Virus record (IMG/VR): IMGVR_UViG_3300023267_000001
Coordinates: 12,043-76,042 of that record
Reading direction: 5' to 3' (one strand)
Length of the DNA: 64,000 bases
Source: a virus
Lineage: Duplodnaviria > Caudoviricetes
Position 1 is the stretch's first letter. Each line of letters starts with the position of its first letter. A program made the position numbers and the translations under genes. Below are positions 1 through 64,000 of the stretch, in pieces. The notes beneath the pieces were generated by a model. That model was given only the letters and a program-made list of their open reading frames with translations. It did not search any database and was not told where the DNA came from.

Positions 1-197
1 CACATCATCTGCCGTCTGTTGGCGGGCGCAATCATTTATTGCTGACACAATGTTCACAAATTACTTTAAAAGCCAGCAACAGTCTGGTGGGACATTACCT
101 CGGAGCTTATTTCCATCATCAAAAACAGCAAGTTTCTCTACAACGCAAAGACAGTTGAGGCTGTCCATGCGTTTTTAACAGCTATGGAGCAGGGCAA

Positions 198-446
198 ATG
201 AACCCAATCAACGGCAGATTATCCATTCAACCCGTTCGTTTTGGGCTTTTCGAGCTTCGGGACGCCTCTGGAGTGTCTAGAGCGACATGCGGGGACGAAA
301 ACGCAGCCTTGGCCCTTCTAGAGGCCTACAACACTGCTTTAGAGGCTGATTCGGTCAGGCTCGACATCACCAAGTCGCTGCCTAAAGAAACCTATGGCGG
401 CCAGTTTCACGGCGGCTATCTAAAAAATTTCAACCATCAAAAGTGA
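198..446 (+). CDS. hypothetical phage protein
   Basis: 82-aa ATG ORF, co-oriented with the early operon; no recognisable motif. Confidence 0.55.
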   Translation: MNPINGRLSIQPVRFGLFELRDASGVSRATCGDENAALALLEAYNTALEADSVRLDITKSLPKETYGGQFHGGYLKNFNHQK

Positions 447-454
447 GTTTTATG

Positions 455-483
455 TTGACGGAGAAAAACAACGGGGGTAGGGT
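455..483 (+). promoter_or_regulatory. putative sigma70 promoter TTGACG-N17-TAGGGT
   Basis: -35 at 455-460, 17-bp spacer, -10 at 478-483 retaining T, A and final T; precedes a structured non-coding leader. Confidence 0.4.
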
Positions 484-501
484 TGCGGCACTCAAAGGCT
501 T

Positions 502-606
502 GCTAGCGCGAGACGATGAAGTTCTAAAAAGTTTACGGTGGTTCCGGTCATGGGGCAATTTCCCCCGAAGTCTCGCCCGCGCTAGCATGACCGGAACCTT
601 TTTGTT
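502..606 (+). ncRNA. structured RNA / attenuator-like element (C4/CI-like architecture)
   Basis: 13-bp perfect stem 540-552/586-598, inner GGGG/CCCC hairpin, U-tract 599-606; loop 570-586 is complementary to upstream 502-514. Confidence 0.5.
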
Positions 607-939
607 CCATTTGAGCCTCTTTGCCACTGGCGTTAATGCTATGACCACGGGCAAAAATCACGGCCTGTGGATAAATAAACAAACCGGCAGGCAGCAGGGA
701 ACAGCCCTGCCAACGTCGCCACGCTCTAATTGCGTAACTATGGCGGCAACTGTGAGTCACGGCGGAGCAAATCGCCTAAGGTGTGTGGCTGGTAGCCAGT
801 GAAACCGAAAGACTCCTCGAAAGCTACGAAGTGTGTCCGAAAGAAACAAATTTCAAGGCGAACAGTAAATCCGACTTGGGTTTACTGTCGTGCCAACGAG
901 CGGAACCGAAGAAACAATCAATCCAATGCAGGGTATAAT

Positions 940-1428
940 ATGAGCCGATTCCAAGATTTAATGGGGCAGGCGTTAAGCCACTGGTTGCCAAATCAGCGCA
1001 GGTTTGAAAATTACCGTCCCGACTGGCTGTTCGGCATGGAGTTGGATTTTTACTTCCCTGATTTAAACATGGCGGTTGAGGTTCAAGGTAAACAGCACTA
1101 TAAATTTACTCCCAAGTTTCACAAAACACGGGCTGATGGATACGCCCAAAGACAGCGCGATTCAAGAAAGAAAAACCTATGTAATGAACGCGGAGTTAGA
1201 ATCCTAATCGCTAGAACTGGTGGTGGAACATGCTTCTGTGGGATGGAACAAAAACTGCGTGACCACCTTGGAATTTCAATCCCCAGAGTGACCCAAAGCA
1301 TGCGCCAAGAATGGAAAATCCACTTGGCCATTTTACACAAAATATCGGTTGGTGAAGATGTTTGCCGCAAAGAGTGGAAAAGCTCGCCAAAACTAATGGC
1401 CCTGCTTGCGAAGGGCTATCAAGCTTAA
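940..1428 (+). CDS. Vsr/DUF559-like PD-(D/E)XK endonuclease
   Basis: ELDFYFPDLNMAVEVQGKQH and RDSRKKNLCNERGVRIL motifs; start moved to ATG 940. Confidence 0.7.
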   Translation: MSRFQDLMGQALSHWLPNQRRFENYRPDWLFGMELDFYFPDLNMAVEVQGKQHYKFTPKFHKTRADGYAQRQRDSRKKNLCNERGVRILIARTGGGTCFCGMEQKLRDHLGISIPRVTQSMRQEWKIHLAILHKISVGEDVCRKEWKSSPKLMALLAKGYQA

Positions 1429-1444
1429 AAAAGACTACCAGCTT

Positions 1445-1666
1445 ATGAATATCAAATTTAACGGTGACGGACGAGACTACAAAGGCGGACTAGCCCATGA
1501 TTCCGACTTGGTTCACGCCGATGGAGCGATTCAGGACTACACGCTATGCGGTTTAACATTGGATGGCGACAGTGCAACTTGTGGAGACTGGAAAACCACC
1601 AGAGAGAAAATCACCTGCTCTCAATGTATCGACATCATCAAACACTGCAAGTCGATAAGGCTTTGA
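1445..1666 (+). CDS. small putative Zn-binding protein
   Basis: H..TLCG..TCSQC pattern; start taken at MNIKF of the 1406 ORF. Confidence 0.55.
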   Translation: MNIKFNGDGRDYKGGLAHDSDLVHADGAIQDYTLCGLTLDGDSATCGDWKTTREKITCSQCIDIIKHCKSIRL

Positions 1667-1704
1667 AATTAAATCCTAACCCCACATTTGGGCATTAATA
1701 ATTT

Positions 1705-1911
1705 ATGAAAATAAAACTGCAAACACTGATATACGCATGCCTGCCAACACTGTTGCTGACCATGTATGGGCTGACCACCATTCACCAGAAGATTCCACCA
1801 ACCCCAGAAGGCGCGGAATACACTTGGAGAGTTCCCTATGGGATTTTTGTGATTTGTGGGCTGGTCGCATTTTTTGCCTTCATTGGAGGTAAAATAGACT
1901 CTGATAAATAA
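1705..1911 (+). CDS. small two-TM membrane protein
   Basis: two hydrophobic segments; TTTATG start context. Confidence 0.65.
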   Translation: MKIKLQTLIYACLPTLLLTMYGLTTIHQKIPPTPEGAEYTWRVPYGIFVICGLVAFFAFIGGKIDSDK

Positions 1912-1915
1912 TTTT

Positions 1916-2224
1916 ATGAGACTGGCTAAAAAACACTGGCTGGTTTATCTGGCCTATCTGCCGGAGCGGATTATGAAAAGCCCGATTGATATTCCGGCTC
2001 AGACATCGCTTTGCAGCTTGATTGGAAAGGCGTTTATATCCACCCCACTTTTTATCGCGGTTGGATTGCCGGTGGCCACGGTCATTGCATGCGCCATTGG
2101 AGTCTTGTGCCTGCCCATGATAATATGGGATTGGAAGCTGAAATCGCGGTGGGATAAAAGTGTTATCAAGGCTTCAATTCTAGACTTCAAAAACAAGACC
2201 TGCACGAAGGTTGAGATTGAATGA
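1916..2224 (+). CDS. hypothetical membrane protein
   Basis: hydrophobic stretch FIAVGLPVATVIACAIGVLCLPMIIW. Confidence 0.65.
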   Translation: MRLAKKHWLVYLAYLPERIMKSPIDIPAQTSLCSLIGKAFISTPLFIAVGLPVATVIACAIGVLCLPMIIWDWKLKSRWDKSVIKASILDFKNKTCTKVEIE

Positions 2225-2227
2225 TTT

Positions 2228-2491
2228 ATGAAGAAGCCCACCGACAAAGAAATCATGTCAGCCCTGATTAAACAGGTCACACTGGCGGCAAAAGGTGACA
2301 GCGAGCTTAACGTGGTCACAATAATCACCAAACCCATGTGGAGGGCATTCCTGCGGGCTTGTGGTGGCACTGATTTTGAAAAAGGCGCAACCGAGTGGTT
2401 GGGCATCGGTGCGACCTACCGCGTCTATGGCTCTAAAACCATTGTGGTTGATTCAAGGAACATGGCGTCGGTAAGCATGAGAAAGAAGTGA
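2228..2491 (+). CDS. hypothetical protein, paralog of 2925-3191
   Basis: shares EIMxALIKQV, VVTxITKPMWxAFLRA and RVYGSxTIVV with 2925-3191. Confidence 0.75.
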   Translation: MKKPTDKEIMSALIKQVTLAAKGDSELNVVTIITKPMWRAFLRACGGTDFEKGATEWLGIGATYRVYGSKTIVVDSRNMASVSMRKK

Positions 2492-2494
2492 TTT

Positions 2495-2734
2495 ATGAAA
2501 ATTGAAACCGGAGTGATGGTGATGAAAAACGGCAAGGCTTGGGGCATAACCCACGAGGACGGGCATTCCACCAGCTACGGATGGATGGAGCCTGAATCGG
2601 CACCAATCAGCGACCCAAGATATTGCAACAAGCCAACCGATGTCACTTACAGAAACAGCCCTTATATCCAAGAGCTTTCGACCGCCAAAATCGTCAAAGT
2701 TGAGCGCACGACAACGGTTCGCATCATTGAATAA
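2495..2734 (+). CDS. hypothetical phage protein
   Basis: TTTATG start, tightly packed in the operon. Confidence 0.65.
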   Translation: MKIETGVMVMKNGKAWGITHEDGHSTSYGWMEPESAPISDPRYCNKPTDVTYRNSPYIQELSTAKIVKVERTTTVRIIE

Positions 2735-2737
2735 TTT

Positions 2738-2920
2738 ATGAAAAAGCCTCAACCCCTAAACTTCATCGGCCTGACAGCCACAGAGCTTAAACAGCTTGCC
2801 CATTTCGTTGACTTGGTTGCCTCGGACACGCGGCCAAACTTGCGGACGATGGTTGACGCGATGAAGTTTTCACTACGTCTCAAACAAACAATTAAATCCG
2901 CCAAGACTGCGGGAAGATGA
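2738..2920 (+). CDS. hypothetical phage protein
   Basis: TTTATG start, tightly packed in the operon. Confidence 0.6.
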   Translation: MKKPQPLNFIGLTATELKQLAHFVDLVASDTRPNLRTMVDAMKFSLRLKQTIKSAKTAGR

Positions 2921-2924
2921 TTTT

Positions 2925-3191
2925 ATGAAGAAAATAAAAGATGAGGAAATAATGCACGCTTTAATCAAGCAGGTGTTGACCGCCGCGAACGGTGGTAATG
3001 AGCAGGGCGTTGTCACTGTGATTACAAAACCAATGTGGCAGGCGTTTTTAAGGGCGACAGGTGGCAACCCTAAACAGAAGCCAACTAAAATGCTCGGTGT
3101 TGGAAACACTTTTAGGGTCTACGGCTCGCACACCATTGTTGTAGAAAGCACTCAAATGAAATCGTTCAGCTTTAAGGTTGAACCAGCTTGA
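2925..3191 (+). CDS. hypothetical protein, paralog of 2228-2491
   Basis: clear internal homology to 2228-2491. Confidence 0.75.
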   Translation: MKKIKDEEIMHALIKQVLTAANGGNEQGVVTVITKPMWQAFLRATGGNPKQKPTKMLGVGNTFRVYGSHTIVVESTQMKSFSFKVEPA

Positions 3192-3427
3192 ATAACTTTA
3201 TGAAAACCTCCCAACACAATCCCACCAAAACAGGCCGTCGCGCGGCTGGCGAAGAGCCAACTGGTTATGACGTTCGCGGCGTCATGGCTGATTTGAAACA
3301 ACTGCGGGCCAATCCCAGATTAAAAGGCTGGTCTTGGCGGAAGAAGATGATTCCAAAGCCAAAACACATTGCAGGAAGTTTTGAACACGAGGAAATCTAC
3401 AACGAAATCAACCAACACAATTTATGA
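3188..3427 (+). CDS. hypothetical phage protein
   Basis: fills the gap with overlapping stop/start junctions; start may be the ATG at 3200. Confidence 0.55.
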   Translation: MNNFMKTSQHNPTKTGRRAAGEEPTGYDVRGVMADLKQLRANPRLKGWSWRKKMIPKPKHIAGSFEHEEIYNEINQHNL

Positions 3428-3675
3428 CCAAACCAAATGACGGCGGGCCAGCGTTTCCAATTCAAGCAGTTTGCACAGCAGATGGAAATCCGGTCGAATC
3501 CATGCAACCCGGCATGTCCCTGCGTGATTATTTCGCGGCGCAAGCCCTGATTGGAGTCATGGCGTCCTACAACTCAAGCGGATATGACCCAAAGCATCCG
3601 AACATAGTTCCACAGGTCGCTGAAATTTCATTCATGCTGGCTGACGCGATGATTAAACGCTCCAAATCCGTGTAA
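3424..3675 (+). CDS. conserved small phage protein (GGPAFP/GMSLRDYFAA family)
   Basis: NDGGPAFP..GMSLRDYFAAQAL..LADAMIK, a widespread phage hypothetical motif set. Confidence 0.8.
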   Translation: MTKPNDGGPAFPIQAVCTADGNPVESMQPGMSLRDYFAAQALIGVMASYNSSGYDPKHPNIVPQVAEISFMLADAMIKRSKSV

Positions 3676-3695
3676 AATAAATCTTAACAAAAACC

Positions 3696-3724
3696 TTGAC
3701 CAATTTTTACACTTTTGGTCTAAT
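3696..3724 (+). promoter_or_regulatory. sigma70 promoter TTGACC-N17-TCTAAT with overlapping inverted repeat GACCAA-N11-TTGGTC
   Basis: -35 at 3696-3701, -10 at 3719-3724; perfect 6-bp IR at 3698-3703/3715-3720 just upstream of an HTH gene. Confidence 0.6.
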
Positions 3725-3733
3725 AAATCAGTC

Positions 3734-3982
3734 ATGCAACTCAAAACACTTTTGGTCTATCTGCCATCCGGTAAATTAAGCCACTCAAAGACCGGCAAGA
3801 AGGCGCGCAAATACCGGCTGTCATTGGGTGTCAAATCCAACGCGCTCGCCAAGCGAATGGGCTGGGGCGAGAACAAGGGCGCAAGGATAACCCACCTTGA
3901 GAACGGCAGGAAACAATGGACGCCCAAGATTGACCAGCAGGTTTTGAAGGCGTTGCACGAGATTGCGGAGTTTTTTAAATAA
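3734..3982 (+). CDS. XRE/Cro-like helix-turn-helix protein
   Basis: RLSLGVKSNALAKRMGW..RITHLENGRKQ pattern. Confidence 0.7.
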   Translation: MQLKTLLVYLPSGKLSHSKTGKKARKYRLSLGVKSNALAKRMGWGENKGARITHLENGRKQWTPKIDQQVLKALHEIAEFFK

Positions 3983-4003
3983 CCAACAACCAGATTAATT
4001 CAA

Positions 4004-4912
4004 ATGATTAGCTCTTATCCATCCATCTACAACCTTGGTCATGCCGCAATCGCCGATTTGCTCAAAGGCGAGGTCATAGTTGAGGAAAAAATCGACGGCT
4101 CTCAATTCAGCTTCTACAAAAACGAGGCTGGAGAGCTTCAATGCCGGTCAAAAGGTGCGCAGATTAACATGCTGGCACCGGAGGGCATGTTTGAAAAAGC
4201 TATTGAAACCGTCAAATCATTGGCTGACAAAATGCGGGCTGGTTACACCTATCGAGGTGAATACCTGCAAAAACCCAAACACAATGCGCTGGCGCATGAC
4301 CGCGTCCCCGCCAAGCACATCATCTTGTTTGATGTCAATTCAGGCATTGAATCCTATCTAACTCCCGAAGAAAAAAAGGTGTGTGCCGATGAGCTTGGGC
4401 TGGAATTGGTGAAGCAGATTTTTTGCGGCAAGATTGACGATGTGCAACAGTTTCGGGCCTTGCTGGATAATGAATCCGTGCTTGGCGGTCAGAAAATCGA
4501 AGGTGTCGTCATCAAGCCGAAAAATTACGACTTGTTTGGAGGTGATAAGAAATGCCTGTTTGGTAAATTTGTATCCGAGGCTTTCCGTGAAGTTCACTCC
4601 AAAACTTGGGACGACGAACACAAGACTAAATCCAGCGGCGACATACTGGACATCCTTTCGGCCAAGTATGCGACTTGTGCCCGCTGGCAGAAAGCTGTCA
4701 TTCACTTGAAAGAACGTGGGGTGCTGCAAAATGCCCCACAGGACATCGGCGAGCTAATGAAGGAAGTGCCGGAGGATGTCAAAAAAGAATGCGAGTGGGA
4801 CATCATGCAGGAGCTTTTTGCTTGGGCTTGGCCTCAATTACGCCGCCGCTTGAATCACGGATTGCCTGAATGGTATAAGGAAGAATTGCTTAAAAAGCAG
4901 TTCGATAAATAA
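4004..4912 (+). CDS. ATP-dependent RNA ligase-like nucleotidyltransferase (Rnl2-like)
   Basis: motif I EEKIDG, Ia RS, III RGEY, IIIa LFDV, IV EGVVIK, V KFVS. Confidence 0.8.
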   Translation: MISSYPSIYNLGHAAIADLLKGEVIVEEKIDGSQFSFYKNEAGELQCRSKGAQINMLAPEGMFEKAIETVKSLADKMRAGYTYRGEYLQKPKHNALAHDRVPAKHIILFDVNSGIESYLTPEEKKVCADELGLELVKQIFCGKIDDVQQFRALLDNESVLGGQKIEGVVIKPKNYDLFGGDKKCLFGKFVSEAFREVHSKTWDDEHKTKSSGDILDILSAKYATCARWQKAVIHLKERGVLQNAPQDIGELMKEVPEDVKKECEWDIMQELFAWAWPQLRRRLNHGLPEWYKEELLKKQFDK

Positions 4913-4941
4913 CCAAACCACCAACCATTTAAATTGAAATT

Positions 4942-5457
4942 ATGAAAAAGTTCTCAAAAATGACCAAGGCTCAAAAGCGTGTTGCGATTGCCAAGGATGT
5001 TATCAAGCAAATCGCGGCTCGTAACTTTAGGCCCAAGGGTGGAATTTATGTATCTCTAGCCAAGCCCGAGGCTGGCATGGGTGACTATGAAACCACCGCT
5101 GACAAAGCGTTTTTTAACGCCCGCAAGCGTAAGCCATGCGTCGTCTGTGCAAAGGGCGCAATGGTCTGCTCAACAATTCGCCTATTCAACAAATTCAGCG
5201 ACAGTATCGCTGCCCTAGAGCCTAGTGTGGAGAATGTTTTGCGCCGCAATTTTGGGAAGCGCATGGGCGACATGATTGAATGCGCTTTCGAGCAATGGGA
5301 TTTTGACGGATATGATGGTCACGAAAACAACCACATTCTCGGAAAGGATGCAGTAAATCGTTCTTACGCTTTTGGTTTAAAGTATCGCTCCAATACCAAA
5401 CGCATCATCGCCATCATGCGCAACATCATCGCTAACAAGGGGACTTTTAAGCCCTGA
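4942..5457 (+). CDS. hypothetical phage protein
   Basis: 171-aa ORF with a CxxC; operon context. Confidence 0.7.
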   Translation: MKKFSKMTKAQKRVAIAKDVIKQIAARNFRPKGGIYVSLAKPEAGMGDYETTADKAFFNARKRKPCVVCAKGAMVCSTIRLFNKFSDSIAALEPSVENVLRRNFGKRMGDMIECAFEQWDFDGYDGHENNHILGKDAVNRSYAFGLKYRSNTKRIIAIMRNIIANKGTFKP

Positions 5458-5493
5458 ATTAAAAATCTGCCGGTTAAAAATTGAAATAAAAAT

Positions 5494-6435
5494 ATGGAAA
5501 TCAAAAAAGCAACCCGTCAGGGCATCAAACCGTTAATCGGTGTCTATGGCGAATCTGGATGTGGCAAAACAATGACCGCGCTTTTGCTGGCTCGCGGCAT
5601 GGCTGGCCCAAATGGTAAAATCATTCTCATTGATAGCGAGTCTGGTCGAGGCTCCATGTATGCCGACGTGATTGAGGGTGGTTATGACGTGATTGAGTTG
5701 CGTGAACCGTTCAGTCCGGCACGCTACATTGAGGCCATCAAGGCGGTGGAGGATGCCAAGGCTGATGTTCTAGTGATTGATTCAGCCAGCCATGAGCACG
5801 AAGGCATTGGCGGCATCTTGGACATGGCAACCGAGAACGAGGTTCGCAGCGGGAAGGCTGGGCTTCATAACTGGAAAGTTCCAAAGATGGAGCATCAAAA
5901 GTTTATGCTCAAGATGCTGCAATCCACACTTCCAATCATCGTCTGTTTGCGGGCGAAGTATAAAACCCGCCAGAAAAAAGAGAACGGCAAGACGGTCATT
6001 GTGAAGGATGAGGTGACTTCGCCAATTCAGAGTGAGGATTTCATCTACGAAATGTCCTACCATTTCGAGATTTTGCAAAATCACAACATCGTCACAACCA
6101 AGTCATCGCACCCAGACTTGCGCAAATGCTTTCCAGACGACAATTCAACTCCAGTCACGATTGAGAACGGAAAAAGGCTGGCGGAATGGTGCAAGAGCGC
6201 AGGAACCCCCAAGGCGGCGACTTCTGCCACCAAATCTGAACTCGATGCCGCGAAGGGTGCGCTCTGGAACCTGCTCAAGTCCAAATGCAAAGATGTCGTC
6301 GCGCTACAACAATGGCTTGTAGATGAGCGCGTAATCGACCCCGACATGCAGCTTTCAGCCATGTCTGTCGGAGAACTGAAACAAGCCACCAAAATGGCCG
6401 AGGCTCGTCTGGCTGAAATTGAAAATAAAAGTTAA
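5494..6435 (+). CDS. AAA_24 family ATPase (Sak4-like recombination protein)
   Basis: Walker A GESGCGKT, IDSESG, Walker B LVIDSASHE; next to an exonuclease. Confidence 0.85.
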   Translation: MEIKKATRQGIKPLIGVYGESGCGKTMTALLLARGMAGPNGKIILIDSESGRGSMYADVIEGGYDVIELREPFSPARYIEAIKAVEDAKADVLVIDSASHEHEGIGGILDMATENEVRSGKAGLHNWKVPKMEHQKFMLKMLQSTLPIIVCLRAKYKTRQKKENGKTVIVKDEVTSPIQSEDFIYEMSYHFEILQNHNIVTTKSSHPDLRKCFPDDNSTPVTIENGKRLAEWCKSAGTPKAATSATKSELDAAKGALWNLLKSKCKDVVALQQWLVDERVIDPDMQLSAMSVGELKQATKMAEARLAEIENKS

Positions 6436-6437
6436 AA

Positions 6438-7097
6438 TTGAAAACAAACATTTACATTTTGGTTGATGAATTTGGAATGCCTAGATATGTGGGCCGAACT
6501 GTAGCTCGACCACAAACTAGGCTTGCCTCTCACCTTTGGGAGGCAAGAAGCCTGTCTAAAACCTATAAATCGAGATGGATTTTAAGTATGCTTGGGCGGG
6601 GTCTGTCTCCTAAAATTATAGTGATTCAAGTAGTAGTTGGGCTTGCCCATATAGAGGAGTGTATTTGGATAGCCGCATTTAAAAATGCGGGTGCGAGATT
6701 AACCAACTTAACAATCGGCGGCGAGGGTTCTGTTGGAAATATTCAAAGTGATGAATCCCGCCGCAAAAAAAGCTTAGCACTTAGGGGCATGGTTCGCTCG
6801 CTGGAATCAAGAATGAGGATGAGCGCAGCACGGAAAGGAATTCCAATCTCGCAAGCCCACCGAGATAAAATCAGCCTAGCCAACTCTGGCAAGAAGCGAA
6901 CTGAGGCCCAAAGAAAAATAATTTCGCTAAGGCTAACCGGAAGATTGGTTTCAAATAAAACTCGGCTCAAATTGAGTCTAGCAAAGATTGGAAAGCACCT
7001 TTCGAGGGCGACTCGAAATAAAATATCACGCGCAAAAACAGGAGTTAAATTAACACCAAGGCACAAACTTAATATAAAAATCGGGATGAATAATTAA
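6438..7097 (+). CDS. GIY-YIG homing endonuclease with NUMOD3-like repeats
   Basis: IYILV..RYVGRT, NLTIGGEG, repeated basic S-x-E-x-R-x-K-x-S units. Confidence 0.85.
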   Translation: MKTNIYILVDEFGMPRYVGRTVARPQTRLASHLWEARSLSKTYKSRWILSMLGRGLSPKIIVIQVVVGLAHIEECIWIAAFKNAGARLTNLTIGGEGSVGNIQSDESRRKKSLALRGMVRSLESRMRMSAARKGIPISQAHRDKISLANSGKKRTEAQRKIISLRLTGRLVSNKTRLKLSLAKIGKHLSRATRNKISRAKTGVKLTPRHKLNIKIGMNN

Positions 7098-8483
7098 ATG
7101 AAAGCTAAAATACTAAAAATCAAAAACATCGGCATGATTGCCGACGAAATCATTGAGTTGAATCTTCCATTGCTGGTGTTCTACGGCCAGATAAAACAAG
7201 GAAAGACCACCATCCTTAATTGTGTCAGATGGGTTTGTGGTGGTGAATTTCCATCTGACATAATCAGCCACGGAAAAGACGAAGGCTCAATCGAAATTGA
7301 GTTCGATAGCGGTGTCATCAGTCGTTCGTTTTATCGCTCTGCTAAAGGCGGCGAGACGAAGGCGCGTCCAGTTGTTTTTGTGAAGGACGGAAAGCCCGTT
7401 GCCAGCCCTGTCACCGAAATCAAACGAATGCTGAACCCTTTTCTGCTGAATCAGGATTACTTGGCTCAAATGAGCGAACTCGAACGCAAACGCTATTTCA
7501 CCGACCTGTTTGGCGTGGACACCACCGACTTGGATAAAGAGCTTTTCAATCTGGAATCAGCAGCCAGCGGACTACGCTCTGAAATCAAAGGCTTTGGCGA
7601 CATCGACCTGACGAAGTTTGAAACCGCTGATGTCACCGCGCTGAACACGGCTCGGACTGAAATCTTGAACAAGGCCAAGGCCGACCGCGAGAAACTTGAA
7701 TCCGAACTCACGGCAATCAACTCAAAATTCGACGCCGATACCGAGGCATGGCGCAAAACCGTGGATGAAATCAGCGGCAAGAATGCAACCGTTCAGCGCG
7801 GTGAGGAGTCGTTTGAGCGCGTGGCTGGTGAAATCAAGGAGCTTGAGGCAAAACTTGTCGAACTCAAGGCCAAGCAGGACGCCACAAAGAAATGGCTGGA
7901 TGCCAATCCAAAGCAGCTTACGCCTGCCAAGCCCGCCGCACCTGATACCACCAAGCTCAAGGCTGACATTCTGGCCCTGCATTCACCTGACACGGCGGCA
8001 ATCGACAAGCATCTTTCTGATGCCTCTGCCCAGAACGTGCGGGCCGAGCAGTATCAGAAGAATCTTGAGCGCGACAAGCAGCGCAAGGCCAAGCAAGCCG
8101 ACCTTGAAGCCAAGGAGGGCACCATTCGAGACAAGCGCAAGGAGAAAATTGCCCGCCTGACCTCAATCAACGAGTCCTGCAAAATCGCTGGGTTGAAGTT
8201 CGGCGAAGATGGCTCCTTTGAATACGAAGGCACACAAGCGGGAATGCTTTCCACCAGCCAGATTATGAAATTGTCCAGCGAGCTATCCGCGCTTTATCCC
8301 GATGGATTTGGGCTAGAATTGCTTGACCGTGGCGAATCCCTTGGCAAGTCCATCTTCCTGTTCGTCGAACGTGCCAACTCGGAGAAGAAAACGATTCTTG
8401 CGACCGTGGTTGGTGAGAAGCCTGCCAATACGCCGGAAGATGTCGGCGTATTCGTTGTGGAGAATGGAGAAATCAAGAAGTGA
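7098..8483 (+). CDS. SMC/SbcC-like coiled-coil ATPase
   Basis: N-terminal Walker A GQIKQGKTT, long coiled coil, signature LSTSQ, degenerate Walker B LLDRGE. Confidence 0.8.
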   Translation: MKAKILKIKNIGMIADEIIELNLPLLVFYGQIKQGKTTILNCVRWVCGGEFPSDIISHGKDEGSIEIEFDSGVISRSFYRSAKGGETKARPVVFVKDGKPVASPVTEIKRMLNPFLLNQDYLAQMSELERKRYFTDLFGVDTTDLDKELFNLESAASGLRSEIKGFGDIDLTKFETADVTALNTARTEILNKAKADREKLESELTAINSKFDADTEAWRKTVDEISGKNATVQRGEESFERVAGEIKELEAKLVELKAKQDATKKWLDANPKQLTPAKPAAPDTTKLKADILALHSPDTAAIDKHLSDASAQNVRAEQYQKNLERDKQRKAKQADLEAKEGTIRDKRKEKIARLTSINESCKIAGLKFGEDGSFEYEGTQAGMLSTSQIMKLSSELSALYPDGFGLELLDRGESLGKSIFLFVERANSEKKTILATVVGEKPANTPEDVGVFVVENGEIKK

Positions 8484-9511
8484 AATCTCCCTTCAAAAAC
8501 TGCAAGGTGGTAGGCTCCAACATCTCGCCGGAGGTCTATCTGCGCCAAGAGCCTGATGTCGTGGCTGGTAATCCAAAGATGGTCATGGGCCGGTCATCGC
8601 TGATGAAGTTCTTGGCCTGCCCCCACAAGTGGCTTAAATCGGTTCAGGACGACTCGGAATCACTCCGCTGGGGCAACGTGATTGACTGCGCATTGCTGAC
8701 TCCTGAATCATTCCAGCGGCGTTTTGTGGTGGCTCCTGAAACCTATCCAGCGGCCAAGGGTGAGGAGAAGCCTTGGAACTTTAACGCCACCTATTGCAAA
8801 GGATGGCGGTCTGACCGTGAGAGCGAGGGTTTTTCAGTCATTAAATCATCCGACATGGCAGAGGCTAACGCGGCGGTCAAAGCGATGGAGGAAAACGATT
8901 TTGCTGTTGAACTGCTTAAAAGTTCAGGCAAGCAAACGATGCTGGTCGGCGAATATCACGACGAGGCCACTGGAATTGTTGTCCCATTGAAAGCGTTGCT
9001 CGACTTTGAGCCAGTGAAAGAAATCGTTGACGGCTTTGATTTAAAGCCATCGCCATTTGCCCGCTATCTGGGTGACTTAAAAACCACGGAAAGCGCAGCT
9101 CCAAGGGCATTTGAGAAGTCGATTTACACCTACAACTACGATGCCCAAGCATGGCTGTCCTTGACGCTCTATAACGCAGCGACAGGTGAACGCCGCGACG
9201 GCTGGCAGTTCATCATCCAAGAGAACAGCGCACCATTTGAGACGCCTGACCGTCATCCGGCCATTTACGAAGGAGGCGAGTTCATGCAGACCGGCGAGGC
9301 CAAGGTTATGCGCGCGCTGAAACTCTATTGCCAGTGCTTAAAAACCGGCATATGGCCGAGCTACCCGCTTGGTTCACGGATGAAGATTGGCAATTCGGCA
9401 TACGTCGCCAATCCAGAACCTTGGATGCTAAAACAAATCGTCGAAGGCATGGATGAAATCGTGATTCCTAGCGAGCAGCCCAAAGCCGAAACCAACGACG
9501 TGATTCCATGA
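8480..9511 (+). CDS. RecE/ExoVIII-like PD-(D/E)XK exonuclease (DUF3799-like)
   Basis: SLRWGNVIDC, KALLD, LGDLKTT, YxYxxQAxxY motifs. Confidence 0.8.
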   Translation: MKSPFKNCKVVGSNISPEVYLRQEPDVVAGNPKMVMGRSSLMKFLACPHKWLKSVQDDSESLRWGNVIDCALLTPESFQRRFVVAPETYPAAKGEEKPWNFNATYCKGWRSDRESEGFSVIKSSDMAEANAAVKAMEENDFAVELLKSSGKQTMLVGEYHDEATGIVVPLKALLDFEPVKEIVDGFDLKPSPFARYLGDLKTTESAAPRAFEKSIYTYNYDAQAWLSLTLYNAATGERRDGWQFIIQENSAPFETPDRHPAIYEGGEFMQTGEAKVMRALKLYCQCLKTGIWPSYPLGSRMKIGNSAYVANPEPWMLKQIVEGMDEIVIPSEQPKAETNDVIP

Positions 9512-9551
9512 CCAAAACCAGCAAGCCGATTCTGGCGCAGGAGTGAAATTT

Positions 9552-9794
9552 ATGAAAACAGCTAACGAATTAAGAAAAGAGTTTGTTCCAGCGTTTCCGA
9601 TGGTTTGCGATGACCTTAGTAAAAATCAGGTTATCCATGTGGGACTTGAAGCACGTGATTATTTCGCGGCAAGGTTCGCTTCCGCTGAAATTCAACGCAT
9701 CGGAATGGATGGTTGCGACAAATTTTTAATCTGCGCAATGGCCTACGAAATCGCCGACGCAATGATGGAGGCTAGGCAATTGGATACCAAATGA
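9552..9794 (+). CDS. small phage protein, distant paralog of 3424-3675
   Basis: PAFP..RDYFAA..AYEIADAMM. Confidence 0.7.
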   Translation: MKTANELRKEFVPAFPMVCDDLSKNQVIHVGLEARDYFAARFASAEIQRIGMDGCDKFLICAMAYEIADAMMEARQLDTK

Positions 9795-10069
9795 CCTCCA
9801 ACTTCAACCTCCCCGATGGCATGACTGGACGCGAATCAAATTTCTTTCCGCCTTACATGAAAACTTGCGAGGCGTGTTTTGGAAGCGGTGAAATACCTGC
9901 CGACGATATTCGCAAGCTGACGCTATGGGAGATGATTAAGGGTCTGTTTATTGAGACGTGGGATGAGTGTCCCGCATGCAAAGGTTATGGCGAGGTTGAA
10001 ATGACCAATGAAGAAATTGAATCCGAACGCGCGAGCCATGAGGATGATGGGCGGGATTTGGAGACTTGA
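9791..10069 (+). CDS. DnaJ-type Zn-finger small protein
   Basis: CEACFGSG and CPACKGYG (CxxCxGxG twice). Confidence 0.65.
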   Translation: MTSNFNLPDGMTGRESNFFPPYMKTCEACFGSGEIPADDIRKLTLWEMIKGLFIETWDECPACKGYGEVEMTNEEIESERASHEDDGRDLET

Positions 10070-10074
10070 AATTT

Positions 10075-10452
10075 ATGAAAAACTCTGAAACAATCGAACT
10101 GAACCGATTCTTGGCTGAAAATGTCATGGGTTGGAAGCTGCGTAATTACGAAACCGGAAAGCTGGCAAAAACGCCGGAAGAATATGCTGACGCGGCCACA
10201 AATGATGGTTGGGCTTGGTATAGCGCAAGCCACCAGTCAGACAAAGAAGCGTGGGAGTGGCAACCGTCTGCTGATGCCGCTTGTGCTTTTAAAGTGTTGA
10301 AGGCTATTGCGAAACATCATGCGAACCCGATTCAAATATGGGAGCGCAGCGGTGTGTGGAGAGTTTCCCAAAGCCATCGGACTGATTATGAAGAAGCGGA
10401 AACACTTGAGCTGGCCATTTGTTATTATGCCAAAAACCTTTTCTCCAAATAA
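10075..10452 (+). CDS. phage ABA sandwich domain-like protein
   Basis: LNRFLAENVMGW..WQPSAD..AFKV..AETLELAIC pattern. Confidence 0.65.
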   Translation: MKNSETIELNRFLAENVMGWKLRNYETGKLAKTPEEYADAATNDGWAWYSASHQSDKEAWEWQPSADAACAFKVLKAIAKHHANPIQIWERSGVWRVSQSHRTDYEEAETLELAICYYAKNLFSK

Positions 10453-10454
10453 CC

Positions 10455-10835
10455 ATGCCAACAATCTCACACGCGGACTATTTAATGATGCAACGAAAGT
10501 TGCAGGGTGGTAGGAATGCGCTGGCTGACAGCCGTGAAGCTGGAGAGCAATCCACCGTCGAGAGCAAGCTGCACGAGCAAATAAAGGGTGAATGTAAACG
10601 TAGGTGCTGGCTGGCATTCCACGGGTCTATGGCACACAGGGCAATGCGAACTCTTGGGGAGCCAGATTTCACAATCGCCGCCAATGATGGCCGCGTGTTC
10701 TTTATCGAGGCCAAGACCAAGACTGGAAAGCTTTCGAGTGAACAGTTAGGTGTGGGGCATTTGTTGAATGCGTTGAATCAGCGATATAAAGTAGTCCGCA
10801 GCATTCAAGAATTTATTGACTTTGTGGAATCCTAA
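10455..10835 (+). CDS. VRR-NUC domain nuclease
   Basis: GEPDFTI..FFIEAKTKTGKLSSEQ..VVRS. Confidence 0.8.
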   Translation: MPTISHADYLMMQRKLQGGRNALADSREAGEQSTVESKLHEQIKGECKRRCWLAFHGSMAHRAMRTLGEPDFTIAANDGRVFFIEAKTKTGKLSSEQLGVGHLLNALNQRYKVVRSIQEFIDFVES

Positions 10836-10843
10836 TTTATGCT
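10816..10843 (+). promoter_or_regulatory. putative sigma70 promoter TTGACT-N16-TATGCT
   Basis: -35 at 10816-10821, -10 at 10838-10843; upstream of the cloverleaf RNA and the HNH gene. Confidence 0.5.
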
Positions 10844-10870
10844 CCTTGCATGCGACAATTTAAATTCATC

Positions 10871-10941
10871 TTCCCGTGCGCCGAAGGCCGAAAGGCTACT
10901 TCGCGGCCCTGCCGCAGTTGTCGCATACCGGCGCACGGGGA
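10871..10941 (+). ncRNA. C4/CI-like antisense RNA cloverleaf
   Basis: outer stem 10871-10883/10929-10941, GCC-GAAA-GGC and GCGGC/GCCGC hairpins, unpaired TTGTCGCAT complementary to two flanking ATGCGACAA copies. Confidence 0.6.
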
Positions 10942-10958
10942 TTCCTCAAAATGCGACA

Positions 10959-11453
10959 ATGAAAACTGCTCTGGAAAGATTCTGGTCTAAGGTTGATAAA
11001 AACGGGCCGGTTCCAAGCCATGTTCCTGAATTGGGAAAGTGCTGGAACTGGACTGGATGCAAAATTAAAAAAGGTTACGGACAATTCTCTAAAGGCTCCG
11101 GCAAGGTAATTGGTGCCCACAGATTTTCGTTTTTAATTCTCAACGGCAAGATTCCAGATGGAAATCTAATTTGCCATCGTTGTGACAACCCATCTTGCGT
11201 TAATCCCGACCATCTTTTCGCTGGAACATATGCCGAAAACGCAAAAGATTGCTCAAATAAAGGACGCGCCAAGGGAGGTACCGCAAGAGGAGTTAAACAC
11301 CCAGTCAGTAAACTAAGCGAAGAGGTGGTTCGCTATATTAAAACCCATAAATGGAAATATGGCGAGAAAGTGATTTTTGCTAAAAAGATTGGAGTTAGCC
11401 AAAGCCAAGTAGTGGCAATAGCTAAAGGAATTTGGTGGAAACACATAAAATGA
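10959..11453 (+). CDS. HNH homing endonuclease
   Basis: [42 protein letters not shown]; start moved to ATG 10959. Confidence 0.9.
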
Positions 11454-11490
11454 AACACTTCTGCCGCACATTTTGGCCGGAAAGGTTTAT

Positions 11491-11712
11491 ATGAAAATAA
11501 TGTTATGTGATTCCAGAGCCGAAAGGCTCGCTGTCTTGTTGGCTGAAAGCACGACAAATCATTGTTTTGTTATTGAAAGAGAAAGAACTCCAGAGCTTAC
11601 CAAAGATGTTTTGGAAGCAATTACCAAAGAACTTTGCGCTGTTAAAGATGATGGTAAACCCAATCAGCCTTTTTACATGGCATTACCGAAATACAAAAAG
11701 AGGAACAAATAA
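11491..11712 (+). CDS. hypothetical phage protein
   Basis: short ORF in the operon. Confidence 0.55.
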   Translation: MKIMLCDSRAERLAVLLAESTTNHCFVIERERTPELTKDVLEAITKELCAVKDDGKPNQPFYMALPKYKKRNK

Positions 11713-11761
11713 CCTATGACCCAACCCGAAAGGAAAATGATATGAAGACATCAAAATATAA

Positions 11762-12514
11762 TTGGCCTTACAGCCACAACTAATGAAACAATGTGAAAAT
11801 CCAGATGAATGTACATATTCAGACTGTCCAACAGCGTTCTGTGATAAGAATAACCCTATGACCCCACCCGAAACTAAATTGCTGCCGTGTCCTTGGTGCA
11901 AAGCGAAACCCAACTGGAATGATGATTTTAAAGTTTATGACATCATTCATTCAGATATTTGCCCGTTGCAATTTCATATCGAGTTCATTAGGCCATCGCA
12001 GGTAAATCAATGGAACACCCGCCAACCATCCCCCGAACTGGAAAGAGTTTCACTACCTTGCTGGCTTAAAAAGCAGCAAGAATATCTACATATTCAAACT
12101 ACGAATGAATTAAGAACATCCGAACTGGAAAAGTTGAAAGAATATATCGGCCTGTGTCACGAGCATGAACATGACCTGCGTAAGGAACTGGAAAAGTTGC
12201 AGGCTGATTGTGTGGCAGCGAAAGACTTATTGTTGCTGATTCATAATACAGAAAACTGCCCGCTCTGTTCTTGTGGTGAAATGGGTGAAAACTTTGATAA
12301 CTGCCATTACACTCACGCCCTCTCCACCACTTCCGGTCAGCAGCTACTGGAAGAGTTGGCAGAGGCGAGGAAAGATAGGGAATGGCTCGACTTTGCTATA
12401 CTTTATCCCAATAAATTTCTTAAACTAATGGAGACACGAGCGCATGGTGGATTCCCAGAACAAGAAAAGAAACAAGGTCGCCACGCCATTGACGAAGCCA
12501 TAAAAAGCCAATGA
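11762..12514 (+). CDS. Lar-like Zn-ribbon plus coiled-coil protein
   Basis: LLPCPWC motif typical of Lar restriction-alleviation domains; alternative start at 11858. Confidence 0.55.
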   Translation: MALQPQLMKQCENPDECTYSDCPTAFCDKNNPMTPPETKLLPCPWCKAKPNWNDDFKVYDIIHSDICPLQFHIEFIRPSQVNQWNTRQPSPELERVSLPCWLKKQQEYLHIQTTNELRTSELEKLKEYIGLCHEHEHDLRKELEKLQADCVAAKDLLLLIHNTENCPLCSCGEMGENFDNCHYTHALSTTSGQQLLEELAEARKDREWLDFAILYPNKFLKLMETRAHGGFPEQEKKQGRHAIDEAIKSQ

Positions 12515-12858
12515 AACCCCGCAAACCAAGAAATCGCCGGTTGCCAGAGGGTCGCAGGAATCGACAGTTAAAACGAGCCATTGGCCGGATTGACATCACG
12601 AAATGTGGTGCGCCAGCCGGTCATTCGCTTTACGATTTCCTGTTAGGTGAAGTGGAGGCATCAAAGATAGTTGATGTGGCTTTGAAGCAAGGTATTTCAG
12701 AACATCGCTGCGAGCTGCTGGGCGAACTTGAATTGCAGGCTCTTTACTCCGAAACCGTGAATGATTACAGCGGGCCTCCGGTGGCAAAGGTTTCGGAGCC
12801 GCAAGACCCAAATAAATTTGAGCCTAAAACAATTCAAGGCCCAAGCCTTTCGACCTGA
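12511..12858 (+). CDS. hypothetical protein, last gene of the left operon
   Basis: ATGA overlap with the upstream gene. Confidence 0.6.
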   Translation: MKPRKPRNRRLPEGRRNRQLKRAIGRIDITKCGAPAGHSLYDFLLGEVEASKIVDVALKQGISEHRCELLGELELQALYSETVNDYSGPPVAKVSEPQDPNKFEPKTIQGPSLST

Positions 12859-12884
12859 GCCTTGGTGTTTTGGTGGATGGTAGA

Positions 12885-13091
12885 TTAAGCGGCTCCAGAC
12901 TTTGCCAGAGCGTCGGCCAGATAGCCAGCAGCAGTTTTCTTTCCCCACTTTTCTGACAGCGCATCCCAGTCAGCGGCAGTCAGCGGGGCGGTCGCCTCTT
13001 TCTTGATGAGCAAAACGATGTCGGTCACAAGTTCGGCTCCAAGCGGAATGGCGGCTTGGATTAGGATAGACCAAAGCTGGGGAGGTATCAT
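12885..13091 (-). CDS. small amphipathic/membrane protein
   Basis: hydrophobic N-terminal half; last gene of the minus-strand membrane cassette. Confidence 0.65.
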   Translation of the reverse strand: MIPPQLWSILIQAAIPLGAELVTDIVLLIKKEATAPLTAADWDALSEKWGKKTAAGYLADALAKSGAA

Positions 13092-13097
13092 AAGATT

Positions 13098-13529
13098 TTA
13101 TCGGACGATTGGGGTTGACGGGACGAATTGAGCGATGAACAAGGTCAGGTCGGTTGCCGCACTGATTGCGCGCGTCTGGAAGTCCGGGGAGCCGATTGCC
13201 GAGCCATTGGTTCCAGCAGCTATCACAGCGGCATTGGCCGCGCACCAAGCATTGTAGGCTTGAAGGTATTGCCCGTGCTTCTGGCTGGCCTCCTGCCACG
13301 TTTTGTCAGATGCCACCCACGCGGACAACTGGGACTGGGTTGCGGTCGCTCCTAGGGCATTCTTGGCGCGCGCAACCTCGTAGGAAGCGAGTCCTTGCAT
13401 TGCTTTATCGACCGCATTGCCGACTGCATCCGTGGTTTTGTAAGCCACTGTTTCGACCTTGCAACTTGCACCACACAGGAACGTGGTTACAAAGGCTGTG
13501 ATTAAAAGAAGTTGGGTTAGTTTTTTCAT
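13098..13529 (-). CDS. putative lipoprotein (spanin-like position)
   Basis: MKK plus hydrophobic core and lipobox-like CGASC. Confidence 0.65.
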   Translation of the reverse strand: MKKLTQLLLITAFVTTFLCGASCKVETVAYKTTDAVGNAVDKAMQGLASYEVARAKNALGATATQSQLSAWVASDKTWQEASQKHGQYLQAYNAWCAANAAVIAAGTNGSAIGSPDFQTRAISAATDLTLFIAQFVPSTPIVR

Positions 13530-13535
13530 GGTGTT

Positions 13536-13667
13536 TCAGGATTTAACCAGCGCATTCACCGCAAGCAGGATAACCGCCACTGGAATCAGCGGCCAAGCGG
13601 GTTTGGCGATGCCGACCACGGCAAGGATTAGGGCGATTACAGGGAGGATGGTATGGATTGATTGCAT
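13536..13667 (-). CDS. 43-aa two-TM protein (holin candidate), absent from the ORF track
   Basis: translated by hand: MQSIHTILPVIALILAVVGIAKPAWPLIPVAVILLAVNALVKS; fills the gap exactly. Confidence 0.7.
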   Translation of the reverse strand: MQSIHTILPVIALILAVVGIAKPAWPLIPVAVILLAVNALVKS

Positions 13668-13672
13668 AATTT

Positions 13673-14080
13673 TCAGACCGCAGGTGGCTTCGTTTGTGGA
13701 ACTTCCACCGGCTCAACCGTGGCTCCGGTGGAAACATCTTTCAATTCAACACTTGGCTTCGCCACGTTAGGCGGCGTCGGCGTAAGCTGCGGATTCACTT
13801 CGAGGGCTGTGTGTGCGAGCAATCGGCCAAAGATTCCGGTCTGCCACCCATCAGGCACCAGTTTGCGAAGAACGCGGGCGAGAATAAGGATGGCCGCACC
13901 AAGACTGCCAATGGCCTCAATGAGCTTGGTGATTCCGCTTTCAAGCTGGGCCAGTTGGCCAGAAGCAGGCGGAACCGCGTTGGTGGTAAATTCGTTGTAA
14001 ACGATTGGCTGCGCGTGGCAGAAAAGGATGGCTCCAAAAAGTAGGATGGTTGCGGTGACGAATCCAGTAATCAGTCTCAT
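13673..14080 (-). CDS. signal-peptide membrane protein (holin-like)
   Basis: MRLITGFVTATILLFGAILFCHA|Q, internal TM segment, Pro-rich tail. Confidence 0.65.
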   Translation of the reverse strand: MRLITGFVTATILLFGAILFCHAQPIVYNEFTTNAVPPASGQLAQLESGITKLIEAIGSLGAAILILARVLRKLVPDGWQTGIFGRLLAHTALEVNPQLTPTPPNVAKPSVELKDVSTGATVEPVEVPQTKPPAV

Positions 14081-14124
14081 AAAATAAATGCTACGCCTCT
14101 TATTCTGGCTTTCAAGGACTATTT

Positions 14125-14553
14125 TCACCCCATCGCCTTGACCACCGCCTGTTTCAACTTCTCGGTATCAACGAATTTATCAATGACATCGTATTGCAAA
14201 GCCTTGGCCGCGCTCAAAAGCTCTTCGCTGAAATGTCCGGTGACAATGGTTACTGGCGTTAAGGGAGCAAGCTGGCGCACTTCGGACAGGGTTTCCACGC
14301 CGTTTCTGCCGACTGGAAATGCGAGGTCGAGGAAAATTCTGGTGAATGGTCGGGCACTTTTTACCAGTTCAATCGCCATGTCGCCGGATGTGGCGATTTC
14401 CGCCGAGCAACCGATGTCGTCTAATGCGCGTTTAAGAATCGTGGCGTCCTGTTTGTCATCATCCACCACCAGAACACGACGCGGCAGCGTTCGCGGGATT
14501 GCACCCGTTAGGTTCCGCAAGCCTTCGCACAGTTCTAAAGTGATTTGAGTCAT
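14125..14553 (-). CDS. stand-alone response regulator receiver (CheY-like)
   Basis: VLVVDDD, FLDL (phospho-Asp), GRNGVE, IVTG and IDK all present; no output domain. Confidence 0.9.
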   Translation of the reverse strand: MTQITLELCEGLRNLTGAIPRTLPRRVLVVDDDKQDATILKRALDDIGCSAEIATSGDMAIELVKSARPFTRIFLDLAFPVGRNGVETLSEVRQLAPLTPVTIVTGHFSEELLSAAKALQYDVIDKFVDTEKLKQAVVKAMG

Positions 14554-14879
14554 GTTCCAAACATCCTGTTCACAACCGCCACTATGATTGCAGCAATAAC
14601 CACGCCTCCCAGCCAGAGGCAGGCTCGTTTGCCAGCGTTCGTTTTTTTAATCAAAGCCGCCTCGGACTGCCGCGACTGGCCGACGAAAATTACAAACTGT
14701 GCGTTTTGCCACCGGATGATGTATTCAAGCTTGCTGATTGCAAGCAGCACCGGCCTGTCGCGCTCGTCAAATTCTTCAAGCTGGCTCTGCGTCAAAACTC
14801 CCTCGATGTTCTGAGGAACGGCTTCAACTGGCTTTATAAACATCTGACTTTCGATTTCCGGCAGGAATTGTTCGGCCAT
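14550..14879 (-). CDS. membrane protein with C-terminal TM helix
   Basis: helical region followed by LWLGGVVIAAIIVAVVN; ATGA-coupled to the receiver gene. Confidence 0.7.
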   Translation of the reverse strand: MAEQFLPEIESQMFIKPVEAVPQNIEGVLTQSQLEEFDERDRPVLLAISKLEYIIRWQNAQFVIFVGQSRQSEAALIKKTNAGKRACLWLGGVVIAAIIVAVVNRMFGT

Positions 14880-14883
14880 ATTT

Positions 14884-15333
14884 TCAAGGCGACGCAGAGT
14901 ATTTGACCGCGTTGATTTTTATCATCTGCAACTTCCAGAATCTTTGGGCTTCCGTCGTCGGAAATGTCACCGAAGATTGAATCGACCAGTTAACGCCGAG
15001 GTCGGAGCTTGTCAAAACATTGAGCGTCGCAGATGGAATCTTCCAAACCTGAACCTCGCCACTAAACGGCGTGATGACCTGCTTTCCCTGCTTGTTGGTG
15101 CAAATCTGGGTGAAAGCGAAATAGTTGACACCGTCCTTGAGCCAGCCATCGCTGAACGCAAGGCTGTTGGACATCGAAAGATAGGGCGTAGCATAGTTTC
15201 CAGTTGCCGCGTTACCCTGCCAAACAGTCGTAGCCGAGCCGGGAACCTTGTTCGTGGCATCCGGCCAAGTGAACAGGCTGTCAGCCTGTGAGGTAAGGCA
15301 GGCGGCTAATGCGATGGCGGCGGCGAGTTTCAA
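14884..15333 (-). CDS. secreted small beta-rich (FN3-like) protein
   Basis: signal peptide MKLAAAIALAACLTSQA|D; C-terminal TSSDLGVNW..RFWKL motif. Confidence 0.7.
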   Translation of the reverse strand: MKLAAAIALAACLTSQADSLFTWPDATNKVPGSATTVWQGNAATGNYATPYLSMSNSLAFSDGWLKDGVNYFAFTQICTNKQGKQVITPFSGEVQVWKIPSATLNVLTSSDLGVNWSIQSSVTFPTTEAQRFWKLQMIKINAVKYSASP

Positions 15334-15334
15334 T

Positions 15335-17386
15335 TTACCTTAGTGGCGTTATGGTCATTGTCATGCCACTCGGAATCACAGTGATAGTCGAGCCGGGTGT
15401 TGCGCCTCCAGTGCAAAGTTGGAAGGCCACATCCGTCAATGCGTTTCCAGTTGTAAATGTGCCATTAAGCATTACCTGCAAAGAAGTCGCCCCGCCGTTG
15501 TTCAGCTTGCCATACATATAATTTGCGCTTGGAGTCCCGCTGAAACCAATGACAGTTGTTCCAAAAGTTACCTGCGTGTCGTGAGAGCCATTCCCATTGT
15601 TGATATTGTAGGAGTCAACAATGTTGGCATTGGTAACAGCCACGGAGTTGCTTACCGCCCAACCGATGCCGTTGCCGCTGGCTGTCGCATAGCCGCTGAT
15701 TTGAATCTGATATTTTGAATTTGCAGCCAGTCCTTGAATGATGCAGCCGGGAACATTCGTTAAAATGTTGGTTCCCCAGCTAAAACTTGGGGTTGAGAAA
15801 TAGCCCACGCGATAACCAATGCAGTTTACGCTCGGATTGACCGCCGACTTTGTGACTTCATAAAACTGTGCGCGATTAGTCGCTTCAATACCCGCCAGCA
15901 AAGCGTTTGGATGTGTGGTGTCCGCATAATAGGCGTTGTTGCCTTGATATACAGAGTTGGAAGCCTGCCAGTCGTAAAAAGAATCAAAATTCGTGCGGAC
16001 GCTATTGGATGAATAGGCCGAGTTCAGGTTAATCAAATCCGGTAATGAAATGGAGCTTGGAGAAAGCGGTATGGTTGCACCGTGGATATATTGGAATCCA
16101 AGATTACGCCCAATTTGAGTCAACTTAACTAGCTGGTTTTGCAGCACGAAGTTGAAAATGTTGGTTACAAATGTTGGTGCGCCGTTCGTCCCACGGTGGA
16201 CATAGGTAAAAGTGCGGTCGTTCTGCGAACCCGGCAGAAAAAGGCTTTTGCGAATGCCGGTGACCGACGGGCTGATGTTCGTCAAATAAATCAAAGGGTC
16301 GTTGGCGAAAGTATTCTGATAAAATGGAGGGTAATAAACGCGGCTTGTGCTGCCAGCACCCCAAGAGCCTGCGAATTTTGCTGGATAATTTCGGACGGAA
16401 ATCAACTTGTTCGGCGCGCCAACAATGCTGGCCGCAACATTCCCGCCGTAAGTGCCGCTGATGAAAATGTTGGTCTGCCAATCATTTCCACGATTCGGAT
16501 TAGCGTATGTCACACCGCCTTGCACCACATAATAATCGTTGGTCGTGCCCCAGTTGTTTGTGCCCCAGAAAACAAGCCGGTTCGTCATGCCACCGACAAA
16601 AAACACCGAGTTGGTTCCGTTGGCGTTGTAGGTATTTCCATTGGCGAACGCCTGATAGCCTTCAAATTCGCTGCCCGCAATGTCAGCGTCGCCATAGTTC
16701 ATGTAGCCCGCTCCGCTGACGCAAAGCGCGTTATCCAGCGGCACATTCCAGCCGGTTTTTTGCGCGATATAATTCGTCTCAAGCATCAGCCAGCTTTGAT
16801 TCATAAAGGCTTGAGCCTCACCGGGCAAAAGCGTATATCCGTTTGTGAACCAGCCAACGCCATTCACCTGTGCATTCGTAGTTCCGCCGCAAACAACCGC
16901 GCCATTGGTTAAAATCCCGTTTCCAAAGAAGCCGGGAAAATTCGTTACAAACCAGACATCCAACGAGTCGCCCAACACCACGTTCCCGCCCGGTTGAATC
17001 AGGGAGGAAACCAACTGTGGGGTAAGTCCGTTTGGATTGGATGCAAAAATTGCATTGGTGGCACGAGAAGCAATTATCGCGCTTTGAACAGGGCCAACCA
17101 CTTGACTTCCACTGATTCCAGTAATCCCGCTCCCATTCCCAAAAAAACTTCCAAAAATCATCGTGGCATTCAACTGGTTCAGCAGCAAATCACCAAACCC
17201 ATCACTGGTGATTCCACCATTGTCAAAATTTGCCTGACCGCCAAGCACGTTGTAGTTGGTGGCTATCTGGAGTCCGGCGCGGGCTACAATCGGGTCAGAT
17301 GTGGTCGTCCAAGGCGATGGCTTTAGCTGCCCAAACGCAGAAACCACACACAAAAGAAGTGTTGAGATGATTGAAAATTTCTTCAT
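15335..17386 (-). CDS. signal-peptide SGNH-hydrolase / tail-fibre-like protein
   Basis: start at MKKFSIISTLLLCVVSAFG|Q; FFGNGSGITGI repeat motif; VVLGDSL and DTTHPN catalytic motifs; TN-rich. Confidence 0.7.
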   Translation of the reverse strand: MKKFSIISTLLLCVVSAFGQLKPSPWTTTSDPIVARAGLQIATNYNVLGGQANFDNGGITSDGFGDLLLNQLNATMIFGSFFGNGSGITGISGSQVVGPVQSAIIASRATNAIFASNPNGLTPQLVSSLIQPGGNVVLGDSLDVWFVTNFPGFFGNGILTNGAVVCGGTTNAQVNGVGWFTNGYTLLPGEAQAFMNQSWLMLETNYIAQKTGWNVPLDNALCVSGAGYMNYGDADIAGSEFEGYQAFANGNTYNANGTNSVFFVGGMTNRLVFWGTNNWGTTNDYYVVQGGVTYANPNRGNDWQTNIFISGTYGGNVAASIVGAPNKLISVRNYPAKFAGSWGAGSTSRVYYPPFYQNTFANDPLIYLTNISPSVTGIRKSLFLPGSQNDRTFTYVHRGTNGAPTFVTNIFNFVLQNQLVKLTQIGRNLGFQYIHGATIPLSPSSISLPDLINLNSAYSSNSVRTNFDSFYDWQASNSVYQGNNAYYADTTHPNALLAGIEATNRAQFYEVTKSAVNPSVNCIGYRVGYFSTPSFSWGTNILTNVPGCIIQGLAANSKYQIQISGYATASGNGIGWAVSNSVAVTNANIVDSYNINNGNGSHDTQVTFGTTVIGFSGTPSANYMYGKLNNGGATSLQVMLNGTFTTGNALTDVAFQLCTGGATPGSTITVIPSGMTMTITPLR

Positions 17387-17391
17387 AAAAA

Positions 17392-17568
17392 TTAGGCTGG
17401 GGCGACAGTTTGATACCACTGTTTCTGCGACACGCTCCAACGCCATTCGTTGTAAAGCTCCACCGCTGGGTCTTGGTAAAAGAAGGCGGCTAGGTTTTGA
17501 TTGTCGGGGAGTAATCCGGCATCGTTTGGGTTTGTTACGTTTAGGGAGTAGGTTTGTTCGCAGCACAT
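17392..17568 (-). CDS. 58-aa protein absent from the ORF track, paralog of the C-terminus of 17609-18007
   Basis: translated by hand: MCCEQTYSLNVTNPNDAGLLPDNQNLAAFFYQDPAVELYNEWRWSVSQKQWYQTVAPA. Confidence 0.75.
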   Translation of the reverse strand: MCCEQTYSLNVTNPNDAGLLPDNQNLAAFFYQDPAVELYNEWRWSVSQKQWYQTVAPA

Positions 17569-17608
17569 CGTAAGAGCGGGCTGTGGGTTTGTGTTTTTAG
17601 TTCAATAG

Positions 17609-18007
17609 TTAGGCTGGAGAAATCAGTTGCACCCAAGCCCCTTGAGCCACCGACCAATACCAAAGGTTGTATGGAGCAGCGTCAGGGTCTTGATAGAAAA
17701 TTGCGCCCAAGGACGGGTCATCAGGGACGATGGAGGCATCGTTGGGATTGTCCGCGTTGCTGATGATGACTTGCGCGATGGAGGTTCCGCCGCCGCCAGA
17801 AATCAAAATCCATCCATCAGGCGTTTGACTTGGGTTGGAATAAGTCGCTCCCGTTGACTCAACAACGTAGAGAATTGAAATTGGCGTATTTTCATCTGGC
17901 ACCCCCACGCCAATCTGGACGCCATTGCCGTTCTGTGGAGTCACGTAACCCGTGTCATCGGTGAGTCCAGCCACGTAATTTCCGTATTGGTCAAATGCCA
18001 TAATCAT
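17609..18007 (-). CDS. putative tail fibre adaptor / minor virion protein
   Basis: GVGVPD..LYV..W motif plus NPNDA..FYQDP..WxWSV domain. Confidence 0.6.
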   Translation of the reverse strand: MIMAFDQYGNYVAGLTDDTGYVTPQNGNGVQIGVGVPDENTPISILYVVESTGATYSNPSQTPDGWILISGGGGTSIAQVIISNADNPNDASIVPDDPSLGAIFYQDPDAAPYNLWYWSVAQGAWVQLISPA

Positions 18008-18053
18008 CCTCGCTTTGCGAAAGACAGTCCATTGGTCGCACAGTCTTAAAGCG

Positions 18054-18082
18054 TTGACAAGACAAAAGTTTGGGGGTATCAA
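18054..18082 (+). promoter_or_regulatory. putative promoter TTGACA-N17-TATCAA in the divergent region
   Basis: perfect -35, partial -10, ahead of the plus-strand ejection-protein block. Confidence 0.4.
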
Positions 18083-18102
18083 CTCTTTAACCGTTCACGC
18101 CA

Positions 18103-18321
18103 ATGGCAACCCGACAAGAAAAGCAGGCCCAACTGACCAACACTCATTCCAGTGCGCCCCAGTCCGTGATTCCAAAGATTCCAACCGTGCCGTTGCCCGC
18201 CAAGGTGGTTTCGGCCTTCCCCGACATGAAAAACTGGCAGAAGCAAACCGAGGAATCCAACGAGGAGTGGCGCAAGAAAACATCCATCGCCGTCCTTGGC
18301 TCAATTCCGACACCTTCATAA
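18103..18321 (+). CDS. hypothetical virion-associated protein
   Basis: first gene of the plus-strand block. Confidence 0.6.
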   Translation: MATRQEKQAQLTNTHSSAPQSVIPKIPTVPLPAKVVSAFPDMKNWQKQTEESNEEWRKKTSIAVLGSIPTPS

Positions 18322-18325
18322 AATT

Positions 18326-20467
18326 ATGGCAGCAGTCATCCCTAAATCCTATTTCGCGCCATATCAAAATCTGGCGGGTGAGACGCCCGTGCGTGAGATG
18401 TATTCCAGCCGACCAATCGTGGGCAATCGTGGGATTATTACCGGCTACACTAATCCAGTGAAACAACCAGGCAGTGGCACCACTGTTTCGCCGCTGCCTC
18501 CCGTTTATGACCCGACGCGCAATCGCTACGAGATTCCAAGCACGGGAACTCCGCGCTGGGACGGCTCTAAATTCGTGAATGAAATGGGACAAGCCTTCAC
18601 TGGCACTTACGGCGGTCAGACTTACACCAACGGCCAGTCACAACAGCAGCTTGCCAACAGCCCCAGTCGTTATGCCGCGTTGAGCGTCACCAAGAATGAG
18701 CCGGTGGCGAATATCACTGATACATTGCTGAACGGCTTCAAGCCGTCTGTCGGCATCACGGATTTTTCATCCTTGCTTGACTCCACACGCAAAGCCTCTG
18801 GTGCGATTGACGCCGCCTATAACAAAGACCGTAATGCTTATGACATCCAGCCATTCGCTGACACGCTCAATTCGCTTAACACCAATTATGCCCGTGCTGG
18901 TGCTAATCTTAACAGCCGTTATTCCGACATCCTGCGTGATACCGCGTCCAATCAAAATAACGTCCTGCGAACCGCCACTGATTTGCTCCCGCAGCAATAC
19001 GACTCTCTGCGTCAAATCAACAACCAATACGCGGACACCACTGGAAACATCACCAGCGGTTTGCGTGACAACCTTGGCCGCACCGAGGCCGACCAGAACG
19101 CCTTGGTTGCCCGCGCCTATGGCATGTTGCCGGAACAATACAATGCCTTGCAGAGCATCAATGATAATTTCGCCGCGACCGGCGGTGCGTTGAACGACCG
19201 TTATTCTGGACTTATTAACACCGCTAACACGCGGCAGGATGACATCATCAAACGCGCCAATGATTTGCTTGGTAACTACGACCAAGCGGCGAACAACATC
19301 GGTGATGCTCAAACAAAGTCTCTGGTTCAGGGGGTTTCTCGCTACAAACTTTCTGGTGGAACTCCGATGGGTTTGGGCGGTGGCGAGGAGAAGTTGCTGG
19401 CTGACGGCGTGGCGAATATCCGTCTGCCGCTCGAACGCGACAAAATTAACCAGCGTTATTCACTGTTGCAGAATCTTGAGTTGCCTATCGCGCAACAGCA
19501 GGAGCAGGCTGGCATCGGCCAACTTCAGAATTTCTCATTGCCACTGGCGTCCAATATCGCCGACCGTAATTACAATACGCGCGCGCAGCTTAATTCCGCG
19601 CAGAATGACATCCTTCGTAACATGGAGTTGCCACTGGAACAGCAGCAGTCCCGCGACCGCGCAAGCCTGTTGCGTGATGTTGAGTTGCCGCTGGCTGACC
19701 AGATTTCACAACGCAACTACAACACGCAGGCCGGACTCAATTCCGCGCAGCAAAACTTGTTGCAGAACATCGCGCTCCCGCTTGCCACCCAGCAGGGCAA
19801 CGCGCAGGTGCAGCAGTTGACTAATTTCACCGCGCCTCAAGCGCAGCAGGATTACACCAACGCGGCGACTACTGCGCAGACCATCCAGAATTTGAAGCTG
19901 CAAACGGCGGGAATGGATATTTCGGCGGCAATCAAATACTTGCAGGCGATGGCGGTTCCGATTCAGATTCAGCAGCAGATTCTTGCGTCTAATCAGGCGT
20001 TGCAATCCGGTGATATTTCCAACCTGTCTGCGCTTAACAATCTATACAGCGGAAGTCGCTATCAGGGCTTGCAAGACACGTTTGGTGTGAATACCACCGC
20101 CCCGTCTGTCACCACGTTTAACGCAGGCAGCTATCCGACTGGAACCACTGGTGGAAATTCTCGATATGCCGCGTTGAATAATCCGACATCCACGGCTGCA
20201 CCGGCTCCTGCTGCTCCTGAATCACAACTCCCGCAAGGCGCGTGGGCACAGACGTTGCAACCGGCTGGTGGAAATCTTTACCGCGACCCGAAAACAGGAA
20301 GTCTCTATCGCGTCGAGAATGGGAAGATTTATCCCTACAACGTGAGTTCGCGCACTAACAACAGCGGTTATCAGCAAGTGAACAACGTGGACGCCCAAGT
20401 TGTTGACCCCGCGAGTCAGGACAATCAAAACGAGAACGACCCTGCGAGCCTTTCTTACCGAGGATAA
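18326..20467 (+). CDS. putative internal virion / ejection protein with helical repeats
   Basis: Gln/Asn/Ala-rich, no Cys seen, internal repeats; position before a giant ejection protein. Confidence 0.65.
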   Translation: MAAVIPKSYFAPYQNLAGETPVREMYSSRPIVGNRGIITGYTNPVKQPGSGTTVSPLPPVYDPTRNRYEIPSTGTPRWDGSKFVNEMGQAFTGTYGGQTYTNGQSQQQLANSPSRYAALSVTKNEPVANITDTLLNGFKPSVGITDFSSLLDSTRKASGAIDAAYNKDRNAYDIQPFADTLNSLNTNYARAGANLNSRYSDILRDTASNQNNVLRTATDLLPQQYDSLRQINNQYADTTGNITSGLRDNLGRTEADQNALVARAYGMLPEQYNALQSINDNFAATGGALNDRYSGLINTANTRQDDIIKRANDLLGNYDQAANNIGDAQTKSLVQGVSRYKLSGGTPMGLGGGEEKLLADGVANIRLPLERDKINQRYSLLQNLELPIAQQQEQAGIGQLQNFSLPLASNIADRNYNTRAQLNSAQNDILRNMELPLEQQQSRDRASLLRDVELPLADQISQRNYNTQAGLNSAQQNLLQNIALPLATQQGNAQVQQLTNFTAPQAQQDYTNAATTAQTIQNLKLQTAGMDISAAIKYLQAMAVPIQIQQQILASNQALQSGDISNLSALNNLYSGSRYQGLQDTFGVNTTAPSVTTFNAGSYPTGTTGGNSRYAALNNPTSTAAPAPAAPESQLPQGAWAQTLQPAGGNLYRDPKTGSLYRVENGKIYPYNVSSRTNNSGYQQVNNVDAQVVDPASQDNQNENDPASLSYRG

Positions 20468-20470
20468 TTT

Positions 20471-21580
20471 ATGCCTTTTGAACCCATAATTTCCAGTTCG
20501 TTCGACGGATTAGCGCAGCAACGTGCTGGTTACGCCAATCAGAATGCTAATGTCCAGCGTCAGAATCTTAACTCATTTGAGCGGGCCAACGAGGAGCGCA
20601 ATAATTACTTTACCACCATCGCGGCGATGCGTCGCGCCGATGCCCAGCGTCAGGCTGATGAGCAGGCGCAGCAGCAGGCTTTGAATTTCCGTCGTTATCA
20701 ATTTGATGTCGGAGCCGGACTTGACCGCGAACAGCAAAACATCGACCGCCAGCGCATTGGTGCCAACAATGCTTTCAAAGCCGCCGAGGATAATCGCAAG
20801 ATTGCCCTGAATGATGCCCGCGATAGCGAGATTGCCGCTGATGCTCTGGCCGCAGAAGGCCATTTCAATTCTCTAGATGAGTTGAATCAGGCGTTGCCAA
20901 ATACCAATCCGATTGTAAAAGCCGCCATCTGGGAAAAGAACCGTCAAGCCCGTGAGCAGATTGGTCAGCAATACAATTTCACCTCCAACTTGGCGAAAGA
21001 TGAGAATCAAAAATCTGTTTTGGGCAATTTGACTGAAACTCCTCCAAAATACGAAGCTCCGCCTTGGTATAACCAAGTCGAAAATAAAGTTCTTAGAATG
21101 TTGCCGCGTATAAATCCACTTACTGCGGCATACGACTATTTTAGCGGTGGGAAATTGGCTGACGCCGTTCCATTCCAATTAGAGCCAACACCAAATACAA
21201 GCTGGTTTGACGCCTTGCAAAAAAGAAAATCCAAGCTGGATACAACTTTGGCCCCGATTGAGAAACAAGGGCTTGACCAAAACGGCGTCATTCTGGATTC
21301 AACCACTGGACGCTATAAGCCCACTTCCACGCCGCCTTGGTTGCGTTCGCAGGAAACCGCCAAACCCATTGGAGTCCTTACCCCCATCCAAGGTGGGCTG
21401 GTTGTGGATGAGATTGGAAATCAATTTGATAAATCTGGAAACATTGTGGTAAAAGTGACGCCAGAACAGCGGGCAAACCAATTCAAGTCAGCAGAAGATG
21501 TGAAAGCTGCTGCTCTCAATGGCAGACTTGACCGCAAGATGGCTGAAATGATTCTAAAGCAGAAATTCGGGTTCGAGTAA
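20471..21580 (+). CDS. putative internal virion / ejection protein
   Basis: Q/R/A-rich helical N-terminus; synteny. Confidence 0.6.
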   Translation: MPFEPIISSSFDGLAQQRAGYANQNANVQRQNLNSFERANEERNNYFTTIAAMRRADAQRQADEQAQQQALNFRRYQFDVGAGLDREQQNIDRQRIGANNAFKAAEDNRKIALNDARDSEIAADALAAEGHFNSLDELNQALPNTNPIVKAAIWEKNRQAREQIGQQYNFTSNLAKDENQKSVLGNLTETPPKYEAPPWYNQVENKVLRMLPRINPLTAAYDYFSGGKLADAVPFQLEPTPNTSWFDALQKRKSKLDTTLAPIEKQGLDQNGVILDSTTGRYKPTSTPPWLRSQETAKPIGVLTPIQGGLVVDEIGNQFDKSGNIVVKVTPEQRANQFKSAEDVKAAALNGRLDRKMAEMILKQKFGFE

Positions 21581-21589
21581 AAACCCGCT

Positions 21590-24500
21590 ATGAAGGCGTC
21601 TGATTTTCTTGATTCAAATAACGATGCAGGCACAAGCCAAGCCTTGAGCGTGGCACCAAGCCTTACCACAACAAAAAAACGGTCGGCTGCAAACTTCTTG
21701 GATGGTGTTGAGGATGTTGAACCGCCGAAGCCAGCGGAGGCAGAAAGACCAATTCCTCAAATGCGGGAGTATCATCCCACTTTTGGTCAGCGGATTTCCG
21801 ACACGCTTCACTCTCTACGCACGTCAGGCCCAGTAGAGGCCATCATGGGACAGACTGAGGACGAGCTTGCGGCCAATCCACCACTCGAATCAGCACCCCC
21901 TACAACCAAGAGTGGCGTCATGGGGATTTTTGAATCCACCAAGCCCCTGCTTGATGTTCCAGAGAATCCAAAAACGGCGATGGAAGGGCTTCATGCTTGG
22001 GCGGCGAATGTGGTCAATTCAGTTGCGTCCCCCGGTGGTATTGCCACGCTTCCGATGGGTGGGCCAGCCACGCCAATGCTCGTCAAAAAGGCGTTGGGCA
22101 TTGTTTTTGGTGCCCAAGGCGCGCACATGACTTACGAGAGCGCACTTGATTTAGTCAAGAACGCGAAAGAAAACACTCCGGCTCAAAACGTGATGAATGT
22201 CGGAAACATTCTCATGGGTGGATTGATGGCTGCTGGTGGTGCTCATGCCATAAAGGGGGCAAAACCAAAACAAGCTGATGTTGCCACACCCGCAGAAATC
22301 GCACCCGAACCAATCATCAATCCAGACACGGGAAAGCCCGTCGAGCTGGATAAAACTTTCGAGCCGGTTAAAACTCAACCTGAAAACACAGATGCCAGCG
22401 AAATCCCAATCTCAAAGAGCATTCCTGAACCAGAAATTCGGACACCAGTGGGTCAAACTCCACCACTTCGACAACAGCGGGAAATTGCCAAAGCGAGTGA
22501 AGAAATCCCGCCTGTCGTTGCGCCGGTTGAAAAAGTAACTCCAGAACCAACTGGTAAGGAATCCTTACAAGTTCAACCCGAACCTGAAATAATTCCAACC
22601 CGCGTCCAGTCCGTCGCCAAAATGCCGCTGGATGAGTTCTTTAAATTCGCACGAAACACGGAAGGTGGCTTAACTGGCGAGGCTTACCGCGTTGGACAGG
22701 CAATCAAAACGCCCGAAGAATTGACCGCGCTTAAATCAGCGCAGGAAAAGTCGGCGCAAGATTCGCAGGCTTATCAAAAGGCTGGCGACTTCGACAAGGG
22801 CATGATTGAGGCGAATCGCGGCCAGTTTTTTCGTGAGGCTTACGAGGCCGCTACCGGAACCGGAAGCGCGGGATTAGCTCTTGCAAAAGACCCCAGCTAC
22901 AAGCCGCCGTTTCCAGTTGAGGTGCAGAAGGTGGATGAACCTGCCATTCCATCTACCCAAGAAGTGCCCGCGATTCAAAAGTCCCAAATCCAAAATGAAC
23001 CCCAAACTAAAACCACTCTACCCGAAACCACCAGTGCGCCGTTAGCTAAAATTGACGGCAGTGAGCAAGGTCGTTTTATTTCCGACCTTAAAACCATAAC
23101 ACCGTCCTTAAAGGCTAAAACAAATCCAATTGGCACTGTGACATTGCAATTCCCGATTGAGGCTGAAAAAAACATTGGCAGCTTGTTGCGCGAATACGGC
23201 GTTAAAATCAGAAACAATGGATTTTCAAAAGATTTCAAGCTCGCTGAATGGGAGATTGAGCCGGGTGGCACAGCCAGAAAACTGCTTCCGCTGGAACAGC
23301 GGCTGGACGCTGCTATAAAGGGGGTGGCGGAAGGAGAAAAGTTTGCGTCCGAACTGGAATCAGGCTCGCGTGAGGCAAGGCTGAGAAGCGAGGAAGAAAG
23401 GCTTCGCAAACTCGCGTCTGGAGAGCCATCGACAAGAACCAGTAAAATAATTGGCCTTGAGGATTCACTTACGGATGCGGAAAAACAGAGGTTGTTGGTG
23501 GCGGCAGCAAAACCAATTTCTGAATCCACAGGATTGCGAGAAATCTCAAAAGTCCGCGTAGGCTCCAGCCCGCAGCTTCACACCATCGTCCGCGAGCTTC
23601 CAAGAGCACAGGGCGACTTGCCAGCCGAGCGTTATTTCGAGGTTAAGAACGATAACACAGGCGCGGTTCAAACCGTGGAGTCAGCGGATTTAACTCCGGT
23701 CAAAGAGCGGACTGGTGAAAAGGTTAAGGCTCCCAGTCTGGATGACCGTTTGCGCGCGGTAAAATTAGACCCGTCTGTTTTTCCTGATGCGAAGTCTAAA
23801 AAGAGCGCGTTGGAACGTGCTGAGGCGAAACTGGCCGAGTTGCAGGGCAAGCTCCGTGGCAAGACGTTCACCGGAATTACAGGCTTGGAGCCTGCGATTC
23901 TGGATGGCGCGTTGACGATTGCCCGCGCGACGTTAAGGGCGACCAACAGCGTGGTTAAAGCGGTTCAAGCTGCTCTGGAATGGGTGCGGACTAATCATGC
24001 CGATGCGAAATTTGATGAGAATGAGTTTAATTCAAAGCTGGCTTCCGAGCTTGAGCAGCAAGAAGCTCCAAAAGTCACCACGCAAGTCATGGGCAGCGAG
24101 AAGGAGATTGCCGGTCGTCCCACACTGACTCCCGATTCACGTCAAGCTTCCGTGGATTACGCTGGTCAGGCTTTTAAAGACGCTGGCATTGACGCCGAAC
24201 CAGTCACCATCTTGGATAAGCGTCGTGGCGACATGCCGGTGAAGCTGTGGAAATTTAACACTGATTTTAATCTCAATGCAGAAGGCCGCAAGCTGATTTC
24301 CATACTTGAGAAAGATTTGGAAACCGCGAATGACCGTCCGGTTGACCTGAATGCGAATCTTATCCGCAGCATCCAGTGGAATATCGAGAACGGCAATCTC
24401 GCCAAGATGGTTAATGGTCAGCGCGTGATGGACATCGACATTGCCCGTCGTCTTGACCAGTTAGCAACCTCTGAAACCAGTCGTCGCGGCGCGGCCCTCG

Positions 24501-27500
24501 GAGCTTTGGCTGGTCACTCCGTAGAACTGGAGAATATCGCGCATGACCCGCAGCTTTTCCTGTTGCAAGAGAAATACAAACGCTTTGGCGGCGAGCAATA
24601 TGAGTCGTTCGTTACCAAAGTTGTGACCGAGTTGGGTAAAGAGCTTGATGAAAACAAACTGAATGAGATTGCCGACGCGCATCCAAAACAGCGCGAGCTA
24701 ATCACGCAGATTTTAAACGACGCCCGCAAGGATGAAGGTGGTCGCGTTTATCGCACGGTTCAAAGCCTTCTGAAGCCCAAGAATGCCAAGAAGGTTTCCG
24801 CTATGGAGAACGATGCCCGCATTCAAGAAGCGGTTAGCGACATTCTTGAGCAGGCTAAAAACAAAGGCATTGAGCCGGTCAAGCCACCGGGCAAAAGGTC
24901 GCTGACGCCCGTTGAGCAGTTGCTTCATCTCGTAGAGGAAAAGAACTCCAACCGCGTCAATGAGTTAATCATTGAATCCGTGCGTGAAGCCGAGCGCAAC
25001 GCTGGTATAAAGGCGGCACTGGCTGAATTGCCGGAAGCCGAACGCGCTGGTGCTGAGGCGCGATTTAATGCTGGAGAGTTTCCAACTCCCGAACAGGTTG
25101 AGAAAGGCTTGCAGTTGCCAGAATACGCACACTGGAAGGTGCTGCGCGATAACCTGCTTGGATATTCACCTGTTTCTGAAAAGCTGGCGACCAAGGTTGT
25201 GCCAACGGTTACACATCTTGCCAAGGAGATTCTCGACACACCCAAATTTAATCAACCTGAAATACGAGAGCAGTTCATCCAAAAACTTGCGGATGAAAAC
25301 ATGATGTCGCCGGAGCAGGCGCAGCGCGTTGCTGCCGCTCTGGACGAAATCTACAAGAAGAACTTTGAGGAGGCTCGCAAGAAGGCTTTGGATGACGCCG
25401 TGAAGTCCATGAGTCCGGCGCAGAAAAAGGTCATCGCTCCGTTGAAGAAAAACACTTCGTTCTGGAGCAAGCTGGAAAAGCTGAATAATGCAGGCGGATT
25501 GGACACCGATGCGATGTTGAGTGTCGTCGCTGAAAACAACGGTTGGAAAACTCTGACGCCGGAAATCATAGCCAAGTTCAAGGGCTGGTCGGATGAGATT
25601 CAAAAGTTGCGCGAACTGACTCCGAAACAAAAGGAGGCTGTTGGTGATAATCCCGTGGATATTCAGCGCGCACTAGTTGACCGCGAGGCTGAAACACTTG
25701 AACGCCGACTCGCTCTCAAGAAGCAGATTGAAACGATGTTTTCTAGGTTGACTCTGCCGCTCAATCTCAAGAACGCGCAGAATTACAGTCAGGCCGCTTC
25801 TGCCGCTGGTGAATTTGCGAGCGCGGCCTTGTTGTTAAAACTTGGATTCCCGACCCGCCAGATGGTTGACGTTACGACGCAGGCTTTGATTCACAATCCA
25901 ACGCGCGCAATCGCGGAAGCATGGAAGCGCATCGAGCAGAATATCGCCGATGGAAAACCCGCTGAGGCATGGGGTGAGTTTCACAACGCGCTGTCAGCCT
26001 CGCTCAAGACCCAGATGGACGCGGTTAAATCCAGCTTGGTAGCGGCCAAGGCCAACCTGACTGGAGTTTCTCAAGCGCGTAACATCGACAACTTGATTTC
26101 ACGCATCGCCTTGTTTGAGCGCGCGACGCAAGCCGCTGCTGAATACTCGAAAAAAGGCGAGAATGTTAAGGCCGCTCTGCTGACACTTTTTACCCAAGTG
26201 CGCTGGGGGCGTCAGATTGCCGCTGCCTTTGATAATTTAAGCGGTGTTCCGGTCGAGATGCAGGAACGCCGTCAACTGGTTGAAACATGGTTGCGCGAGA
26301 ACGGAATGACCCGCGCCGAGGCCAAGGTCAAGGCTGATGACCTGATTGGTGACATCAACACCGAATGGCAACTTGGTATCGCGCGCGCCAAACAGCTTGC
26401 CGACCAGTCAGATTATCAGCCAACCAAAACCGAGTTGGAATTAAACGGGCTGAACATCGCTAAAGCCCGTGCGATGCAGCGAATCAAGGATGCCGGATTG
26501 CCCGCTGACGCCTTCGCGGAAAAAATCAATGACTTGCGTGAGTTGACCGGCTGGAACATCCAAGAAGATGGCGGCGTCGGTGGATTAGTCGCTGCGCCGA
26601 TGCGCAAGCTGGTTGAATTGGGTGAAGGCTTTCCGCCTGCCGCCGTGTTCAGTGTGCCGTTTGGACGGTTCTCGAACGCCATCGCCATCAGCGCAAACCG
26701 AGCGGCATCCTTCACCCCGCTTGGATTCTTTCCCGACGCCTTTGGAGTTCACACCGAGGGAGCCAAGAAGAACGTAAAAAATGGTGACGCATCCAGCGGT
26801 TCCGCGTGGTATCGAACCGCTGCCGACCGCCGCCAGCGCAAGGTGGAAGCCCTTATAGGCACCACGTTGGGTGGTGCTGCCATTGCCTTGGTTGCGTCCG
26901 GTCTGGCTAAAGTCCAGTGGAAGGCACCTCAAGACAAGGAGGAGCGCGAATTATGGCTCAAGCAGGGCCACAAGGCGGGCACCGTTGAGTTTATGCAGCC
27001 GGACGGCTCGTTTATACCCGTCAGTCTCACCGTAGGCCCATTGCGGCCCTTGGCACCCTATCTGGTGGGCGCGGGCGCGGTGGCTACGATTGAGGAGCAG
27101 CGGGCTAAGCAGCAGGCCAAGCTGGATGCCGATGCAGACCGGCAAGGTTTGCCCAGAACCAAGATTGCCCCGATTGGTTTGGCCGACTTGCTTTCAGTCG
27201 CGGCTCAAACCGCGTGGTCAACCCTGATTGGCGGACGCACGGCGCAGGGGCTTGTAGGCTCCGTGACGGATTATGGCATACCGAACCCGTCCAAGGCAGC
27301 GGCGGCGGCTTTAAGCCCTATTCTACCGCCTTTACCGGCCTATCAGGAAATAGCCCGCATGATGGGCGTCCAGCTAGACCCCAAAATGGCTGGATTCTTC
27401 GATTTCTTGGTTCCATTGCCTACCAGTCCGGCAGCGGCCAAGAACATGCTTGGCGACCCTGTTGGCAACGACAACGATATTCAGCGCATCGTCCAGACGT

Positions 27501-28003
27501 TGAGCGGTGGAAGCTATCCGGCATTGGTTAATCCAAACGACATCAAATCACAGGCGGCTTATGGTCAGCTTCTCGAGACTGGCTATCGACCGCCGTCCAT
27601 CAGTCCGAACAAGAGCTACGAGGTCAATGGGGTTGTTCGCACTTTGAACAACAGTGAGTTGTCTAAATACACCGAGCTTCGCGGGCAATACCTGAAAACT
27701 GCGCTGGCGGCGTTACCCGCTGGAGCCACCAAGGAGCAGGCATCTGCGGCTTACCGTCAGGCGAACGCGCAGGCTTTATCCGAGCTTGGCATTGATACCG
27801 TTCCGGCAGCACCAAGGGCAAGTCCAGCAAGTGTGACAGCCCCGCGCCGCAGCCGGTTGTCATTGGGCCGTCGCACGACTTCGACACCGAGAATCAGCAT
27901 CAAGAAACTTCGCCGTGCGCGGGTCAGCCGCCCCCGCAGATTGCGTCTGCGTAGCTCGCGGGCCAGAACTTCACGGTTGCGGTTGCGTCGTAATACAAAT
28001 TAA
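21590..28003 (+). CDS. large DNA ejection / internal core protein (2137 aa)
   Basis: largest ORF, Ala/Glu/Lys-rich and helical, Pro-rich spacer, glycine-rich hydrophobic patches; typical podovirus position. Confidence 0.7.
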   Translation: MKASDFLDSNNDAGTSQALSVAPSLTTTKKRSAANFLDGVEDVEPPKPAEAERPIPQMREYHPTFGQRISDTLHSLRTSGPVEAIMGQTEDELAANPPLESAPPTTKSGVMGIFESTKPLLDVPENPKTAMEGLHAWAANVVNSVASPGGIATLPMGGPATPMLVKKALGIVFGAQGAHMTYESALDLVKNAKENTPAQNVMNVGNILMGGLMAAGGAHAIKGAKPKQADVATPAEIAPEPIINPDTGKPVELDKTFEPVKTQPENTDASEIPISKSIPEPEIRTPVGQTPPLRQQREIAKASEEIPPVVAPVEKVTPEPTGKESLQVQPEPEIIPTRVQSVAKMPLDEFFKFARNTEGGLTGEAYRVGQAIKTPEELTALKSAQEKSAQDSQAYQKAGDFDKGMIEANRGQFFREAYEAATGTGSAGLALAKDPSYKPPFPVEVQKVDEPAIPSTQEVPAIQKSQIQNEPQTKTTLPETTSAPLAKIDGSEQGRFISDLKTITPSLKAKTNPIGTVTLQFPIEAEKNIGSLLREYGVKIRNNGFSKDFKLAEWEIEPGGTARKLLPLEQRLDAAIKGVAEGEKFASELESGSREARLRSEEERLRKLASGEPSTRTSKIIGLEDSLTDAEKQRLLVAAAKPISESTGLREISKVRVGSSPQLHTIVRELPRAQGDLPAERYFEVKNDNTGAVQTVESADLTPVKERTGEKVKAPSLDDRLRAVKLDPSVFPDAKSKKSALERAEAKLAELQGKLRGKTFTGITGLEPAILDGALTIARATLRATNSVVKAVQAALEWVRTNHADAKFDENEFNSKLASELEQQEAPKVTTQVMGSEKEIAGRPTLTPDSRQASVDYAGQAFKDAGIDAEPVTILDKRRGDMPVKLWKFNTDFNLNAEGRKLISILEKDLETANDRPVDLNANLIRSIQWNIENGNLAKMVNGQRVMDIDIARRLDQLATSETSRRGAALGALAGHSVELENIAHDPQLFLLQEKYKRFGGEQYESFVTKVVTELGKELDENKLNEIADAHPKQRELITQILNDARKDEGGRVYRTVQSLLKPKNAKKVSAMENDARIQEAVSDILEQAKNKGIEPVKPPGKRSLTPVEQLLHLVEEKNSNRVNELIIESVREAERNAGIKAALAELPEAERAGAEARFNAGEFPTPEQVEKGLQLPEYAHWKVLRDNLLGYSPVSEKLATKVVPTVTHLAKEILDTPKFNQPEIREQFIQKLADENMMSPEQAQRVAAALDEIYKKNFEEARKKALDDAVKSMSPAQKKVIAPLKKNTSFWSKLEKLNNAGGLDTDAMLSVVAENNGWKTLTPEIIAKFKGWSDEIQKLRELTPKQKEAVGDNPVDIQRALVDREAETLERRLALKKQIETMFSRLTLPLNLKNAQNYSQAASAAGEFASAALLLKLGFPTRQMVDVTTQALIHNPTRAIAEAWKRIEQNIADGKPAEAWGEFHNALSASLKTQMDAVKSSLVAAKANLTGVSQARNIDNLISRIALFERATQAAAEYSKKGENVKAALLTLFTQVRWGRQIAAAFDNLSGVPVEMQERRQLVETWLRENGMTRAEAKVKADDLIGDINTEWQLGIARAKQLADQSDYQPTKTELELNGLNIAKARAMQRIKDAGLPADAFAEKINDLRELTGWNIQEDGGVGGLVAAPMRKLVELGEGFPPAAVFSVPFGRFSNAIAISANRAASFTPLGFFPDAFGVHTEGAKKNVKNGDASSGSAWYRTAADRRQRKVEALIGTTLGGAAIALVASGLAKVQWKAPQDKEERELWLKQGHKAGTVEFMQPDGSFIPVSLTVGPLRPLAPYLVGAGAVATIEEQRAKQQAKLDADADRQGLPRTKIAPIGLADLLSVAAQTAWSTLIGGRTAQGLVGSVTDYGIPNPSKAAAAALSPILPPLPAYQEIARMMGVQLDPKMAGFFDFLVPLPTSPAAAKNMLGDPVGNDNDIQRIVQTLSGGSYPALVNPNDIKSQAAYGQLLETGYRPPSISPNKSYEVNGVVRTLNNSELSKYTELRGQYLKTALAALPAGATKEQASAAYRQANAQALSELGIDTVPAAPRASPASVTAPRRSRLSLGRRTTSTPRISIKKLRRARVSRPRRLRLRSSRARTSRLRLRRNTN

Positions 28004-28046
28004 GCCTTGTCTTGACCGCGCCATTTGTGGCATTGTTGGTTCGTCA

Positions 28047-28475
28047 ATGAACCAAGACGATACAGCCCCGACACGCGACAGCCTCAAGGCCATGTTCGGC
28101 CAGATGAAAGATTTCATCAAGCAGCATGGCAATGGAAGAATGCCGGTTCAGCGTCGGCATAAGCTCAAGGAGGAGCAGACGACTCAGGCTCGGAAATGTT
28201 GCACGGGCTGCGGCAAGCTTTTCGACTTCGCGCTTATCAAGGCTGATGTTCTGCCGGAACAAGCTCCGTGTCCTGATTGTAAATCAAAATTCGATGATGG
28301 CTGGTCGCTTCTGGTTGAGCGGCAATTTGGATTCAACAAAGTTGCAAGGCGCGTTTTTGTTAAGTTTCCAGTTGGACTATGTGAAGAAATGCGAGGTCAG
28401 ATTGTGGCTGTTGAAGGGCCAACAATCGACATCGCGCTTGAAAAATTTAACGGCAAGGACGCCAATGGCAACTAA
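28047..28475 (+). CDS. Zn-finger protein
   Basis: CTGC..CPDC. Confidence 0.6.
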   Translation: MNQDDTAPTRDSLKAMFGQMKDFIKQHGNGRMPVQRRHKLKEEQTTQARKCCTGCGKLFDFALIKADVLPEQAPCPDCKSKFDDGWSLLVERQFGFNKVARRVFVKFPVGLCEEMRGQIVAVEGPTIDIALEKFNGKDANGN

Positions 28476-28812
28476 CTTCGAGCCGCGCAAATTCCCACCA
28501 TTTTTGTGCTTCGCACTAGCACGCGATGAGCGTGGTCGCGGCCTAACCATTCCTGAAATCTCGCAACGCTCTGGCATACCCCAGCGCACGATTAACCGCA
28601 TATCAAAGAAGCTGACTTGGGACAACGTGAAGTCCAAGGTGATTGACGATTTCCTGCGTGGTTGCAATTTTCAAGACGCCCGCAAGCAGACTGATTTCAT
28701 GCGCAAAACCGCCCGCTCTGGAAACGCTTTCTCGCACCTTTCCAAGCTCCGTCGCAAGGGGTTTGAGGATTGCATCAGGAAGTTCAGGGAGAAGAATGGG
28801 GACGTAAAATGA
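28465..28812 (+). CDS. helix-turn-helix DNA-binding protein
   Basis: LTIPEISQRSGIPQRTINRI. Confidence 0.65.
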   Translation: MATNFEPRKFPPFLCFALARDERGRGLTIPEISQRSGIPQRTINRISKKLTWDNVKSKVIDDFLRGCNFQDARKQTDFMRKTARSGNAFSHLSKLRRKGFEDCIRKFREKNGDVK

Positions 28813-29345
28813 AAAGCTTTGATGATGTTCTAAACAAGCTCGAAGTTGAGGCTTGGAAAAGCCTAAGAGAGCAAGCCCCAAATATTGTATTTCAGCGTCA
28901 ATATAAAGCGTTTGAAATTGGCAGAGGATTTAAAGAGCTTTCCAAAAACCAGCAGCGCGACTTTGATTTTTACTTGCTTAAAGCCAGTTCTGAAAAATGT
29001 CATCCGAATCATTTTTGCTCAAAGACTAAAATGGTCTATAAGCCAAAAACCTGCGAGGAGTGGTATTTAATGTGGGACACGCATGGATTTTCTGGAGGAT
29101 TTGAATTGGAGCAGCCAAGAATATCGGATTGTGAAGGAATAAAACAGGCCAAGGAGTTTTTAAACCTGACTATAAAAATGTGGGTTGAGGATTTAATCAA
29201 CCTTCCGACAGCATTTGATTTCGATGGATGCAAGAACGCATACCCAATGGCATGGGTCTGGAAATCTTTTTGCGCTCAGGCCAAAAAAGAATCTATTAAA
29301 ATTGATGGGTTTTTAACCAAATTCCTAGCTGTTCGGCTTTGTTGA
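28809..29345 (+). CDS. hypothetical protein
   Basis: ATGA overlap with the HTH gene; converges on the tail gene. Confidence 0.6.
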   Translation: MKSFDDVLNKLEVEAWKSLREQAPNIVFQRQYKAFEIGRGFKELSKNQQRDFDFYLLKASSEKCHPNHFCSKTKMVYKPKTCEEWYLMWDTHGFSGGFELEQPRISDCEGIKQAKEFLNLTIKMWVEDLINLPTAFDFDGCKNAYPMAWVWKSFCAQAKKESIKIDGFLTKFLAVRLC

Positions 29346-29346
29346 T

Positions 29347-31170
29347 TCACGCGGGTAGTGCCGCAACCTCCGCGTCCAGCTTATACCATTGCGTTTCGCC
29401 CCCAATCGCCGGAGTTCCGTCTGCATTCAAAATAGCGATTTCCAGATACAAATAATTCCCCACTTCCCAAGTGTCCCAATGCATGTTTAAAGACGGAATC
29501 AAATTCTGAGCCTCCATCTGCGCAGCAGTCAACGCCTCTGGACATTTAAGGACTACATCAGGCTTAATTGTGTGCCACACCACGGAGCAGTAATCCCCAT
29601 CGTTAGGGTCGGTTAATTGCTCCGAAGTTCCAACCCTCAAGCGCGCGATGCAGGGGTTGTCTTGAGGTGCGGTATATTGGCCGATAATCACCTTGCGCAA
29701 AATCTTGGAGACATCGAACAATCCAACGGGAAGGATTAGGCGAAGGATGCGAGCAAAGCCACGTTTTTCCCACACCGGATTCGTGATGTTATCCTCAACC
29801 GGCTGCGTTGTTTTCTGCGTTACAAATTCACGGAATAGAACTCCGTTCAACTGTTTCAGCGCGTAATCCACGTTTGAAGCCGCGACCAATAGTTGAAGCG
29901 TGTTGCAGTCAGCGGTGCCGGTCGGATTCGGGATATAGCAGCACAGCGAGCTAAATCCTGAATCCAGATAATATCCGGTCAAAAACTTGGTGTTGAAAAC
30001 CATCGTCTGATTATTTGTGCAGGTTCCCGTCGAAGGCCAGCTTACAAAGATTTCATTCGTTATCGGTTTGAATGTGGCGACCATTGAATTACAGCAGTTC
30101 GCATTCACTTTGCGCGTTTTATCCGCGTAGATAAGCCCGCTGGCCTGTCGCAGCCATTCTGATGGCTCTGGTTTTGGCGCATACTGGTTGTAGGTGTAAA
30201 ACGATTCTCGCGCTCCGTAATAAAGATTTTCGCCATCAGATACAAGAGAGTCAGGATAAACCAGACAACCCTTGAAGTTCTCCGGCTCGGTATAGACGCG
30301 CGCGAAAGACAGCGCGGTATTAGCCACGGCATCCACTGACACTGTGCTTCGCCAGATGGATTTCTGCGTGAAGATATAGAGGTATTGCGTCAACTCAATC
30401 GCGGCTAATATTTGCTCGCCGCCTCCAAGGTCTTGAAAGTTAGCCACGGAGTCAGGCGCGGGTGCCCAGCTTTTCGGCAACGCTAAATCGGAATAACGCA
30501 CACGGCTGGGATGAGCTTCTCCTGACTCCACGGTGTTCATCAAAATCATCAATCCGCCGAACTGGATGACCACCTTTGCCTTGGTCAGATGAACGGTGTT
30601 CACCAAGTCTGGAATCGGAATGGCTGAACCCGCGCCTAAATCGTAGGAATAAACGCCATCCTTGTTGTTGGAGAAAATGACGGTGTTATTGAGAAAATCA
30701 CCGTGGAATTTAGAGCCACCAGCAATTCCGGTAAGCACGTCAGTCCACAATCCGGTGACTTCGTTCAGGTAGGATATTTCTGATTCCGTGCAGGCAAACA
30801 GGGTGCGCTTGTTGTCGTTATCCGTGACTTGAAGCATGAAGCTGACTGGCTTGCGGACGGGGACACCGCGATAATGGTAATCGAAATTTGTGTAAAAAAG
30901 GCAAAGCCATTGACCCCCAGACTCAACCACGCGGCCCCCATCTTCACAAATTAGTTGGTCGCGCGTTGGTGCGGTGTGCGTTACCACCTCGTAGCTGGCA
31001 AGAAACCGTTCAAACCCAGCCTCGTTAGTGAGTCGGCCATTTTCGTTGACCGGCCAGTTTTGTTTCTCGCGGAAACCGCCATCAGGAAGCTCGGTGGCGC
31101 GCGGGCGGGCGTCGAGCGGGCCGGTAAGCGGACTTAAACTTACCACTTGAAAACGTGATTTAGAGGCCAT
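29347..31170 (-). CDS. putative tail tubular B / head-stabilisation (beta-propeller) protein
   Basis: beta-rich repeats (VIQFGGLMIL, VRYSD..W, YLYIFTQKSIW), C-terminal beta-sandwich; size and synteny. Confidence 0.65.
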   Translation of the reverse strand: MASKSRFQVVSLSPLTGPLDARPRATELPDGGFREKQNWPVNENGRLTNEAGFERFLASYEVVTHTAPTRDQLICEDGGRVVESGGQWLCLFYTNFDYHYRGVPVRKPVSFMLQVTDNDNKRTLFACTESEISYLNEVTGLWTDVLTGIAGGSKFHGDFLNNTVIFSNNKDGVYSYDLGAGSAIPIPDLVNTVHLTKAKVVIQFGGLMILMNTVESGEAHPSRVRYSDLALPKSWAPAPDSVANFQDLGGGEQILAAIELTQYLYIFTQKSIWRSTVSVDAVANTALSFARVYTEPENFKGCLVYPDSLVSDGENLYYGARESFYTYNQYAPKPEPSEWLRQASGLIYADKTRKVNANCCNSMVATFKPITNEIFVSWPSTGTCTNNQTMVFNTKFLTGYYLDSGFSSLCCYIPNPTGTADCNTLQLLVAASNVDYALKQLNGVLFREFVTQKTTQPVEDNITNPVWEKRGFARILRLILPVGLFDVSKILRKVIIGQYTAPQDNPCIARLRVGTSEQLTDPNDGDYCSVVWHTIKPDVVLKCPEALTAAQMEAQNLIPSLNMHWDTWEVGNYLYLEIAILNADGTPAIGGETQWYKLDAEVAALPA

Positions 31171-31211
31171 TTCCGCTACAATAGCGGGACATTCTCATTT
31201 ATTCAACCCCA

Positions 31212-32135
31212 TTACTGCATCGGAATGTTGAACTTCTGCTGGAGCCAAGCGACATCGCGCGTGAACATGCCCTTGTTTTTTAGCTTTTCTGACTCAACCA
31301 ACCGCCAGTCTTTGCGGATGTCCTCTTGGGCAAGGTTCATCTCAGAGCAGCGCGGCATGGCGGCAATCATGCGCGTTTGCATGTCCTCTGGAAAGATGGT
31401 GTTTATGAGAAATAATTTATTATACAGCAGGGTTTGTAGGCCGTTGTGGAAGGGCAGCTTTTCGCCGTCACGGAAGCGATGCCAGACTACAAAGTTTTTA
31501 ATCAGGCGGACATCCGAGCCAGTGAGGTAAAACTTGAGGGCCATCAACTGCTCCTCAACACCCCAAGTTTTAAGGTGATTCATTCCAACGATTACTGGAA
31601 ATCTTTCACGCGGCGAAACGTAGCAGGCTCCCATAGGCGACGACAACTCAACGCCGTCATCCTGCTCTTTGGCCCAGACAGCTTCGAGAACCTGCATCCG
31701 GTTATGATTTGGGTCTTTTCCGATGAACTGTAAGTCTGCGCCGTAATAGACACCGGACGGATTTCCGAAAGGTTTTATGGTGGGTGCAAAACCCTTGCAG
31801 ACACCACATAGCAATGAGTCTGGGAACTTCTCAATTCCAGCCATTACATGCTCCAGCCAGCCGTGGGTGAACCGGCAATGACTGTCACACATAACCATGT
31901 AGTCGCCGGTTGCGATTTGCGCCCCAATGTGGCGGGACGCACCGCTGCCGATACGGTAAAGGTTGCGATGAACCTTGACGTTTAAGTGCGGTGGGAATAT
32001 CAGCGTCGCCGCGCTGCAATCATCGACCGCGACAATCTCCACTTCTTCGCCAGCAGTCCCCCGAATTGACATGGCGGTGGCAACAGCTTCGACCTGTTGG
32101 TTTACGGACGGGAATACAACGGAGATTTTAATCAT
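31212..32135 (-). CDS. GT-A glycosyltransferase, GT2/GT27 ppGalNAc-T-like
   Basis: ISVVFP, VAVDDCS, GASRHIGA..MCDSH, MGACY, WGVEE, VWHRFR. Confidence 0.8.
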   Translation of the reverse strand: MIKISVVFPSVNQQVEAVATAMSIRGTAGEEVEIVAVDDCSAATLIFPPHLNVKVHRNLYRIGSGASRHIGAQIATGDYMVMCDSHCRFTHGWLEHVMAGIEKFPDSLLCGVCKGFAPTIKPFGNPSGVYYGADLQFIGKDPNHNRMQVLEAVWAKEQDDGVELSSPMGACYVSPRERFPVIVGMNHLKTWGVEEQLMALKFYLTGSDVRLIKNFVVWHRFRDGEKLPFHNGLQTLLYNKLFLINTIFPEDMQTRMIAAMPRCSEMNLAQEDIRKDWRLVESEKLKNKGMFTRDVAWLQQKFNIPMQ

Positions 32136-32887
32136 AACTTTTTCAAAACCGCAGTCGGGCTTGCGAACGGAAAGAACTCGGTCGCCATGCACGGAAATTT
32201 CTCGTGACGTTGGAGCTTTAACCATGAATCCACCAAGCCTTTATATCCATAAAAATTCTCTTTGTAAATTAACTGCTCCTTGGTGGCGTAAGAAAAATGG
32301 TCAAACACAAGGCCCAATCTAGCTGATTCGTCAGCAGACATAAATGAACCCTTGTTACCATTTAAGCTTGGAGGTTCGTGAACTACTCCGACCATACCCG
32401 GCCTAAATCTCCAGAAGCGCAGCCAAGAATTATTGCGGTCTGATTCAGGGTCAACGTAAATATCCTTGCCGTAGAAATAACGGCACTTGAGATACATGCG
32501 CGCAATGGACTGCTCCAAAAATATGTCATGGATTTTGCGAAGCTGTTTGGCGGTGTAAATCTCGTCGGAGTCAATCTGACCAAGCAAGCAGGGCTGCTGA
32601 ATGTTGTTTATGGCTATCTGACACATTTCGTCTTTACCACCAGACCACCACTGACGATTAAAAACTTTAACGCGAGGGTGGTTGGAGATGGAGTTTAAAA
32701 ATTCTGTTGTTCCGTCTTTGCTCAGGCGAGGTTCTTGTTTTTGACACCATTTTGTCGAGCCAGTGTTGGCAGCGGCCCCATGTGAAACATACCAAAAAAA
32801 ATCCAATCCAGATTCCTCAAATATGGGAAGCTGCATTTTTATGTATGGCATGGAATCCAATGCCAGAGTGTAAAATACAACTTTCAA
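32132..32887 (-). CDS. GT2-like glycosyltransferase
   Basis: SKDGTTEFL, QIDSDEIY, VHEPP, FDHFSY. Confidence 0.7.
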   Translation of the reverse strand: MKVVFYTLALDSMPYIKMQLPIFEESGLDFFWYVSHGAAANTGSTKWCQKQEPRLSKDGTTEFLNSISNHPRVKVFNRQWWSGGKDEMCQIAINNIQQPCLLGQIDSDEIYTAKQLRKIHDIFLEQSIARMYLKCRYFYGKDIYVDPESDRNNSWLRFWRFRPGMVGVVHEPPSLNGNKGSFMSADESARLGLVFDHFSYATKEQLIYKENFYGYKGLVDSWLKLQRHEKFPCMATEFFPFASPTAVLKKL

Positions 32888-33573
32888 ATCATTCCTCTGG
32901 ATTTTAATTCAGCCATCTCGTCGTCAGTGATTTTCTGCAAATAAAAGCATTCGTCATCAAAATTAACCGGCCTCTGACGGTCGTAGCCAAATGAGAACTG
33001 TTTGAACTTGTTTGGATATGCGGCCATCAACCGAACGTATTTAGCTTCCGGCAAATTCTGATGCGTCTCCTTGCCGCACGATAGATAAAGCCTGCAAAAT
33101 TCAAGGATGAAGGAATGTTTAACAAGGAACAATGATTGCGCGGCTGGCATCACTTTCAACTTCCCAAAGATGCAACCGGCGTCACCGATTTCTTCATACA
33201 TTTTGTCAAGACATGGGCCGAACCAAAGGCAATCCTGCTCTTTGAAAATAAAGTCTTTTTCCTCATTGTAGGCAATCATTGCCAAAATCAGTATGGAAGC
33301 CGACCAGCCGCATATCTCATGGTTTTTAAAAGGTGGCTCGATACCAATCAGACCATGAACGTGACCAAGATTGCCTTTGATTGGAATCAAATTAACCATC
33401 GGCTGCGAAGGATTTAGCGTGCATCCTCCAACACCCAAAACATGGATTGCAGCAGGGTTTGAATACTGCAATGTGTTTCTCAGCCAAGTGTTAAAAAACC
33501 ACTGTGCTTGGACTTCGCCAGCGGGCTTGTAGAAGAAGCCAGAGCCGATGACATACTGGTTATCGTGATTCAT
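32884..33573 (-). CDS. putative GT-A glycosyltransferase
   Basis: DFIFKEQDCL DxD-like motif after a beta strand; island context. Confidence 0.5.
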   Translation of the reverse strand: MNHDNQYVIGSGFFYKPAGEVQAQWFFNTWLRNTLQYSNPAAIHVLGVGGCTLNPSQPMVNLIPIKGNLGHVHGLIGIEPPFKNHEICGWSASILILAMIAYNEEKDFIFKEQDCLWFGPCLDKMYEEIGDAGCIFGKLKVMPAAQSLFLVKHSFILEFCRLYLSCGKETHQNLPEAKYVRLMAAYPNKFKQFSFGYDRQRPVNFDDECFYLQKITDDEMAELKSRGMI

Positions 33574-33577
33574 AATT

Positions 33578-34387
33578 TTATTCCCAATCAATCTCCGGCG
33601 TTTCCGGTGCTTTAACTGCACCAACCAGCCACGCAACAAACGGCATCGCCTGCGTCATTCTGCCGGGGAAGTGAATCACACACGGGCGTGAACCGCTCTT
33701 TAAAACCACAGGCGCATCATCGCGACTCTTGGTGAAATCGTATTCGTTAAACGGCGTGTTCGAGAAATGGTTGAAAACCCGCTGCTCAAAGTCCACGCGC
33801 AATGGAAATGCGTGTTCGACGTAGGCAACCTGCCACATGTGCTGGTCGTTGCTGTATAAAGGTGGATGACTGCTGGCAATCCTGTCCTCTTTTACGAGCT
33901 TGGACAACGCCACCATGCGCGCGTAAGCCACGTTAAACGATTCACGGTTTGCCATCCATGCGCCAGCATTGATGTAATCGAATCCAGAGGCATGTTTTCC
34001 GAATCGTGCCGCCCAAGCTGGGTCGATGTGGTGGGCGCACATCGACGAGCCTGAAATCAGCATCGGCCAGCCAATCGCGTTGAACTCGTCGCAGATGGAT
34101 TGCAGCGACCTAACAAATATGCAGTCGCGCGCATCGACGTAGAGGATGAATTTCACCGATTCCGGCAGGGAATCAATCTTGGGCTTCAACCGAGTCAGCT
34201 TCATCTCGAAACTGTTGTCGATTTCGATGGTGTTGTATTCGTAGCGCTCACCACGCATGAAGGAAATCAGGTTGATGCCCTGCGTCTTGGCCGATTGTTG
34301 CATGAATCCAGCGGTGGATGGAACGTCTTGCTTGCGTTCGTATGCAAGAATGCTGACCACGGAGGTATTTTCGGGGGTTGCAATCAT
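33578..34387 (-). CDS. PLOD/LH3 GT-domain-like glycosyltransferase
   Basis: KLTRL, ILYVDARD, YINAGAWM, NDQHMW, VDFEQRVF match the PLOD N-terminal GT motif order. Confidence 0.7.
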   Translation of the reverse strand: MIATPENTSVVSILAYERKQDVPSTAGFMQQSAKTQGINLISFMRGERYEYNTIEIDNSFEMKLTRLKPKIDSLPESVKFILYVDARDCIFVRSLQSICDEFNAIGWPMLISGSSMCAHHIDPAWAARFGKHASGFDYINAGAWMANRESFNVAYARMVALSKLVKEDRIASSHPPLYSNDQHMWQVAYVEHAFPLRVDFEQRVFNHFSNTPFNEYDFTKSRDDAPVVLKSGSRPCVIHFPGRMTQAMPFVAWLVGAVKAPETPEIDWE

Positions 34388-34980
34388 TTTTTTGGTAGCC
34401 AACTTCCTGACCAATGGTGAATCGCGTAACTATCCTGATGCGCCAATCGTTCATGTGCTGGCGAGTCATGCAGGAACGGGTAAAAGAACTCTGTCGGCAG
34501 AATCGTAACGCCTTCTCGTGGCGCGCGCGTAGCGATATAGACTCCAAATGCCGCGTCTTGAGTCTTTAGCGCATCTTCATTCTCAATCTGCCAACGAATC
34601 CAAGGATGGCCTGCTGACGCCCCTAGGATTGCATTACAGACGCGGCCAACATCTTTCTCAAACATGATTTTGTCCTGCAATGCGCAGAACGCACTCAAGT
34701 CCAGAAGCGTGTCGAATGGTTTTAAAACCTCCACATCAGAATCGAGATACACGCCCCCAAATTTATCCAGAGCGTGAAGCCTGACAATGTTTGAAAGGCT
34801 GGCAAAATTCTGACAGTCGGACATCAGCGCGTTGTAATCCAGCCCAAGGTCGGCGATGTTGTTTTCATTCCAGTAGAAAATCTCCCAATCTTGATGATGC
34901 TTGAGCGCGGTTTTGCGACATCGTTCAGAGGGGGCATCGAGCGAACCGAAATGCACAAAATGTAGGTTTTTTGGAATCAT
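34384..34980 (-). CDS. GT32 (DXD sugar-binding) glycosyltransferase
   Basis: IPKNLHFVHFG, SNIVRL..GGVYLDSDV, FYP, HHWSGSW. Confidence 0.9.
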   Translation of the reverse strand: MIPKNLHFVHFGSLDAPSERCRKTALKHHQDWEIFYWNENNIADLGLDYNALMSDCQNFASLSNIVRLHALDKFGGVYLDSDVEVLKPFDTLLDLSAFCALQDKIMFEKDVGRVCNAILGASAGHPWIRWQIENEDALKTQDAAFGVYIATRAPREGVTILPTEFFYPFLHDSPAHERLAHQDSYAIHHWSGSWLPKK

Positions 34981-35549
34981 TAGATTTTACGCAGGCAGAA
35001 CGACGGGAACTCCTCTTCGCTGACGGCCACGAGTTTCCAGTCAGTTTCTTTGCAGAATTGGGCGACTGCTTTTTGGACTCCCCAACCGTATTTAACAGCC
35101 GTCGGATGGTCATCGCAGAAGTCGTGGCCCATTATTGACGCCGAGGGGGACATAACTCTTGACCACGCCCGAAGGTCGGCTAGAACGGAATCGTAATCGT
35201 GCGCGGCATCTAAAAAAACACCGTCAAACGTCACCCTGTTTTCAAAAGCCATTTCAGCGGCCCCAAGCGAATCCATTCTCATTATGGCATATCTGCCGCC
35301 ATGCCTGTGGCCTTGGATATTTTCCAGTGTTTCAAGATAGTTCGCCTCGTGGTCAACTGACGGGTCGGCAAGCGGGTCATTGTAATCATCGCGCTTTCTC
35401 CAGCTATCTACGAGCCAGACATGATTCAAGTTTGGCAGGCTTAAAATCTCGTTTGAGAAATATCCGCGCCAAACTCCGACTTCTGCGATGCTGGAGCCTT
35501 TGGGCAAACTCGCAATCATTTCAATCCGCGTCTTGAATTTTTGAATCAT
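34980..35549 (-). CDS. class I SAM methyltransferase (Methyltransf_24-like)
   Basis: AEVGVWRG, LVDSW, FLDAAHDY, GHDF. Confidence 0.9.
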   Translation of the reverse strand: MIQKFKTRIEMIASLPKGSSIAEVGVWRGYFSNEILSLPNLNHVWLVDSWRKRDDYNDPLADPSVDHEANYLETLENIQGHRHGGRYAIMRMDSLGAAEMAFENRVTFDGVFLDAAHDYDSVLADLRAWSRVMSPSASIMGHDFCDDHPTAVKYGWGVQKAVAQFCKETDWKLVAVSEEEFPSFCLRKI

Positions 35550-36082
35550 AACTTTTGAAACGCGATGAAGCTGTCGGCAGAGTCGAATTTGGGCATTAGG
35601 TTTCTAATTCCATCGGCCTGCAATTCCTTAATCGCTTTCGTCCCACCTTCAAACATAGGGTTTCCATTGTCGTGAAAGCTGAAAATACCACCATTAACCA
35701 AAGCTGGAAAGAATTTATCAAACACGGCAATCGTGTCATCGTAGGTGTGAGAATGGTCAACAAAAATAAAACTCAGCCCCGTCTCCTGTTTCAACTCCGT
35801 CTTGTTGAAATCCTCGTTCAGAATATCAACCTGTCCAGCGTGTCCGTGTCGCACGAGATTGGCGAACAGCGTATCGCACTGACCTTGCTCGATGCAGATA
35901 AGCCGCTTGTCAGACCGCAGGACGGAGCAGATTACCAATGCGCTTAAACCGTTCAGCGAACCGATTTCAAGCGCGTGGCCGTCAAGGTGCGCCGTGGCTA
36001 GAACGCAGCGTTGGATGGCCTGACGTTCACCCTCGGTTAAATAACCAAGGACTTCTGGAAATTTGCCGGAGGAGTTTTTCAT
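35546..36082 (-). CDS. class I SAM methyltransferase (Methyltransf_24-like)
   Basis: LEIGSLNG, FVDHSHTY, GGIFSFHD. Confidence 0.85.
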   Translation of the reverse strand: MKNSSGKFPEVLGYLTEGERQAIQRCVLATAHLDGHALEIGSLNGLSALVICSVLRSDKRLICIEQGQCDTLFANLVRHGHAGQVDILNEDFNKTELKQETGLSFIFVDHSHTYDDTIAVFDKFFPALVNGGIFSFHDNGNPMFEGGTKAIKELQADGIRNLMPKFDSADSFIAFQKL

Positions 36083-36462
36083 ACAATAAACCTCCAGACT
36101 GCCCAGATGGTTACGATATGCCAGACGTTATCGACCACAATCATGCTCCACGGCGCACATGGGCCGGTGCGAAATTTGTGTTGTCCGATTAAATCCATCC
36201 ACCAAGAAATGATGTTGGTGCGGTCTTGGATAAAGTGAGTCCAGAAAAGAATTTGCCAAGTCCATGCCGCGTTGCCAGTCCATAATGGAGTCAACCAATT
36301 ATCCCATCCAGCAAACAGGCAAACAGTGATTGACCATATCAATGCATGAACACAACAATGAAATGAGCTTTTCTTTTTGTTAAGGGCTTGCCAATCATTT
36401 TGAAGCAGGTAGTCGCCGACAAGGTGGCCGATGATGGCGAGCGTTAGGGTGTTTTGATTCAT
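36079..36462 (-). CDS. DUF3307 membrane protein
   Basis: HLVGDYLLQ..K..H..HFIQD..DNVWH. Confidence 0.8.
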   Translation of the reverse strand: MNQNTLTLAIIGHLVGDYLLQNDWQALNKKKSSFHCCVHALIWSITVCLFAGWDNWLTPLWTGNAAWTWQILFWTHFIQDRTNIISWWMDLIGQHKFRTGPCAPWSMIVVDNVWHIVTIWAVWRFIV

Positions 36463-36911
36463 TTTGTCAGGCGGAATCTGGCAGATTCCAGTTCATCTTT
36501 GGCTTCTCCGATTACGCGCCAATGGCCATAAATGGCGGGTCGTTTTCCATCACCATCAATGTCGCGCGCGATGTCTCGGAATCCGGCCAAGGAAAGAAAC
36601 GAGGCGAGAGATTGTTCTGTCCAAAAACTTAAATGCCCATGACCCAATAAAATATCTCTGGCATGGTCTGGCTCCAGTCGGTCAACAACAGGGCAGGAAA
36701 TATGCAGCAATCCTCCAGATTTAAGGATTCTCCTTGCCTCAATAAGAAACCTGAAAAAGTCTTGGGGCGCACAGTGTTCCCCGCAGTGTTCAAGAAGAAC
36801 CTCTTGCACTGATTCAGATTCGTATGGCAGCGGCTTTGTTATGTCAACCTCAGCGTCGTGGTTATTCCAGCCTTCAAGCTGATTGCCTCCAGAGCCGAAT
36901 TGAATTTTCAT
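36459..36911 (-). CDS. small SAM methyltransferase (type 11-like)
   Basis: IQFGSG..GWNNHD..DITKPLPY..LEH..RRILKSGG. Confidence 0.85.
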   Translation of the reverse strand: MKIQFGSGGNQLEGWNNHDAEVDITKPLPYESESVQEVLLEHCGEHCAPQDFFRFLIEARRILKSGGLLHISCPVVDRLEPDHARDILLGHGHLSFWTEQSLASFLSLAGFRDIARDIDGDGKRPAIYGHWRVIGEAKDELESARFRLTK

Positions 36912-36944
36912 AATTCAGAGAGTGCCAAAAGTGGCGTTGTCTTG

Positions 36945-37652
36945 TCAACCAACTTTATGAAAAATCTCCGCGTATGGAAAAGTTAAAACCCAAGGCTTCC
37001 AGTCTGGAACCTCGTTTCGCATTTTCATAATCGCCTCAACCATGCGCGTATTTTCAGGAGATTGACGCGGAAGATTACAGCGCGCGTCGGGAACCACACC
37101 GGCAAAACGGATGATGTTCGCGGCCAGATTCCGCTTCATAAATCCGGCAGGCTGGATGCGCTTTTCAAACTCGCCGTCGTTTCCGTAAGTGCCGACGAAT
37201 CTTTCATCGTGACCACCGATTTCCCAGAACGCTTTTTTGGTCAGGAACCAAGAATTTTTGTGCGGAGGATTCGGTTTCATGTCGGGGTATTGCATTCGGC
37301 TGAAAGTATAAACCGCCTTTGGGTCGAAGTTTCCATAAACCAGATACTCCATTGTTTCCACGGGAACAACATGGTCGATGTCCGTCATTAAAAGCCAGTC
37401 TCCAGAAGCCTTGGCAGCAGCGAGGTTTCGGCAGAATTGCCAGTTCCAAAGCGCGTCGATTCCGGTTCTGAAAAAACGCGATTTCAGATTTAGACTGGGG
37501 ACGACAAGCGGATGCTTCGGCGAACAATCGTCGGTCACAATGAGTTCAAGCTTTGAGCGGATGTCCTCTGGATAGCCGATTATGACCTTTAGCTGATGCT
37601 CGAGCATCAGTGGATTATCGTAAAACGGAAAAGTTAAAGTGAGCCGGTTCAT
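36945..37652 (-). CDS. GT2/GT7-like glycosyltransferase
   Basis: VTDDCS, RNLAA, MTDIDH, IGGHDERFVGTYGND. Confidence 0.85.
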   Translation of the reverse strand: MNRLTLTFPFYDNPLMLEHQLKVIIGYPEDIRSKLELIVTDDCSPKHPLVVPSLNLKSRFFRTGIDALWNWQFCRNLAAAKASGDWLLMTDIDHVVPVETMEYLVYGNFDPKAVYTFSRMQYPDMKPNPPHKNSWFLTKKAFWEIGGHDERFVGTYGNDGEFEKRIQPAGFMKRNLAANIIRFAGVVPDARCNLPRQSPENTRMVEAIMKMRNEVPDWKPWVLTFPYAEIFHKVG

Positions 37653-38626
37653 AAAAAGGGAATGGATTCCAGAATGAAACCGCAAGCCCCTCTGTGTCCT
37701 CCACCGCCATGTTTTTTAGCTATGGCAGAAAGGTCTATGCCGGTGTTATGTCGCGCATGATAGAGTGAAAAAATGTAGCGCGCGCCATCGTAATAAAAAC
37801 CCATTAAAGCATCGTGGCCTGTCTTTGGCACATCTTTTGAGCTAAACGTCAAGCTGTTGAACCTGATTGAATTTAGGCATAGAAATTTCAATCCTTCCCA
37901 TTCAACTAAAAAGCTTCGCTCCATTGCGCCCCTGTCAATACTGCGCTGGTATTCTTGCAGCAATGCGCCATCGTCAAGCATGGCCGCAACAGTGCTTGGG
38001 ATGGAACCCCCGTCCTTCGGAAAGGATAGCAAGTCTCCTTCTTTGACTTGATTATATTGAAGCATACACCGCCAAGTTTCAGCGTTTAGCTCACGACTTC
38101 GCAGCCCAAACTGGAATGTTTCGGCATTGTGGTCGCGTTTGTCCCAGATGTCGTATTCACCAGCGAGACGCACGGCGTATGGCTCCAAAACATCTCGGTT
38201 TATGAATTGCTCTTTTGTTGGCAGTGTCAGAAAAAATTGTTCATTGCGAGCGTTCTGAGCATTGTGCTGGTCAATGGAAAAGTATTGCCAAGCCAAGCGG
38301 CACGCCGCCACCCCGTCGATACGATAGCCCAAGATGTCAGTGGGATGCGTTTCTATGCTAGTTTTGTGGTGGTCAATCCAGATAACTCGATTAAGCAAAA
38401 ATCCTGTTCCGTAAACTTTGTTTTTTGAAAAATCATCAAATCCAAAAACACGGTCAACTGGCAAGTCGAGGACATAAACCATGCCTGATTCTGGAAATTT
38501 TAGGGGCTTGTCTTTGTAATCCCACCCAATGTATTCAACATCGCTTGTGCCAAGAAAATGCTTTGAGACTTCGCGGCAGAAGATTCCATCGAAGTCAGCG
38601 GAGTGGTAAATGACAGTTGTTTTCAT
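37649..38626 (-). CDS. DHH/DHHA1 phosphoesterase
   Basis: YHSADFDG, VLD, WIDHH, GGGGHRGACGF. Confidence 0.85.
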   Translation of the reverse strand: MKTTVIYHSADFDGIFCREVSKHFLGTSDVEYIGWDYKDKPLKFPESGMVYVLDLPVDRVFGFDDFSKNKVYGTGFLLNRVIWIDHHKTSIETHPTDILGYRIDGVAACRLAWQYFSIDQHNAQNARNEQFFLTLPTKEQFINRDVLEPYAVRLAGEYDIWDKRDHNAETFQFGLRSRELNAETWRCMLQYNQVKEGDLLSFPKDGGSIPSTVAAMLDDGALLQEYQRSIDRGAMERSFLVEWEGLKFLCLNSIRFNSLTFSSKDVPKTGHDALMGFYYDGARYIFSLYHARHNTGIDLSAIAKKHGGGGHRGACGFILESIPFL

Positions 38627-38629
38627 AAT

Positions 38630-40972
38630 TTAAATGCAGTTGTTTTCTGTAAAGTGTAAATCAGGCAGGTTTTTAGCAGCCCAATCCTTGAAAATCTTGC
38701 CGTTGTGCAAATTCGCTGGCGATGTGTGGACATACCCGCTCTTGGCCCAAGCTGACTCGTGAGAGATGTGAAAAATATAACCCTTGGGACACTCCGCTGG
38801 GAAAATATGTTTCAAGAAACTGGCCCTGTCTGACTTTATTCCGTGGTAAAGCCGGATTAGCGCAGTCATCATAACGTCCCAGTTTGCGGCGGCTAGAATT
38901 GGCTCCCCCAACTCATCCCAATGTTTCACCAGCCATGACTTTTTGAAAACAAAAAGGTCGCGACCAAAGTGGGGTTGCGCGTTTTTTGCCATCTCGACCG
39001 GATTCAATGCGCGGGTTGCGACTGCATGTTTAATCTCAACCCTTTGGCTCGAACAGGCATCATAAACCGACCCGTAAAAACGAATCATTTCAGGTAAGTC
39101 GAGGTGTAGGATATTGTCGTCATTCGTAAAAAAAATTAAATCGTTGTCGTCAGCCTGCTCCATCGCCATCTTGAGCAAATCTTTCAAATATGGCAATGCG
39201 CGCGGCTCACCAATCTCCCGTGCGTCACGCGGATATTTCCACATGTGAACCGGCAACACTTTTCCCGTGGCGTAGATGGCATCCCAAGAGTCGTTGCAAG
39301 CCCTCTTCCTGTTCGCGGTGTCGATGTTGGTTTCCTCGTGGCGTTCGGTGATGTGGAACAGGCGCACGGATGGGGCGGGCTTGATTGGTGTTTTCCCAAT
39401 CGGGTTTGCCGCGCCATCCCCAAGACTTTTGTGCCACTTATCCGCTGCAATTATTTTACCAATGCCTTCAAAAACTCGCTGCTTCGTGGCTTCCGCGTAG
39501 GTAATTCGCTCAAAGCAGTTGCAACGCAACATGCTGCCAGCCCAAGGCTGGGGATTCACCAACGCCACCACGGGCACGCTAGACGCAGCGGCAAGGTGTA
39601 ATAGTGCGGTGTCGATACTCACAAGTCCGATGGCGTTATCCATCAGCCCAATGATGTCATAAATCTTTTCAGCGCGAACCTTGTCTAAATCAACCACGTT
39701 TAAAGATTCGCCGAACGCCTTCTTGATTTCTTCAAGCAGGGCAACTCCACCTGAAAACGGCGAACTGACTCCAGACGTGACTTGAACCAATAGCATTGGT
39801 TTGTCTGTGGATAACTTGGTGACAAGCTGCGCCTCGCGGTGGGCATCTCGCCGGTCAAAAACCAAATCCAGCGACGGGTCTTTGAAGCGGTGTTCAAATC
39901 CGAGCATTTTCCACGACTGGACATTATAGCTCGCGCATGTTTTCTCTGGCGTATAATTCTTTCCGTAGATTTGAGCCTGCAACACTATGGGGAACTTTGG
40001 ACGAGCAATATCCATCGCGGTCAATACGCGGCTGTAATCAATGTCCACGATTTCAGGAATGACGTAGCTGACGCCTTCAAGGACGGATGCGAACTCACGG
40101 GACACCATCAGGTGAGGCTTGGCGTAGTTTTCAGCGATGTGCTTGCAAATTGGAAGGATGTTCACGATGTCTCCAAAGCGGCCCAACTCGACGATGCACA
40201 CCGGCCATTTATGATTCTTCTTCTGGTTATACGCATCCATAAAATCCTGCATCATCTTCTTCGGGTCGTGTTCCAGAAACGGCTTCAAAATAATGTCGCC
40301 AGTTTTCTCCGAACCAACGCGAATCCTGCGGCGCAAATCTTCGGCAATGCGGTCATGCGCGGTTTGAAATCCTTTTTTGTCCTCGCCCATGCCGGAGACG
40401 TGGTGCGAACCGTTTCCCCAAGAATAGAAGAATGAGATTTCATTATCCACCAGATTGAAAACGCGGCCAGATAGTTGCGATGTCAGCCTGCCGACAAAAT
40501 TCCTGTCCTCGCCAACGGTGAACTTATCGGAATATTTTCCAACTTTTTCCCACGCTTTTTTCGTGAATGCGAAACACGGCATCTGACCACCGACAATCTT
40601 GGATATTTTGAACTGCTCGCAAAAAAATTGCTTGTCGAGATGGACCCAGTTATGACCACCTTCAAATCCTGCGGCAAAGTTGCGCAGGTGGTTTTCGCCA
40701 AAAATATCGTCATCGTCATAAGTCACGATATGCGTTCCATCCGCGTGCTCAACAGCGATATTGCGCGCGGCTCCAAGCGAGATTGGCCGCTCTTTCAGAT
40801 TGATTATTTTGACGTTCTGAAAGTCGCCGTAAAGCGTTTGCTGTGGGCAGGTATTCAGGATTAAAAGCTGCGACTTGCCATCGTATTTCTGGTTTAGGAA
40901 ACAGGCGATGGCTTGTTCGAGGAATTTAACTCTCCCAAAAGTGACGCAGGCTGCGGTTATGAATGGATTCAT
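38630..40972 (-). CDS. tri-domain glycosyltransferase fusion (GT2 + GT9-like + GT-A-like)
   Basis: RNIAVE..YDDDD; LGRFGDIV..SIDTALLHLAAA; LPYLKD..FTNDD..GRDLF..H. Confidence 0.8.
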   Translation of the reverse strand: MNPFITAACVTFGRVKFLEQAIACFLNQKYDGKSQLLILNTCPQQTLYGDFQNVKIINLKERPISLGAARNIAVEHADGTHIVTYDDDDIFGENHLRNFAAGFEGGHNWVHLDKQFFCEQFKISKIVGGQMPCFAFTKKAWEKVGKYSDKFTVGEDRNFVGRLTSQLSGRVFNLVDNEISFFYSWGNGSHHVSGMGEDKKGFQTAHDRIAEDLRRRIRVGSEKTGDIILKPFLEHDPKKMMQDFMDAYNQKKNHKWPVCIVELGRFGDIVNILPICKHIAENYAKPHLMVSREFASVLEGVSYVIPEIVDIDYSRVLTAMDIARPKFPIVLQAQIYGKNYTPEKTCASYNVQSWKMLGFEHRFKDPSLDLVFDRRDAHREAQLVTKLSTDKPMLLVQVTSGVSSPFSGGVALLEEIKKAFGESLNVVDLDKVRAEKIYDIIGLMDNAIGLVSIDTALLHLAAASSVPVVALVNPQPWAGSMLRCNCFERITYAEATKQRVFEGIGKIIAADKWHKSLGDGAANPIGKTPIKPAPSVRLFHITERHEETNIDTANRKRACNDSWDAIYATGKVLPVHMWKYPRDAREIGEPRALPYLKDLLKMAMEQADDNDLIFFTNDDNILHLDLPEMIRFYGSVYDACSSQRVEIKHAVATRALNPVEMAKNAQPHFGRDLFVFKKSWLVKHWDELGEPILAAANWDVMMTALIRLYHGIKSDRASFLKHIFPAECPKGYIFHISHESAWAKSGYVHTSPANLHNGKIFKDWAAKNLPDLHFTENNCI

Positions 40973-41025
40973 GCTCGTCCACAGACCATGCCACATTTGG
41001 CGGTGTCTAGTCCAGATAATTTATC

Positions 41026-44000
41026 TCAAGAGGACGAGATATTCAGCGACCAAGAACCAATGGCCCCCGTGTCAGACGAAGAAACATCTTGAACCCACAG
41101 AAGCCAGACACCATTCGGATTTTTCCCGATGAATGCAGCCAATGTGAGATTCGGAGTTCCAGACGGACATGGCAGCGGGAAGGCTGAAAACACTCCGAGT
41201 TGCGACGGTTTGAAAGTTCCGCTGACCATTGTGGAGCCAGATATTGAGCTACCAGACGCGTCGTCCAGAACCAGATTGATTCCAGTCACAGGCACGTTGC
41301 CGCCCACGTTGCGTAACACGTTTACCAGTGTTCCATCGGGAGCCATCAAAATTATCGAAACGTCGTTAGGTCGCTGGTGCTGATAGCCATTGATTGCCAG
41401 CGTGACCTTCGTAATCAGGCCAGTTAGCCCACTGACGCAGGCAACGCTCGGATAAGGCGTTGCCTTGCCAATGTCGTTAATCGTGATTCCATTCGCGCTG
41501 ATGTCAACGCAGGTGCAACTAATCGCGGCGTCTGCCGCAGCTTTGGCCGCTGCTAATGCTTGCGTCTGGGCGTCCAGCAGGCTCACCAAGCTCGTATAGT
41601 TCGCTGTCTTAGTCACAGACTGGCCGGTTTTACCAATGGGGCAATTCGCGGTGTAGGATTCCGTCGCGGTGTAGGCGTTGATGCACTGAATCGCAGCTTG
41701 GGCGGCGGCAAGCGCGGAGTTGTAAGCCTTGGTGTCAGCGTCGGCCTGAGAGATTAAACTGGTTGCCGTGGCTGATTTGCACAGTTCTGGCGTGGCTGCG
41801 AATGCCAGTCCACCAAAGCTGTAAGCTGTCAGCGTGGTCGTCGACTTGTCATAAACCAGTTTGAAATACTTGTAGTTAATCGGGTCAAACGTTCCACAGG
41901 ACGCGATTTGAATCTGTGACGGCCTTGTGATGTCGCCGTTCACATCTGCTGCGAATCCGCGATTGGATGTGAAGTAAATCTTCGTCCAGTTGACGGCATC
42001 ATTTGAACCATAGAGCGAAAGCGCAAACTGGTTCGGAGTCGCAATCATCGTGAACGTGAAGCAGATGATGTTCAGAATAGGTGGCGTGGTGAAATCAAAG
42101 TAGGTGCCATCAGAAACCTCAACTTTCACATTCGGGCCAACAGCATCGTTGTCAGCCGTGACTTGAGTTCCACCACTTGGGCATGTCGCACAAGCCGTCT
42201 GGCTGCTGCTGTAGTTCGTTGGCGGCGTGTAGCCACCGGCCTCAATACTTGGCAGCGGGCTTGGGTCAGGCAACTGGACGCCGGGGGGCGTGTCGAGGCA
42301 ACCAGAGCCATAGCAGTTGTAACCAGCGGCATAACCATATGTTGCCGGACTTCCGCCGAACATCTGGAATCCAGAGATAAAGACGTTGAATCCACTGGTC
42401 GCCAGTGAAACATTCAGGCGGTAATACGAGAATGCCTGCGTGTTGTTGATTTGAAACCGCGTCGGCGGCTGGATGCAAGTTGCGTCAGGCCAAGGATAAT
42501 TCGTCTGGGTGTCCAGTGTAACAAAATTAACGCCGTCATTTGAGCCTTGGAACGTCCAAGTTTTAGGCCCAAGACTGCAACTGGTCGGGCTTGCGTCATA
42601 ATCCACGCCCACAAACTCATAGGCGGTGACAAGCTGCGGGGTTTCAAATTTATACTGTAACCATGCAGGCATCACCGCGCTTTCCCAATAGCTTTGGTGT
42701 GGGTCAAACGGGCCAGCGTTAGGAATGCCGCAGAAGGCTTTCCAAGGCTCCATTGAAAGATTTGGGTCACCATCATGCGAGGGTACATGCGAGCTTGCAG
42801 AGGCCACTCCAGACGGCGTGGTGTCGCTCGTCATCGGCGGTATCAGCGCAACCACTCCGGTTCCGATTGGCACATAGGCTGAACCAATGCCGCAGGCAGG
42901 CGGGATGTAGGTTTCGTTCTCGGTTGAAAAGTCGTCAAACAGCAGAGTTTCAATGTTGGTGGCGTCATCGAATGAAACCGAGTCGAGCAACAATCCTGCG
43001 GCGGGAGCAGCAGCGGGAGTTGCGGTCTGCTGAAACCGAATCCAGACATTGACGTTATCTGGTGCGACGAATGAGAACGACTGCGGTGTGAATCCCTGCT
43101 GATAGTTGTTAATCGTGAATGACTGATTCAGATAATCTACTTGTGAGCCAGTGGTGTTCTGCGTGGGAACAATCGCGCAGGCTGAAATCGTGTTGAGCAG
43201 AATCGCCGCCTGCATGTCGGCCATGTTCATGTGGTCAACATAGACTGGCGCGGTGTTCGCAATGGTGGCAATCAGGTAGTATGGGCTGTCCGGCGACTGG
43301 CCGGTGGTGCGATAGATGTTGATTGCCGTCGCAGATGGATTCGCCGTGGTCTGGACTGAAATGGTGGCGGTGTCGCCGGTCGGTGTCGCCGATGAAACAG
43401 GGCTTCCAATGGTTTCACCATACGCATTGGTGTAGGTGTAAACGTATTTATACGTGGGTGTGTCGCCCAACGGCGCGCCGGATTCATTCACGGTCAGCGC
43501 GGGAGCGATTGATGGATTGGTGAGGCCATCGTTGTTGCGGCCAAAAATCCGCATATTCACCGTGTTTGGAGAACCATTGTATCTTTGGTTTCCAGCCAGA
43601 TTCAAAGACAGGCGATAGTTGTGGCCGGACTGCAACGCAAATGAGTTTTTGGACTCGAACTGACCATTGTGCGGCGAGGAGGAGCCAGCGAGGTCAACGT
43701 AGAGGCTGTTGTTTGGCAGGAAATCCAATAATCCATTACCAATCAAATCCACGTTTCCGCCGTAAACATTCCAGTTTTTGAAAGCGCAGTAATCAAGCTG
43801 GCCTGTGGCGACGTAGGTATCACCGGCAGGGGTGCAGTTGCCCGCGCAGAGATAGCCCTTCATGCCGTTGAAAATCTCAATGGCTTCGGCGGCAACAGCG
43901 TTGTAGGAGTTTAAGAAGAATCCACCGGATGAGAAAGCCTCCAACAGCGAGAATGGAGTTCCGGCAGCGCGAACGCCCAAGCAGATGACGACGCCGCCAG

Positions 44001-44793
44001 AGGACTTGAACACACTCAATGCGTTCAAGGTATCAGTGGCATCCGTGGCGATATTGGAGGTGTCCTCGCCGTCGCTGATGATGACCAAAACTTTCTGGTC
44101 GAGTCCGGCTGCGTCCAATGAGGCGATGGCCGCATTGACGGCAACTTTGTAGCCGGTCAACTGCGCTGCGCTGGCGATTGAGTCCACCGCTGTAACCACT
44201 GAATTAACATTGGAGGTGATGGCGGCAAGAGGGGTGTATGCCGAATCATCGAACATTGACAGGCCAACCACATCCTTGGTCGCGTTGACCTGACTGATAA
44301 ACCGTCGGGCCGCAGCTTTGGCAAAGTCAATGCGTTGCGGATAGGCACCGCTAAACGCCTGCGTCATGGACTTGCTGATGTCCACCAAAACCATGAAGCC
44401 GACCTTTACTTGGTCACAGCAGTTGACGCCACCCAGCACGGAAAGGCTCGCGTTGGCTGTCATAATGCCATAGGTGGCGGTAATCGTGGTGACACCATCA
44501 TCTAAAGCCGTCGCATTGCCGCTGGAAGCCCCCACCACGGCGACATTGGAGTTGGAAGTGGTGAACACCGCGCTCGATGTCACATCGCGCTCACGGCCAT
44601 TGCTGACGACGTAGGCCTTGAACTGGATGCTGCCAAGCAAGCAAGACAGCGCGGACTCCGGCTTGATGATAAGCTGGGAGGAAATCCCACAGATGCCGGG
44701 ATTCAGCAGGGCAAAGGCTGGGTCATCACAGCGTGCGTCAACTGGCGGCGGCGTATTCGCGCAATTCGCACTGGTTATTCTTCCAAAGTTCAT
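41026..44793 (-). CDS. multidomain tail/adhesion protein (Ig-like, vWA, carbohydrate-binding, discoidin, P-domain)
   Basis: Big_2-like FTTSNSNVAVV; MIDAS DISKS..T..SDG; F5/8C WLQYKF..GSNDGVNF; P-domain ..PDGT..NGVWLLWVQD..G.I.SW. Confidence 0.75.
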   Translation of the reverse strand: MNFGRITSANCANTPPPVDARCDDPAFALLNPGICGISSQLIIKPESALSCLLGSIQFKAYVVSNGRERDVTSSAVFTTSNSNVAVVGASSGNATALDDGVTTITATYGIMTANASLSVLGGVNCCDQVKVGFMVLVDISKSMTQAFSGAYPQRIDFAKAAARRFISQVNATKDVVGLSMFDDSAYTPLAAITSNVNSVVTAVDSIASAAQLTGYKVAVNAAIASLDAAGLDQKVLVIISDGEDTSNIATDATDTLNALSVFKSSGGVVICLGVRAAGTPFSLLEAFSSGGFFLNSYNAVAAEAIEIFNGMKGYLCAGNCTPAGDTYVATGQLDYCAFKNWNVYGGNVDLIGNGLLDFLPNNSLYVDLAGSSSPHNGQFESKNSFALQSGHNYRLSLNLAGNQRYNGSPNTVNMRIFGRNNDGLTNPSIAPALTVNESGAPLGDTPTYKYVYTYTNAYGETIGSPVSSATPTGDTATISVQTTANPSATAINIYRTTGQSPDSPYYLIATIANTAPVYVDHMNMADMQAAILLNTISACAIVPTQNTTGSQVDYLNQSFTINNYQQGFTPQSFSFVAPDNVNVWIRFQQTATPAAAPAAGLLLDSVSFDDATNIETLLFDDFSTENETYIPPACGIGSAYVPIGTGVVALIPPMTSDTTPSGVASASSHVPSHDGDPNLSMEPWKAFCGIPNAGPFDPHQSYWESAVMPAWLQYKFETPQLVTAYEFVGVDYDASPTSCSLGPKTWTFQGSNDGVNFVTLDTQTNYPWPDATCIQPPTRFQINNTQAFSYYRLNVSLATSGFNVFISGFQMFGGSPATYGYAAGYNCYGSGCLDTPPGVQLPDPSPLPSIEAGGYTPPTNYSSSQTACATCPSGGTQVTADNDAVGPNVKVEVSDGTYFDFTTPPILNIICFTFTMIATPNQFALSLYGSNDAVNWTKIYFTSNRGFAADVNGDITRPSQIQIASCGTFDPINYKYFKLVYDKSTTTLTAYSFGGLAFAATPELCKSATATSLISQADADTKAYNSALAAAQAAIQCINAYTATESYTANCPIGKTGQSVTKTANYTSLVSLLDAQTQALAAAKAAADAAISCTCVDISANGITINDIGKATPYPSVACVSGLTGLITKVTLAINGYQHQRPNDVSIILMAPDGTLVNVLRNVGGNVPVTGINLVLDDASGSSISGSTMVSGTFKPSQLGVFSAFPLPCPSGTPNLTLAAFIGKNPNGVWLLWVQDVSSSDTGAIGSWSLNISSS

Positions 44794-46790
44794 ACGTTGA
44801 TTGTATATGGGCCACAGAAGCCCGTGCGCGCGCGATTCTGGGCCGTGCCTTGGGCGAGCGAATTAGCGTAGTTGAGGGCTTGATTATTGGCATCGCTCAC
44901 GGATGTAAGCGAGGTGACGCTTCCCGCCGCGACATTGACCGTCACCGTGGACAGGCATTGATTTCCAAGCGAGCCAAAAACATACGAGCGGATTGCGATT
45001 TGCGGCGTGTTCTCAAAGAATATGGTCTGGCCGTTGCACACGAGTTCGGTTTGAGCCTGCGTCTTGGCCGAGTTGAGAGCCTTTGAATTGGCATCGGACT
45101 GCGACAAATCAGAGCTAAACGTGTGTTGCGACACGGTTTTAGTGACCGGCGTTCCAGTTTGACCGGACGGGCAGCTTGCGGTGTAAGATTGTTCGGCGTT
45201 CCAGAACGTGCAGACAAGCAGGGCTTGGGCTTGGGCCTGCGCAGATGCCAAAGCCTGCGCGTCGGCGTCAGCCTGCGAGATTACAGAGGTGAACTGACCG
45301 GCAGGGATGTTGACCGTTTGCGGGATTCCATCCGGCGTCGGAGAGCCTTGGCAGACCGCCGTGAAGCTCTGTGGCGTGTTGAGATAGGTTGTCTGGCCAC
45401 CGGAGCAATTCAACTGCGCCAAGGCTTGCTGCTGCGCCTGCTGTAATGCGCGGGCGTCCGCGTCTGATTGCGATGTCGAACTGGCCACCAGTCCGTCTTG
45501 AATCGTGATGGTGACAGAATTTCCAGTCTGACCAGCAGGACAATTAGCCGTGAATGTCTGCTTCGAGTTGTAATACAGCGCGCCGGAAGCAGCCGGATTG
45601 GACTGACGGGCGAAGCTGGGTTCGTTGTTGTCGCGGATTCGCGTTTCCTCGCGGCATTCGTGAATCATGGTCGCCAGAGTGTCGGCGTATTCCGCCTGCG
45701 CGCCTGCCGCTGATTCAGGGTCTTTGTCGAAATATTGAAAATGGTCGCGGCGAACAAAGGCGCGGATGGCCTTAGCTAGATTCGGGTCATCATCAATCGG
45801 GTCGGCATCAGCCCATGTGCGCTTGATGCCATCCCACTTCACAATAACTGTTTCGGTGCTTTGGATGAATGGAGCGATGTAAATCTTGCCGCGTTCCGTT
45901 GCCCACAATCCATATTGTGAGCGAAACCTCTTGTCTGTGTCAGCCTGTGGATAATGATAACCCAATGGCAAAATTGGCAGTCCCGCAGGCACGTTGGCAT
46001 CAGTCGGAGTCGGCGGCTTTAAATCAAAGAAGCTCCACCAGTTGAGGCACCCCCTGATTTCAAGCGAGCGCTTCCAATACTTTTGGACGTAAGCGGGTTC
46101 CGTCTGGCGATACTGGATTTCTGAACACCAATCATCGGTTTGCGTCGTGACATCCAGCGGATTGAACTGACGCACGTTGACGCCGATGGTTGCACCACCT
46201 GATTCCACTTCGGGAATGTTGAAGGGCGTGACAGCAACAAAAACATTGGTGCCAATCAGCGTGTTGATTTGCTGAATCTGGCTGGTTTCACAATCGGAAA
46301 GATAGACGTTGCGCGAGAAGGTTTTAATCTTGGACTCGGCGTCAGTATAGGTGACATCCACCTTGAAATACTGTTTGACCGGAGTGCCGCATTTTGAACC
46401 TTGGCCGGTGATTTCGACCACGTATAAATCTGAACTCGGAATCGCGCCGATTGAAACAGGCAGAATGGCGGCGTCGAGAATGTCAGCGGCGATTGCGGTT
46501 GTCAGGACGATTGTTCCAGTGGGAGGTGGCGCGGGAGTCGCATTGATTACGGAAACTTTTTTGATGTGCCCGCGAGGTGCGTCGAAAGTCGTTATGCCGC
46601 AGTTGTAGAACGTGGCGCACTGGGGGAAGATGGAGGTGTTGTCTTGGCGCGCGCAGTCCACGTAGGATTGAATGTCGATGATGGCGGCGAGAAACGCGGC
46701 GTCGTGAGCCAACACAAGCGAAGATGCTTCGCCAGTTGGAAAAATAATCTTCCGCGCCTCGCTTTTAAGATTTCCCCACGTGGTCGCCAT
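44790..46790 (-). CDS. putative tail adaptor with C-terminal DUF5977-like repeats
   Basis: three to four repeats of Y/W-N-x-x-Q-x-x-T-A-x-C..G..V..S..SQxDA..A..A..C. Confidence 0.65.
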   Translation of the reverse strand: MATTWGNLKSEARKIIFPTGEASSLVLAHDAAFLAAIIDIQSYVDCARQDNTSIFPQCATFYNCGITTFDAPRGHIKKVSVINATPAPPPTGTIVLTTAIAADILDAAILPVSIGAIPSSDLYVVEITGQGSKCGTPVKQYFKVDVTYTDAESKIKTFSRNVYLSDCETSQIQQINTLIGTNVFVAVTPFNIPEVESGGATIGVNVRQFNPLDVTTQTDDWCSEIQYRQTEPAYVQKYWKRSLEIRGCLNWWSFFDLKPPTPTDANVPAGLPILPLGYHYPQADTDKRFRSQYGLWATERGKIYIAPFIQSTETVIVKWDGIKRTWADADPIDDDPNLAKAIRAFVRRDHFQYFDKDPESAAGAQAEYADTLATMIHECREETRIRDNNEPSFARQSNPAASGALYYNSKQTFTANCPAGQTGNSVTITIQDGLVASSTSQSDADARALQQAQQQALAQLNCSGGQTTYLNTPQSFTAVCQGSPTPDGIPQTVNIPAGQFTSVISQADADAQALASAQAQAQALLVCTFWNAEQSYTASCPSGQTGTPVTKTVSQHTFSSDLSQSDANSKALNSAKTQAQTELVCNGQTIFFENTPQIAIRSYVFGSLGNQCLSTVTVNVAAGSVTSLTSVSDANNQALNYANSLAQGTAQNRARTGFCGPYTINV

Positions 46791-47242
46791 TACGTTACAG
46801 TCGCTTTCTTAGTGGGTTGACCGGCTGGGGGGCGAAATGGGGAGATTTCTGCAAGCGTGTTAGCGGCAGGCTGAACTGGACTTGCGGACTGAACTTGATT
46901 TTCAGTGGCAACCGCAACCGCTGGCTTTTTGTGGCCGAGTGACGGGAGGACTCGAAGCCTCTCTGGTTGCGATAAAGGCGCGTAGGTTTTCCCGTTCTCG
47001 TTTTTTTTTATGGCATTGTATTCTTCCTCGCCCACTTCAATGATTCCTCCACGACGCTTCTCAATCGCGGATTTCAAGACGGCAATGAGTTCATCATCCC
47101 TTCCTTCTTCAAGACGGATGACGCCTTGGTTGGAGGAGTTCGCCTCAAATGGAACCGGCGCGTTCTTGAAGAAGAAGGGATTTGAAACTAATTCTTTTTG
47201 AAAATAGCGAACTTTACTCATTTGCTGTGACATTAAATCCAT
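46790..47242 (-). CDS. hypothetical virion morphogenesis protein
   Basis: directly downstream of the capsid gene and terminator. Confidence 0.6.
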   Translation of the reverse strand: MDLMSQQMSKVRYFQKELVSNPFFFKNAPVPFEANSSNQGVIRLEEGRDDELIAVLKSAIEKRRGGIIEVGEEEYNAIKKNENGKTYAPLSQPERLRVLPSLGHKKPAVAVATENQVQSASPVQPAANTLAEISPFRPPAGQPTKKATVT

Positions 47243-47260
47243 TCAGTTTTGTTTGCAATG

Positions 47261-47294
47261 AAAAACAGCGCACCCAACTAAGAGTGCGCTGTTT
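47261..47294 (-). terminator. rho-independent terminator after the major capsid gene
   Basis: 11-bp stem AAACAGCGCAC/GTGCGCTGTTT, with the U-tract on the minus strand. Confidence 0.8.
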
Positions 47295-47312
47295 AACCCC
47301 AACACCGAAAAC

Positions 47313-49031
47313 TTAGTGGTAGGTCGTGGTGGTCGTGGTTCCAGAACCGCCATACTGAGCGCCATTGTCCACTATCGAGATTTCATCCGAAGTCCAGTTT
47401 TCCAAAATTAGTGAACTTTTTGGACACTCAACAACCACCGTGTAAGTCATCGAGTTCAACGTCTGTTGGCGCGTCGGAACTTTCATCACACACGCGAAAT
47501 CAGGATTCGCAGCGGCAAGCGTTTTCAAGTCGCCCGTGTTCTGCACCACGCGATTGGTGGCGATGATGCCCGGATAGATACCGGCGAAGTCCAGCACCCA
47601 CAACACGCGGGCGATGTCGCCCTGTTGCTTCTGGTTCGCAGCCGAAACGTAATCGTCAAAGAAATAATGCGTGACGATGTTCATCTTGATATTCGGCCAT
47701 TGCAGCGGATAGCTGCGGTAGGCGAAACCGAATTCCGCTTCCTTCGTCTGCAACGCAGTCGGTGTGTTGTATTCACGCACCGGATTGTTGATGTCCAGCG
47801 TCATGCGCAGAGTGTTGTTCGTCTTGCCCTGATAATACAGAATCATGGCTTGGTTGATGGCCTCGGCGGTCACGGAATCCGTGAAGATGTCGATGACACC
47901 GAATTTGCCGTTGTTTCCCTGACGGACGCGCATGATGTCATACAGCGCGCGGAACAGCGCGGGCAGGTTCAATCCACCGCCCTGCAAGTCAACCACGCGG
48001 TCGCATTGGGCCAACTGCTCGTAGATGCCAACCACGTTGGCGCGACGGCCTTGGCAGGTTCCACCATCGACACCGAGGCCGAACGCGGAGCCATCGTAGG
48101 CGTCGATTTCTTCCAAGCTGTTATATGCGGCCAACGTCTGATTCGGCAGCGGCTTGGAGAAAAACATGTTGTGGACGACCTGTTTCTGGAAGTCGCGGCC
48201 CAACTGTTTGTTGCGCTGGATGTCGTCGAGGTCGCCGAACTCCGCGTAGAGCGGGTTGTTTTCGAGGAGCAGCTTGCGCCACTTGTCGTAGTTCGAGGAT
48301 TTGCACAACGAATTGCGCGTGGTTTCAAACCAGAACTCGGTGTTTTTCCAGTTGATGTAGGCTGGGCCTTCCGCGCAGAACTTCTCGTAGTCGTTCACGT
48401 TGTTCGTGCCGACCGTCATAATGCCGTTCACGGGGCTGGTCAATTTGTCAGCAGGCAGGAACGAGCCGGTGTTCTGCGAGGAGAGCGTCAGGTCGCCGGT
48501 GCCGTCGCCGTTATCCACGGCGGAAACCACCGACCATGCGGTAACAGACTTGGTGCCCGCGTTGGTCTTGCTGTCGATATAAACACGACGGCCAACTGGG
48601 AACAGGCGAACATCCATCGGGATGTTCGCGCTGGAAACAATTTCAACCACCCAGTTTGAGCCGGATGAGCGGCCATTGCCGACCAGCCAGTATTCGTTGT
48701 TGATGGGGCTGTATTGGCGGGCGAGGACGAAAGGCATGATTTCGATGGTGCCGCCACCGGAATTGCGGGTTTGCACACGCTTCTGCATGTTTACCTTGTT
48801 CGCCATGAAAAAGTCATACATGCCGTTCTGCTGCGCTTCGCACATCTTGATTTCCATGTCGTGATGGAGCAGTGCGTTCATCACCTTGTAATTGCCACCA
48901 GTCTGGTAGGTGGCGGTGAGGTCGCCGGTTTGCAGCGGGACGGCTTGGCAAAGAGTTACCGTGCCGCATTGCTTGATGTTGGTCGAAATGGACGGAGCGC
49001 ATTTCGAGAAGGACGTTGCATTAAGTGCCAT
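47313..49031 (-). CDS. putative major capsid protein (572 aa)
   Basis: portal-scaffold-capsid synteny, strong codon bias, downstream terminator; fold not verifiable by eye. Confidence 0.7.
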   Translation of the reverse strand: MALNATSFSKCAPSISTNIKQCGTVTLCQAVPLQTGDLTATYQTGGNYKVMNALLHHDMEIKMCEAQQNGMYDFFMANKVNMQKRVQTRNSGGGTIEIMPFVLARQYSPINNEYWLVGNGRSSGSNWVVEIVSSANIPMDVRLFPVGRRVYIDSKTNAGTKSVTAWSVVSAVDNGDGTGDLTLSSQNTGSFLPADKLTSPVNGIMTVGTNNVNDYEKFCAEGPAYINWKNTEFWFETTRNSLCKSSNYDKWRKLLLENNPLYAEFGDLDDIQRNKQLGRDFQKQVVHNMFFSKPLPNQTLAAYNSLEEIDAYDGSAFGLGVDGGTCQGRRANVVGIYEQLAQCDRVVDLQGGGLNLPALFRALYDIMRVRQGNNGKFGVIDIFTDSVTAEAINQAMILYYQGKTNNTLRMTLDINNPVREYNTPTALQTKEAEFGFAYRSYPLQWPNIKMNIVTHYFFDDYVSAANQKQQGDIARVLWVLDFAGIYPGIIATNRVVQNTGDLKTLAAANPDFACVMKVPTRQQTLNSMTYTVVVECPKSSLILENWTSDEISIVDNGAQYGGSGTTTTTTYH

Positions 49032-49187
49032 AAGTTTTTAGTTATTACTATGTGGCGTAAATCATGGCATATCCTGTCAAATAAAATCTTGGGTTTTTCA
49101 ATATATTTTCGACAACGCCAGAAATGGCACTCTTGTAAGAGTGTTAAATCCACGGCATTACATGGATTTAAAATGTGATTGTTCACT

Positions 49188-49226
49188 AAAACAAAAATGG
49201 CTATTCCCCATATTTGAGGAATAGCC
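49188..49226 (-). terminator. rho-independent terminator between scaffold and capsid genes
   Basis: GGCTATTCC/GGAATAGCC stem followed by ATTTTTGTTTT on the minus strand. Confidence 0.65.
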
Positions 49227-49245
49227 TTGAAAAAAACAGGTGTTT

Positions 49246-50586
49246 TTAGCCGTTAATGAAGTCGTTCAGGAATTTATCTTCCGGTTTTTCGACGCCATTT
49301 CCACCCTTTGCGGGCGGTGTCAGCACGGGTGCGGCGGCGGCAGGGGTGCGCGGTTTGAATGTCTCCTCCTCGATTTCTTCCGGCTCGTCCTGCTGGACAG
49401 GCTTGCGCTCAAAGCTCAATCCACGCGCCTTGGCCTGCGCCTCAAACTTCTCGCGCTCCTGCTTGATTTGCTGCTTGGCTGTGACCAGCGCGCGGTGCAC
49501 AAGCAATCGCTGGATGTCTCCAGCCTCGAACGTCCAGTATTTCTCACGCTCATCCGGCTTCAAGCGTGAATACTTGTCTGCCGCCATAAACGGTCGGCCA
49601 TCGGCATCACGCTGTTCGTCAATCGGCTTAGCAAGCATCTTCCGTTGTTGTGCGAAAACAAAGTTGCTCACCGTTTGATGCAGCGGGTTAGTATCGTCAT
49701 ACGGAGTCAGGTTGTTGAACAGTTTGAAGTTTTCTTCCACCAGACGTTCGGCGAGGTCGGCGGAATCAATGACGATTTTCGCCACCACGGGTTCGGTTGC
49801 CATCAGCTTCTTGCCAACCTCGGCGTCGATTGAGCCATCGGCTTTCAGCAGGTTCTCAAACCCATCTTCTGAAAGATTGGAGAAGAACTCCTTTGCGCCT
49901 TCCGTGCGGATGGCTTCGATGGCGCCCGCGCTCTGGCGCAACTTCTCGTGCTGGTCAAGGCGTTCAAATTTCTCGTTCGTCTCCGACTTGAACTTGTTGA
50001 TTTTCTCATCAGCGCGGATGTCGGCCACGGCGTCGGTGTAATGCTCGTCATCCCAATCCAGACCGGCCTCAATGCCCTTTTTGAAGTCGGCGTGTTCTTC
50101 GGCGTCCTCATCGAAGTTCTTGCCGGGATTTTCCTTTTCCCAGCTCTCGGCGTATTCAGCGAGCTTGGTCAGGGACTTCTCATACTTTTCCGCCAGCCCG
50201 CCATATTTGTTCGGGTTCAACTGCTCCATGCGTTTAAGCGTGTTGATGCGCTTCTGCTCGTCGGCAGGCAGTTTTGATTCAGCAGGCTTGGCCGGTTCGG
50301 GTTCAGTTTTTTCAACCGCCTTGGAAAATCCACGCGCAGCCGCCTCGGTGATTTGTTCAGCGGTCAACGGAGCCGGTGTGGGTGCGGTTTTTTTCTTGGC
50401 CTGCTTTGCTGGCTTCTTGGGTTCAGTTTTTTCAGCCTCTTGATTTTCAATCTCGCCGTTTTCAGGTGCAACGGCGTCAGGTTTCTTTTGGGGCTTGGGT
50501 TCGGTTTCGCGGCCAAGAAATTCGTTTGTGAACGATTCAATAGCCTTTTCATCTGCTGGCGGTGCGTTTTCGGCTTCGGTTTTCAT
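49246..50586 (-). CDS. putative capsid scaffolding protein
   Basis: highly charged E/K/A/P-rich helical protein upstream of the capsid gene. Confidence 0.7.
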   Translation of the reverse strand: MKTEAENAPPADEKAIESFTNEFLGRETEPKPQKKPDAVAPENGEIENQEAEKTEPKKPAKQAKKKTAPTPAPLTAEQITEAAARGFSKAVEKTEPEPAKPAESKLPADEQKRINTLKRMEQLNPNKYGGLAEKYEKSLTKLAEYAESWEKENPGKNFDEDAEEHADFKKGIEAGLDWDDEHYTDAVADIRADEKINKFKSETNEKFERLDQHEKLRQSAGAIEAIRTEGAKEFFSNLSEDGFENLLKADGSIDAEVGKKLMATEPVVAKIVIDSADLAERLVEENFKLFNNLTPYDDTNPLHQTVSNFVFAQQRKMLAKPIDEQRDADGRPFMAADKYSRLKPDEREKYWTFEAGDIQRLLVHRALVTAKQQIKQEREKFEAQAKARGLSFERKPVQQDEPEEIEEETFKPRTPAAAAPVLTPPAKGGNGVEKPEDKFLNDFING

Positions 50587-50885
50587 GTGTTGTTGGGGGT
50601 TACTGTTTTGGTCACTACAAAATCAAACGACTTGGATTCCTTCATCTCACGCAACACCTCAAGCGTGGTCTGGTATCGCAAAGCCTGTTTTAATTCGGCC
50701 TCGGATGATTCTTTCTTTGCCTCAAAAGTCTTGGCCTCCAGTGCTAGTTTTATAGCCTCAACGGAGTGCTTGGTCTGCTTTCCGAGGATGGCTTCTTCCA
50801 ACAGCTTGAAGCCGGATTCTTTGAAAATCTGGTGGACGGCTTTTACATTGCCGACCTCGTAGGGTGTCTCCGTGACGGTAATCAT
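50583..50885 (-). CDS. small conserved head-module protein
   Basis: ATGA overlaps with portal and scaffold. Confidence 0.65.
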   Translation of the reverse strand: MITVTETPYEVGNVKAVHQIFKESGFKLLEEAILGKQTKHSVEAIKLALEAKTFEAKKESSEAELKQALRYQTTLEVLREMKESKSFDFVVTKTVTPNNT

Positions 50886-53278
50886 TGTGGCAACGGTTGT
50901 GCAGGGGGCTGTGCAACGGGCTGAACCGGCTGTGGCATCGCGCCCTTGAGCATGGTTTCAATCTGAACCACAAGCTGACCAAGCTGCTGAATTTGCTGCT
51001 CTTGCTTCACAAGTTCGGCGGCGACCGGCTTGGCGACTTTTTCCTCAACCATCGCCATGATGCCCTTGGTCAATTCTTGAATCATTGGAGCAACCTGACT
51101 CTGGGTGTCTGGCTGTGCTGGAGGCGCGACCTGCGGTGCTGGCTGGGCCGCCGGAGCCTCTTGTTGCGGCATTGGCTGTCCGGTGTCGGGGTGAACCTCG
51201 CCATCGCCTGCGGGCTTCTGTAGCTCCGTGCCAAGTTTGAAATCCCTGTCGGCTCCGCCAATCTTTGCCGCCTGCTCGATAAGCTTGATGATTTTGTCGG
51301 CTCCAATGCGGGCAGACAACTCTGGATGCGAGGAGATGACGCCAATCGCGGTGAACATCATCTGCGCGGTCTGCTGGTCGGTGTCCGGCTCGTCGTCGCC
51401 ACCAATGCGCGCGAAGTCCTGCAAGTCAATCTTGCCCTTGTCGCCCTTGATTTGAATCTTGCCGCCTGACTTGCCGGAAATCTCGAATCCTAATTCTTTC
51501 AAGACTTTTTCGACATCGGGGATGTCCTCGGAAACTTCGGCCTCAAAACCGGCGTCCATGTAGGCAAGCGCGGCGGTGAAAATCTGAATCTTCCAAGCGT
51601 CGGTTCCGGCGTCAATGGAGGAGCCGATGTAGTTCAACTGCTGGTCGGAATACTGGCTGACTGTCTTGATTTCTTCCGCCGACTGATAATGCTTGGCAGT
51701 CGCCCCGACTTCCTGCGCGGTGAATTGCAACACGCGCTCCATCAGGTCAAGCACGGTGCCCATCATCTGCATCATGTCTTGAATCGTGCGGTAGGTAAGC
51801 TGGACGGGCACGAAGGCGTCCTTCATGTTCAATCCGGCACGGCTCGACTTCTGGGAGTCAAACGGCAGCAGGTTCATGCTGCGGTAGCGATTTTCGCCAA
51901 GATTTAGTAGGGCATCTACGTCCGTCTTGTTGACGATGTTGGTGTCGTAGAAAATGAAGTTTGCGAGATTCTGCTTTGCAGTCAGCATCATCTGGCTCAC
52001 GATGTTTCCGAGGTGGTCTTGCCACGGAATCGTCTCCAACCCAAGGCTGGTCTGGCGCGCACTCAAGGCGTTGTAATCATAGCCCATGAACCAGAGCGGA
52101 TTGTAAACGCAAGGCTCGGCCCAGATAACCGTTGAATCACCCGCCATGTAGAATCGGTGCCACACCGGATAGTTGTAGGTTTTAACCAACTTTCCATCGA
52201 CGTATTTTCCCAAGTCCCAGTCGCGCGGGATGATTTTCATATACATCACCGTTAGGAACACAGCCTTGTCGCGCTCGGCTGAACTGTAAAAAGCCGCTTT
52301 TTCATCCGCTGAACCTTCGGGGGAGATGGTCGGGAATTGCAACCGGCAGGGATAGAACTCGCTGAAATAGTTTCCAGCCAGAGGATTGTTGAACCAGTTG
52401 GTTCCATAGGCAATCGTGGTGCGGTTCCAATACTCGCGGTTATCCAGAATACGGCTGTATGGAATCGCTTCCCAGAACGCGGCGAACTCACACCCGCTGT
52501 CGGTGTTCATCGTGGTCATCGGATTATACAAATCTGCGAATGACCGGCTGGGGTGCGGAAACTTGTAGCGCAAACCCTCCTTGACCGTGACCTTCTTAAA
52601 CTTTGGGTCTTGCTTGGTGGAATCATCAGCCTCCTCAAGCTGCTCCTGACAATCCCATTCTTCCATCGGGAACGAAATCATGGTGCCGTATTTCACCACC
52701 TGCTTGATGGCTTGGTCGAGATAGGCGGCGTAACCGTAGTTCGTTGAAATCCGGTTGATGATGTCGGTGATAACTTCCGTCAATACACGGTTTCGCGCTG
52801 TTTTTTTCAACGGTTTGTATTGAAGCAGGGGCGACGTGTTGCGCTGGTTGAACAGGGAGGCGGTGCGCGCGCGGCAATAGGAGCGGACGATTGGAATCAG
52901 GAATTTGAAGAATACTGGAGGGTTAACCATCTTTACCAATTCACCAGTCTTGTTCCTGACATCGAGAAAAAGGTCGCTTTCCTTGAGTCCCAACTTGCCC
53001 AATTCCGCCAGCATGTCCTCCGGCTTTTCATATTTCTTGTCGAGCAAGTGCCGGACGAAGGTGGCGGTGTTCTGCTCAAACACCACGTCGTCTGCAAGGT
53101 CGATGGCGGCAAAGGTGCGCCACTCGGAAAGATTACGAAAGTAGCCGTCTTTAATCCGGCTTGAAATCAGGTCAATGAGTTTTTGAACGCGCTTCGGCTT
53201 TTCCTTGAGGGTGAAAATCTTTCGATAGTCACCGCTGGAAATCCCGTGCTCTTTCAGGACTTTGGGGCTGCAACTCAT
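50882..53278 (-). CDS. putative portal protein (podovirus type)
   Basis: 798 aa, PWQDHLGNIVSQMM-type region, C-terminal helical and Q/P-rich tail; head-module position. Confidence 0.75.
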   Translation of the reverse strand: MSCSPKVLKEHGISSGDYRKIFTLKEKPKRVQKLIDLISSRIKDGYFRNLSEWRTFAAIDLADDVVFEQNTATFVRHLLDKKYEKPEDMLAELGKLGLKESDLFLDVRNKTGELVKMVNPPVFFKFLIPIVRSYCRARTASLFNQRNTSPLLQYKPLKKTARNRVLTEVITDIINRISTNYGYAAYLDQAIKQVVKYGTMISFPMEEWDCQEQLEEADDSTKQDPKFKKVTVKEGLRYKFPHPSRSFADLYNPMTTMNTDSGCEFAAFWEAIPYSRILDNREYWNRTTIAYGTNWFNNPLAGNYFSEFYPCRLQFPTISPEGSADEKAAFYSSAERDKAVFLTVMYMKIIPRDWDLGKYVDGKLVKTYNYPVWHRFYMAGDSTVIWAEPCVYNPLWFMGYDYNALSARQTSLGLETIPWQDHLGNIVSQMMLTAKQNLANFIFYDTNIVNKTDVDALLNLGENRYRSMNLLPFDSQKSSRAGLNMKDAFVPVQLTYRTIQDMMQMMGTVLDLMERVLQFTAQEVGATAKHYQSAEEIKTVSQYSDQQLNYIGSSIDAGTDAWKIQIFTAALAYMDAGFEAEVSEDIPDVEKVLKELGFEISGKSGGKIQIKGDKGKIDLQDFARIGGDDEPDTDQQTAQMMFTAIGVISSHPELSARIGADKIIKLIEQAAKIGGADRDFKLGTELQKPAGDGEVHPDTGQPMPQQEAPAAQPAPQVAPPAQPDTQSQVAPMIQELTKGIMAMVEEKVAKPVAAELVKQEQQIQQLGQLVVQIETMLKGAMPQPVQPVAQPPAQPLPQ

Positions 53279-53282
53279 CGAA

Positions 53283-53639
53283 TTATTCTTCCATCAGACG
53301 GTCAATGGCGGGATTGGACTTTTTCTTGCGCGGCATTTCTTCCTCGGAATCATCTTCCATGTCGTCTGAATCGTCGTCAGGCTCCTCACCGGCAGACGGT
53401 TTTGCCGATGTCACCTTTTCAACCTCAAACTCGCCAGCGGAAATCTGAGTTGCTTCCACGGTGATGGTGTATTTTTCGCCATCTTCCCATGCGTCCACCT
53501 TGTCCGACCACTTCTCATCCGATGGGTCGAGCGACAACCGGTTTTCAACGGAACCGGGTTCGCGGCCACCACCACCGCCACTATTGGCGGTGTTCTCGAC
53601 GGAGCCGGGATAGAGGAGCTTGCGGTTTAATGTCATCAT
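53283..53639 (-). CDS. acidic hypothetical protein
   Basis: D/E-rich tail; first gene of the head operon. Confidence 0.65.
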   Translation of the reverse strand: MMTLNRKLLYPGSVENTANSGGGGGREPGSVENRLSLDPSDEKWSDKVDAWEDGEKYTITVEATQISAGEFEVEKVTSAKPSAGEEPDDDSDDMEDDSEEEMPRKKKSNPAIDRLMEE

Positions 53640-53713
53640 AAAAAGTGTTTTTGAATTGAATTAACTTCGTTTCGACTGTAACACTTGATTTGCAAGAACG
53701 TCAACTGCGATTT

Positions 53714-55219
53714 ATGGCAAGCTCTGAATACCTACTGAAACCACTAAACCCAAAGGGCATGTCATTGCTGGCACTGTGCAAGACAAAAAGGCTGGTGCTG
53801 GCGACAGGAACTCGGTTGAGCGGCAAGACTCTCGCCTGCCTCCACGCCGTCTGCGACCATGCTTGGAACACCAAACTTGGCAACATTGTGTTGATAACAA
53901 TCAGTCAGAGCGCAGGCATCAACAGCGGTGTCTGGGAACAGTTGACGACGATGGTAATTCCTGCCTTTGGATTGAAGTTTAAGAGAGAACCGTTCAATCA
54001 AGGCGCGTCCAAGAAACCCTGCTGTGAGGTTTTTAACAAGCACGGCGGCTCGACCAAAATCTTGCTCGAATCTCTCAAAGATGAAAACGAGGTTGAGGAG
54101 CGATTCAAGAACAAATCCTACTCCATGATTTTCGTGACTGAGTTGGATATTTTCAAGAATGTTAAAACCTTCCACACATGGGCGTTGACGCTGCGGATGC
54201 CTCACATTGGAATCAATGACCACCTTCTGCTTGCCGACTGCAACCCCGCTGACGAGGGAACCGCACACTGGATTTACAAGATGTTCTACGAGCTTCGCGT
54301 TGACCCTGATTGCAAGCCGGAGCTTCGGGCTTTGCGCGACCAGCTTGGATTGATGGAGTTCTGTCTGGATGACAACACCTACTCGTCCAAGGAGGAAATT
54401 GAAATGGTGAAGTCACAGTATGCCGACTCTGCCGATTTGTATAACCGCTACATCAAGGGCATGTGGGTCACTGCGAGCGAGAATGCTTTATTCCGCGCCG
54501 TGTTCAAGGAGCAGGTTCATATCATTGGAGACATCGCCACGAGAACCAATCCAAGCCCTTCGATTCTTTTACCACAGAATGATTGCGGAAAACTTTTCGG
54601 AGGCTGGGACATGGGCGTGGTCAACAGCGCATTTGCCCTGATTGAAAAAGTAATGCACCCGTTGAATGGCAAGCCGGTTCCACATTTCAATGTCTTGGAT
54701 GAAGTCGTCTGGGTTGGTCAGGACTTTTTCATGTGCGACTTCGTGGAGGCCGTCATGGAGAAAATGAAGTATTGGGAGGATTACATCGGAAAGCCTATTG
54801 AGTGGCAGCACTGGAGCGACCGCAGCGCATTTGATTTCTCTGACAAGTTCTCAAACCGATACGACCACCTTGAGGTGGCGAATGTTTCCGGTGGCAAGAT
54901 TGAACTCATGGCGGCGATGGAGGGCAAGCGCACAAATGAAACCGTGAGACAGCGCATCGACTTGTTCCGCAAGCTGCTATTCCAGAATCGAATTTTCTTT
55001 TCCGCTGATAAAACACCGGCCTCGATTGAGATGTGCAAGTCGCTGCGTCGCGGCAAGGGGCAATACGGGACGGTGCAGAAGGATTCAAAGCACAAGCACA
55101 TATTCGACGCCATCACCTACTGCGTGGCGACGGAATGCGCGGAGGAGATGGAGCGTTCGGCAACCGGCCTGTTCCGACCCAAGCAATCGGAGAGCGGTCT
55201 TATCGCCATTTCATTATGA
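53714..55219 (+). CDS. terL: terminase large subunit
   Basis: Walker A GTRLSGKT, atypical Walker B IFVTE, DCNP, RNase H acidic motifs GWDMG, WSDRS, HIFDAITY. Confidence 0.85.
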   Translation: MASSEYLLKPLNPKGMSLLALCKTKRLVLATGTRLSGKTLACLHAVCDHAWNTKLGNIVLITISQSAGINSGVWEQLTTMVIPAFGLKFKREPFNQGASKKPCCEVFNKHGGSTKILLESLKDENEVEERFKNKSYSMIFVTELDIFKNVKTFHTWALTLRMPHIGINDHLLLADCNPADEGTAHWIYKMFYELRVDPDCKPELRALRDQLGLMEFCLDDNTYSSKEEIEMVKSQYADSADLYNRYIKGMWVTASENALFRAVFKEQVHIIGDIATRTNPSPSILLPQNDCGKLFGGWDMGVVNSAFALIEKVMHPLNGKPVPHFNVLDEVVWVGQDFFMCDFVEAVMEKMKYWEDYIGKPIEWQHWSDRSAFDFSDKFSNRYDHLEVANVSGGKIELMAAMEGKRTNETVRQRIDLFRKLLFQNRIFFSADKTPASIEMCKSLRRGKGQYGTVQKDSKHKHIFDAITYCVATECAEEMERSATGLFRPKQSESGLIAISL

Positions 55220-55575
55220 AAATTATCAAAGGACTGCTGGTTGCATTCTGGTTTTCTGACAAGCGCACCAAAAAGGCTTGGGGACGCATCGCTGGATTCT
55301 TCCGCCAGATGTTTCAATACGTGTTTTTTAAGGATAAGCGCGCGAGCAAGAAATTATTCGAGCAACGCATGTCGGCCTGCCGTGCCTGCCCCGTCTTTTA
55401 CAAGCGGTTGGAAACCTGTGGGTCGCCGCTGGATAAAGAATTAGAGGGTCTTGGTTGTTGGTGTGCATTAAATTTAAAAGCGCGGATTAAAGATTCAACC
55501 TGCTGGATGGATGACAAAATGGGTGACGATTCTAAAAATGGCTGGCGGGAAGCCGCCAAAAGTGGCACTGTCTGA
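55216..55575 (+). CDS. Cys-rich hypothetical protein
   Basis: R..CRACP..C..CWC..K..CW pattern; start at MKIIK. Confidence 0.65.
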   Translation: MKIIKGLLVAFWFSDKRTKKAWGRIAGFFRQMFQYVFFKDKRASKKLFEQRMSACRACPVFYKRLETCGSPLDKELEGLGCWCALNLKARIKDSTCWMDDKMGDDSKNGWREAAKSGTV

Positions 55576-55578
55576 AAT

Positions 55579-56142
55579 ATGCCGAAGCGTTCAAAGAAAG
55601 CACTCATCGTAGATTTAAAGAAGTTCGATTACGTCAACGAGGACGGGAAGCTGGTCAAGATACCGCAGACCGACATAGAAAGGTTCCTGCTCATCGCGGA
55701 ACTGGGGATGAAGAATGGATTCAACAAGAATGGATTCATGGAAAAGATGATGGCGGGCTACTTGATGGATTCTGAAACCACCAGACGCTATCTGGTCACA
55801 TCAGGGCTGAACAACCTGACCAAAGTTCAGGACATCGTGGACGAGATTTTCAACCGCACTGTCAAAGAAAAAAGAACGCTTTGCGAGGAGGAGGTTAAAA
55901 CCATCGAGGTTGTTTCAAAAGTGGCCTCGGCTTTCAATGAAATATCAGAAAGTATTGTGAGGATTTCAGGTGCGCGCAGTCAGGGCAGCGGGAAATATGG
56001 AAAGATTGCGCTGCCACCGGGCGATGATTCCGCTCAGACTCCGAATTTTTACAAGAACGAGACGCATATTCATTTGGGTGAGAAGAAGGAAAAGATTGTT
56101 GAGCAACCGGATGCCCCTGTTGTTGAAGCATCCGGCTCATGA
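55579..56142 (+). CDS. hypothetical protein (terminase small subunit candidate)
   Basis: 187-aa helical protein in the terL operon; positional inference only. Confidence 0.45.
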   Translation: MPKRSKKALIVDLKKFDYVNEDGKLVKIPQTDIERFLLIAELGMKNGFNKNGFMEKMMAGYLMDSETTRRYLVTSGLNNLTKVQDIVDEIFNRTVKEKRTLCEEEVKTIEVVSKVASAFNEISESIVRISGARSQGSGKYGKIALPPGDDSAQTPNFYKNETHIHLGEKKEKIVEQPDAPVVEASGS

Positions 56143-56160
56143 CCTCATTCAATTTCGATA

Positions 56161-56466
56161 TTAAAAACCATCAAACTCACGCAAGTTTTCAAAAATCTCT
56201 CGGTGCATTTTGGTTTTAGTTATGACTGGCAAAGTTTCGCCGTTGTCCTCTGGTTCTCCAGCGGTGTCTTTAGCATCTTGCTCTCGCTCGACATAGCAGG
56301 CGCAACCATCAAGCTCAACTTTCCAAACGTCCATCAGACTGTCGTTGAAATGTTCACAATTTTCGTGGTGCAGTGGAAACAATGGATTTCCATGCGTGTC
56401 TCGATGCTTTGTGTTGATGTCTAAACAGCGCGCCCAAGTCAGGCATTTGCAATTTGATTCACTCAT
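56161..56466 (-). CDS. hypothetical phage protein
   Basis: ATG ORF at the end of the replication operon. Confidence 0.6.
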   Translation of the reverse strand: MSESNCKCLTWARCLDINTKHRDTHGNPLFPLHHENCEHFNDSLMDVWKVELDGCACYVEREQDAKDTAGEPEDNGETLPVITKTKMHREIFENLREFDGF

Positions 56467-56471
56467 AATTT

Positions 56472-56888
56472 TTATTCAATTTCGATATTTCGGGCGGCGG
56501 TTAGGGCGGATTTCGCATCATGGAATTTCTCGCCCCACTTACGAATGTTTTCGATTGCCAATGCTGTTTGAACAAAACCTTCGCTTCGTAGAATTTCAGG
56601 CTTAATAGCCATCGAATCAGCCCAGCAAATGTTCAATGCTTTTTCAGCCTCATCCAACGCAGCCAGCAACTTTGGAAAATGATTTGCGGCGTGAACCAGA
56701 TATTTAATCGCATCCTGATTATCGTCGTCACTGTTCCAGTCGGATAAAATGACGTGGCCCGATGCTGATTCAACATCTGTCCGGTCGTCGTATTCTCCAG
56801 TGTCTCCAAGCGGACACCGGACGTTTTGGTGTTTTAATGGAAGCAACTGCGTTATCTTCCCCATCAGTTCTTCGAGTGTTGGTTTCAT
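56472..56888 (-). CDS. hypothetical phage protein
   Basis: AIKYLVHAANHFPKLLAAL motif common in phage hypotheticals. Confidence 0.65.
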   Translation of the reverse strand: MKPTLEELMGKITQLLPLKHQNVRCPLGDTGEYDDRTDVESASGHVILSDWNSDDDNQDAIKYLVHAANHFPKLLAALDEAEKALNICWADSMAIKPEILRSEGFVQTALAIENIRKWGEKFHDAKSALTAARNIEIE

Positions 56889-57604
56889 GGTTTATTTATT
56901 CTTGTTTTTGATATGTTAAAAAACACTTCATCTTTTTCGATTCCAATAAAATTTCTACCGGTGTTTTTACATGCAACCCCAGTCGTTCCGGCACCCATCG
57001 CATTATCAAGCACAGTGTCGCCATCGTTTGAAAAAGTTTTTACAAGGTATTCCATCAAGGCGACCGGCTTTTGATTTGGGTGAAGAACCACACCCTCGGA
57101 CTCGGCGGTTTTGAAATACACGACATCCGTAGGGTAACGTCCGCCTTCACTCTTTACCAAGACTGGATTAAAGTCATTATAGCTTCCGGTCTGCTGCGCC
57201 TTTCTCACACCCTTTGAGTAAGCCGCTCCGGTTGAAAACTGAGGATTGTATGTGGAGTTTTTTTTATAAAAAACACAGATGTCCTCGTGTTTTCGCAATG
57301 GCTGTTTCTTGGCATTAAGAAAGTTTGTGGCCTTGGACTTTTCCCACACGATTTTATATTTGAACAGAGTTACGTTACTCATAATCAAATGGGCCGTAAA
57401 AATCCCTTGCGATGTAAGGCAGATGACGCCAGATGGTTTTATTATCCTTTTATATTCCACCCAAAGTTTATCCATCGGCATCACGCTGTCCCAAGAATTT
57501 CTCGTGGTTCCGTAAGGGAGGTCGGCAAGAACCATGTCGATTGAATTGGTTTTTATTTCAGCCATTTTATCCAAGCAGTCGCCTAAAATTAGGATGGGTT
57601 TCAT
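56885..57604 (-). CDS. amino (N6-A/N4-C) DNA methyltransferase, beta class
   Basis: GDCL, DMVLADLPYG (motif IV), HPNQKP, VLDNAMGAGTTG (motif I). Confidence 0.9.
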   Translation of the reverse strand: MKPILILGDCLDKMAEIKTNSIDMVLADLPYGTTRNSWDSVMPMDKLWVEYKRIIKPSGVICLTSQGIFTAHLIMSNVTLFKYKIVWEKSKATNFLNAKKQPLRKHEDICVFYKKNSTYNPQFSTGAAYSKGVRKAQQTGSYNDFNPVLVKSEGGRYPTDVVYFKTAESEGVVLHPNQKPVALMEYLVKTFSNDGDTVLDNAMGAGTTGVACKNTGRNFIGIEKDEVFFNISKTRINKP

Positions 57605-57837
57605 AATTTTGAATTTTCTAACGGCCTGAATTGGGCCAGCCACGCATCGCATTGGATTCTGTGATTTCTAATGTTTCTAGATGTTCCAAAAAATCCACAT
57701 GAGCATTTAAATCTTTGGTCGCTGGATTCCGGCTTGAGCGTTGCGGCATCATCGAAAGCGCAACGGGCATCGGTCAATGAAAGCCCAAGGTCGTGCCACG
57801 CGTTCCAGTCAGATATTTGTTTGTCAGTGTGTTTCAT
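57601..57837 (-). CDS. small Zn-finger-like protein
   Basis: start at MKHTD; CSCG..H..C. Confidence 0.5.
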   Translation of the reverse strand: MKHTDKQISDWNAWHDLGLSLTDARCAFDDAATLKPESSDQRFKCSCGFFGTSRNIRNHRIQCDAWLAQFRPLENSKL

Positions 57838-57841
57838 AAAA

Positions 57842-58135
57842 TCAAAACGGCGGGTCTGAGTCGTCCGACTGACTCGCAGGCGCGCTCTTGGGCCGACTTT
57901 CTGGACGCTGGGCGGAACCTTTTTCCCACTTTTTAGCGTTGCCGAGGATTGCGCCTTTAAGACCGGCTTCACGGTCGGCTTTGGGGAGGTCTTGGACGGC
58001 CATAAAATGGTTGCCGTAGGAATCCTCGCCATCACGGTTTTCGAGGAGCGTCACGTCGAGATAGGTGCCGCCTTTGCCTTTGAACAGTTTTGATTTGTCC
58101 ATTTTGTCGAGGTTGAGCTTGAGTTTTATAATCAT
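57842..58135 (-). CDS. single-stranded DNA-binding protein-like
   Basis: OB-like beta strands, ILGNAK, acidic tail ending DDSDPPF; adjacent to DnaB. Confidence 0.65.
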   Translation of the reverse strand: MIIKLKLNLDKMDKSKLFKGKGGTYLDVTLLENRDGEDSYGNHFMAVQDLPKADREAGLKGAILGNAKKWEKGSAQRPESRPKSAPASQSDDSDPPF

Positions 58136-58164
58136 AGTTTTTTATTCTTCAATGTTGTTTGGTT

Positions 58165-59481
58165 TTAGTTGTTTTCCGTATTCGGTATTGGAGGATTTTC
58201 AAACCGGCAGAATTTACCGTTGAAAATTAAATCGACCATCCCAACTTCTCCGTCGCGCTGCTTTGCGATTATGAGCTTTGTCTCCCCTGTGGCATCATCA
58301 CGCTTTCTGTGAATCAATGCCACCATGTCCGCGTCACGCTCAATCTGGCCGCTGTCAGCCAAGTCTGAAAGTTTCGGCGCGCGGCCTTTGTCCTTTTCAG
58401 ATTCACGATTTAACTGCGCTAGAGTCAGGAATGCGGCGTTTGTCTCCACCGCCAATGATTTGAGTTGTCCTGAAACTTCACCGACTTCATAAGTGCGCTT
58501 CTCTTGCTTGGATGATGGTTTTATTTTTTGAAGATAATCAATAACCACAAATCTTGTTCCGTATTTTTTTACATGCGCCCTGACCTGACCTGCGATTTCA
58601 GATATTGTTAATCCTGCGGCTCCGTCAATTATGTGAAGTGGGCACTTTGAAACAAACTCCCTGAATGTTGCGAACTTTGAAAAATCGTATTCACTGTAAG
58701 AGCCTTTTCGTATAACGCCCATAGGCATCGAGTGGTAGCTGGAAAGCAGCCGTCGCATCAATGCCGGAACCGACATCTCAAGTGATATAAAAAGCGATGG
58801 AATTTTTTCGCTCATGGCAACATTTTGAAAAATGTTCAAACCGATTGCGGTCTTTCCCATTGATGGCCTTGCGGCGATTAGCGACTGTTCTCCGAACTGC
58901 AAGCCTTCTGTCATGCTGTTAAATCGCCAGAATCCTGTGTCCAATCCAGCAAGCTTTCCTTTTAGGTCAAACCTTCTCTGTAAGTCGTCCAACATCCTGT
59001 CCGCGCCCTGCAAGGCTGTGATTGATTTATCAATTTCAATCCTACCATGTTGAATCATAGACTCTGATTCAGACAACAACTCTTTAACCGGCCTGCGCTC
59101 CATTGAGCCTTTTGTTATGTGCTGGCAAGCCACAAGAAGCTTGCGGCGAGAATAATCCTCAATCAGTTCGTCGATGTGTGATTCAAGGTTTGCGTAGCTT
59201 GGCGCAAAATCCTCAACCTCATTAAGCCAATCAAGTCCACCGACGCCAGCCAAATTCCCCTGCTCACGAAGCAGGTTTAAAACTGTTATTGTGTCAATCG
59301 GCTCGTTGGCGGCGTATTTCTCCATGAAGCACATCCACAAGACTTGATGCTTTACAGTGTAAAAGTGGTTTTTATTAAGCACATGGGACAATCGAATCAT
59401 TGCATCGACCGGAGATTTCAGAACGCAGGACAAAACCGCCATCTCTGCCTCTGGATTGTTTGGTGGAAGCTGGTCACTCAT
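58165..59481 (-). CDS. dnaB: replicative DNA helicase
   Basis: PNNPEAEMAVL, AARPSMGKT, SLEM, IDYLQ, AQLNR, DSGQIERDAD, KQRDG. Confidence 0.95.
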   Translation of the reverse strand: MSDQLPPNNPEAEMAVLSCVLKSPVDAMIRLSHVLNKNHFYTVKHQVLWMCFMEKYAANEPIDTITVLNLLREQGNLAGVGGLDWLNEVEDFAPSYANLESHIDELIEDYSRRKLLVACQHITKGSMERRPVKELLSESESMIQHGRIEIDKSITALQGADRMLDDLQRRFDLKGKLAGLDTGFWRFNSMTEGLQFGEQSLIAARPSMGKTAIGLNIFQNVAMSEKIPSLFISLEMSVPALMRRLLSSYHSMPMGVIRKGSYSEYDFSKFATFREFVSKCPLHIIDGAAGLTISEIAGQVRAHVKKYGTRFVVIDYLQKIKPSSKQEKRTYEVGEVSGQLKSLAVETNAAFLTLAQLNRESEKDKGRAPKLSDLADSGQIERDADMVALIHRKRDDATGETKLIIAKQRDGEVGMVDLIFNGKFCRFENPPIPNTENN

Positions 59482-60119
59482 AGGGATTCAGAAAGAAGTT
59501 CAGCATCGGTCTTTTTTGCAGGCACCATTTTCACAGCCCCGTTTTTTTGGCTTGGTAGATAGTTTGCGGACTTCCAAGACGCAATAGTGTGAGTCCAGCT
59601 TTTTATTTTGCGACCACCATTCGTCCATCCATTCGCCTCACATTTGTTCCAGAACCAAACCGCGTCTGATTCAGGCACATCGTTTTTTGCGCAATGGGCC
59701 TTAACATCGTCCAGTGTTGGGCGAGGCTTTTCCGTTTCCTTTACCTTGTCTTTATCCTTTTCCTTTTCTTGGTGTCTATGGATACCCTTTGGATACCCAT
59801 TAAGACCATGCTTTTCCAAGCTGGCAAAGACTGGGTTGTGGGCCTTACATTCGGAAGAAAGCTCACCATACTGGAATCCAATGAACTTCGGAATGAAGTA
59901 TTTTCCACACTCTAGTTTTTCAACGCGCTCCCCTAATTCAGATAGGGTATCTATACCCATTGGTAACCCTATCTGGAACTGAGCTAATTCAAAGTCAGGG
60001 TCAATGACTCCGGCGTTGTCGCAGTTATCGGTAAGCCATTGCCAAAGCAGCTTTGCGGGTGGGGACAGTTTTCTATACCAAGGGTCTGCCCATTTTTGCG
60101 TTTCTGTAAATCGCTTCAT
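59478..60119 (-). CDS. phage replication initiator / replisome organiser
   Basis: KRFTETQKW..W..L..NCDNAG N-terminus, PTLDDV..NGW..W C-terminus; upstream of dnaB. Confidence 0.75.
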   Translation of the reverse strand: MKRFTETQKWADPWYRKLSPPAKLLWQWLTDNCDNAGVIDPDFELAQFQIGLPMGIDTLSELGERVEKLECGKYFIPKFIGFQYGELSSECKAHNPVFASLEKHGLNGYPKGIHRHQEKEKDKDKVKETEKPRPTLDDVKAHCAKNDVPESDAVWFWNKCEANGWTNGGRKIKSWTHTIASWKSANYLPSQKNGAVKMVPAKKTDAELLSESL

Positions 60120-60130
60120 TTTTAGGCGGG

Positions 60131-60427
60131 TTAAAGGTTCTCGAAGTCACCCGACCACAAGGCGTCTGATTTTTTAACGATGCCCTTGGCAGATTCAAGC
60201 TCCTGCTTTAGTAATTCATCTGCGTATTTGCTGGCTTCCTCATGTTTTCTGAAAAACGCTATGGGAAGGTATTCATCCTCTCGATTCTCCTCAAATGCTT
60301 CATGGTTTCTTAAAACCATTTCCATCATCGTGTCGATGTGGAACATTTTTTGTTTGAAGCTCCACTCAAGAACCCAGATTTCTTCCGCCCCCATGCTTCG
60401 AGTTTGCCAATATCTTGCGTTATTCAT
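60131..60427 (-). CDS. hypothetical phage protein
   Basis: start at MNNARY, ATGA overlap with the upstream gene. Confidence 0.55.
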   Translation of the reverse strand: MNNARYWQTRSMGAEEIWVLEWSFKQKMFHIDTMMEMVLRNHEAFEENREDEYLPIAFFRKHEEASKYADELLKQELESAKGIVKKSDALWSGDFENL

Positions 60428-60615
60428 AATCCAAGCCCCTTTCCGTCCTTGAATGCGAGCCAGCACAGGTCGTAAACCCGCTTTAATTGCCTTCCATCCA
60501 AGTCCGCTGAAAATGTTGTCAGTCTTGGGATTATTGTGTTGTCCCAGCACGTTTTAAATTCGATTCGTGCTGCGTCCACTTTTTTTGAACGGGCGATTGC
60601 TTCTTCGGTTGTCAT
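60424..60615 (-). CDS. hypothetical phage protein
   Basis: short ORF in the operon. Confidence 0.55.
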   Translation of the reverse strand: MTTEEAIARSKKVDAARIEFKTCWDNTIIPRLTTFSADLDGRQLKRVYDLCWLAFKDGKGLGL

Positions 60616-60823
60616 GGAGTCCTCCAAACACTAATTTCGCCGCCCTGCGCCTGCGTAGAACCGGGAAAATCCAAGCCGCGAGGCGACTTGTGAAACCCAA
60701 TGGCACAGGTGGTGCAAGACGGCGATGTTAATTTTCGGAGCATTATTTCAATTTTCGGAGGTTCTAATTCCGGTTGGCTCTCACCAACGTCTTAACTCTA
60801 CCCAATCCCTTCCGTCCGTCAAT

Positions 60824-61408
60824 TTAAAACTGTTTCCCTCCCGCAATCTTTCGGGCCTCGTGGGTGTGGTCGATTCTGACGCTATTATACGCTTGTTTGG
60901 CGTCGAAGGCTCCCTGCAAGTCGTAACGCTTTAGGCGCGCGTATTGAGCCGCTGTGACGAGCATGGTGATAATGCGCATCTGAATCACATCATCGCCTTT
61001 GGATTTACGCTCGGCCTCCAGAAGCTCGCTGGTTTTGGAGTGGAGGTATTCGATTCCGCGATTTGAAACCGCAATCTGTTCGCCCGACCAGCGCGCTAGG
61101 TGCATTACATCGAATGCGAACGAGTTCAGGTTTTCAAACCCCTCGTCGCCAAGACTGTAACCAAAGCCAGCGGCGTAGTCGAGCGTCCTGATGATGAAGT
61201 CAATGATTTCCACTTCGCCCATTTTACGGTCGGGCAACTTATCATCAAATAAATCCAGCGCCTCACCGTCGCCGCACTCTGACAATTCTGAGTGCATCAA
61301 GGCAATCAACTCGCCTTTGTTTCGTTTCAATGGAGTTCCATCTTCGATTGAAATCCACCACTTAGTGTTCGCTTCATGGACTGTTTTAGCCAGTTCGTTT
61401 AGGGTCAT
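60824..61408 (-). CDS. MazG-like NTP pyrophosphohydrolase, internally duplicated
   Basis: RNKGELIALMHSELSE..DDKLPDR..EVEIIDFIIR..KQAYN..RIDH. Confidence 0.75.
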   Translation of the reverse strand: MTLNELAKTVHEANTKWWISIEDGTPLKRNKGELIALMHSELSECGDGEALDLFDDKLPDRKMGEVEIIDFIIRTLDYAAGFGYSLGDEGFENLNSFAFDVMHLARWSGEQIAVSNRGIEYLHSKTSELLEAERKSKGDDVIQMRIITMLVTAAQYARLKRYDLQGAFDAKQAYNSVRIDHTHEARKIAGGKQF

Positions 61409-61432
61409 AGTGTTTTGTTTGTTTTTAGTTTT

Positions 61433-61594
61433 TTAATAAATTTTGCGCATTGGATGTAATGCGTATTTGGCACCCTGCATCCTATCGCTATTTTTGCTTG
61501 GGTCATTCTCGCGCAGCCATTTGGTATTCTGCTTTAATTTTGAAAGGAGAAACCTGCGTGTGCTTGAATCAATTTTAAAATCTTCTGGATTCAT
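61433..61594 (-). CDS. 53-aa hypothetical protein absent from the ORF track
   Basis: MNPEDFKIDSSTRRFLLSKL..; ATGA-coupled to the clamp gene. Confidence 0.55.
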   Translation of the reverse strand: MNPEDFKIDSSTRRFLLSKLKQNTKWLRENDPSKNSDRMQGAKYALHPMRKIY

Positions 61595-62628
61595 TTCAAC
61601 AACCCCATGCTGACCACCGTTAGATTGCCGGATTGCATGATGATTTTGTTTCTGTCGTCATCGGTTGAAATCTTAACGGTCTGGCCTTTAAATGCGCCAA
61701 GGCATTTCTGGATGGCCATTCCGTTAATCTTCAACTGGAACTCTTTAAATGCACCGGCGATTTTGCCCGTGTATGAATCGGTGTCCAAATCCAGTGAATC
61801 ATTTGTGAACGACGCCAGAACCGGCATTTCGGTTTGGGTTGCTGGATTCATCACATGCGCGGTTTTAAGTCTGACCAGAAAATCGTCAGCCGAAATGTCA
61901 CCAACAGGTTTCTTTACCATGTCCTTGATGAACTTGGTTGACGGGAATTTTCCATCAATTTGCTTGCAGGTGTATTTTCCAGAACCACACTCAACAGATA
62001 CCATTCGCGCGTTTGATGAAAACACGGCTCCATCTTCGGCCAGAAAATCTGAAAGATTCTTCTGGCATTCTTTGGGCACAAGGATTTCAAAGCCCGCGCA
62101 GATAAGCGGGTAATCCAGAAATGCCCCGTCGCGTCCGTTGGTGGATTCGACCGACAGCAGTTTCTCCGACGCGGTGACGTGAACCGAGTTAAGGATTGGG
62201 CGTTCTTTGTCATTCGAGGCGCAGAAGCTAACCGTCGCCATTGCCACGCTAAGTCCCAAGCAATCCACGCCCTGTTTAACCATGCCATCACTGGATAGCA
62301 TTGGCTGCATTATGTTTTCGGGCATCACGGGGATTCGGCAGGTTGAATCAGCTCTTGGTTTGAATATCAGAAACGAGCCGTCCAGTTTTAGCTCCACGGT
62401 TTCATCGGAGTTCCAGAGTGTGCCGAGGATTTGATTGATGGAGATGTTGGCACTTAACGAATCCTCGCCTTTAGCCTCAAATGTTAGCTCCATTGATTCA
62501 AAACTGTTGGATGCTCGAAGGGTTGCTAATCCACATTCAACATCGCATTGAATCACATTATGATTCCCCGTCGCCACCTGTTTCAACGTGTTCAACGCGG
62601 CGATTAGTTTTTGGGAGGAGAGTTTCAT
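61591..62628 (-). CDS. dnaN: DNA polymerase III beta sliding clamp
   Basis: 345 aa; ASN..E, ERPILNSVH, STNGR, VPK, QIDGKFP, final VVSMGL; degenerate. Confidence 0.8.
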   Translation of the reverse strand: MKLSSQKLIAALNTLKQVATGNHNVIQCDVECGLATLRASNSFESMELTFEAKGEDSLSANISINQILGTLWNSDETVELKLDGSFLIFKPRADSTCRIPVMPENIMQPMLSSDGMVKQGVDCLGLSVAMATVSFCASNDKERPILNSVHVTASEKLLSVESTNGRDGAFLDYPLICAGFEILVPKECQKNLSDFLAEDGAVFSSNARMVSVECGSGKYTCKQIDGKFPSTKFIKDMVKKPVGDISADDFLVRLKTAHVMNPATQTEMPVLASFTNDSLDLDTDSYTGKIAGAFKEFQLKINGMAIQKCLGAFKGQTVKISTDDDRNKIIMQSGNLTVVSMGLLK

Positions 62629-62999
62629 GGAATCTTGGTGAACGTGCGCTCAATGATGGTTTTCTCATTCTCCTTGCAGTCGAGATAGTAGGCGTCACAA
62701 ATCCATTCAATTTCTTCTGGATTTCCATGCTTTCCGCCGCCATACCAATAAGTCCATCCAACCCAAGAGCCGTCATCCATTTTAGCGGCTCTTGACTTAG
62801 CCTCGTAGTTGCGACTGTATTCCGGCGTCACGTTGCTTTCAACGCCGCCGCAGCGGTATTCCTCGGACTCGTCTTGCAATCCCCAATCTTCGTTTTCCTG
62901 TTCCCATAACGCATCCACGTTTTTGGGTGTGATTTCAAGGTCGGGCTTCTTGGACAACATGATGGCCCGCTGAATTTGTTGTGGTGCTGTGTATTTCAT
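62625..62999 (-). CDS. hypothetical phage protein
   Basis: GWTYWYGGGKHG motif; operon context. Confidence 0.7.
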   Translation of the reverse strand: MKYTAPQQIQRAIMLSKKPDLEITPKNVDALWEQENEDWGLQDESEEYRCGGVESNVTPEYSRNYEAKSRAAKMDDGSWVGWTYWYGGGKHGNPEEIEWICDAYYLDCKENEKTIIERTFTKIP

Positions 63000-63298
63000 G
63001 CGCGAACTCCTTCCGTGCTAACTGCGTCGTCCGGCTCTGGATTAGCCACGCACCATTTTGGTTTTTGCTCCGGCTCAACCTCCATCAACAGCATGGCCGC
63101 GAATTGCGCGCGGAGGTTTTTGGGGATTGTCGCAATCACGTTGCTGTCTTTGTCTAAGATTTCAACGTCGCCAGCGTGGTTGTGGCAGGCGAACAAAGGC
63201 TTTTGTCCGTGGCGTTCGTCGATTTCTCTATACGCCAGTTGAACGCCTCCAATGATATATACTTCACGTTTCAGTTTTCCAATTTCAATAATGTTCAT
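62996..63298 (-). CDS. hypothetical phage protein
   Basis: start moved to MNIIE. Confidence 0.6.
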   Translation of the reverse strand: MNIIEIGKLKREVYIIGGVQLAYREIDERHGQKPLFACHNHAGDVEILDKDSNVIATIPKNLRAQFAAMLLMEVEPEQKPKWCVANPEPDDAVSTEGVRA

Positions 63299-63317
63299 GG
63301 TGTTTTGGTTTGGTGGG

Positions 63318-63497
63318 TTAAAGTTTTTCAATGGCGGCCTTGCACTGGACATACCAGCCTGATTTATCTTTATATTTTCCAGCGTGGATTTCGTCCATGC
63401 GCTCCTGCGCCTGCTTCCTGCCAACATCGCTGTTCCAGTTAAGCCTGTCGGCTATATAGAGCAAATCTTCCATTAAGGACTTGGTTGGATTCTTCAT
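63318..63497 (-). CDS. 59-aa hypothetical protein absent from the ORF track
   Basis: MKNPTKSLMEDLLYIADRLNW..; ATGA-coupled to the HTH gene. Confidence 0.55.
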   Translation of the reverse strand: MKNPTKSLMEDLLYIADRLNWNSDVGRKQAQERMDEIHAGKYKDKSGWYVQCKAAIEKL

Positions 63498-63706
63498 TTT
63501 AAATTCTCCAAAAAGGATTTCTTGATTTCAGGACTCCATGTGCGTTTGCCGAGTTCGAGGCGGCTCAGGAATCCGAAATCTGTTTTCATTTTAGCCGCCA
63601 TCTCGCGCAGTCCGATGCCAGCTTGTTCTCGGTGTTTTCGCATGTGCGCTCCGATTGATTTCTGGTTCGGCTCTTTTCCGGTTCCGTTGCAGCGTTTGCA
63701 GGTCAT
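63494..63706 (-). CDS. XRE/Cro-like HTH protein with N-terminal CxxCxGxG
   Basis: MTCKRCNGTG; REQAGIGLREMA..FLSRLELGKR. Confidence 0.75.
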   Translation of the reverse strand: MTCKRCNGTGKEPNQKSIGAHMRKHREQAGIGLREMAAKMKTDFGFLSRLELGKRTWSPEIKKSFLENLK

Positions 63707-63906
63707 TATTCGCAGGGGGTTAATTCATGCGGCATCGCCAGATTTGTGTGGCCGTCGATGCTTTCGACTTCCGGCATTCCGGCCATGCCTGCGCCAACCA
63801 GCTTCACGCGCTGGCCCAAGTGCATGAAGTATTTTCCAATCGGCAGCGGCTCGCTTTGGTTGAACCTGAATCCGCCTTTTGAATTGTATTCGATGGTCGC
63901 TTTCAT
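63706..63906 (-). CDS. hypothetical phage protein
   Basis: first gene of the right-arm operon. Confidence 0.6.
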   Translation of the reverse strand: MKATIEYNSKGGFRFNQSEPLPIGKYFMHLGQRVKLVGAGMAGMPEVESIDGHTNLAMPHELTPCE

Positions 63907-63912
63907 AATCAG

Positions 63913-63944
63913 AATCTATCAGAGTGTGGTCTAAGTTGTCCACA
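63913..63944 (-). promoter_or_regulatory. putative promoter TGGACA-N18-TAGATT with overlapping imperfect IR TGTGGTC-N6-GTCCACA
   Basis: read directly upstream of the right-arm operon. Confidence 0.4.
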
Positions 63945-64000
63945 ACTATTTTAAATTATTTTATTTTACGGACTGGAAAATGGGGGGGGGGGGGGTTTTA

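Follow-up and report, generated by a model that had tools for sequence, protein, structure and literature searches.

The island described here, 12 genes in an uncultured bacteriophage, probably encodes a cytoplasmic pathway, in the late operon, for O-glycosylation of virion proteins. The chief acceptor would be the poly-Thr tail of the major capsid protein. We give this reading, drawn from gene content and predicted structures, a probability of roughly 60%. If it is true, the capsid would most likely be coated with a methylated sugar chain on a six-threonine tail. In its favor are the gene content, the soluble enzymes, the position in the structural operon, the GT27-like g1, and a conserved poly-Thr tail that co-occurs with g1. 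We infer the acceptor, the sugars, the order of the steps, and the methylation target.

The window is the whole 64,000-nucleotide stretch of DNA that was analyzed. The island contains 12 tightly spaced, co-oriented genes on the minus strand at 31212 to 40972 (or to 40996 with the alternative g12 start). It makes up 13% of the 76-kb phage genome and is placed within the particle-building operon. It contains seven glycosyltransferase (GT) genes with approximately nine GT domains, three SAM methyltransferases, one DHH phosphoesterase, and one DUF3307 membrane protein. The island genes, their flanks, and the capsid gene are as follows.

29347 to 31170, minus strand: downstream flank, 607-aa virion structural protein (phrog_3287 "virion structural protein," E = 3e-27).
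31212 to 32135, minus strand: g1, 307-aa soluble GT-A glycosyltransferase, GT27-like (Pfam GT2, E = 8e-13).
32132 to 32887, minus strand: g2, 251-aa probable GT-A glycosyltransferase with a TTG start (structure matches).
32884 to 33573, minus strand: g3, 229-aa probable GT-A glycosyltransferase, nucleotide-diphospho-sugar transferase fold (structure matches).
33578 to 34387, minus strand: g4, 269-aa PLOD-type GT-domain-like protein, a variable cassette member (Pfam GT_PLOD, E = 2e-5; 24.1 bits, below the cut-off of 27 bits).
34384 to 34980, minus strand: g5, 198-aa GT32-type glycosyltransferase with a DXD sugar-binding region (Pfam Gly_transf_sug, E = 4e-12).
34980 to 35549, minus strand: g6, 189-aa class I SAM methyltransferase (Methyltransf_24), a candidate sugar O-methyltransferase (Pfam PF13578, E = 5e-11).
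35546 to 36082, minus strand: g7, 178-aa class I SAM methyltransferase (Methyltransf_24; Pfam PF13578, E = 1.5e-14).
36079 to 36462, minus strand: g8, 127-aa DUF3307 membrane protein (Pfam DUF3307, E = 1e-7; phrog_2470 "membrane protein," E = 2e-13).
36459 to 36911, minus strand: g9, 150-aa compact SAM methyltransferase (Methyltransf_11; Pfam PF08241, E = 4e-5; PHROG methyltransferase family).
36945 to 37652, minus strand: g10, 235-aa GT2 glycosyltransferase, a variable cassette member (Pfam PF00535, E = 2e-5; 24.9 bits, above the Pfam cut-off).
37649 to 38626, minus strand: g11, 325-aa DHH/DHHA1 phosphoesterase (phrog_4771 "DHH phosphoesterase," E = 2e-20).
38630 to 40972, minus strand: g12, 780-aa triple glycosyltransferase, with an alternative ATG at 40996 (AlphaFold model and structure matches).
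41026 to 44793, minus strand: upstream flank, 1255-aa multi-domain tail/adhesin protein (Pfam Big_2, VWA, F5/8-C, DUF5977, and P-domain).
47313 to 49031, minus strand: major capsid protein, 572 aa, HK97 fold, C terminus GGSGTTTTTTYH (AlphaFold and Foldseek).

A sequence-only reading of this DNA had described 12 contiguous co-oriented genes joined mostly by ATGA or TAATG overlaps, and the gene map agrees. The junctions comprise six ATGA overlaps, one TAATG overlap, and one TTGA overlap. The other three are gaps, two of 3 to 4 nt and one of 33 nt. The island had also been placed between two tail genes. The 1255-aa flank does match a "tail protein" family (phrog_17517, E = 9e-24), but the 607-aa flank matches only the virion structural family. 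The PHROG matches therefore show a position between two virion genes and half show one between two tail genes. The synteny of the 1255-aa gene is kept in all relatives.

No Epimerase, NTP_transferase, or thymidylate-synthase-like genes were found in the whole 76-kb genome. Of the ORFs compared with Pfam, none encodes a flippase, polymerase, GtrA/B/C-type protein, or integrase. Nucleotide-sugar synthesis, flippase, and polymerase genes had been reported as missing, and these searches bear this out. Membrane GtrA/B-type proteins are likewise absent from the searched ORFs, as claimed, but the island does hold one membrane protein, g8. A six-frame GT2 search of the whole genome gave matches only in the island, the g10 locus among them. 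The GTs and methyltransferases contain no convincing transmembrane segment. Borderline hydropathy windows occur only in g7 (residues 37 to 55) and g12 (residues 453 to 471), and both fall within globular domains.

The gene g1 is the candidate initiating peptide O-glycosyltransferase, as judged by its resemblance to the GT27 catalytic domain. Its best 14 matches in the PDB by phmmer are all polypeptide GalNAc-transferases (ppGalNAc-Ts). By profile, ppGalNAc-Ts take all of the best 16 places (E = 2e-28 to 5e-19), ahead of the next match at 5e-10. The profile matches the ppGalNAc-T catalytic domain over residues 4 to 255. D84-x-H86 and H219 (the DxH...H metal ligands) are invariant across eight homologues, as is WG..E. 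The protein has no transmembrane segment. Its family is large and metagenomic, with 809 clusters at E <= 1e-30 in an exhaustive search. Among 38 long, multi-domain members, 10 have a LanC-like peptide-modifying domain, in keeping with a family that acts on peptides.

The candidate acceptor is the capsid tail, GGSGTTTTTTYH. The capsid gene lies 6 kb upstream of the island, outside 31212 to 40972. Its AlphaFold model has a pLDDT of 71, and the best Foldseek matches are the capsids of phage VP1 (E = 8e-15) and phicrAss001. The six-threonine tail is predicted to be disordered, with pLDDT below 50 at residues 563 to 572. It is the sole [ST]{5,} run in any real gene of the genome. The poly-Thr tract is present in 108 of 120 capsid homologues, with mixed Thr codons. 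In some relatives it connects the capsid core with a DUF5977 domain, an arrangement that implies exposure of the tract.

The product of g12 was modeled with a pLDDT of 92. On this model, we are confident that it is a fusion of a GT-A, a GT9-like GT-B, and a GT-A domain, the third of which is probable. Domain A (residues 1 to 245) is GT-A/GT2 and matches 6p61 (Z = 21.1, rmsd 2.3, 178 aligned). Domain B (residues 253 to 513) is a GT9-like GT-B that matches WaaF 1psw (Z = 17.1), GT9 3tov (Z = 16.8), and the protein O-heptosyltransferase TibC 4rap (Z = 14.6); its Pfam GT9 score is below the cut-off. Domain C (residues 535 to 780) matches domain A by hhalign around the DxD region (P = 8e-4). The two-GT-A synthases PmHS2 and K4CP align over approximately 370 residues, spanning model residues 1 to 776. 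Approximately 150 homologues of g12 were found on 70- to 83-kb contigs, among them two-domain and four-domain forms.

The products of g2 and g3 have no sequence match in Pfam, PHROG, or PDB. The ESM Atlas model of g2 (pLDDT 0.89) reaches TM 0.9 against viral clusters that carry GT2 and TM 0.62 to 0.64 against bacterial GT2, a GT-A-family resemblance in the range of 0.6 to 0.9. Homologues of g2 occur in the relatives G001, G002, G003, and G010. The ESM Atlas structure of g3 matches GT8, GT34, Nucleotid_trans, and GT2 clusters at TM 0.64 to 0.69, and its homologues occur in G001, G003, and G010. Six GT domains thus have family or fold support, and three (g2, g3, and g12 domain C) have only fold-level hints. 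Given these per-gene family and fold calls, the earlier count of about nine GT domains in seven genes is reasonable. The GT2, GT9-like, GT32, PLOD-like, and ppGalNAc-T-like labels were all matched (PLOD and Pfam GT9 below cut-off), and the GT7-like label was not reproduced in the window. Pfam and PHROG matches also agree with the three SAM methyltransferases, DUF3307, and DHH named there.

Among the other cassette genes, g4 is missing in G001, where a NAD epimerase/dehydratase lies between the g5 and g3 homologues. The G001 homologue of g5 is 49% identical. The methyltransferase g6 also has a weak match to the RMNT_CmcI rhamnosyl O-methyltransferase and has homologues in G001 and G003. Similarly, g7 has a weak match to O-methyltransferase PF01596 and has homologues in G001, G003, and G010. 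Homologues of g9 occur in G001 (62% identity) and G010 (46%). The g11 protein contains the motifs HSADFDG (DxD), WIDHH (DHH), and GGGGH, and its homologues adjoin the g12 homologue in G005 and G028. The g8 protein carries a hydrophobic segment. Its gene is missing in G001, and the G010 homologue is located outside the island, ahead of the portal gene. We regard g8 as a probable passenger and not a pathway member.

The relatives retain g12, which follows the adhesin gene, and g1, which precedes the 607-aa virion gene, and the middle changes fast. This variable middle holds, among others, NAD epimerase/dehydratases, GT34, and GT9. The G001 island also contains an HNH endonuclease. In all relatives examined, g1 adjoins the 607-aa gene, which is always immediately downstream of it. 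The pair stays together even where it has moved to the opposite strand, upstream of the portal gene. Co-occurrence with Ser/Thr capsid tails had been proposed as a check, and among relatives at least 64% complete, g1 is present in 9 of 9 with a poly-Thr capsid. It is missing in G006 and G007, which do not have poly-Thr. In G006 (88% complete), the slot is empty and there is no GT2. G007, a distant relative, also has no g12, and its slot is filled by a different cassette, of GT4/GT2 type, so cassettes at this position can act on something else. In the capsid tree, G007 is a long-branched outgroup and G006 falls within an unresolved polytomy, so the co-occurrence may go back to no more than one or two evolutionary events.

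The cassette would be expressed together with the structural genes, and the glycan would be assembled on virion proteins in the cytoplasm. The product of g1 may start the chain on Thr hydroxyls with a sugar, probably HexNAc, taken from a host UDP-sugar. The g12 protein may then extend and branch the chain, with g2, g3, and the variable g4, g5, and g10. The three SAM methyltransferases may cap sugar hydroxyls. As a guess, the g11 phosphoesterase, which recurs beside g12, may clear nucleotide by-products. All sugar donors would be host derived, since this genome has no genes for nucleotide-sugar enzymes. Host supply had been proposed previously and fits this genome, but relatives sometimes carry nucleotide-sugar epimerase/dehydratases in their cassettes. 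Stepwise cytoplasmic assembly on virion proteins had also been proposed; the gene content, solubility, operon position, g1, and poly-Thr tail agree with it, but G007 carries a GT cassette in this slot even without a poly-Thr tail. Fast turnover of the cassette's middle among related phages probably gives them different capsid glycans.

Other virion parts, namely the 607-aa protein, the 1255-aa adhesin, or the DUF5977-repeat protein, could be glycosylated instead of or besides the capsid tail. We consider this unlikely. The adjacency of g1 to the 607-aa gene survives genome rearrangement, and Ser/Thr content among the virion proteins is highest in the adhesin and the DUF5977 protein (18 to 19%). 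G007 has GTs in the slot without a poly-Thr capsid tail, and its collagen-like proteins adjoin a GT2-methyltransferase fusion. In mycobacteriophages, as far as they are described in the sources cited below, capsid and tail tube are both modified. However, none of the three proteins contains a homopolymeric Ser/Thr tract, and the capsid tail is the only mucin-like tract and tracks with g1. It is also improbable that the target is a glycan of the host envelope (LPS, capsule, or S-layer glycoprotein) that the enzymes would remodel in infected cells, possibly to block superinfection or to keep progeny from sticking to debris. LPS and capsule loci typically contain GT2, GT9-like, and GT32 enzymes and sugar methyltransferases, and LPS heptosyltransferases are the best fold matches of g12 domain B. 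Soluble GTs commonly use undecaprenyl-linked intermediates. They can modify lipid-linked acceptors on the inner side of the membrane, and this and the membrane protein g8 within the island count against the capsid-tail reading; g8 also speaks for an envelope target. Against an envelope target, the Pfam-searched ORFs include no flippase, polymerase, GtrA/B/C-type protein, or integrase, and the island is located in the structural operon of an apparently lytic phage. In addition, g1 is like the peptide-directed GT27 and not like lipid-directed enzymes, and in G006 neither the poly-Thr tail nor the cassette is present.

It is very unlikely that a permissive slot has collected a mosaic of unrelated accessory genes that have no single pathway in common. 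The middle content does differ among close relatives, with the endonuclease in G001 and DUF3307 elsewhere in G010. However, 10 of the 12 genes belong to glycan-building classes, every GT2 match of the genome falls in the island, and g1, g12, g2, g3, and the methyltransferases recur together across relatives. We regard glycosylation of phage DNA bases, as an evasion of restriction, as extremely unlikely. Phage GTs are classically DNA modifying, and diverse DNA glycans are known (Pyle et al. 2024, as cited in PMC12619734). The DHH phosphoesterase could act on nucleotides. However, the genome has no thymidylate-synthase-like hydroxymethylase, and the island lies among late structural genes and not replication genes. 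GT27-like and GT9-like enzymes with three sugar-type methyltransferases are also a poor fit to DNA glucosylation of the classic T4 type. Glycosylation of virion proteins, chiefly of the capsid tail, is the reading that we prefer.

Eukaryotic polypeptide GalNAc-transferases (CAZy GT27) initiate mucin-type O-glycans. Like them, g1 keeps the DxH, the Gal/GalNAc-T motif, and the third metal-ligand His, and the candidate acceptor resembles mucins in being a run of Thr. Unlike them, g1 encodes only 307 aa, without a ricin-type lectin domain or membrane anchor, and would be a cytoplasmic enzyme. Protein glycosylation by TibC-type enzymes takes place in the cytoplasm. The bacterial autotransporter heptosyltransferases TibC/Aah and the LPS heptosyltransferases (GT9) share the GT-B fold with g12 domain B, which instead is the middle of a three-transferase fusion and scores below the Pfam GT9 cut-off. 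Among giant viruses, chloroviruses and mimiviruses use their own GTs and sugar methyltransferases to build particle glycans and do not need host machinery (PMC9614988). The phage is alike in encoding both enzyme types, as proposed here for glycans of its own particle. Giant viruses differ in infecting eukaryotes and in their capsid folds, and many encode their own nucleotide-sugar pathways, whereas this genome encodes none.

Mycobacteriophage glycans are described on the C termini of capsid and tail-tube subunits (Freeman et al. 2023, as cited in PMC12619734 and PMC12363180). As those sources present them, Che8, Corndog, and Myrna share with this phage the use of phage-encoded GTs and a capsid C-terminal acceptor, proven there and a candidate here. 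They also share cytoplasmic glycosylation with host-supplied sugars, which we propose for this phage. No g1 homologue was found by tblastn in GenBank phages, mycobacteriophages included, so the analogy is functional and not by homology. This phage belongs to a different, uncultured lineage of approximately 75 kb with a crAss/VP1-like capsid fold. It has a GT27-like candidate initiator, and its candidate acceptor is a pure poly-Thr tract. Its cassette is far larger than those that the cited sources describe, with seven GT genes, three methyltransferases, and a DHH phosphoesterase in a variable slot.

The window covers bases 12043-76042 of its source record, which is rated complete at 76,042 bp (IMG/VR), and the glycosylation island makes up 13% of this genome. 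The main features, by window position, are the following.

31212-40972, minus strand: island of 12 genes (g1 to g12) with glycosyltransferases (GTs) and methyltransferases
47313-49031, minus strand: 572-aa capsid protein with a C-terminal poly-Thr tail, the candidate acceptor

Gene starts in the island were refined using upstream stops and homologue alignments. Neighbouring genes overlap by ATGA at six junctions, by TTGA at one and by TAATG at one; two other junctions have gaps of 3-4 nt and one has a gap of 33 nt. The array is operon-like and forms one continuous series with the structural genes. The same-strand order is a 798-aa gene, a 446-aa gene, the 572-aa capsid gene, a 150-aa gene, a 666-aa gene with DUF5977 repeats, a 1255-aa adhesin gene, the island and a 607-aa virion protein gene. 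From its position, the 798-aa gene possibly encodes the portal. A promoter and terminator scan found sites no commoner than in shuffled sequence and was uninformative on timing. An 8-bp stem-loop is present at 31171-31189, within the 41-nt gap immediately preceding the 607-aa virion gene's start, with no T-run after it on the coding strand. The start codons inspected between 29347 and 53639 have no obvious Shine-Dalgarno motif except AGAGGAA ahead of g2, and their upstream regions are A-rich.

Elsewhere, the genome contains a replication/early region (4004-12514, 56885-62628 and L002 8780-9754). It encodes an RNA ligase, AAA ATPases, a PDDEXK nuclease, NUMOD3 and HNH endonucleases, an N6/N4 DNA methylase and a DnaB helicase, with a weak match to the sliding clamp (DNA pol III beta) under the Pfam cut-off. 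An IS1-type transposase fragment lies within the genome's first 12 kb. No tRNAs were found. A 2137-aa ORF (21590-28003, plus strand) has no Pfam, PHROG or PDB sequence match; as a guess only, it could be a giant virion protein as in crAss-like phages, e.g., a virion RNA polymerase. Megablast with the island and tblastn with the capsid and g1 gave no match to GenBank phages, and therefore neither a cultured relative nor a host came to light.

Family assignments of the island genes
g1: GT2 (Pfam family match; no other Pfam match)
g2 and g3: no sequence-family match (PDB, PHROG, Pfam at a loose threshold)
g4: PLOD-GT-like (Pfam score under the cut-off)
g5: GT32-type (Pfam family match)
g6 and g7: Methyltransf_24 (Pfam), plus weak sugar O-methyltransferase family matches
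g8: DUF3307 (Pfam); membrane protein in PHROGs
g9: Methyltransf_11 (Pfam)
g10: GT2 (Pfam family match)
g11: DHH phosphoesterase (PHROGs, E 2e-20), with DxD, DHH and GGGH motifs visible in the sequence
g12: GT2 plus a weak GT9 match (Pfam)

The sequence-only reading counted about nine GT domains in seven genes, which is a reasonable count; three of the nine domains rest on fold hints. The ESM Atlas models of g2 and g3 resemble GT-A transferases, which is a lead to their identity and not proof. PDB sequence searches returned nothing meaningful for g2, g3, g11, the 607-aa protein or the 2137-aa ORF. A collagen link for the PLOD-like g4 was rejected because this genome has no Gly-X-Y repeats. The island GTs and methyltransferases have no convincing hydrophobic segment. 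Two borderline windows (g7 residues 37-55 and g12 residues 453-471) are both inside globular domains. In a six-frame search of the whole 76-kb genome, GT2 matches were confined to the island, and Epimerase and NTP_transferase were absent, in agreement with the earlier remark that the phage has no nucleotide-sugar genes.

The candidate initiating enzyme is g1, a 307-aa protein. The top 14 matches in a single-sequence PDB search are polypeptide GalNAc-transferases. With a profile of eight homologues, the first 16 PDB matches are GT27 enzymes (E 2e-28 to 5e-19, including Toxoplasma GalNAc-T3), and the next is a chondroitin synthase (5e-10). The GT27 match spans the entire catalytic domain. D84-S-H86, WG..E and H219 are invariant in the eight homologues. 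We take D84-x-H86 and H219 to be the GT27 Mn ligands and WG..E to be the Gal/GalNAc-T motif. Compared with GT27 in CAZy, g1 has the GT-A catalytic domain, the DxH, the third His and the Gal/GalNAc-T motif but lacks the ricin-type lectin domain and the type II membrane anchor (307 aa, no hydrophobic segment). It thus resembles a GT27 catalytic domain without the canonical GT27 architecture.

An exhaustive metagenome search placed g1 in a family that is large and unnamed (809 clusters at E <= 1e-30). All 38 long members encode GT2, none encodes a ricin domain (0/38), and 10/38 encode a LanC-like peptide-modifying domain. The LanC-like fusions fit a peptide-directed family, and the g1-like proteins may be uncharacterised peptide glycosyltransferases. 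In other long members the fusion partner is a second GT2, LicD or Methyltransf_24 (P0285-P0429, alignment A4). Vertebrate GALNT12 proteins were rejected as the nearest relatives of g1 outside the lineage; that match was a word-index artefact, and the exhaustive search led to the 809-cluster family. One g1 homologue carries a label assigning it to a Bacteroidota MAG, a weak hint of the host phylum.

At the other end of the island, g12 encodes two transferase domains (A and B) and a probable third (C). It was modelled with AlphaFold from a 46-sequence alignment (pLDDT 92). Domain A (residues 1-245) is a GT-A domain (6p61, Z 21.1, rmsd 2.3, 178 aligned). Domain B (residues 253-513) is a GT9-like GT-B domain whose fold is nearest to heptosyltransferases (WaaF 1psw, Z 17.1, 241 aligned, rmsd 3.8; 3tov, Z 16.8). 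It also matches 2h1f (Z 14.4) and the protein O-heptosyltransferase TibC (4rap, Z 14.6). Domain B scores 20.3-20.8 bits against PF01075 (cut-off, 22), and some homologues have a precomputed PF01075 match. Domain C has no Pfam match at a loose threshold; it aligns weakly with domain A around the DxD region (hhalign P 8e-4). Alignments of the model with the two-GT-A synthases PmHS2 and K4CP take in about 370 residues spread over residues 1-776, about twice what a single domain yields. Relatives of g12 include forms without the middle domain and forms with extra domains, so the fusion is modular.

The 572-aa protein has no Pfam or PHROG match. Its AlphaFold model (pLDDT 71) matches HK97-fold capsids (VP1, E 8e-15; phicrAss001, E 5e-13). 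The C-terminus is GGSGTTTTTTYH, including the six-Thr run TTTTTT. It is predicted to be disordered and is the only Ser/Thr run of at least five residues in any real gene of the genome. Such a run occurs at the same place in 108/120 capsid homologues, down to 51% identity, while the neighbouring residues vary. Homologues without it include P0014, P0055 and P0106 (Logan contigs). The poly-Thr codons are mixed, so conservation of the tract is at the level of the amino acids. About 13 homologues (P0027, P0030, P0064, P0087, P0094, P0119 and others, with the genes at L025 and L026) have a DUF5977 domain added C-terminal to the poly-Thr, which in these proteins is a linker from the capsid core to the displayed domain. 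DUF5977 otherwise occurs in adhesin-like proteins. This arrangement argues that the capsid tail would sit outside the particle.

Relatives were collected with the capsid as query; a locus scan with g12 alone matched nothing. The capsid is encoded at 31 IMG/VR loci. Where the sequence reaches far enough, the adhesin gene has a g12 homologue after it, and the 607-aa virion gene has a g1 homologue immediately before it. At L024, L025, L026 (genome G010), L021 and in G002, the g1 and 607-aa genes have moved together to the opposite strand upstream of the 798-aa putative portal gene and are still adjacent. The rest of the cassette stays downstream of the adhesin gene in these genomes.

The genes between the two ends vary. 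G001, the closest relative (capsid identity, 79%), lacks g4, g8, g10 and g11 and encodes an NAD epimerase/dehydratase and an HNH endonuclease. Its common middle genes are 40-50% identical, versus 62-79% for the flanking virion genes. G003 encodes an epimerase/dehydratase and a GT34, and G004 encodes a separate GT9. The DHH gene repeatedly adjoins g12 in G005 and G028, and the DUF3307 gene is elsewhere in G010. The middle is variable and diverged between a kept g12 and a kept g1; the slot therefore houses a rapidly evolving glycan cassette whose two ends are fixed. The HNH gene of G001 is a homing-endonuclease gene inserted in the cassette (L014:9046-9600, minus strand), and it could drive cassette turnover.

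Co-occurrence of the cassette with Ser/Thr capsid tails was proposed earlier as a check: g1 is present in 9/9 poly-Thr relatives with records at least 64% complete. Two relatives have other capsid ends. G006 (88% complete) ends in ...EGATYLPQ and has no g1, g12 or GT2; its slot contains a single 224-aa gene. G007 (63% complete) ends in ...GELDYYGEY and lacks g1 and g12; its slot contains two GT4 and two GT2 genes. In the capsid tree, G007 is a long-branched outgroup and G006 falls in an unresolved polytomy, and the co-occurrence of g1 and poly-Thr may represent only one or two events. G007, a distant relative, also encodes a collagen-triple-helix-repeat protein (L045:13618-14859, plus strand) directly before a GT2-Methyltransf_11 fusion (L045:14856-16118, plus strand). 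This protein may be a different glycosylated virion fibre.

The reading that we favour, at a probability of roughly 0.6, is cytoplasmic O-glycosylation of virion proteins by enzymes of the late operon, in which the capsid tail would be the chief acceptor. In this pathway, g1 would start the glycan, g12, g2, g3 and the variable GTs would lengthen it, and g6, g7 and g9 would methylate it. Other virion proteins could be the targets instead, which we consider unlikely. The linkage of g1 with the 607-aa gene speaks for this, as does the G007 cassette: it has GTs in the slot and no poly-Thr capsid, and therefore slot cassettes can serve other targets.

Remodelling of the host envelope is improbable to a similar degree. 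The enzyme families are LPS-like, but the ORFs compared with Pfam include no flippase, polymerase or Gtr protein, and there are no signs of lysogeny. The sequence-only reading had set aside Gtr-type conversion (GtrA/GtrB/GtrC), and this holds, as no GT has a convincing transmembrane segment and the sole membrane protein is DUF3307. Gtr conversion is a trait of temperate phages and uses a membrane flippase, a bactoprenol GT anchored in the membrane and a polytopic transferase; the ORFs searched here include no integrase. It is highly unlikely that the slot is a parking lot of unrelated genes, because the glycan enzymes are both concentrated and recurrent. Glycosylation of the phage DNA is the least probable of these alternatives: the genomic context is wrong for it, and the thymidylate-synthase-like enzyme (PF00303) that would supply hydroxymethyl-pyrimidine acceptors is absent from the six-frame 76-kb genome (controls positive).

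Within the favoured capsid-tail pathway, a more specific proposal is tentative. It is mucin-type O-glycosylation in the bacterial cytoplasm in an uncultured, widespread phage lineage. A GT27-like enzyme would prime the poly-Thr on every capsid subunit, and a hypervariable cassette of GTs, methyltransferases and sometimes nucleotide-sugar enzymes would build a phage-specific capsid glycan. If true, no earlier system of this kind would be known outside actinobacteriophages, nor any earlier mucin-type-like (GT27-like-initiated) glycosylation from a prokaryotic virus, and the slot would be comparable, for virions, to an O-antigen "serotype" locus. The lineage is abundant and environmental, and it pairs a simple tag (poly-Thr) with an initiator like animal mucin-type enzymes. 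Bacterial glycoengineering could gain from it a compact, soluble pair of tag and enzyme. The quickly changing cassette could likewise be a genomic marker to predict capsid glycan diversity from metagenomes. The whole case is entirely computational.

The closest known system is virion glycosylation in mycobacteriophages. PMC12619734 and PMC12363180, which cite Freeman et al. 2023, describe glycans on the C-termini of mycobacteriophage capsid and tail-tube proteins. Glycosylation of the particle is reported to shield these virions from antibodies. The literature searched contains no report of experimentally shown phage particle glycosylation outside mycobacteriophages. Neither poly-Thr capsid tags nor GT27-like enzymes turned up for phages in full-text literature searches. 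If true, the island would be a second system of this sort, unrelated and far larger, and would show sugar-coated capsids to be a general strategy of phages. No match between g1 and the mycobacteriophage transferases (Che8 gp110 and Corndog gp38) was found by tblastn at E 1e-3 in 50,697 GenBank phage records. As described in the papers that cite Freeman et al. 2023, the two systems share the logic of phage-encoded GTs (here seven GT genes) but differ in enzymes, phage lineage and scale. The island also parallels the capsid glycosylation of giant viruses (PMC9614988), which use their own GTs and sugar methyltransferases.
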